Assembly: GCA_037128175.1 (NCBI GenBank)
Contig: JBAXWY010000046.1
Span: 1 to 23,768 of the forward strand
Direction of reading: 5' to 3'
DNA: 23,768 nucleotides
Source: Methanothrix sp.
Lineage (GTDB): Archaea; Halobacteriota; Methanosarcinia; Methanotrichales; Methanotrichaceae
Shown here: positions 1-23,768 of the stretch, one piece after another
How positions within the stretch are numbered: position 1 is the first letter of the stretch
Layout: the number at the start of each line of letters is the position of its first letter
Made by a program: the position numbers and the translations under genes
The notes under the pieces: generated by a model
The model's input: only the letters and a program-made list of their open reading frames with translations
Database searches by the model: none
What the model was told of the DNA's origin: nothing

Positions 1-759
1 ATAGCTGTTTTGGTTATTATCGCCATGGCCGTAGTAGCCACTGCCGGTGCAGCAAATTACATGTACGAAAAGGCATCGGTCAAGGGCGTTGGATACAAGA
101 ACGTAGAGATGATCATTTCCACCCAGACTGGCTTTAACGGCCAGAAGCTGGTAGAGAAAGAGTCCGGCTCCGGTAACGTCATCACCGAGAGGACTGAGCT
201 GGAAGCCGAGAGGCAGCTCAACAGGACCTACGATCAGATCGAAGGGAATTGCCAATGGCCAACCGGCATTGCATGCCCCATGGACTACATCAACTTCACC
301 AAGGAAGCTGAGTTCGAGTACATGCCCGTCTCATACCAGACCGGCACCTACGACCAGAAGTGGGTAGAGAAGCTGTGCGTACAGAACTACAGAATCGGCG
401 CTGTGCTGACTGAGATGTACACCCATGCTGAGCACCTGCAGAAGACCACCGAGGTCAAGACCAGAGGCTACAGCAAGGTGTCCTACAGCGGTAATCCTAA
501 CGACGGAACTGACGGCAGCTGCCCAGCTTGCTGCACCGGTGTTCTCGAAGCTAACCTGAACAGCAACGTAATCGGTGTTGCACACATCGGCTGGATCTCC
601 CGCGACCCCAACGCTGACAACCAGCTCAAAGGCCGCCATGCTGAGTACGGCAGATCTGTCGAGGACCTGACTGGCGTCTTCTCCATCGAGAAGTTCATCC
701 AGCTCTGGGGCAACTCCACATGCGGCGCAATCAGCGTTGACTGGCTGCCCTGCGTGTAG
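1..759 (+). CDS. Secreted Cys-rich structural protein, copy 1 (5'-truncated by window edge); candidate MspA-type sheath subunit
   Basis: Frame is open from base 1 (IAVLVIIAM...), so it lacks only the MRKL start seen in the other copies. Signal peptide ends ATAGA|ANY, there are 8 Cys, and codons are strongly C-ending. The sheath assignment is inference. Confidence 0.8.
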   Translation: MAVLVIIAMAVVATAGAANYMYEKASVKGVGYKNVEMIISTQTGFNGQKLVEKESGSGNVITERTELEAERQLNRTYDQIEGNCQWPTGIACPMDYINFTKEAEFEYMPVSYQTGTYDQKWVEKLCVQNYRIGAVLTEMYTHAEHLQKTTEVKTRGYSKVSYSGNPNDGTDGSCPACCTGVLEANLNSNVIGVAHIGWISRDPNADNQLKGRHAEYGRSVEDLTGVFSIEKFIQLWGNSTCGAISVDWLPCV

Positions 760-788
760 ATAGATTTAACCTGCAACTCTAGAATCGG

Positions 789-812
789 GCTTCGGGCTCT
801 AAAGCCCGGAGT
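789..812 (+). terminator. 3' hairpin after copy 1
   Basis: GCTTCGGGCT-ctaa-AGCCCGGAGT stem (with G:U pairs), followed by a T-rich tract. Confidence 0.7.
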
Positions 813-883
813 TTCAATTATATTTTTGATGATATTTATCGAAAGCGCTATCAAATGGCTGTATAGTTTTGATTTCTTCGCAT

Positions 884-951
884 TGCCAAAATGCATTTTT
901 CGCTCGATAAATTTATATGTCATTAGCCTAATTGATGCAATCTGTGCCTGA
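884..951 (+). promoter_or_regulatory. Promoter of copy 2
   Basis: TGCCAAAA at 884, TATA-like TTTATAT at 912, and conserved GTGCCTGA at 944 as the probable start site. The same spacing recurs before copies 3-5. Confidence 0.65.
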
Positions 952-1132
952 GAAACGTTTTCAATTGCCCGATCAAAAACCTGGGGCCAGGCGCCTCACG
1001 CCGGAGTGGATAGCATGCAATTCTTCCGTCAGCCGCTATAATGCAAGTTCGCAGTCCAATCGGGGTGATGCATTAAGGATCAATTGCGTTTTAATGTAGC
1101 TCTCGATCCTGATGAAAAGAGGAGGGAAAGAA

Positions 1133-1903
1133 ATGAGAAAACTGATAGCTGTTTTGGTCATTATCGCCATGGCAATAGTCGCCACAGCCGGTGCAGCCAA
1201 CTACATGTACGAGAAGGCATCGGTTAAGGGCGTTGGATACAAGAACGTAGAGATGATCATTTCCACCCAGACTGGCTTTAACGGCCAGAAGCTGGTAGAG
1301 AAAGAGTCCGGCTCCGGTAACGTCATCACCGAGAGGACTGAGCTGGAAGCCGAGAGGCAGCTCAACAGGACCTACGATCAGATCGAAGGGAATTGCCAAT
1401 GGCCAACCGGCATTGCATGCCCCATGGACTACATCAACTTCACCAAGGAAGCTGAGTTCGAGTACATGCCCGTCTCATACCAGACCGGCACCTACGACCA
1501 GAAGTGGGTAGAGAAGCTGTGCGTACAGAACTACAGAATCGGCGCTGTGCTGACTGAGATGTACACCCACGCTGAGCACCTGCAGAAGACCACCGAGGTC
1601 AAGACCAGAGGCTACAGCAAAGTATCTACAGCTACTGGCCCTGACGGCGTAACTGACGGCAGCTGCCCAGCTTGCTGCACCGGTGTTCTCGAGGCTAACC
1701 TGAACAGCAACGTTATCGGTGTTGCACACATCGGCTGGATCTCTAGAGACCCCAACGCTGACAACCAGCTCAAGGGCCGCCATGCTGAGTACGGCAGATC
1801 TGTCGAGGACCTGACTGGCGTCTTCTCCATCGAGAAGTTCATCCAGCTCTGGGGCAACTCCACATGCGGCGCAATCAGCGTTGACTGGCTGCCCTGCGTG
1901 TAG
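1133..1903 (+). CDS. Secreted Cys-rich structural protein, copy 2 (256 aa); candidate MspA-type sheath subunit
   Basis: ATG at 1133 follows GGAGG. The N-terminus MRKLIAVLVIIAMAIVATAGA matches copies 4 and 5, so the ORF-track start at 1112 is an over-extension. Confidence 0.85.
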   Translation: MRKLIAVLVIIAMAIVATAGAANYMYEKASVKGVGYKNVEMIISTQTGFNGQKLVEKESGSGNVITERTELEAERQLNRTYDQIEGNCQWPTGIACPMDYINFTKEAEFEYMPVSYQTGTYDQKWVEKLCVQNYRIGAVLTEMYTHAEHLQKTTEVKTRGYSKVSTATGPDGVTDGSCPACCTGVLEANLNSNVIGVAHIGWISRDPNADNQLKGRHAEYGRSVEDLTGVFSIEKFIQLWGNSTCGAISVDWLPCV

Positions 1904-1933
1904 ATAGGCTGAAATCTGTATAACATCAAAGCC

Positions 1934-1977
1934 GGCTTCGGGCTCTTGGGCCCGGAGTCTAATTTGTTTTTTTTTTT
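1934..1977 (+). terminator. 3' hairpin plus oligo-T after copy 2
   Basis: GGCTTCGGGCT-cttg-GGCCCGGAGTC stem followed by a long T run. Confidence 0.75.
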
Positions 1978-2070
1978 GCTTTAGACTGGGTTTTTATTAT
2001 TAATTGCAAAATATCTAAGATGCTGTGCTTTGCAATTGAAAAAACAAGCACCGGGCGCACATATATTGGA

Positions 2071-2140
2071 TGACAAAATTTTCTTTTTCATGCTCGATAG
2101 GTTTATATGCCATTAACCTAATCAAAACGGTCGTGCCTGA
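2071..2140 (+). promoter_or_regulatory. Promoter of copy 3
   Basis: TGACAAAA at 2071, TTTATAT at 2102, GTGCCTGA at 2133. Confidence 0.65.
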
Positions 2141-2373
2141 AATCTAATCCAAATCATTGGATCAGGCGCCTCACGCTGAATAGGGTGGCATTTGACGCAT
2201 TCGGCCGATGCTTTAAGGCAATGCCGAAACCATGCGGTTTCATCTTTTATGATGGAACGATCCCGTGTCTTAGGGCCAGGATTCTGCGATCCAATCAGAG
2301 TGATGTACTAATGGATCATTTGTTGCTGTCAAAAAGCAGCCTTCGATCCTCATATCGTGGAGGTGGGAAAGAA

Positions 2374-3144
2374 ATGAGAAAATTATTAGCTGTTTTGGTT
2401 ATTATCGCCATGGCCGTAGTAGCCACTGCCGGTGCAGCAAATTACATGTACGAAAAGGCATCGGTCAAGGGCGTTGGATACAAGAACGTAGAGATGATCA
2501 TTTCCACCCAGACTGGCTTTAACGGCCAGAAGCTGGTAGAGAAAGAGTCCGGCTCCGGTAACGTCATCACCGAGAGGACTGAGCTGGAAGCCGAGAGGCA
2601 GCTCAACAGGACCTACGATCAGATCGAAGGGAATTGCCAATGGCCAACCGGCATTGCATGCCCCATGGACTACATCAACTTCACCAAGGAAGCTGAGTTC
2701 GAGTACATGCCCGTCTCATACCAGACCGGCACCTACGACCAGAAGTGGGTAGAGAAGCTGTGCGTACAGAACTACAGAATCGGCGCTGTGCTGACTGAGA
2801 TGTACACCCACGCTGAGCACCTGCAGAAGACCACCGAGGTCAAGACCAGAGGCTACAGCAAAGTATCTACAGCTACTGGCCCTGACGGCGTAACTGACGG
2901 CAGCTGCCCAGCTTGCTGCACCGGTGTTCTCGAGGCTAACCTGAACAGCAACGTTATCGGTGTTGCACACATCGGCTGGATCTCTAGAGACCCCAACGCT
3001 GACAACCAGCTCAAGGGCCGCCATGCTGAGTACGGCAGATCTGTCGAGGACCTGACTGGCGTCTTCTCCATCGAGAAGTTCATCCAGCTCTGGGGCAACT
3101 CCACATGCGGCGCAATCAGCGTTGACTGGCTGCCCTGCGTGTAG
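2374..3144 (+). CDS. Secreted Cys-rich structural protein, copy 3 (256 aa); mature protein identical to copy 2
   Basis: ATG at 2374 follows GGAGGTG. The upstream extension to 2185 is non-coding leader. Confidence 0.85.
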   Translation: MRKLLAVLVIIAMAVVATAGAANYMYEKASVKGVGYKNVEMIISTQTGFNGQKLVEKESGSGNVITERTELEAERQLNRTYDQIEGNCQWPTGIACPMDYINFTKEAEFEYMPVSYQTGTYDQKWVEKLCVQNYRIGAVLTEMYTHAEHLQKTTEVKTRGYSKVSTATGPDGVTDGSCPACCTGVLEANLNSNVIGVAHIGWISRDPNADNQLKGRHAEYGRSVEDLTGVFSIEKFIQLWGNSTCGAISVDWLPCV

Positions 3145-3174
3145 ATAGGCTGAAATCTGTATAATATTAAAGCC

Positions 3175-3222
3175 GGCTTCGGGCTCTTAAAGCCCGGAGT
3201 TCAAATTTTATATTCTTGTTTT
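3175..3222 (+). terminator. 3' hairpin after copy 3
   Basis: GCTTCGGGCT...AGCCCGGAGT stem followed by a T-rich tract. Confidence 0.7.
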
Positions 3223-3230
3223 CGTCGCGT

Positions 3231-3298
3231 TGCCAAAAAGCCGCTCTCCTTCGTTAAATTTATCTGCTATTAGCTTGATTAGTAGAACTTGTGCCTGA
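3231..3298 (+). promoter_or_regulatory. Promoter of copy 4
   Basis: TGCCAAAA at 3231, TTTATCT at 3259, GTGCCTGA at 3291. Confidence 0.6.
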
Positions 3299-3377
3299 GA
3301 AACTTTTTCAATTGCCCTATCAAAAACATGGGGTCAGGCGTCTCACGTCGAAGTGAGTAGCAAGAGGAGGGAAATAG

Positions 3378-4226
3378 ATGAGAAAACTGATAGCTGTTTT
3401 GGTTATTATCGCCATGACCATAGTAGCCACAGCCGGTGCAGCCAACTACATGTACGAAAAGGCATCGGTCAAAGGCGTTGGATACAAGAACGTAGAGATG
3501 ATCATTTCTACCCAGACCGGCTTTAACGGCCAGAAGCTGGTCGAGAAAGAGTCCGGCTCGGGTAACGTCATCACCGAGCGAACTGAGCTTGAGGCGGAGA
3601 GGCAGCTAGAACGATATAAACATAGGACTACACAGGCGGTGCCAAAAGCGCCTACAAACGGATATGCATCTCTCGGTGATTGGGTTCCAATTGGATATCC
3701 ATATAGGGGTGGCTTGGATGGAGGATGCGATTGGCCGACCGGCACTGCCTGTCCCATGGACTACATCAACTTCACCAAGGAAGCTGAGTTCGAGTACATG
3801 CCCGTCTCATACCAGACCGGCACCTACGACCAGAAGTGGGTAGAGAAGCTGTGCGTACAGAACTACAGAATCGGCGCTGTGCTGACTGAGATGTACACCC
3901 ACGCTGAGCACCTGCAGAAGACCACCGAGGTCAAGACCAGGGGATACGGTAGCATTAACTTTGTTGAGGGCGACGTTATTGATAGCTGCCCCGCTTGCTG
4001 CACCGGTGTTCTCGAAGCTAACCTGAACAGCAACGTTATCGGTGTGGCCCACATCGGCTGGATCTCCAGAGATCCCAACGCTGACAACCAGCTCAAAGGC
4101 CGCCATGCTGAATACGGGCGATCGGTCGAGGACCTGACTGGCGTCTTCTCCATCGAGAAGTTCATCCAGCTCTGGGGCAACTCCACCTGCGGCGCAATCA
4201 GCGTTGACTGGCTGCCCTGCGTGTAG
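3378..4226 (+). CDS. Secreted Cys-rich structural protein, copy 4 (282 aa, long loop-1 variant)
   Basis: GGAGG precedes the ATG. Same scaffold as copies 1-3, with loop 1 longer by 29 aa and loop 2 shorter by 3 aa. Confidence 0.85.
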   Translation: MRKLIAVLVIIAMTIVATAGAANYMYEKASVKGVGYKNVEMIISTQTGFNGQKLVEKESGSGNVITERTELEAERQLERYKHRTTQAVPKAPTNGYASLGDWVPIGYPYRGGLDGGCDWPTGTACPMDYINFTKEAEFEYMPVSYQTGTYDQKWVEKLCVQNYRIGAVLTEMYTHAEHLQKTTEVKTRGYGSINFVEGDVIDSCPACCTGVLEANLNSNVIGVAHIGWISRDPNADNQLKGRHAEYGRSVEDLTGVFSIEKFIQLWGNSTCGAISVDWLPCV

Positions 4227-4246
4227 ATCGGCTAATATTAAAGCTT

Positions 4247-4293
4247 GGCTTCGGGCTCTTAAGCCCGGAGTTCTAATTTTATATTCTTGTTTT
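4247..4293 (+). terminator. 3' hairpin after copy 4
   Basis: GCTTCGGGCT-ctta-AGCCCGGAGT stem followed by a T-rich tract. Confidence 0.7.
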
Positions 4294-4301
4294 CGTCGCG
4301 T

Positions 4302-4369
4302 TGCCAACAAGTAGTTGTCATTCGTTAACTTTATCTGCCCTTAGCCTGATTAGTAGGACTTGTGCATGA
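4302..4369 (+). promoter_or_regulatory. Promoter of copy 5
   Basis: TGCCAACA at 4302, TTTATCT at 4330, GTGCATGA at 4362. Confidence 0.6.
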
Positions 4370-4466
4370 GAATTTTTTTTCAATTGCCAGATCAAAAACA
4401 GGTGCATTAGGGGTCAATTGCTTTTTAATGCAGCTCTCGATCCTTATTAAATGAGGTGGGAAATAA

Positions 4467-5315
4467 ATGAGAAAACTGATAGCTGTTTTGGTTACTATCG
4501 CCATTGCCATAGTAGCCACAGCCGGTGCAGCCAACTACATGTACGAAAAGGCATCGGTCAAAGGCGTTGGATACAAGAACGTAGAGATGATCATTTCTAC
4601 CCAGACCGGCTTTAACGGCCAGAAGCTGGTCGAGAAAGAGTCCGGCTCGGGTAACGTCATCACCGAGCGAACTGAGCTTGAGGCGGAGAGGCAGCTAGAA
4701 CGATATAAACATAGGACTACACAGGCGGTGCCAAAAGCGCCTACAAACGGATATGCATCTCTCGGTGATTGGGTTCCAATTGGATATCCATATAGGGGTG
4801 GCTTGGATGGAGGATGCGATTGGCCGACCGGCACTGCCTGTCCCATGGACTACATCAACTTCACCAAGGAAGCTGAGTTCGAGTACATGCCCGTCTCATA
4901 CCAGACCGGCACCTACGACCAGAAGTGGGTAGAGAAGCTGTGCGTACAGAACTACAGAATCGGCGCTGTGCTGACTGAGATGTACACCCACGCTGAGCAC
5001 CTGCAGAAGACCACCGAGGTCAAGACCAGGGGATACGGTAGCATTAACTTTGTTGAGGGCGACGTTATTGATAGCTGCCCCGCTTGCTGCACCGGTGTTC
5101 TCGAAGCTAACCTGAACAGCAACGTTATCGGTGTGGCCCACATCGGCTGGATCTCCAGAGATCCCAACGCTGACAACCAGCTCAAAGGCCGCCATGCTGA
5201 ATACGGGCGATCGGTCGAGGACCTGACTGGCGTCTTCTCCATCGAGAAGTTCATCCAGCTCTGGGGCAACTCCACCTGCGGCGCTATCAGTGTTGATTGG
5301 CTCCCCTGCGTGTAA
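4467..5315 (+). CDS. Secreted Cys-rich structural protein, copy 5 (282 aa); mature protein identical to copy 4
   Basis: GAGGTG precedes the ATG. Differs from copy 4 in signal-peptide codons, the last synonymous codons and the stop codon. Confidence 0.85.
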   Translation: MRKLIAVLVTIAIAIVATAGAANYMYEKASVKGVGYKNVEMIISTQTGFNGQKLVEKESGSGNVITERTELEAERQLERYKHRTTQAVPKAPTNGYASLGDWVPIGYPYRGGLDGGCDWPTGTACPMDYINFTKEAEFEYMPVSYQTGTYDQKWVEKLCVQNYRIGAVLTEMYTHAEHLQKTTEVKTRGYGSINFVEGDVIDSCPACCTGVLEANLNSNVIGVAHIGWISRDPNADNQLKGRHAEYGRSVEDLTGVFSIEKFIQLWGNSTCGAISVDWLPCV

Positions 5316-5350
5316 ATAGATCAATTACAACTTTTTTAGGAATAGCGTCT

Positions 5351-5379
5351 CGGATTTTCTTTCCTGGAAGCAAAATCCG
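5351..5379 (+). terminator. Hairpin after copy 5 (unrelated to the hairpin of copies 1-4)
   Basis: CGGATTTT...AAAATCCG inverted repeat; a T6 run lies just upstream. Confidence 0.45.
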
Positions 5380-5442
5380 GCTGGATGTAAGATACTTCTG
5401 TGCCGCCTTGAGCGCGGAATGACTTTTTCCCGTGCAAATAAC

Positions 5443-5460
5443 AGATAGATTTATATCAAA
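5443..5460 (+). promoter_or_regulatory. Putative TATA box for the 5569 gene
   Basis: GATAGA-TTTATAT at 5450 resembles the CGATA(A/G)n-TTTATAT boxes of copies 2 and 3. An RBS-like GGGGTGA precedes the ATG. Confidence 0.5.
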
Positions 5461-5568
5461 TAAAAACGTCAGAGTATAACTGTAGTTAAAAGATCGCAAT
5501 TTAAGCGATAACGCATCTACATAAAGGGATAAACAATTTGTTGCATTAACATCGGGGGTGAATGTAGC

Positions 5569-6363
5569 ATGAAGGGAGTAGTAGGAATAGTAGTACTTGC
5601 AATTGCCCTTATGGGGCTATGTGGTACTGTGATGGCCAATCCGCCCATAGTTCCGCCCGTACAGTATGAGCAGTTTTGTGAAGCACATAAGGTATCCGGA
5701 ACCGGAATTATCGATGTCAGCACATCGGTAATCGACAAAAAGATCGCACTCGAGTATTTCAACACCATGAATGGCGACGGAGATCTCGAGCTGGACCAGG
5801 AGACCGCGTACTCACAGAATGCCGACAAACTGAGGAGGAATGTGTCCTCTGTAAATGGTGGAAATGAATCCGCTCTGAACCTCATCCAGACCACGAAGTT
5901 GACTTATGCGGGCGAGACGCCCTTGACCGGTGGCAAACTCCTCAACTCCAAGGCCTTCTACGGAGGCATTGGTGCCAATGTGCAGGAGCTTTTCTCTGTA
6001 AATGAGATGGAACAGGATCAGACCGCGTTCTTTGCCTCAACCACGCCCTATGAGACACCATACGGCGCACCTGAGGATCTGCCTGGCCTGCTCAAGAATG
6101 CCGGCAGAGATACCGCTGCAGTCGAGCAGCTCATGACGGCCAGCAATGGTGTATATGTTCCGTCCCATCTGGTTGGTCTCGAGACCAAGAACTCCTTCAA
6201 TGGTACCTGGGGCACCGACGCAACCTGGCATAAGATATTCTACAAGGACATCAAGGCTCACGAGATGTTCACAGGTGTGTTCGAAGCCGAGAAGACCATT
6301 AAGTTCCATGAGAACCCGGTGCCCGATAGAATCCGTGCACCTTGTGAAGGCATAGACTGCTAG
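5569..6363 (+). CDS. Secreted protein, distant paralog of the array protein (candidate minor or accessory subunit)
   Basis: Signal peptide MKGVVGIVVLAIALMGLCGTVMA. Motifs KVSGTG, GIGANVQELF and EMFTGVFEAEKTIKF, and a C-terminal PCEGIDC, are collinear with the array protein. A T run follows the stop. Confidence 0.8.
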   Translation: MKGVVGIVVLAIALMGLCGTVMANPPIVPPVQYEQFCEAHKVSGTGIIDVSTSVIDKKIALEYFNTMNGDGDLELDQETAYSQNADKLRRNVSSVNGGNESALNLIQTTKLTYAGETPLTGGKLLNSKAFYGGIGANVQELFSVNEMEQDQTAFFASTTPYETPYGAPEDLPGLLKNAGRDTAAVEQLMTASNGVYVPSHLVGLETKNSFNGTWGTDATWHKIFYKDIKAHEMFTGVFEAEKTIKFHENPVPDRIRAPCEGIDC

Positions 6364-6422
6364 GCCGAGAAAGCCTGCAGTTTTTTTTCTTTTTTTTTTA
6401 TAGCAATATTCGGGGGGTTCGC

Positions 6423-7592
6423 ATGAAAAGACAAATGATTTGTATAATGATAATATTCATCCTGACGGCAGCCCCGGTAGTGGCCACAGTTGAGGACGCG
6501 GGCATGGCATCTGGTGATGTTTCGAGCAGCCCCTGGACGGGTTCCACATCGCCAACGGTGCCTACATTTTTGCCCAGCCCCTGTTCCGGTGACTATGGTA
6601 GCCTCACCGTTGCCATCGGCCTTACCGGGCCCGAGTCAGAGCCTGATAAATTCTATACAACTCCAGGCAAACCACTGGACTTCATGGTTACGGTAAGTAA
6701 TGATGGTAGAACGGAGGTGGAGGCACAGGTCTGCGTCAAGCCGGAAGGCTGTCCTTTTGAATGGTTTAGCTGGACGACCACTCCCTTGACCATTCCGGCA
6801 GGAGTCTCGCGTTCTGTGGCCCTGCAAGTTTTTCCGGATACAAATGCTGTAGCCGGAGAGTACAGATTCGCGGTGGAGGCCTCGGCCAAATGCCGCAGCT
6901 CTGAGCCACGCCCTGCAAAATTCAAGGTGCAAGCATTCGATTACGCCTCAGAGACCTCTGTGAGCGGCTCTGGCCAATTTCAGATCAATAAAGACCTCAG
7001 ATCCATGAACTCGGGGATCAAGTCCACCAAAAACGTGCTGTTTTCCGGTAGCGTGGATGCTCTGGTGAAGAACGAATACCTGGTGGACAAGGCATTGGGC
7101 AAGAATGCCAATTTCCAGGAACAGGATGCAGTTGACAACTACAATGCCGTCTCTCTTGGGGATGCACTTGTCGGAACGGAGACCTTCAAGAGTTCTGCGA
7201 TCTTCGGAGGGGTGGGGGCCAAAGTCCGGGAAAGTTATGATGTGCAGCAGATGGAGTTCAAGAACCAGGATTTCACATTGCACCAGACGGGATCTCTAAA
7301 GAAGACTGCAGAGTTCAAGACGGCTGATAACTTCACAGGATATTATCTGATAGATGCTAAGCAGGTAATTCCCGGCCAGAAGAACCTGAAGGAGTTTGAG
7401 GAGTATTTCGGATCCTTTGAAATAAACCGGAGAATACTCTTCCGGGATGCCGCAAAATCCAAGACGCCATGCCTGGAAGGAGACTGTCTGAAAGCACCGA
7501 GCATTAAAGCACCGGCACCAAGCTTTACCAGCCCCTGCTTAAGCGGCTCATGCAACGACTTCGTGAACCGGCTGAATTCATTCGGCAAGTGA
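6423..7592 (+). CDS. Secreted protein with an N-terminal Ig-like domain and a C-terminal domain related to the array protein
   Basis: Signal peptide, then a Ser/Pro/Thr linker, then a CARDB/NEW3-like pattern (PGKPLDFMVTVSNDG...LTIPAGVSRSVALQV...AGEYRFAVEA). These are followed by SVSGSG, GVGAKVRESY, EEYFGSFEINRRILF and two PCxxxxC motifs. Confidence 0.8.
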   Translation: MKRQMICIMIIFILTAAPVVATVEDAGMASGDVSSSPWTGSTSPTVPTFLPSPCSGDYGSLTVAIGLTGPESEPDKFYTTPGKPLDFMVTVSNDGRTEVEAQVCVKPEGCPFEWFSWTTTPLTIPAGVSRSVALQVFPDTNAVAGEYRFAVEASAKCRSSEPRPAKFKVQAFDYASETSVSGSGQFQINKDLRSMNSGIKSTKNVLFSGSVDALVKNEYLVDKALGKNANFQEQDAVDNYNAVSLGDALVGTETFKSSAIFGGVGAKVRESYDVQQMEFKNQDFTLHQTGSLKKTAEFKTADNFTGYYLIDAKQVIPGQKNLKEFEEYFGSFEINRRILFRDAAKSKTPCLEGDCLKAPSIKAPAPSFTSPCLSGSCNDFVNRLNSFGK

Positions 7593-7762
7593 GCATGAGC
7601 GTTCTTTTTTTTGGTATTTTCCATTCATTCAGGCAGCCAAAACCTTAAAATAGCCTCCAGAGAAACTGTACCCGGGTGCTAGGGTATCAGGAGAGCGAAG
7701 GCCTGGACTTTTAAAAATGGGCCCGATTCAGGGGCAAACCAGGCGAAAGGAGGTTGTGTGGA

Positions 7763-8491
7763 TTGAAGAGAGAATTGATTGTTTTAGCGTTTATTGTCAT
7801 GGCAATAGTTGGCATGGCAGGTGCTGCCAATTACATGTACGAGAAATCGTCTGTAAAAGGGGTGGGGTATAGAAGCCTGGAGATTGTCATCTCTACACAA
7901 AACGGCTTTAATGGGCAAAAGCTGGTGGAGAAACAGTCCGGCTCAGGAAATGTGATAACTTCCAGAATTGAGCTTGAAGCTGAACGGCAACCTCTGGGCC
8001 TGTCATGTGAATGGCCGACGGGGTCGGATCCCATGGACTACATCAACTTCACCTCGGAGCAGGAGCTGGAGTACATGCCCGTCTCATATCAGACCGGCAC
8101 TTATGACCAGAAATGGGTGGATAAGCTCTGCGTGCAGAACTACAAGATAGGCGCTGTGCTTACTGAGATGTACACTCATGCTGAGCATCTGCAAAAGACC
8201 ACCGAGATCAAGACCAGGGGATACAACAGCAATATAGGTGGCGAAACTACCGTACCCGCTTGCTGCACAGGCGTTCTCGAAGCTAACCTGAACAGCAACG
8301 TCATCGGTGTTGCCCACATCGGATGGATCTCCAGAGATCCCAACGCAGACCCGCAGCTTAAGGGTCGCCATGCTGAGTATGGTCGATCGGTTGAGGACCT
8401 CACGGGTGTCTTCTCCATTGAGAAGTTCATCCAGCTCTGGGGCAACTCCACCTGCGGTGCCGTCAGCGTTGATTGGCTACCCTGCGTGTAA
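7763..8491 (+). CDS. Secreted Cys-rich structural protein, divergent copy 6 (about 242 aa, short loops, 6 Cys)
   Basis: TTG at 7763 is suitably spaced from GGAGG (7749-7753); the alternative start is TTG at 7754. The C-terminal half is nearly identical to copies 1-5. Confidence 0.85.
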   Translation: MKRELIVLAFIVMAIVGMAGAANYMYEKSSVKGVGYRSLEIVISTQNGFNGQKLVEKQSGSGNVITSRIELEAERQPLGLSCEWPTGSDPMDYINFTSEQELEYMPVSYQTGTYDQKWVDKLCVQNYKIGAVLTEMYTHAEHLQKTTEIKTRGYNSNIGGETTVPACCTGVLEANLNSNVIGVAHIGWISRDPNADPQLKGRHAEYGRSVEDLTGVFSIEKFIQLWGNSTCGAVSVDWLPCV

Positions 8492-8505
8492 ATATTAAAT
8501 TGAAA

Positions 8506-8547
8506 AAATAGCGCCGCAGGAAAATTCGGCGCTTATTTCCTTTTTTA
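8506..8547 (+). terminator. Hairpin plus T run after copy 6
   Basis: AAATAGCGCCG...CGGCGCTTATTT followed by T6. Confidence 0.6.
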
Positions 8548-8668
8548 TAACGGAATATCAATCCAACTATCCTACTCATCATTCTACAGGACAAAACTGC
8601 CAGGGAGCTAGTATTTAAGGGAATAGGTGGATATAACAGAGAGACGAGTCAAAAATAGGTGAATTTAA

Positions 8669-8821
8669 ATGAGCAAGAAAAAAGGTGCTAAAGGAATGCC
8701 CAACGACGGGCCCGGCAAACACGATCCTGCGAAACCACAGAAGAATAAGTCAGACGCGCCACTCTTCAATAAAATGAAGGGCGGAATAACGAATGAGCGA
8801 CCTCGAAAGACTCGGATCTGA
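8669..8821 (+). CDS. Small basic hypothetical protein (50 aa), absent from the ORF track
   Basis: AGGTGA RBS at 8657-8662, ATG at 8669, TGA at 8819. Translation: MSKKKGAKGMPNDGPGKHDPAKPQKNKSDAPLFNKMKGGITNERPRKTRI. Confidence 0.6.
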   Translation: MSKKKGAKGMPNDGPGKHDPAKPQKNKSDAPLFNKMKGGITNERPRKTRI

Positions 8822-8895
8822 GTGCGGCTCGGGCAGAAGGCCCGGCCACGTGTTCGTGTGCAGGGGGCGGGAGGCCAGGTGGGGCCGTGTTTGGA

Positions 8896-10014
8896 TTAAT
8901 CCGGTTGCCCGTTATTGAGCAAGAGCAGGCTTATGGATATCCCGGAGAAGATGGTCTGGATTCCCAAGATGGAAAATATCATCGCCATCATGGCGTTAGA
9001 TGCTGCATCTAGCGTTCCGAAGCCTGTGGCCCCCCAGCTGAGCATGACTTTCAGGCCGAGAAGGCCGCCTATGGCAAGCAAAACCATGCCGATGATAAGC
9101 TCCTTTTCCAGGGAGTGGTAGCTGATCATCTTTTTTATTCTTCCTGGGCGAGAGAGGCCGTAGGATGCCCCGAAAGCCTCAAAATAAAGTCCCGCCAAGA
9201 GCATCTGGTAGCCTATGATTGCCAGCAGGCCGCCCAGGATCAGGGAATGCATCCTTGATCCACCCTGCAGATACACTCCCGCGGACAGGGTCAGCCCCAA
9301 AAAAAAGGCTAAAAGTCCGGGAACGAGAAGAAACGGCACAGGCCGGTAGAGCATCATGAAACGTACATGTCTCCAGCCATCTGTAAAGGAGTGAAGCTTG
9401 GAAAATCCTTTGCGTGGGTAGTAGGTGATCGGAACTTCTGCAACTCTCAGATCTTTGCAGACCGCCTCAATGAGCATCTCCGAGGCGAACTCCATCCCTC
9501 CCGACCGAAGATTCAGTTTTTTCAGGGCATCTTTGCTAATGGCCCGAAGGCCACAGTGGGCATCAGAAATGCGACTGGAAAATAGTGTGTTCAAAATCCA
9601 GGTGAGAACCGGATTTCCAATATAACGATGAAGTGCAGGCATAGCCCCCGGAAGAACCACTCCCTTGAGCCGCGACCCAATAACCATGTCATAATTGCCG
9701 CTTTGCAGGATGGCGATCATATCCGGAATGGCTTTGGGATCATAGGTCAGATCACCGTCCATGAGAACGATGTATTCCCCTTCCGCCTGCTCGAATCCGG
9801 CCAGGTAAGCATTTCCGTATCCCAGCTTTTGGGGCTTGATAACTTTTGCCCCGCATGATTCAGCAATTGCGGCCGTCTCGTCGCTCGAGCTGTCTGCCAC
9901 CAGAATCTCTCCCAAAAGGTCCATCTCTCGGAAGACCTGCTGGGCTATTTGGATGCATTCACGAATCGTCTCTGCCTCGTTTCTGGTAGGGATGATCAGG
10001 CTTATTGGGGGCAC
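8896..10014 (-). CDS. Glycosyltransferase family 2 (dolichol-phosphate glycosyltransferase-like) with C-terminal transmembrane helices
   Basis: ISLIIPTRNE, ADSSSDET, GYGNA, MDGDLTY (DxD), DMVIGSR, DAHCGLRA, EVPITYYPRKGFSKL, and about four hydrophobic C-terminal segments. Confidence 0.9.
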   Translation of the reverse strand: MPPISLIIPTRNEAETIRECIQIAQQVFREMDLLGEILVADSSSDETAAIAESCGAKVIKPQKLGYGNAYLAGFEQAEGEYIVLMDGDLTYDPKAIPDMIAILQSGNYDMVIGSRLKGVVLPGAMPALHRYIGNPVLTWILNTLFSSRISDAHCGLRAISKDALKKLNLRSGGMEFASEMLIEAVCKDLRVAEVPITYYPRKGFSKLHSFTDGWRHVRFMMLYRPVPFLLVPGLLAFFLGLTLSAGVYLQGGSRMHSLILGGLLAIIGYQMLLAGLYFEAFGASYGLSRPGRIKKMISYHSLEKELIIGMVLLAIGGLLGLKVMLSWGATGFGTLDAASNAMMAMIFSILGIQTIFSGISISLLLLNNGQPD

Positions 10015-10059
10015 ATCTCTTAGCGTTGTGGTTTTATCTGTTAAGCTTTTCCTTCAATT

Positions 10060-10296
10060 TTAAAGGGTCTCCGGTTCGACCTCGTGCTTGAAAGACAGCC
10101 TGACCTTGGCCCGGAACAGCACTATCTTGCCCTCGGCAAGCTTTGTGTCCATCTCCACCACTTCCGCCATCCTCATGTTTGTCAGCTTCCCTTCTGCGTG
10201 GTCTATGGCATTGCGAACTGCCTCTTCCCAGTCTTTGCTTGAGGTCCCCACCAGTTCGATGAAATTATAGACGCTGCTGCCAATTGCGCTGTCCAT
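10060..10296 (-). CDS. Dodecin family flavin-binding protein
   Basis: VYNFIELVGTSSKDWEEAVRNAI...EVVEMD...FRAKVRLSF is the dodecin pattern. The start is ATG 10296 or 10305, not 10554. Confidence 0.85.
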   Translation of the reverse strand: MDSAIGSSVYNFIELVGTSSKDWEEAVRNAIDHAEGKLTNMRMAEVVEMDTKLAEGKIVLFRAKVRLSFKHEVEPETL

Positions 10297-10408
10297 ATTG
10301 TCCATATGTTTAATAATGGTCGTTTCTCCTTGATATATTTTTTCAGGATCGACCATTTGGTTTAAACGGCATACAGTCATTGATCCGTCGCGAAAGAGGT
10401 AGCAACTG

Positions 10409-11380
10409 ATGAACCGTGACGAAGTCCAAAAGTACATAGAAGAGCGATATCCAGGCTTCACGGTAAAGAGCAAAAAGACAATCCTCTGCCGAAACTCCCG
10501 GATCTTTATTCTGGATCTCTGCAAGGGGCAAATCCTGGACAAAATCGTGGTCAAGATCTCTCGTAACTATCAACCTCGCGAAGTCGATCTCGAGTTTGCC
10601 AACTTATCACGTTTTTACTATGGCTGCAAAGATGAGGCCGTTTCCTCTCCACGGCCCCTATTTGTAGATGCAGAGAGTGGAATCCTGGCCATGAACTACG
10701 TAGAGGGCGTAAATCTTGCCCATATGCTGCATGAGATCAGGCCGGTAAGCCTGCAATACCTAAGCAGCGCCGCCGATCTTTCTGGAATTGCTCTGGCAAA
10801 ATTTCATACACTCTTTCGCCGGGGGGAGAATGAGCCCGTCACCATCGACACCAACGCGAAGGAGGATGACATCAACCGGTTCCTCTCCGAAAGCCAGGAG
10901 CTGATGGACCAGTGTAATCTCAAAACCATGGTTACGCCGTTCTTCGATTTCACATCCTGGAACATCATCATATCGAAAAAAAGCATGCGGCTTTATCTCA
11001 TCGACTTTCCCAGGCTTGATTATGTCTGTACTCCTCATCTGGATTTAGCCCGGTTCAGATTCGGTCTGGAACTGGTCAAGCAGTTTCCACCTGCCAAGTT
11101 CTTTGGACTAAATCGTTGGGATGTAGATTCTCTCTACGATCGGTTTTTGAACGGCTATTGTCGCGAGATGCATGTTGCTTTGAGCCGGGACGACCTCTGG
11201 CTCATTGCTCGCGCCAGGAAGGCCAACATAAGACGGTCCCAGGATCTGGCGCGCAAAGGCCGGTGCGGCTGGCAGCCCAAGCTGGAGCAGGCATATCTTC
11301 AGACATTCAGCCGAGAGTGGCTGGATCAAGGAGATGTCTTTTCTAGGTGGCCGGGAATGGGCCGTGCGGAAAAAGCCTGA
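10409..11380 (+). CDS. Protein-kinase-like fold phosphotransferase (APH/Kdo-kinase-like), substrate unknown
   Basis: IVVK lysine, EFANL helix C, PRPL, LAMNYVEG hinge, LAKFH, DFTSWN catalytic loop, LIDF metal-binding motif. Confidence 0.7.
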   Translation: MNRDEVQKYIEERYPGFTVKSKKTILCRNSRIFILDLCKGQILDKIVVKISRNYQPREVDLEFANLSRFYYGCKDEAVSSPRPLFVDAESGILAMNYVEGVNLAHMLHEIRPVSLQYLSSAADLSGIALAKFHTLFRRGENEPVTIDTNAKEDDINRFLSESQELMDQCNLKTMVTPFFDFTSWNIIISKKSMRLYLIDFPRLDYVCTPHLDLARFRFGLELVKQFPPAKFFGLNRWDVDSLYDRFLNGYCREMHVALSRDDLWLIARARKANIRRSQDLARKGRCGWQPKLEQAYLQTFSREWLDQGDVFSRWPGMGRAEKA

Positions 11381-11392
11381 AAAAAGGAGATT

Positions 11393-11995
11393 TTATTCGG
11401 TTTTCTCCTCTTTTGGCACATCAGGTTCTTCCTTTGGTCCCTCTGGCTCTTCCTTCTTTGCTTGCTTCTTGGGTCCTTTGCCCATAGCCACCAGGGACGC
11501 CTTGGCCTGAATTCTGGCCAGTGGGTAGTCGTCTTTAGCCACTTTTTCCAGGGCCACAATGGCACGGCTGTCCTTCAGCTCTCCTACGATCCAGGCGGCT
11601 CCTGCGCGCACATCTTTATCTGCATCGGAGAGTGCCTGGATTATGCGTTCTGAAACCTGTTTTCCATAGGCGGAGATGGCCACCATGGCATTGCTCTTGA
11701 CCAGATACTCGTCGTCCTTGAGGGCTTCGATGAGGGCCTCCAGAGACTCAGAGATCTCGCGCTTGGAGAGGAGAATAATGGCGTTGGAGCGCACCAGCAT
11801 GTGCTTGTCCTTGGTAGCTGCGATCAGCTTCTCTGTAGACCAGCTGGGATCAGGTAGCACCGCGGGCATGGAAGGCTCCTGTGCACCACAGGTAGGACAG
11901 GCTTCCTCAACCATAGAACGGGTTACTATGGGGGCGGCCTTGTCTTCGGTTATCTTCTCTTCTGTCGATATTTCGTCTTTATTTTCAACTTCCAT
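11393..11995 (-). CDS. HEAT (PBS-lyase-like) repeat protein
   Basis: Repeats of the form LIEALKDDEYLVKSNA, IIQALSDADKDVRAGAAWIVGE and LEKVAKDDYPLARIQA, plus a charged tail. Confidence 0.85.
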   Translation of the reverse strand: MEVENKDEISTEEKITEDKAAPIVTRSMVEEACPTCGAQEPSMPAVLPDPSWSTEKLIAATKDKHMLVRSNAIILLSKREISESLEALIEALKDDEYLVKSNAMVAISAYGKQVSERIIQALSDADKDVRAGAAWIVGELKDSRAIVALEKVAKDDYPLARIQAKASLVAMGKGPKKQAKKEEPEGPKEEPDVPKEEKTE

Positions 11996-12011
11996 ACGCT
12001 TCCTTTCGCTT

Positions 12012-12599
12012 CTATTCTACTTCAGCTTTTCCTAAGGCGAATGCTTTCTTATTCGCTTCCTGGAACCTTTGCGGCACCACAAGGGAAAGAGCCTGCAAAA
12101 TTAGCTCCTCGGTGAGTGGAATATACCCGGCAAGGGCGCCCAGCATTACCACATTCATAGCCTGCGCGTTGCCAGCAATCTCTGCCAGATTCGTGGCGTC
12201 CATGGCGATAACCTTGCAGCATCGTGCTTTCAGGGGGGCGAGGATCTCTTGCATCGGCGGATACCGGGCCTTGCCGCAGGTAACGGTAGAAGGCAGAACC
12301 GGTCTGGTATTGACCAGCACGACACCCGTGGGCGAGAGGAAGTGGGCGAAGCGCAGGGCTTCCGCTGGTTCTAATGCCACCAGCACATCCGCTCCGCCTG
12401 AGGCGATCATGGGAGAAAAGCGGCATCCAATGCGAGTGTGATTGATCACGCTGCCGCCCCTCTGGGCCATGCCGTGCGTCTCAGCTCCGCATACTGGCTT
12501 TCCTGCCATTACCGCCGCCCTGCCGATCACATCCGAGATCAGTATGACACCCTGGCCGCCCACACCTACTATCACCATATCGCATTCAGAAGTCCTCAT
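12012..12599 (-). CDS. iorB: Indolepyruvate:ferredoxin oxidoreductase subunit beta
   Basis: GVGGQG, ETHGMAQRGGSV, LEPAEALR, NVVMLGAL. The ATG at 12599 overlaps the iorA stop (ATGA). Confidence 0.93.
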   Translation of the reverse strand: MRTSECDMVIVGVGGQGVILISDVIGRAAVMAGKPVCGAETHGMAQRGGSVINHTRIGCRFSPMIASGGADVLVALEPAEALRFAHFLSPTGVVLVNTRPVLPSTVTCGKARYPPMQEILAPLKARCCKVIAMDATNLAEIAGNAQAMNVVMLGALAGYIPLTEELILQALSLVVPQRFQEANKKAFALGKAEVE

Positions 12600-14380
12600 C
12601 TTGCCACCTCCCGGATGGCAGAAGTTGAGCAGATCGCGGCGCATACCCCGCATCCGGTGCATTGTGCATTTATCCTGGCCTTATCATTCTCGAATTCGAT
12701 GGCCGGGCAGCTGAAGTCGAGGCAGATCTTGCATCCAATGCAGTCCTCCCCCACTTGGAAGGAGCGACGGCGTATGCCGCTGCGGCGAGCTTTGATGACA
12801 CAGGGCTGCCGGGCGATGATTACGGACAGGCCCGGATAATCTTTGGCCCTCTGAAAGCTCTCAAGTGTCTCATCCAGGTGGTAGGGATCGACCGTCTCCA
12901 CCAGTCCCGCGCCCAAAGCTTTGGCCAGAGCTTCGATTGATACCGAGGAAGTTACCTCTCCGCTGGCCGTCATGCCCGTGCCTGGATTGGGCTGATGTCC
13001 GGTCATGGCTGTCGTGGAGTTGTCGAGAATAGTCACGGTGATCCTGGCCTTGTTGTAGGCGGCATTGAGAAGGCCGGTCATGCCTCCATGCAGAAAGGTT
13101 GAGTCGCCAAGACTACAGCATATGCCTTCCTTCTCCCCGCCGAAGCGAATGCCGCTGGCCAGAGTGATGCTAGCTCCCATGCACAGGCACGTGTCCACAG
13201 TTCCCATGCCGATCGCCATGGTGTAGCAGCCGATATCGCTGGGGTAGATGGCATTCTTGCCGAAGACCTTTCGCATGGCGTAATAGGTGGCCCGGTGGCT
13301 GCAGCCTGCGCATAGCGAGGGGGGCCGGGGCGGCAGACAGCTCACATCCGCATTCTTCACCGCCACCCGCTCCGCCTTGCCAAGCATGCGGGCTATGGCA
13401 TTTCTCACCTGCAAATAGTCCAGCTCGCCCTCGCGGGGGATGGATCCCTCCTTCCCCAGGATCTCCACATGGGGATTGACCTTTAGGGCTAACATCTTCA
13501 CCTGCTCTTCTACCACCGGCTCCAGTTCTTCTATTACCATTACCCGGGAGACGTGCATAAGCATGCGGCTGATCAATTTTTTGGGAAGGGGATAGGCTCC
13601 GATGCATAGGAATGAGAGTTCTTCATCCAGATCGAAAATAGCTTCCTTCGCGTACAGTCCCGCGATTCCCGAGGCGATGATGCCTACATTGCCATGCAGA
13701 TCGAGCCTGTTCCAGGGCGCGCTTTCCAGCTCCTCCTCCATGGCGGCCTGTTTGGCCAAAAGCTCGCTATGAAGCGGCCGGGCGTTGCTAGGCAGGGCCA
13801 CTCGTCGCGCAGGATTCTTGATGAATTGGCCTGGTCCAGGAGCGGACTTTTCCTGGCCCATCTCTACGTCCTCTCTGGCGTGAGAGACGCGCGTAGTGGG
13901 CCTGAGCATGACCGGGATATTGAATTTCTCGGAGAGCTCAAAGGCAAAAACGGTCATCTCTTTTGCCTCTCCGGGATTCGCGGGGTCCAGGCAGGGTATG
14001 CCGGCAAACTGGGCATAACGGCGCGAGTCCTGTTCATTTTGCGAGGAATGGCAATAGGGATCATCGGCACAGATCACCACCAGTCCCGCGCCCACGCCCA
14101 GGTACGCCAGGGTCATGAAGGGATCTGCGGCCACATTCAAACCCACGTGCTTCATGGTGGCCGCGGCGCGACAGCCGGTCCAGGAGGCTCCTGCTGCCAC
14201 CTCCAGAGCAACTTTCTCGTTTACGGACCATTCCACATGCGGCGGCCTCTCACTTTTGAGTTCGACCAGCGTTTCTATGATCTCCGAGGAGGGTGTGCCG
14301 GGATATCCGGCGACAAGCCCCACTCCTGCTTCCAGGAGGCCTCTGGCAATTGCTGCGTTTCCGAGAAGATATTCTCTCAC
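12596..14380 (-). CDS. iorA: Indolepyruvate:ferredoxin oxidoreductase subunit alpha
   Basis: GYPGTPSSE, NEKVALE, MKHVGLNVAAD, RPPSLCAGCSHR, SDIGCY, the TPP motif GDSTF...LDNSTTAMTGHQ, and a C-terminal 2x[4Fe-4S] domain. Confidence 0.95.
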   Translation of the reverse strand: MREYLLGNAAIARGLLEAGVGLVAGYPGTPSSEIIETLVELKSERPPHVEWSVNEKVALEVAAGASWTGCRAAATMKHVGLNVAADPFMTLAYLGVGAGLVVICADDPYCHSSQNEQDSRRYAQFAGIPCLDPANPGEAKEMTVFAFELSEKFNIPVMLRPTTRVSHAREDVEMGQEKSAPGPGQFIKNPARRVALPSNARPLHSELLAKQAAMEEELESAPWNRLDLHGNVGIIASGIAGLYAKEAIFDLDEELSFLCIGAYPLPKKLISRMLMHVSRVMVIEELEPVVEEQVKMLALKVNPHVEILGKEGSIPREGELDYLQVRNAIARMLGKAERVAVKNADVSCLPPRPPSLCAGCSHRATYYAMRKVFGKNAIYPSDIGCYTMAIGMGTVDTCLCMGASITLASGIRFGGEKEGICCSLGDSTFLHGGMTGLLNAAYNKARITVTILDNSTTAMTGHQPNPGTGMTASGEVTSSVSIEALAKALGAGLVETVDPYHLDETLESFQRAKDYPGLSVIIARQPCVIKARRSGIRRRSFQVGEDCIGCKICLDFSCPAIEFENDKARINAQCTGCGVCAAICSTSAIREVAR

Positions 14381-14478
14381 AAATAACCATCCCTTTTATT
14401 GGTAGAATATGGCCTCTTCACTCTGATAACCGTTTGGATACAAATCTAATTAAGCCAACATCGCTCGTATCTACTGCA

Positions 14479-15519
14479 ATGATAAAGTGGCAAGAAGATT
14501 CCGTGGGATCGATTTACAATTACCTCTCGCCTGGCTGCCGCATCTGCCGCCAGGGGGCGGGCCTGGTGCTCTTCGTCACCGGCAATTGTCCGCGTAGCTG
14601 TTTCTACTGTCCGCTGTCCGAGGAGCGGAGGGGCCGCGATCTGGTCTTTGCCGATGAAATGCCGGTGCAGGAAATAGCTGACATTCTGCGGGAGGCTTCT
14701 GCCATCGATGCTCTGGGCACAGGAATCACGGGCGGTGAGCCGCTTTTGAAATTGGACTATGTCCTGGAGTGCATCCGGGCTTTGAAGAATGCGCGCGGGC
14801 AGCAGCACCACATTCACCTTTATACCGGCCTTCTTCCTGGTCGCGCCGTCTTAGAAAGGCTAAAGCAGGCCGGCCTGGACGAGATCCGCTTTCATCCACC
14901 CGTCTCCGAATGGTCTCATCCCGTCGGGCTCAAGGAGACCCTTCTGCAGGCTATAGACCTGGGCCTGATAGCAGGCGTAGAAATACCCTCCATTCGGCCC
15001 GCTCCCGCCATCATCGAGGCGGTAAGGGATGCGGGTGCTTTTTTGAACGTAAACGAGCTGGAGTTTTCTGAGACCAACTATGCCGGCCTCGCCGCTGCCG
15101 GCTATTTGCCGCAGGATCTGGGCTCGGGAGCAATAGGAAGCGAAGAGGTCGCCCGGGAGCATTTCCTGCAAGATGACATAAAAGCCCACTTTTGCCCTTC
15201 TCGCTTCAAGGATGCGGTGCAGCTCAAAGAGCGATTCCTCCGCCGGGCGAATCGAACGGCGCGGCCTTTTGATTATGTGAGCGAGGAGGGCACCATAATT
15301 CACGGCATAATTGAGGGCGATCTTCAGGCAGCTTTGCAGATTCTTGTTGATCTGGCGGTTCCCGAAGATATGTACTCCTGCCGGGAGGGAAGGATAGATA
15401 TCGCCGCCCCTATCCTGGAGGACATAACCAAAGAGCTAAAAAGCGTCTTATGTATTCTCAGTATAATTGAGAAGTATCCCTTTGAGGACGGACTGGTCGT
15501 AGAGAGAATACCTTTATAA
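14479..15519 (+). CDS. Archaeal radical SAM protein (COG2108-like)
   Basis: GCRICRQG, CPRSCFYC (CxxxCxxC), GITGGEP, HIHLYT, LDEIRFHP, NELEFSETN. The start is likely ATG 14479 because the longer ORF overlaps iorA. Confidence 0.88.
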   Translation: MIKWQEDSVGSIYNYLSPGCRICRQGAGLVLFVTGNCPRSCFYCPLSEERRGRDLVFADEMPVQEIADILREASAIDALGTGITGGEPLLKLDYVLECIRALKNARGQQHHIHLYTGLLPGRAVLERLKQAGLDEIRFHPPVSEWSHPVGLKETLLQAIDLGLIAGVEIPSIRPAPAIIEAVRDAGAFLNVNELEFSETNYAGLAAAGYLPQDLGSGAIGSEEVAREHFLQDDIKAHFCPSRFKDAVQLKERFLRRANRTARPFDYVSEEGTIIHGIIEGDLQAALQILVDLAVPEDMYSCREGRIDIAAPILEDITKELKSVLCILSIIEKYPFEDGLVVERIPL

Positions 15520-15557
15520 TCCTTAAATTCATTGCTTGAGGGCGGTGATTTTGCCGG

Positions 15558-15860
15558 ATGGAAAGCGCTGAAGAACGAATCCAGGAGAGGCTCAGAAATT
15601 ATCTTAAACGGGACGGAATAGGAATTCGAAAGGCTGTCTTAAAGCTGTTTTTGAGCGATGGAGCTTACACCACTGAGGACGTCTTTACCTACCTCGCGAA
15701 GGAGGGTTTTGACGTTAGCTATCGGGGAGTTTCGGCCATGGTGGGGCTCATGAACACTCGCCTGGGCATCCTGAGCATTGACGTTTCCGGGGACCATAAC
15801 GTCTATTCCCTCAAGGGAGATCACAAGGGTGTTGTGAGGTCTGTTCTGGAAAATTATTGA
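15558..15860 (+). CDS. DUF2551-like small winged-helix protein
   Basis: RD..GIRKAVLKLFL...YTTEDV...VSYRGVSAMVGLMNTRLGIL resembles this methanogen family (from memory). RBS GGTGA is present. Confidence 0.75.
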   Translation: MESAEERIQERLRNYLKRDGIGIRKAVLKLFLSDGAYTTEDVFTYLAKEGFDVSYRGVSAMVGLMNTRLGILSIDVSGDHNVYSLKGDHKGVVRSVLENY

Positions 15861-15865
15861 AAAGA

Positions 15866-17368
15866 TCAGTTAGGCGGCTCGCCTCTTTTCATCCTTTTCA
15901 TATACTTGCTGAGCAAATGGTCCGCCATCAGGTTTATGCCCGTCAGGGCGGCGTGAACGGCTGGTCCCGCCGTCATCCTTTCTCGGTAGAGGCGGTGCAA
16001 TTTCTTGAGATGCCGCAGGTTATACTCCAGGCATAATCCCACCAGCTGCCAGTGCTCGGGCAGGGCATCCTCTCTGGCAAAGCCTTTTCTTCCACCCAGC
16101 TTCGTATCGGCGATGGTGGTGAAAAAGAGGGGCAGCATGAGCCCGGTGTAATCCATGAGGGACTCCACCAGTTCAGTGGTCTTTATGACATCCTCAGCCG
16201 TCTCTTCCGGCAGACCCAGGACCAGGCTGGCCACAGGCAGCCAGGACTCCTCCGCGAAGAGACGGTAACAATCCCTTACAATTTCGGGCCAATTGTCGAT
16301 CTTTGCGGGCCGCGCTTTATTCGGCATATGCATCTTTAGGATGCGGCAGCTTCCCGTTTCGATGCCGATCCAGGCCGACATGTGATTCTGATCCCTGCCC
16401 ACGCCTACTATTCGCGAGACGTCGCGGAGGAGTTCCGGGTTTTGATGGACTGAGGCCAAGCTTAGGTGGGAGACATCAATGGTCTTGGGCCCGAGCTGCT
16501 TTACGTTGGACACCAGTTCCAGTATCTTCTTTTCATCGGGTTTGCCTTCGCGATAGCCGTAGGAGAAGAAATCCTCGCTGTGCAGGATGATGTCCTTCTG
16601 GCCGCTCTCCAGGTTCACCCGCACGTCACCCAAAATTTTATCCAGCGGCCGGTGGCGCAGGGTGCGCATGGCCGGCGAGCAGAAGGCGCAACCTCGCCAG
16701 CAGCCTCTACCGATCTCCACAATGCCGCCGATGGTAGCTTTGCGATTGACAGGAATGGCCTCCCCTAGGACCGCTTTCCCCCGGATGACGGGCGGGACGC
16801 TTTCCTTGCCAATGATCTTTCTGCATATCTCCGGAAAATCGCTTTCTCCTTCGCCCAGGTAAATGTGGTCCACGAACACGTCTTCGCCCATCACCTCCCA
16901 GGCGCCGTTGCCACCTACTACTACCTTTGGCCTGTGCTCTCTGATGAGCGGGTGGCGCAATAGTTCCAGAAACTTGGTGCGATTGAAGGGCGGCCCTCTG
17001 CCGATGATATCTTCGACTTCTCGCACGGCGATCTTCCCCATAGGATCGTCATGAGTTATGCCTACGATCTTTGTCTCTGGTCCGATGGCCTTGTCCAGAT
17101 GATAGGGATGGGCCACCATTACCTCTTCTCGGGAGAAGCCTGCTTCCAGCAATGCCGCTTCTACCTTTCGCATGCCGCAAGGTGCGAGCTCTGCCGAGCC
17201 ATCCTTTGCAGCAGGTACGGGCGGGCAGAACAATTTACGAAAAATCCAGTCAGGCAAAGTTGCCCTGGGCATTATGGCGGCAAAGCCGAGCATCACTCCA
17301 CCGTGATAGCTGCTCATCATGGTGGTGTCGCTCGTGAGAACGATTCTCTTGCCGGGCATCTGTGGCAT
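15866..17368 (-). CDS. B12-binding-domain radical SAM protein (COG1032-like)
   Basis: APCGMRKVEAAL, VVVGGNGAW, GEGE, EIGRGCWRGCAFC, IGIETGS, LVLGLPEET. Confidence 0.85.
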   Translation of the reverse strand: MPQMPGKRIVLTSDTTMMSSYHGGVMLGFAAIMPRATLPDWIFRKLFCPPVPAAKDGSAELAPCGMRKVEAALLEAGFSREEVMVAHPYHLDKAIGPETKIVGITHDDPMGKIAVREVEDIIGRGPPFNRTKFLELLRHPLIREHRPKVVVGGNGAWEVMGEDVFVDHIYLGEGESDFPEICRKIIGKESVPPVIRGKAVLGEAIPVNRKATIGGIVEIGRGCWRGCAFCSPAMRTLRHRPLDKILGDVRVNLESGQKDIILHSEDFFSYGYREGKPDEKKILELVSNVKQLGPKTIDVSHLSLASVHQNPELLRDVSRIVGVGRDQNHMSAWIGIETGSCRILKMHMPNKARPAKIDNWPEIVRDCYRLFAEESWLPVASLVLGLPEETAEDVIKTTELVESLMDYTGLMLPLFFTTIADTKLGGRKGFAREDALPEHWQLVGLCLEYNLRHLKKLHRLYRERMTAGPAVHAALTGINLMADHLLSKYMKRMKRGEPPN

Positions 17369-17460
17369 AGGCTCCTCTCCATCCCAGTTAAGGCAGATAA
17401 CGTTGTTGGACCGGAAAAGCCCAACAAGTTTTTATCGGATTGCCTACTTTTGGGGAATTC

Positions 17461-18963
17461 GTGCAAGAGAAGTCGTTAGCGGAGATCAACGAACGCATTC
17501 GCGACGGGAGCGCCCGCGTCGTAACGGCAGAGGAGATGCCTGACATCGTGGACGAGCTGGGCCTTGACGGAGCCGTGCGCGAGGTGGATGTAGTAACCAC
17601 TGGGACTTTTGGAGCCATGTGCTCCTCTGGAGTATTTCTCAATCTGGGCCATAGCGACCCGCCCATAAAAATTTCCAAAGCTCTGCTCAATAAAGTAGAA
17701 GCCTACGGTGGAGTCGCCGCGGTGGATCTATTCTTAGGCGCGACGCAGCCCTCCGAGGACCGGGGAATAGAGTACGGTGGGGCGCATGTCATGGAAGATC
17801 TCATTTCGGGAAAGCAGATAGAGGTGGACGCATATGGTGCGGGCACAGACTGCTATCCTCAGATGGAGCTGGAGACCTGTCTGCGTCTTGAGGATTTCAA
17901 TCAGGCCATCATGGTCAATCCCCGCAACGCTTACCAGCGCTACAATGCGGCCACCAATTCCGCCGACCGTACCATGCATACCTACATGGGCACACTGCTT
18001 CCTCGCTTTGGCAATATTCACTACAGCGGATCGGGTGTTCTCTCCCCGCTATCCAATGATCCCAACTTCGATTACATTGGAATAGGTACGCGCATCTTTC
18101 TGGCCGGAGCCCAGGGCTACGTTATGGGGGCCGGCACGCAGCATAATCCCCAGAATAACTTCTCCACGCTCATGGTCACGGGCGACATGAAAAAGATGAA
18201 TAATCGCTTTCTCAGAGCGGCGACATTTTATAAATACGGCCCCAGTCTCTACCTGGGAATAGGCATTCCTATACCAATCCTTAATGAGAAGCTGGCCAAG
18301 AGCACAGCAGTGCGGGATAGGGACATCACCGTTCCTGTAGTGGACTACGGCATTGCTCGCCGGGATCGCCCCTCTTTGAAGATGGTAAGCTATGAGGATC
18401 TGAAGTCGGGAATGATCGAGATTAATGGGAAAGAGGTCTCCACCTCCTCACTCTCCAGTTTCCATGTGGCCAGGGAAGTGGCACTCACTTTAAAGCAGCA
18501 GGTGGAGAAGGGCGAGTTTCTGCTAAGCTCTGCCGTGGAGCCACTATCACGCGTTGGCAGTGCCCGGCCCATGAAGCAGACCAAGGAATCGCCAAATGTG
18601 GGGGACGTCATGAGTCGCGACGTGGTCACGGTTCATGAGGACATCGGGGTAGAAGAAGCGGCCCGGCTGATTGTGAGCGGCAGCTTCGATCACCTGCCTG
18701 TGATCTCCCGGGATGGACGGCTGATGGGCATAATCACCGCCTGGGATATCTCCAAGGCAGTGGCTGGTGGCAAATCCTCTCGCATTGGAGATATCATGAC
18801 GAGAAGGGTTTATTCTGTTAAAGCGGATGAGCCCATTGAACTCGCAGCCCGCACCTTTGATACGCACAGCATCTCGGCAATGCCGGTGGTAGACCGGGAC
18901 AATAAGGTAATTGGAATGATCACCAGCAATCACCTTTCCCGGCTCTTCGCGCGGAGGCGATAG
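17461..18963 (+). CDS. Homocysteine biosynthesis protein / L-aspartate semialdehyde sulfurtransferase (MA1821-type, DUF39 plus CBS pair)
   Basis: EINERI...VVTAEEM...VDVVTTGTFGAMCSSG, NPRNAYQ, PLSNDP, GTRIFL, and two C-terminal CBS domains. GTG 17461 is preferred over TTG 17440. Confidence 0.9.
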   Translation: MQEKSLAEINERIRDGSARVVTAEEMPDIVDELGLDGAVREVDVVTTGTFGAMCSSGVFLNLGHSDPPIKISKALLNKVEAYGGVAAVDLFLGATQPSEDRGIEYGGAHVMEDLISGKQIEVDAYGAGTDCYPQMELETCLRLEDFNQAIMVNPRNAYQRYNAATNSADRTMHTYMGTLLPRFGNIHYSGSGVLSPLSNDPNFDYIGIGTRIFLAGAQGYVMGAGTQHNPQNNFSTLMVTGDMKKMNNRFLRAATFYKYGPSLYLGIGIPIPILNEKLAKSTAVRDRDITVPVVDYGIARRDRPSLKMVSYEDLKSGMIEINGKEVSTSSLSSFHVAREVALTLKQQVEKGEFLLSSAVEPLSRVGSARPMKQTKESPNVGDVMSRDVVTVHEDIGVEEAARLIVSGSFDHLPVISRDGRLMGIITAWDISKAVAGGKSSRIGDIMTRRVYSVKADEPIELAARTFDTHSISAMPVVDRDNKVIGMITSNHLSRLFARRR

Positions 18964-18966
18964 AAA

Positions 18967-19353
18967 ATGAAACTCATGCTGCATGTAGCTCCCGGCATTG
19001 TGCGTTATCCTCTCATAGCTTCAGTCATCCTGGAGACGGGCGCTCTGGTGAACATAGAGAGAGCCAGCATCGATGCTGTGAGCGGAGAGATTGTCCTGGA
19101 AGTGCCCCAGGACAAGTGTTTGATGGTAAAGGAGGCATTCGAGAGGCGCGGGGTAAAGGTCGTGCCTCTGGAGATTCCCGTCATCAGAGATGAGAATGAG
19201 TGCGTGCATTGCGGGGCGTGTATTTCCATCTGCCCGACGGGCACATTCCGTTTTGAGGATTGGCGGGTCGTGGCCGATTCTGGCAAGTGCATTCAGTGCG
19301 GAGCCTGCATCATGGGCTGTCCTCAGCGTGCTTTGAAGTTGGTCTTGAAGTAG
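18967..19353 (+). CDS. NIL-domain ferredoxin, iron-sulfur partner of the homocysteine biosynthesis protein (MA1822-type)
   Basis: N-terminal NIL-like domain (LVNIERA) plus CVHCGACISICP and CIQCGACIMGCP. Lies 3 bp downstream of the previous gene. Confidence 0.9.
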   Translation: MKLMLHVAPGIVRYPLIASVILETGALVNIERASIDAVSGEIVLEVPQDKCLMVKEAFERRGVKVVPLEIPVIRDENECVHCGACISICPTGTFRFEDWRVVADSGKCIQCGACIMGCPQRALKLVLK

Positions 19354-20028
19354 CTCTTAGTATTAAATTTTTTTTGTTGGCCATGATTAAGTACTTATTA
19401 TTGATCAATACGTATATAACATAATAATTATATGTAACACGTAGTTTCTGGTCGTTCTTGATATAGACAAACAACGATAATTTATATTAATATTATTAAT
19501 ACGTATTTATTCGCCTAACCCTGCCACGCTCAATAAATCGTCATATTTAAATAGTTTTAAATATATTTTTTTTGAAAGCCGCGATTCGATATGACATGTT
19601 ATTTTGAGATTTTTCAGATAGCAATCTTTGCGCACACTTATAAATAAATATACAATTAGTTTTTTCGTGAAATATTCATGTTTGTATAGATTACGATTTG
19701 CGCGCGCTGCTGTCTATATTTTTAATCAAAAAATTTTAATTAATATAATTTTTAAATTGAAAAGAAATAATGTAATTTGTATTCCAAATTTGTGGCAAAT
19801 TTATTAAAATATTTATTAATCTAATTCAGTTATTAATTTAACAATCAAAAGAAATGGTAACTTATATATGTTGGGACAGTTAATACTCAGAATATAGGTT
19901 AGTGGTGTATATTTTAGCGGTTGTAGAGGGAGATATGATATTTGATACTGATCCGCTATGTGATATGGAAAAGCAATTATTAATTCAATCCTTTTTACAT
20001 ATTTTATTTATTAGTTCTGTTACTACAG
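19354..20028. other. Long AT-rich intergenic region
   Basis: No ORF of 60 aa or more in the track. Visibly far more AT-rich than the flanking genes. Confidence 0.85.
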
Positions 20029-20037
20029 GTGGACAAG

Positions 20038-23000
20038 ATGACAGATGACTGCAACGTTTTCTCTTTAGACATCCTGGCCGAGGCCCTTTGCCAGCCGGGA
20101 GGCTACGAGCCAATGCGGCTGCGCGTCCTCTCTCGCCAGGGGCCTGATCTAGTTTCCACCTTCATTGAGGCCATACTCACCTCCAATGAGGATCAGATGC
20201 AAAAGAGGCTCGCCGGGCTGGCAGATTCACTCTCCGGCAATAGCAGCTCTGCAGCCTGGTTTAATCTGGGTCGGCTGGCTGCCAGCCTCTTCTTTCGCCG
20301 CGCCGCCGAGGAGTATTTTGAGATGAGTGCCTGTCTGGCCCAGGCAGAGGGAGACGATAAGGGTGAGGCGCAGGCTTGGTTATCTTTGGGCAGCCTCTAC
20401 CGTGATGATGAGGACTGGATTCGAGCCTGCCGGTTCTATGAAAAAGCCTTGCAAGCCCTTGATAAGGGCAAGAGCCTGCCTCTTATGTGCACCGTCCTGA
20501 TAAATTTAGGCAGGGCCCTTCGTCAGCAGGGAGATATCTCCAAATCGGAGCAGTGCTATTCCAGGGCTTTATGTTTGCTCGATGGCAATGATCATTCAGG
20601 CCGGGCCGATGTTCTCGACTGCCAAGGAGAGCTTTGCCAGATAAGGGGTAACTATGCCGGGGCGGAGGAATGCTATCAAAAGAGCCTCTCTCTGTGGGAA
20701 AAGGCCCAGGACCGAGGGGCAATGGCGGCATCGCTCGCTGCGCTCGCCGGCGTCTATCAGCTCACCGGGGCGGCAAATAAGGTGGAAAGCTGCCTGGAAA
20801 AAGCCCGGCACCATCTGCAAGATATCGGCGACGAGTTGGCCGCAGCCAGGATGCGTTTTCAACTGGCGGATTTCTTTTTCCTGGAAGGCCTGCACAATGA
20901 GGCGGTAGACCATTATGAAAAGAGCCTGCCTGCATTAGAAGACGGCGACCCAATCCTTGCCGCCCGCGCTCAAAGTCGCATGGGGCAATGCTTCCAGGAA
21001 TTGGGCAACTACGTCCTTGCAGAGGTTCATTTAGAGCGGGCCAGAGAGATCATGCAAGGTCAGGGCGACCTATGCGGCGTTGCTGATCTGCTCATAATGC
21101 TTGCCGGCAATTATCGCAGGCAGAATCGGCTTGATGAGGCTTTGCAATGCTCCCTGCAATGCCTGGAGATCAGAGAGCAGCAAAATGACCACCATGCGAT
21201 TGCCGATGCATATAGCTGCATGGGACTGATTCATGCCGACCGACGCGAATACCGCCTGGGAAAAGTTTGCTTTCAAAGGGCAGTAGATCTCTTTATGCAG
21301 AACGGCAAATGCTTGCCCGCGGCTGAGGCGCTCTCCAATTTGGGAAGCTTATGCCATCTGTTTGGGGAGCCTCTGGATGCCTTAAACTGCTATCTTCGCT
21401 CTTTAGAGATCTTCCAGGAACTGGGCAATGAACAGGGTCAGTCCCAGACCGAGGCAAATTTAGGCCTGATCTACCAGAGCAAAGGGGAGTTCTCTCTTGC
21501 CGAAGATTATTTTCAAAAGAGCCTGGCGGCCAGAGATGGGGCAGATGTGGCCGGCGCCTCCGCCATCAAGCTCTCCCTGGGCCTGACAGCTCAGCGTAGG
21601 GGCGACTGGGGTAATGCCCTGGATTATTTTATGCAGGCCGCCAAGGATTTTGAAGATCTGGGTGATCTGCATGGTTTTTCTCTGGCACAAAACAATCTGG
21701 GAAATCTTCACTCGGATAGGGGGGACATTCAGAAGGCTATTTTATGCTATAACTTGAGTCTGGATGCCAAGCGTGCTCAAAATGACCGGCACGGCATGGC
21801 CACAACTCTTGCCAATCTGGCGGCTGCCTATTTTCAGGATGACGAGCTGGAAACGGCGGAGGAGATGTACCTGCAGAGTCTGGAGATCTTCCAAGAGATG
21901 GGCGACCAGAGGGGCGAGGGACAGTCGCTCCTCGGCCTGGCAGGGGTAAGGGTCGAGAAGGGGGAGCTAAAGGAAGCTATGAAGAATTTTCAGGACTGCC
22001 TCATGCAGGGGATGGAACGGCAAGACTCCCTGGCCATGACAGCATCTTTGAATGGCCGGGTTATGGTATCTCTCCGGCTTGGTCTATGGCAAGAGGCAGA
22101 GACCTGCTATGTTCAGGTATTGGATGCCCTTCGCACCATGGGCGATTCGGGGGCAACGGCGGCAGTATTATGCTCATGGGGAAATCTGCAAGCTGATCTG
22201 GGTGAGTGGGATCATGCCATTGAGAACTATAGAGCGAGCCTGGTCATCCTGGAGCGGCTAGGAGACGATTATTCCATGGCTGTGGCCCAAAACAACCTGG
22301 CCAATATCTTTTACCGGCGTGGCGATTGGAAAGAGGCTCTAGAGAATTACCACCAGAGCCAAGAAGGCTTTGCAAAGGCTGGTGATGATAAAAGCCAGGC
22401 ATCCGTCTTGAGCAATATGGCCAGCCTCTGCTACAAGAGAGGCGAATGGTCCCAGGCATTAGAATGCTACCAGGAGAGCCTGGATCTCTTCGAGAGGCTG
22501 GAGGATATGGATGGTGCGGCGCAGGTGCTGGGCAATTTGGGCAACTTCTACCACCGCAGAGGCGAGCAGAGCTTAGCCAAAGAGCATTTCTTAAGGGGCC
22601 TGGAAATTTTAAAGCGTCTGGGAGACCGGCAGGGCGCCCTGGAGATGCAAGCCAATATCGACATGTTAAGGCCTGGCCGGGGCGACATTCCTGAAAATCT
22701 CGATGATTACTATAAGCAGCTTGGCGAGTTGAAAGCACAAGGAGACCTCTCCGGTCAGGCAGAGGTGCTCGGTGCACTGGCGGGCTCTTTTGCGGACCGC
22801 TGCCAGTGGGAGTCTGCCCTCTCCTGCTACCAAGAGAGCCTGCAGCTTTTTGCGGCCGTAGGGGAGATCTACAATCAGGCTCAGATTCGCTTCAATATGG
22901 CCCTGGTTTATAAGGACAAGGGCGATTTAGCTGGAGCCGTCACGCTTTTTGGCGAGGCCCTGGAGATATTTCAGAGGCTTGACGCCGCTCCTTGCATCGC

Positions 23001-23718
23001 CCAGGCCAGGCAGAATATGGGCATCATCCTTGGTCTGAGGGGCCAGGCGAAAGAGGCCGAAGATCACTTTAGCCAGGCCATCCGCATGCAAGAGGAGCTA
23101 GAAGCTCCGAAAGATCTGTGCGAAGGATATCTGGCCAGGGCGCAGTTCCTGGTTCGGGAGGGGCGGCTGGTTGAAGCAGAATTCTATCTCAGCCGGGCAG
23201 AGATGCTCATATCTCGCACCGATTGTCCGATCCTTAATATCCTGCTCTACAATACAAAAGGGGAGCTTCGTCAGTTGGAAGGTCGCCTCCCAGAGGCAAT
23301 GAGCTGTTTTGAGAGGGCTTTATCTCAGGCAAGAATGCTCTCCAACCCCTACGAAGAGGCCAAAGCCATAGCCAACCTGGGAAGGCTGGCTTTGCAGGTC
23401 AAGGACTATCCTGATGCCCTGGTCAAGTTGCAGCAGGCGCTGGCAGCCATGAATCGCCTGGGGGCAATGCATGATTCCCTGGCCCTTTACCAAGATCTTC
23501 ACCGTCTCTTCCTGGCTCAGGGGGATTATGCGCGAGCGGAGGAGATGGCAGCACTTCGGGAGCGGGAGACCGGCAGGCTCGGATACATGGAGCTGCAATT
23601 ATCCGGTCATGAGGAAGGCCGTAGTAACGTAACTTTCCATGCGAAGAGGGAAAAAGAAAATTCTGAAAAGCAGTCTGATCCTTCGCCCCATCATTTGCAG
23701 CACAGCACGATATGCTAG
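20038..23718 (+). CDS. Giant tetratricopeptide-repeat protein (about 1226 aa, ~40-aa repeats)
   Basis: Recurring A..L.NLG..Y...G.W..A...Y..SL......GD units over nearly the whole length. ATG 20038 follows AGGTG; the alternative start is GTG 20029. Confidence 0.9.
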   Translation: MTDDCNVFSLDILAEALCQPGGYEPMRLRVLSRQGPDLVSTFIEAILTSNEDQMQKRLAGLADSLSGNSSSAAWFNLGRLAASLFFRRAAEEYFEMSACLAQAEGDDKGEAQAWLSLGSLYRDDEDWIRACRFYEKALQALDKGKSLPLMCTVLINLGRALRQQGDISKSEQCYSRALCLLDGNDHSGRADVLDCQGELCQIRGNYAGAEECYQKSLSLWEKAQDRGAMAASLAALAGVYQLTGAANKVESCLEKARHHLQDIGDELAAARMRFQLADFFFLEGLHNEAVDHYEKSLPALEDGDPILAARAQSRMGQCFQELGNYVLAEVHLERAREIMQGQGDLCGVADLLIMLAGNYRRQNRLDEALQCSLQCLEIREQQNDHHAIADAYSCMGLIHADRREYRLGKVCFQRAVDLFMQNGKCLPAAEALSNLGSLCHLFGEPLDALNCYLRSLEIFQELGNEQGQSQTEANLGLIYQSKGEFSLAEDYFQKSLAARDGADVAGASAIKLSLGLTAQRRGDWGNALDYFMQAAKDFEDLGDLHGFSLAQNNLGNLHSDRGDIQKAILCYNLSLDAKRAQNDRHGMATTLANLAAAYFQDDELETAEEMYLQSLEIFQEMGDQRGEGQSLLGLAGVRVEKGELKEAMKNFQDCLMQGMERQDSLAMTASLNGRVMVSLRLGLWQEAETCYVQVLDALRTMGDSGATAAVLCSWGNLQADLGEWDHAIENYRASLVILERLGDDYSMAVAQNNLANIFYRRGDWKEALENYHQSQEGFAKAGDDKSQASVLSNMASLCYKRGEWSQALECYQESLDLFERLEDMDGAAQVLGNLGNFYHRRGEQSLAKEHFLRGLEILKRLGDRQGALEMQANIDMLRPGRGDIPENLDDYYKQLGELKAQGDLSGQAEVLGALAGSFADRCQWESALSCYQESLQLFAAVGEIYNQAQIRFNMALVYKDKGDLAGAVTLFGEALEIFQRLDAAPCIAQARQNMGIILGLRGQAKEAEDHFSQAIRMQEELEAPKDLCEGYLARAQFLVREGRLVEAEFYLSRAEMLISRTDCPILNILLYNTKGELRQLEGRLPEAMSCFERALSQARMLSNPYEEAKAIANLGRLALQVKDYPDALVKLQQALAAMNRLGAMHDSLALYQDLHRLFLAQGDYARAEEMAALRERETGRLGYMELQLSGHEEGRSNVTFHAKREKENSEKQSDPSPHHLQHSTIC

Positions 23719-23768
23719 TACAGCTGGGCTTAAATAAGCCTAATTTTAGGCTGTAAGTGCCCTCCCTC

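Follow-up and report, generated by a model that had tools for sequence, protein, structure and literature searches.

Our analysis suggests that the first 8491 nt of a 23,768-nt stretch of Methanothrix sp. DNA (contig JBAXWY010000046.1, hereafter the window) hold the SH sheath-protein gene cluster of this genus, that is, the module of Mthe_0668, Mthe_0667, and presumably Mthe_0666, with its first gene amplified. We put the probability of this reading at about 75%. Medvedeva, Borrel, and Gribaldo (ISME J 2024, PMC11576556) described Mthe_0668 and Mthe_0667 as the most transcribed sheath-forming "SH" proteins. According to the same paper, SH genes occur in all Methanotrichales and are clustered, one cluster to a genome, with neighbors up to 100% identical, and the proteins carry an N-terminal signal peptide and no membrane anchor. 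Their core is given there as two beta-sheets of six antiparallel strands each, like the M. hungatei SH protein, and variable outward "cap" parts, an Ig-like variant, and viral SH copies are reported. The SH family, the clustering of its genes, and the presence of copies in viruses have been known since that 2024 paper and are not new. An earlier, sequence-only reading of the region had proposed a sheath locus or related polymer. That part was supported; the MspA identity that it added was not, and the GT2 gene that it placed next door is not a conserved neighbor.

The ORF listing and alignment bore out the expected eight co-oriented genes for secreted proteins, all on the + strand (Table 1). 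As that reading had stated, the six close paralogs form exactly four mature variants. Mature c2 and c3 showed 0 differences, as did mature c4 and c5, and c1 was 97% identical to c2, with 7 differing residues, all inside HV2. The identity of c6 to c2 was about 77–82%. Inspection by eye agreed with Sec-type signal peptides and no further hydrophobic segment or known C-terminal anchor; all eight proteins open with a basic n-region followed by a hydrophobic stretch and then a site of the A-x-A type, e.g., AGA/ANYMYEK. The anticipated 6–8 Cys applied to the six close paralogs (8, 8, 8, 8, 8, and 6) and not to r1 (4) or r2 (9). Mature masses were 26.0 kDa for c2, 28.9 kDa for c4, 26.3 kDa for r1, and 39.7 kDa for r2.

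Table 1. Candidate SH genes in the window and the hypervariable loops of c2
Feature	Description	Coordinates	Strand	Remark
c1	main-type SH subunit (Mthe_0668 type)	1..759	+	5' end cut by contig end
c2	main-type SH subunit, 256 aa, mature ~26 kDa, 8 Cys	1133..1903	+	
HV1 loop of c2	residues 77–98, ends in conserved C88 + C96	1361..1426	+	
HV2 loop of c2	residues 162–177, then conserved C-P-A-C-C motif	1616..1663	+	
c3	main-type SH subunit, mature protein identical to c2	2374..3144	+	
c4	main-type SH subunit, HV1 26 residues longer, HV2 different	3378..4226	+	
c5	main-type SH subunit, mature protein identical to c4	4467..5315	+	
r1	second SH type, ortholog of ABK14457.1	5569..6363	+	
r2	third type: N-terminal Ig-like domain, r1-like beta core, Cys-rich tail	6423..7592	+	
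c6	divergent main-type SH subunit, 6 Cys, short loops	7763..8491	+	start TTG 7763 (or 7754)

With six main-type copies, the window holds a multicopy cluster with near-identical neighbors, and this tandem array far exceeds chance. The array copies share 88–98% DNA identity, flanks included. Over the last 74 codons, c4 and c5 differ at four, all synonymous, and c2 and c6 show 25 synonymous and 2 non-synonymous codon differences. A AAATTTAT-type A/T box and a GGAGG/GGTGG ribosome-binding site are common to the own upstream spacers of c2, c4, and c5. The first 55 nt of the window equal the last 55 nt of contig C54, which ends with a main-type gene start, and the first few codons of c1 sit on that other contig. 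Contigs C15, C19, and C44 of the same genome carry further single main-type copies and short forms.

Synteny linked this array to described genes. The 1.88-Mb genome G031, from another genus, has the three genes too, in identical order. The first two proteins of its module are ABK14458.1 and ABK14457.1 of M. thermoacetophila, and the main type is 79% identical to ABK14458.1. The ninth gene downstream in G031 encodes an S-layer protein with PF07752 twice and a PGF-CTERM. This nine-gene spacing fits that from Mthe_0668 to Mthe_0677, because Mthe_0677 is an "S-layer-related duplication domain" gene (Table 3, PMC10470525). From this count, together with the accession spacing to ABK14853.1 (Mthe_1069), we infer that ABK14458.1 is Mthe_0668 and ABK14457.1 is Mthe_0667; the third module gene is presumably Mthe_0666. 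The genes at the end of C54 mirror those upstream of the G031 main-type gene, and a host neighborhood of S6e, geranylgeranyl reductase, and ilvD is kept around the cluster in the two genera.

Within the family, the main type was present in every one of the 61 genomes and 16 genera, and so was r1. Outside it, the profiles of the two types each reached only 4 of the 292 genomes sampled from the phylum. Among the matches listed, at least 34 of the 60 other genomes, from 10 genera, have an r1-type gene no more than ~2.5 kb away from a main-type gene. The main–r1 gene pair thus recurs in at least 10 genera. The text of PMC11576556 consulted here does not describe this pairing and reports no conserved gene context apart from SH genes; its supplements may list these proteins. 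The GT2 gene had been pointed out as lying next door, and it proved to be no conserved neighbor. In five other genomes checked, it was within 3 kb of the cluster in two, and in the remaining three it was 160–180 kb away or only distantly related.

The sequence-only reading had called r1 and r2 remote paralogs. Their mutual kinship stood (BLASTP 4e-7; hhalign probability 95.6% over the r2 C-terminal core), and their sequence link to the main family was only weak: hhalign gave r1 a probability of 10% over 105 colinear columns against the main type and, for r2, aligned the signal peptide only. r1 is 56% identical to the G031 protein adjoining the main-type gene (ABK14457.1), and the product of the third module gene in G031 shares 55% identity with r2. 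The r1 family comprises 615 clusters, all unnamed. Residues 80–154 of r2 gave a weak PF10633 (NEW3-like) match, below the curated cutoff. A lipid anchor may be present on r1, which is conceivable because an invariant Cys18 lies inside its signal region.

AlphaFold2 models of moderate confidence were obtained for c2 and r1. The c2 model (pLDDT 67.9) is all-beta with long antiparallel strands at residues 34–44, 52–75, 98–110, 125–133, 138–161, 184–209, and 217–240. The r1 model (pLDDT 61.1) has six strands of 20–25 residues and two helices, which fall between the second and third beta-hairpins. Both models contain three long hairpins with inserts between them. A Foldseek search against the PDB returned nothing at E ≤ 0.001 (best 0.033, TM about 0.1), and the top Z of a wide VIA fold search was 6.7, within the stated noise of the tool. 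No enzyme or binding-protein family was matched in a Pfam and NCBIfam scan.

Sequence variation in the main type was concentrated in two loops. Among 120 relatives, most positions of the scaffold outside the loops were conserved in 95% or more, and each of the 8 Cys was kept in at least 94%. In the same 120 relatives, HV1 occurred as 110 distinct sequences of length 21–66 and HV2 as 102 distinct sequences of length 12–31. Both loops had low pLDDT (HV1 below 50 in the c2 model) and were placed between predicted hairpins. A variable "cap" inserted in the core was found in each type: loops HV1 and HV2 for the main type, helices at the equivalent place for r1, and the Ig-like domain for r2. Of 52 HV1 types, 15 are paired with at least two HV2 types, and for 8 pairs of HV1 types all four combinations were seen. 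HV1 and HV2 reassort independently on a near-invariant scaffold. The two reassorting loops are not described in the text of PMC11576556 consulted here; its supplements may list these proteins. This reassortment and the orthology to SH proteins back the proposal of major subunits whose loops can be swapped, accompanied by minor subunits.

Codon usage singled out two of the copies. The Nc values of c2 (37.8) and c3 (38.7) fall at the 0.4–0.6 percentile of 1605 proxy ORFs, and those of c4 (47.4), c5 (48.7), r1 (50.2), r2 (54.8), and c6 (55.3) compare with a genome median of 51.5. The strong codon bias claimed earlier for the locus therefore holds for c2 and c3 and not for the other five; among the seven cluster genes with an Nc value (c2–c6, r1, and r2), extreme bias is confined to these two. 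This restriction was not found in the text of PMC11576556 consulted here. Because of the extreme bias in c2 and c3, c1–c3 probably encode the bulk subunit. RNA-library contigs from 4 runs in 4 studies cover r1, r2, and c6.

Taken together, these features are consistent with the following assembly route, with the cluster proteins located and polymerized in the sheath. After export by Sec and removal of the signal peptide, as read from sequence, the mature ~26–40 kDa protein would fold into a core of long antiparallel beta-hairpins. Pairing of strands between adjacent subunits would then yield a continuous cross-beta ring; such rings would stack into hoops, and hoops would form the tube around the filament. 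The ring and hoop steps follow the published M. hungatei cryoET and the AlphaFold2 ring predicted for the orthologs Mthe_0668 plus Mthe_0667 (PMC11576556). The hairpin connections would hold the variable parts of each subunit type, equivalent to the "cap" that the paper places on the outside. The conserved cysteines would probably serve to cross-link subunits or hoops. With c1–c3 as the probable bulk subunit, c4/c5, r1, r2, and c6 would be co-assembling variants. Counting against the sheath reading, the glycopeptide Rha-Asn-Glu-Gly-Ser reported for the M. concilii sheath (PMC2952790) had its peptide sequence in 0 of the 8 cluster proteins and, among relatives, only in 8 of 120 r2-type proteins.

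The loops suggest a further role, which we offer tentatively as possible rather than probable. The Mthe_0668-type subunit could serve as a display scaffold whose two loops, both closed by conserved cysteines, face outward, with the tandem copies as a cassette store shuffled by recombination. If so, the filament could wear a mosaic or changeable outer surface, under pressure from sheath-targeting viruses, which carry full-length copies themselves, and also from attached episymbionts. This would amount to a surface-variation system on an archaeal sheath. By analogy, bacterial pilin and surface-antigen variation follow a similar logic.

The identity of the cluster proteins with MspA, proposed by the sequence-only reading, was not borne out. 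We recovered MspA as ABK14853.1 (Mthe_1069, 575 aa). The best BLASTP E value of c2 against it was 0.21, and a search for MspA in this 99.8%-complete genome gave no match at E ≤ 0.01. In G031, MspA also belongs to another locus, ~450 kb away from the SH module. Its size of about 60.9 kDa compares with about 26–40 kDa for the mature cluster proteins, and its 575 aa with about 235–260 mature residues. We rejected MspA on these grounds. Secretion, beta-richness, Cys content, and genus form a shared theme only, leaving practically no chance that the two are the same. The sole MS/MS of purified Methanothrix sheaths identified Mthe_1069 (PMC6242892, PMC11576556), which PMC11576556 regards as misidentified or a secondary component. 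The cluster proteins are absent from the sheath MS/MS reports as covered in PMC6242892, and this would suit a placement in which they build another extracellular layer (the thin granular wall layer at the membrane, spacer plugs, or the sheath–cell matrix) and the hoops consist of something else. Plug composition is stated as unknown in PMC11576556, and secreted, Cys-rich, beta-rich, conserved, multicopy traits suit any abundant envelope polymer. However, G031 encodes, 11 kb away from its cluster, a 720-aa protein with S-layer domains and a PGF-CTERM, which is the published granular-layer candidate (PMC11576556). The published structural match is, moreover, to the cryoET-verified M. hungatei hoop subunit (PMC11576556), and we consider the other-layer placement unlikely.

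Two hypervariable loops on an invariant scaffold, an Ig-like domain in r2, and full-length copies on virus contigs could also mark soluble or surface-attached binding proteins (adhesins, lectins, or virus or epibiont receptors or decoys) that form no polymer and bind ligands through the loops. Against this stand the Pfam/NCBIfam scan, which matched no family of binding proteins or enzymes, and the fold searches, none of which gave a clear match. Scaffold conservation across 16 genera, the c2/c3 codon bias, and amplification better suit a bulk structural role, making the binding function decidedly improbable. The virus contigs bear on origin as well. Five IMG/VR contigs encode full-length copies, 61–86% identical, and viral hallmark genes adjoin the copy in four of the five, as would fit a prophage remnant or superinfection-exclusion cassette rather than a host structural locus. 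The conserved host neighborhood in two genera, the presence of the family in all 61 genomes, and, by eye, window ORFs with no virus-like gene leave a viral origin only a very slight probability. The SH sheath cluster thus remains our preferred reading.

Methanothrix is a major methane producer, and its sheath is the surface in contact with syntrophic partners, epibionts, and viruses. The protein that builds this sheath is still in dispute between MspA, based on mass spectrometry, and the SH proteins, based on modeling; the 2024 reassignment rests on modeling and transcript levels (PMC11576556). The window adds weight to the SH side: this genome gave no MspA match yet has an amplified, strongly conserved SH cluster in which two copies are extremely codon-biased. 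Mapping the surface variation to two recombining loops provides targets for proteomics, antibodies, and cryoET fitting.

Among known systems, MspA (Mthe_1069) resembles the cluster proteins in being secreted and in belonging to the same genus. In the work of Dueholm et al. in 2015, MspA of M. thermophila PT was reportedly identified in purified sheaths and described as a functional amyloid. Curli CsgA and Fap, as generally described and as treated in PMC6242892, are Sec-exported and stack beta-strands extracellularly, and the cluster subunits would do likewise. Unlike these, the cluster proteins showed no imperfect short repeats, and the cluster is without dedicated secretion or nucleator genes. 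The predicted core consists of long antiparallel hairpins rather than a beta-solenoid. The M. hungatei SH protein, also called "MspA" (Mhun_2271, WP_011449234.1), is likewise secreted, beta-rich, and cysteine-bearing, and is said to form cross-beta rings stacked into hoops, with several paralogs per genome (PMC6242892, PMC10593813). It was the structural template that led to the Methanothrix SH proteins (PMC11576556), but no sequence-level link to the cluster genes was seen with the main-type and r1 profiles, each of which reached only 4 of 292 sampled phylum genomes outside the family. The closest system is that of the Methanotrichales SH proteins, which according to PMC11576556 likewise come as near-identical tandem copies, vary in their outward parts, and include an Ig-like variant as well as copies in viruses. 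The cluster genes are direct orthologs, in the same gene order and neighborhood, and differ in carrying 5 + 1 copies of the Mthe_0668-type gene, compared with one in G031.

The sequence-only reading had described the first 8491 nt of the window as eight co-oriented genes for secreted proteins, and this arrangement was borne out by the ORF list and by an alignment of the six close copies (c1 to c6, hereafter the main type). All eight genes lie on the + strand and each begins with an N-terminal signal-like segment, beyond which no further hydrophobic stretch was found in any of the eight proteins. Comparison of the mature proteins also returned exactly the four variants proposed earlier (c2 = c3, c4 = c5, c1 and c6). 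c1 and c2 differ at 7 residues, all held by a single loop, and c6 is the divergent copy among the six. With their flanks counted in, the copies share 88–98% DNA identity. The window is an entire contig (C46 of 98), and its first 55 nt are identical to the final 55 nt of contig C54, which breaks off after the initial 22 codons of a main-type gene. Because of this overlap and the gene start on C54, c1 is most likely a complete gene that was split by the assembly.

Other features ascribed to the array held only in part. The range of 6–8 Cys applies to the six close copies; r1 and r2, the second- and third-type genes between c5 and c6, encode 4 and 9 Cys, respectively. Strong codon bias was confirmed for c2 and c3 only, with Nc values of 37.8 and 38.7 that fall in the lowest 0.4–0.6% of 1605 proxy ORFs. 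It was not seen in c4 and c5 (47–49), r1 (50.2), r2 (54.8) or c6 (55.3), the genome median being 51.5. r1 and r2 had been taken as remote paralogs of the other six. They are clearly relatives of each other, but each is linked only weakly in sequence to the main type: hhalign gave r1 a probability of 10% over 105 colinear columns, and the signal peptide was the sole part of r2 that matched.

To place the candidate sheath protein MspA, accession numbers were used as a ruler in the comparison genome G031. Upstream of ABK14854.1 lies a secreted protein of 575 aa, which exact look-up returned as 'ABK14853.1, hypothetical protein Mthe_1069', the gene given as MspA in PMC6242892 and PMC10470525. BLASTP of MspA against c2 detected no similarity (best E 0.21), and no MspA homolog was found at E <= 0.01 in the window's own genome, which is 99.8% complete. 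The mature proteins of the window measure 26–40 kDa versus 60.9 kDa for MspA. These three results refute the proposed identity of the locus with MspA. None of the eight proteins of the array contains the NEGS glycopeptide motif.

G031 is a single contig of 1.88 Mb from a genus other than that of the window, and it carries the three gene types in the order seen in the window, encoding main-type, r1-type and r2-type proteins of 243, 271 and 379 aa, respectively. By exact look-up, the first two proteins of this module are ABK14458.1 and ABK14457.1 of M. thermoacetophila. By ORF count, the ninth gene downstream encodes a 720-aa S-layer protein with two PF07752 matches and a PGF-CTERM segment, and Mthe_0677 appears in Table 3 of PMC10470525 as an 'S-layer-related duplication domain' gene. 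From this match we infer by gene count that Mthe_0668 is the counterpart of the main type and Mthe_0667 that of r1. The end of C54 encodes a 350-aa protein, S6e, a geranylgeranyl reductase, a transporter and ilvD; the stretch upstream of the G031 gene mirrors this set, and the two loci are therefore syntenic. Among the matches listed, at least 34 of 60 other genomes, from 10 genera, have a main-type gene with an r1-type neighbour no more than about 2.5 kb away. Several complete genomes repeat the window layout, in which a number of main-type copies are followed by r1, an r2-sized gap and a divergent main-type copy.

The AlphaFold2 model of c2, built from a 41-row alignment, is all-beta with long antiparallel strands (pLDDT 67.9, pTM 0.64), and its low-confidence stretches at residues 77–95 and 163–181 are the two variable loops. 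The r1 model (pLDDT 61.1) contains six strands of 20–25 residues, and two helices separate its second hairpin from the third. Both models have three long hairpins separated by inserts, in keeping with how the sheath-forming (SH) proteins have been described in the literature. Foldseek against PDB and BFVD returned nothing at E <= 0.001, and the top hit of a wide VIA fold search (Z 6.7) lies inside the tool's stated noise.

Neither the main type nor r1 has a family in Pfam and NCBIfam, and the only match of r2 there is a sub-threshold one to NEW3/Ig-like domains. Single-sequence and profile searches of the PDB found no relative; the ESM Atlas holds the sequence without a model and gave no usable match. 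In a 90%-clustered collection, 2564 of 3156 candidates were relatives of the main type at E <= 0.001, every match listed being a Methanothrix 'hypothetical protein' entry. Only 204 relatives were found among 50%-identity representatives, which points to a very populous yet narrow family. r1 and r2 have 615 and 310 relatives, respectively, every one unnamed. Main type and r1 each occur in 61/61 sampled family genomes and 16/16 genera. In a phylum sample of 301 genomes, each matched 13: the window's own genome, 8/8 other family members and 4/292 of the remainder.

Variation in the main type is concentrated in two hypervariable loops, HV1 and HV2. In the best 120 relatives, conservation is at least 95% at most non-loop positions and at least 94% at all eight Cys. 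HV1 occurs there in 110 distinct versions (21–66 residues) and HV2 in 102 (12–31 residues). Clustering at 70% identity gave 52 types of each loop. More than one HV2 partner type was found for 15 of the 52 HV1 types, and all four HV1/HV2 combinations were seen in 8 pairs of HV1 types. The two loops thus reassort. Purifying selection on the scaffold is strong. Over the last 74 codons, c2 and c6 differ by 25 synonymous and 2 non-synonymous changes, and c2 and c4 by 11 and 0, respectively.

Full-length main-type proteins are also encoded on five IMG/VR virus contigs, at 61–86% identity. Four of these contigs have viral-family matches among the neighbouring ORFs (33 of 66 ORFs scanned), including DNA polymerase, helicase, major head protein, head morphogenesis, baseplate and tail proteins. 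Signal peptide and scaffold are both retained in the viral copies, which agree with the SH-like proteins that PMC11576556 describes as encoded by viruses of sheathed archaea. A viral origin of the cluster was nevertheless rejected because its host gene context is conserved. HV1 is much shorter in three of the five viral copies.

The AglJ-like GT2 gene next to the array was likewise considered as a part of the SH system. Of 5 other genomes checked, 2 have it adjoining the SH cluster; in the remaining 3 the gene is either 160–180 kb distant or only remotely related. Since the neighbourhood is kept in the closest relatives only, this role was rejected. Contigs from four metatranscriptome runs, belonging to four studies, cover r1, r2 and c6. 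Across the 4 runs the summed word depth was 612–16098 for the conserved half of c6 versus 1–13 for GT2; this depth pools paralogs and strains, cannot rank genes and was therefore not counted as evidence of expression level.

Further family members and neighbouring features are listed in the table.

Neighbours of the array and further family members in the same genome (G000)
Feature	Location	Strand	Match
r1 signal peptide, containing Cys18	window 5569-5640	+	
AglJ-like GT2, C-terminal membrane segments	window 8896-10014	-	TIGR04182 6e-49, below cut-off
Dodecin-domain ORF	window 10060-10554	-	PF07311, 3.5e-20
Weak APH-like kinase ORF	window 10409-11380	+	
TPR-like ORF, 1229 aa	window 20029-23718		
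C15 main-type copy	L016 (G000:C15:28000-37000) 3884-4978		
C15 1095-aa ORF	L016 5462-8749		
Short main-type-like protein	G000:C19:14797-15252	-	
Short main-type-like protein	G000:C44:11374-11811	+	
r1-type core in long frame	G000:C10:68268-68882	-	
r1-type core in long frame	G000:C1:141024-141344	+	

Cys18 of r1 is invariant in 26/26 aligned r1-type proteins, and the M. thermoacetophila ortholog is listed in UniRef as 'Lipoprotein'. r1 might be lipid-anchored, in which case it would serve the main subunit as a membrane-tethered partner. Contig C15 carries a seventh full-length main-type copy, about 79–84% identical to c2, which stands alone beside an ORF resembling a fused restriction-methylase in which an NPPY-type motif was identified by eye. 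Two short secreted proteins, each about 165 aa, align with the main type over its C-terminal two thirds only (49–55% identity) and look like a cap-less short form; similar short forms are common among the 50% representatives. Two long open frames (639 and 1148 aa) also contain r1-type cores; these may be the 'sheath adhesins' that PMC11576556 describes as bearing extra domains. In the window, G+C falls sharply to 0.36 at 19001–20000, the spacer before the TPR-like ORF, versus about 0.52 elsewhere. The dodecin ORF has a long N-terminal extension, probably spurious, that overlaps the opposite-strand kinase ORF.

The array, a probable sheath locus, had been sensed correctly in its sheath-related nature and wrongly in its tie to MspA; PMC11576556 itself regards MspA (ABK14853.1) as 'likely misidentified' in the role of main sheath protein. 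'Mthe_0668' was not found in the other literature searched, and the main text of PMC11576556 yielded no mention of the two-loop hypervariability pattern. The window locus is of the kind already published in 2024 by Medvedeva, Borrel and Gribaldo (ISME J, PMC11576556), who identified SH proteins by their structural homology to the M. hungatei sheath subunit, itself verified by cryoET. As described there, SH proteins are found in all Methanotrichales, at as many as 40 copies in a genome, and their genes form one cluster in which adjoining copies are up to 100% identical. The SH core is described there as two six-stranded antiparallel sheets from which variable 'cap' domains point outward, and Mthe_0668 and Mthe_0667 can be assembled into a ring by AlphaFold2.

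Follow-up and report, generated by a model that had tools for sequence, protein, structure and literature searches.

Much of the methane of biological origin comes from Methanothrix, whose sheath ranks with the toughest assemblies of protein on record. The sheath (SH) proteins were described in 2024 by Medvedeva, Borrel and Gribaldo (ISME J, PMC11576556), one criterion being a core in which six antiparallel strands make up each of two beta sheets. That survey lists 00701, 00702 and 00703 (362, 271 and 243 aa) and, for M. soehngenii, 00297, 00298 and 00299 (236, 393 and 258), each with one core domain. Mthe_0667 and Mthe_0668 of M. thermoacetophila are both labelled 'Sheath protein' and are among the most transcribed genes; Mthe_0667 ranks third in a table of the top 20 transcripts, with RPKM figures of 0.62 against 0.92 for Mthe_0668, or about two thirds, values that come from a genus other than that of the organism studied here (PMC11576556). 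The two were modelled with AF2 as alternating members of one continuous ring, some SH variants were suggested to connect hoops or to support plugs, and the plug proteins of Methanothrix were described as unknown (PMC11576556).

A separate but comparable case is the SH protein of Methanospirillum hungatei (WP_011449234.1; Wang et al., Nat Commun 2023, PMC10593813). The protein likewise has an amyloid-like beta core and forms rings joined edge to edge, its cysteines are proposed to form ring-ring disulfides, as is proposed here, and it carries a cap domain of six helices and a sheet that is unlike the window proteins described below. The Methanospirillum and Methanothrix SH proteins have been grouped by structure (PMC11576556).

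Here we describe an SH gene cluster in a Methanothrix genome (Methanothrix sp., GenBank assembly GCA_037128175.1, contig JBAXWY010000046.1), contained in a window of 23,768 nucleotides, which is the whole stretch of DNA analysed. We report homology among the gene types of this cluster, orthology to published SH proteins, a conserved gene order and a predicted interface between edge strands. In the reading that we prefer, and to which we assign a probability of about 0.72, the protein encoded by an amplified gene array, the protein encoded at 5569 and the core of the protein encoded at 6423 are diverged paralogs with an SH cross-beta core and serve as subunits of the ring-forming sheath, with the array and 5569 types copolymerising. 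The SH family of all three genes is already known from the 2024 paper. The features of the cluster are as follows.

1..759, + strand: array-type SH copy, its 5' part cut off where the contig starts (list of open reading frames; 97% identity with the 1112 copy)
1133..1903, + strand: 256-aa array-type SH gene, orthologous to Mthe_0668 (77% identity with ABK14458.1; AF2 model)
2374..3144, + strand: array-type SH copy, 256 aa (254 of 256 residues the same as in the 1133 copy)
3378..4226, + strand: array-type SH copy, 282 aa, with an insertion behind residue 79 (list of open reading frames)
4467..5315, + strand: array-type SH copy, 282 aa (279 of 282 residues the same as in the 3378 copy)
5569..6363, + strand: 5569 protein, 264 aa, second SH sequence family, orthologue of Mthe_0667 (ABK14457.1; 53% identity, E 9e-98)
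6364..6422, + strand: spacer of 59 bp, in which a T-rich run (T8 C T10) comes right after the 5569 stop codon (sequence)
6423..7592, + strand: 6423 protein, 389 aa (BLASTP to 5569, E 4e-7; found by a profile built without 6423)
6660..6884, + strand: N-terminal domain of 6423 (residues 80-154), weakly like NPCBM_assoc/NEW3, an Ig-like beta sandwich (Pfam PF10633)
7754..8491, + strand: diverged array-type SH gene, 245 aa, TTG start (82% identity with the 1112 copy)

This layout resembles that of Mthe_0668 and Mthe_0667 in its gene order and in a third SH gene behind the pair, and for both sets of proteins the beta core is one of long hairpins and a continuous ring of mixed subunits is proposed. 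Unlike M. thermoacetophila, the window carries no fewer than six copies of the array type, of which two contain an insertion (the 3378 copy aligns to the short array form in two stretches, residues 1-79 and 113-282), alongside a single 5569 gene and a single 6423 gene in the cluster; the helical insert of the 5569 type also differs in sequence between the window protein and Mthe_0667. Membership in the SH family follows from orthology to listed proteins: in another genus (L043), the corresponding proteins are letter-identical to ABK14458.1 (Mthe_0668, array type) and ABK14457.1 (Mthe_0667, 5569 type), and the gene adjoining Mthe_0667 there encodes a protein with 59% identity to the 6423 protein. 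Judged by length and position, the 6423 type probably corresponds to the listed 362-aa protein 00701. The 6423 protein is composed of a signal-like N-terminus, a beta-sandwich-like domain, an SH core of the 5569 family (approximately residues 166-355) and a Cys-rich tail. Scans of five cluster proteins against Pfam and NCBIfam returned no family, the sole exception being the NPCBM_assoc match in 6423, which is below threshold (E 1.4e-4, 22.4 bits, cut-off 24.4); orthologues of 6423 gave 23.7 and 19.1 bits, and one gave no match.

An earlier sequence-only reading had picked out four motif blocks whose order is shared by the array, 5569 and 6423 proteins, and every string that it quoted was located in the translations: EKASVKGVG, EAHKVSGTG and SETSVSGSG for block 1, RIGAVLTEMY, GIGANVQELF and GVGAKVRESY for block 2, and NLNSNVIG, ETKNSFNG and KTADNFTG for block 3, in each case for array, 5569 and 6423 in turn. 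Blocks 1 to 4 are found at residues 27, 135, 189 and 225 of the array protein (the 256-aa form at 1133-1903), at 38, 133, 205 and 232 of the 5569 protein (starting at nucleotides 5680, 5965, 6181 and 6262, with the PC at 6340), and at 176, 263, 299 and 326 of the 6423 protein. The claim that all three proteins end in Pro-Cys holds for the array type (..LPCV) and nearly so for 5569 (PC at 258-259 of 264), but not for 6423, in which the aligned PC (residues 349-350 of 389) lies 40 residues short of the end and a second PC is found at 371-372. Similarly, the proposed register stands for blocks 1, 2 and 4, which align in hhalign, but not for block 3, where array NSNVIGVAHIGW falls opposite 5569 NGVYVPSHLVGL and not opposite ETKNSFNG; the array and 5569 strings quoted for this block both lie within the fifth long strand of the AF2 models.

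Pairwise comparison links 5569 to 6423 significantly (BLASTP E 4e-7 over 146 columns), while the array protein reaches no significance against 5569 or 6423 (best E 0.52 and 0.83). Iterated HMMER within the genome does not merge the array family, of 11 ORFs, with the 5569 family, of 9 ORFs, profile searches of the genome give no cross-match between them, and none of the 150 array-family representatives listed from a representative library matches the 5569-family profiles. Comparison of profile with profile by hhalign gave, for a first pair built from 74 and 40 sequences, Prob 18% and P 0.0013 over 89 columns from block 2 through block 4, with a score of 31.0; reversed profiles scored 17.2 and 17.1, and no score in 100 column shuffles exceeded 20.5. 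Profiles enriched with members from outside the family and freed of signal peptides gave Prob 81.8%, P 1.1e-5 and a score of 42.8 over 207 colinear columns, among them the PC motif and blocks 1, 2 and 4; reversed controls scored 15.7 and 16.3, 60 column shuffles at most 17.7 and 60 shuffles in 10-column blocks at most 30.4, so that 0 of 120 shuffles reached the real score. A Prob of 80% from hhalign in global mode was set aside, given the presence of signal peptides in the profiles and the unreliability of global statistics.

The longer alignment owes its extent to three bridge sequences. These are array-type ORFs from a different family that the 5569-family profile also matches, and upon their removal only 27 columns around block 4 still match (Prob 42%, P 2.6e-4). 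The best of them, L056_2395_3234, matches A2 with E 2.2e-17 and A3 with E 3e-6 among 258 ORFs, or 3.5e-5 at Z 3000, and the bridge proteins carry end motifs of both families (DWLPC and a terminal GDC). The HHalign comparison that the sequence-only reading had called for links the array and 5569 families above all controls, and its view of the proteins as remote paralogs sharing a fold is supported by the colinear alignment over nearly full length, by the bridges, by equivalent strands in the AF2 models and by the published SH listing.

Predicted structures of the array protein (pLDDT 81.2, pTM 0.77; an N-terminal helix and thereafter only long beta strands) and of the 5569 protein (pLDDT 78.0; six long strands, the fourth and fifth separated by an insert of two helices) are both built of long beta hairpins, with the blocks in equivalent strands. 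Strands of the 5569 model span residues 35-56, 61-82, 105-127, 135-156, 201-221 and 227-247, and the helices of the insert span 168-178 and 182-188. DSSP strings, which record strands along the chain and not their arrangement in space, give six long strands for 5569 and a similar set for the array type. Both N-termini are hydrophobic in translation and are modelled as helices (residues 2-17 in the array protein, 5-15 in 5569). VIA structure searches with the two models had 19 of 50 listed PDB entries in common and, among 48,161 chains, retrieved just barrel-like or jellyroll-like pieces (best Z 7.2 and 8.2). No solved SH protein structure was found in the PDB copy searched (best E in a sequence search 0.26), a search of BFVD viral structures with the array model recovered no viral SH-like protein at E <=0.001, and the ESM Atlas gave no usable match to 5569.

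LptA is a bacterial periplasmic lipid carrier, and the LptA/OstA beta-jellyroll stacks head to tail into a continuous sheet. The LptA/OstA entry 2r19_A was the best match of the 5569 model (Z 8.2, rmsd 3.7, 96 aligned) and was also listed for the array model (Z 5.2, rmsd 4.6, 107 aligned), Z values near the level that is common for unmatched models in the structure search. The cluster proteins have no match to the LptA/OstA Pfam family and by sequence do not belong to it; the principle of an edge-to-edge polymer is shared, and the likeness is one of architecture only.

Complex prediction for the array and 5569 proteins scored 0.61, against 0.00 for the best of three controls, and that mark is reached by 116 of 157 solved complexes and by 2 of 215 mismatched pairs. 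Contact agreement in these runs was at least 0% and partner pLDDT at least 50, and one of the three runs scored just 0.19. The predicted contacts place array residues 218-241 antiparallel to 5569 residues 33-58, such that the last strand of the array protein (block 4) is predicted to pair with the first strand of 5569 (block 1), a matter of model confidence and not of measurement. By this prediction, the two proteins would join as neighbours into a continuous cross-beta sheet, as is expected of SH proteins.

In the assembly that we envisage, each SH core would be built from long antiparallel hairpins, with a signal peptide in front and, behind, a flexible tail bearing cysteines. After export, subunits would join edge to edge, block 4 in the last strand of one lying antiparallel to block 1 in the first strand of the next, and this pairing would generate a continuous beta sheet and, ultimately, the closed rings (hoops) of the sheath. 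Array-type (Mthe_0668-like) and 5569-type (Mthe_0667-like) proteins would both serve as major ring subunits and copolymerise in the cell, and the cysteines of the C-terminal Pro-Cys motif may link subunits or rings by disulfides. The 6423 type, with a putative extra N-terminal Ig-like domain instead of the helical insert of 5569, is probably a less abundant variant within the same lattice.

The gene arrangement extends well beyond this genome. Matches of the 6423 type number 82 in 70 genomes, and for 77 of them (in 66 of the 70 genomes) the gene immediately upstream, in the same orientation, belongs to the 5569 family, at a median gap of 61 bp. Full-length 6423 matches occur in all 16 genera of the family, an array-type gene lies behind the 6423-type gene at 11 of 11 loci from the same genus, and the order array, 5569 type, 6423 type is seen again in three genera. 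Among 401 genomes of the phylum, 18 contain both families, one the 5569 family only and three the array family only, the four with just one being 75-86% complete. Sequence profiles detected neither SH family outside three families of the phylum in these genomes, nor did they reveal a sequence link to the M. hungatei protein; in the two other families that hold both gene types, the two are adjacent as well. The expectation that both genes always occur in single copy failed, with four 5569-type matches at E <=1e-40 in this genome and more 6423-type matches (82) than genomes holding them (70).

Contigs from RNA libraries, which can contain DNA, fall on both 5569 and 6423 (4 runs from 4 studies), among them X1 record 1 on 5569 (5712-6202, 1 other letter) and, on 6423, X1 record 8 (7248-7547, 3 other letters) and X7 record 28 (6466-7377, 35 other letters). 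All 20 RNA runs are stored as contigs, the depth of which cannot rank genes, and none of the RNA contigs listed bridges the 5569-6423 spacer. Oligo-T tracts are a transcription termination signal in archaea, and the T-rich run 3' of 5569 is a possible terminator.

Other explanations have to be set against these data. Convergence or chance, by which secreted beta-rich proteins would have short motifs in common without shared descent or fold, could appeal to the non-significant BLASTP results for the array protein, to the Prob of just 18% from the first profiles and to the three bridges on which the full-length alignment hinges, yet it is hardly credible given an alignment that outscores all shuffles, including those in 10-column blocks, bridges that bear the terminal motifs of both families, an equivalent strand order in the two models and a published structure-based family that takes in both (PMC11576556). 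The 5569 family might instead make up a separate structure, for instance the spacer plugs or another layer, unmixed with the array protein in the rings. The two families do stay distinct in every HMMER search, the plug proteins are open to assignment (PMC11576556), and long co-retention would be equally explained by two separate structures that are both required. We nevertheless consider this decidedly unlikely, as the predicted hetero-interface is confident relative to controls and uses conserved edge strands, and the published AF2 model mixes both proteins in one ring (PMC11576556).

The role model that goes back to the sequence-only reading has 5569 and/or 6423 as scarce, specialised subunits of the array polymer that could act as nucleator, cap, spacer-plug or anchor, in analogy to CsgB. 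Curli and the window proteins are alike in having a secreted beta-rich major subunit, a diverged paralog encoded alongside and polymerisation through strand pairing, and such a role would suit the amplification of the array gene beside one 5569 and one 6423, the retention of this pair next to the array across the family, the absence of the 6423 orthologue from the 20 most transcribed genes and the published suggestion of hoop connectors or plug supports (PMC11576556). However, CsgA and CsgB are five-repeat beta solenoids, in contrast to the long antiparallel hairpins of the window models; no Curlin repeat was matched by Pfam in any of the five proteins at E <=1, which places them outside the curli family. 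CsgB is also a minor nucleator, while the 5569 orthologue is highly expressed, its third rank and two-thirds ratio to Mthe_0668 fitting a stoichiometric subunit (PMC11576556), and genomes carry several 5569-type paralogs. A specialised role is rather unlikely, and for 5569 the transcript table and the mixed ring of the same paper do not support it, while a minor or special role may apply to 6423; given the predicted pairing of array block 4 with 5569 block 1, 5569 is therefore more likely to be a co-major ring subunit than a CsgB-like nucleator. A bolder proposal, which we regard as doubtful, is that the SH families are obligate partners of an alternating heteropolymer, with blocks 1 and 4 as complementary edge strands; the cluster layout (amplified array, one 5569, oligo-T, 6423) would set the stoichiometry, and read-through of the tract would yield a rare Ig-domain subunit marking ring or hoop boundaries or plug attachment sites.

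With sheath subunits that copolymerise as the preferred reading, the analysis leaves the overall picture of the SH family unchanged. Pfam and NCBIfam contain no model for the SH genes and databases still call them 'hypothetical', which is why someone reading the raw sequence comes upon the family anew. Our findings add to the published grouping by structure a link at the level of sequence between the two SH families of Methanothrix, by way of the bridges, a count of how constant the pairing of the 5569 and 6423 genes is, and a map of the conserved motifs onto the predicted subunit interface, additions that help in the design of polymerisation or labelling experiments.

The sheath protein (SH) cluster occupies the window's first 8.5 kb, where the ORF list places eight genes on one strand, with cysteine-containing products that look secreted:

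1-759 (+): array copy, truncated by the contig start
1133-1903 (+): array copy
2374-3144 (+): array copy
3378-4226 (+): array copy
4467-5315 (+): array copy
5569-6363 (+): gene of the 264-aa protein 5569, between the fifth and sixth array copies
6423-7592 (+): gene of the 389-aa protein 6423, between the same two copies
7754-8491 (+): array copy, diverged

Because the assembly broke the array (the window starts inside a copy, and another contig of this genome, G000:C54:16171-16251, ends within the first 27 codons of one), the number of array copies is a lower bound. Two 282-aa copies carry, after residue 79, an extra segment relative to the 256-aa copies (3615-3713 and 4704-4802), located between hairpins in the cap region; RNA-library contigs that skip 124-146 bases, from 4696 to 4821-4843, represent array forms lacking it. 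Directly behind the cluster, on the minus strand at 8896-10014, is a glycosyltransferase of family 2 that has membrane segments near its C-terminus (PF00535, E 1.3e-26); it could glycosylate sheath or envelope proteins. Farther along, G+C drops to 0.36 at 19001-20000, compared with about 0.5-0.58 in neighbouring windows, in the gap between a ferredoxin-like gene and a long TPR-repeat gene.

The sequence-only reading had proposed that 5569 and 6423 share a fold and common descent with the array protein, pointing to four motif blocks. The observation is real, and both parts of that proposal, the fold and the descent, are supported. Every quoted string is present in identical order in all three proteins. 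Some details needed correction: the shared Pro-Cys ending does not extend to 6423, whose aligned Pro-Cys stands 40 residues ahead of its end, and the block 3 string is present but hhalign does not align it in the proposed register. The closest database proteins of the cluster are named for Methanothrix or Methanotrichaceae, or are nameless, and Pfam and NCBIfam assign no family to its proteins, the sole exception being a sub-threshold NPCBM_assoc match in the N-terminal part of 6423.

On sequence comparison, the kinship of 5569 and 6423 is beyond doubt: BLASTP aligns them with an E value of 4e-7, and 6423 is recovered by a profile that was made without it, from seven paralogs of 5569 in the genome. 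The array protein gives no significant BLASTP match to either, iterated HMMER within this genome keeps the array (11 ORFs) and 5569 (9 ORFs) families separate, and the 5569-family profile has no match among the 150 array-family representatives listed. Profile-profile alignment supports the wider relationship. A first hhalign pair (74 and 40 sequences) gave a probability of 18%, P = 0.0013 and a score of 31.0 over 89 colinear columns running from block 2 to block 4, compared with 17.2 and 17.1 for reversed profiles and at most 20.5 in 100 column shuffles. After out-of-family members, including three bridge sequences, were added and signal peptides removed, the probability rose to 81.8% (P = 1.1e-5, score 42.8, 207 columns), with residues 6-226 and 10-226 of the mature proteins aligned and blocks 1, 2 and 4 in register. 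Controls for this pair reached 15.7 and 16.3 (reversed), at most 17.7 (60 column shuffles) and at most 30.4 (60 shuffles preserving 10-column blocks); without the three bridge sequences just 27 columns around block 4 were left, at 42%.

These bridges come from outside Methanotrichaceae. There, a search of 401 genomes of the phylum found both SH families in f13 and f6 and in no further family, and in these two the array-type and 5569-type genes again adjoin. Three f13 array-type ORFs are matched by both profiles:

L056:2395-3234 (-): bridge ORF
L057:2448-3188 (-): bridge ORF
L053:2359-3228 (-): bridge ORF

They unite a VEGTG first strand and the array's DWLPC with the terminal GDC of the 5569 type. 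The best of them, L056_2395_3234, matches the array profile at E 2.2e-17 and the 5569-family profile at 3e-6 when 258 ORFs are searched (3.5e-5 with Z set to 3000); the signal peptide contributes some of the latter score. Very long proteins of this genome also contain a segment that the array-family profile hits, over roughly positions 50-223 of the model, at E 1e-13 to 7e-9 (contigs C48, C63, C29 and C28, ORFs of 1353-1984 aa; C1:99449-99883); they may be the 'sheath adhesins' of Medvedeva et al. 2024.

In the AF2 models of the array protein (pLDDT 81.2, pTM 0.77) and 5569 (78.0, 0.70) alike, an N-terminal helix leads into long beta hairpins, and blocks 1, 2, 3 and 4 fall in strands 1, 4, 5 and 6. 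The strands of the 5569 model number six, each about 22 residues long, and a pair of short helices separates the fourth from the fifth. This model matches the LptA beta-jellyroll best (2r19_A; Z 8.2, rmsd 3.7, 96 aligned), an entry that the array model also matches (Z 5.2, rmsd 4.6, 107 aligned); 19 PDB entries are common to the 50 listed for each model, a weak proxy for fold likeness. Sequence search of the PDB copy found no solved SH structure, and the available text of Wang et al. 2023 (PMC10593813) describes maps alone as deposited.

Within Methanotrichaceae, 6423-type genes occur in 78 of 81 genomes and all 16 genera, and 5569-type genes (E <= 1e-40) in 76 of 81. Among the matches listed, 77 of 82 full-length 6423-type genes (70 genomes) are immediately preceded, on the same strand, by a gene of the 5569 family, 12 of these pairings depending on weaker matches; the median gap is 61 bp, and two of the five exceptions are at contig starts. 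An array-type gene lies 3' of the pair in 11 of 11 same-genus loci. Across the 401 genomes, 18 hold both families, one the 5569 family alone and three the array family alone (related genomes, not independent), the four one-family genomes being 75-86% complete. Strict single copy holds for neither gene, with four strong 5569-type matches in this genome and two 6423-type matches in at least 12 genomes.

The three proteins belong to an already described family. Medvedeva, Borrel and Gribaldo (ISME J 2024, PMC11576556) define SH proteins by structure: two sheets of six strands each form the core, and the cap domains vary. They report up to 40 clustered copies per genome, with recent tandem duplicates among them. 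Their Table S2 lists, with one core domain each, M. soehngenii 00297 (236 aa), 00298 (393), 00299 (258), 00303 (260), 00304 and 00305 (240 each), and M. thermoacetophila 00701 (362), 00702 (271) and 00703 (243). L043, a locus from another genus, has the same trio; its 271-aa and 243-aa proteins are letter-identical to ABK14457.1 (Mthe_0667; 53% identity to 5569) and ABK14458.1 (Mthe_0668; 77% to the array protein), and the remaining gene of the trio shares 59% identity with 6423. Since these orthologues are published as SH, the paralogy is, by that paper's tables, already in print from structure comparison. Table S4 labels both as sheath proteins and places Mthe_0668 first (0.92) and Mthe_0667 third (0.62) in the transcript list; so prominent an orthologue does not support the suggested CsgB-like role for 5569. 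The legend of Fig. 1C describes an AF2 ring of Mthe_0668 and Mthe_0667.

A predicted complex of mature array protein and mature 5569 passed with a score of 0.61 (best of three controls 0.00; one run 0.19), a mark that 116 of 157 solved complexes reach, as do 2 of 215 mismatched pairs, with at least 0% of contacts agreeing between runs and partner pLDDT at least 50. Confident contacts pair array residues 218-241, the last strand with block 4, antiparallel with 5569 residues 33-58, the first strand with block 1. Blocks 1 and 4 may thus be the mating edges of neighbouring subunits, which would explain why they are kept between the families. The cysteine-bearing flexible tails of both proteins, modelled at low pLDDT, may form the disulfide links that have been reported in sheaths (PMC11576556; PMC10593813).

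Contigs from four RNA libraries (four studies) map to 5569 and 6423 with few differences; these libraries may contain DNA, and the contigs show neither level nor strand. A T8-C-T10 run lies right behind the 5569 stop codon (6364-6422) and a T9 run right behind that of 6423 (7593-7615). T-rich runs are possible transcription terminators in archaea, and from their sequence these two may be such terminators; if so, they could set differing transcript levels inside the cluster.
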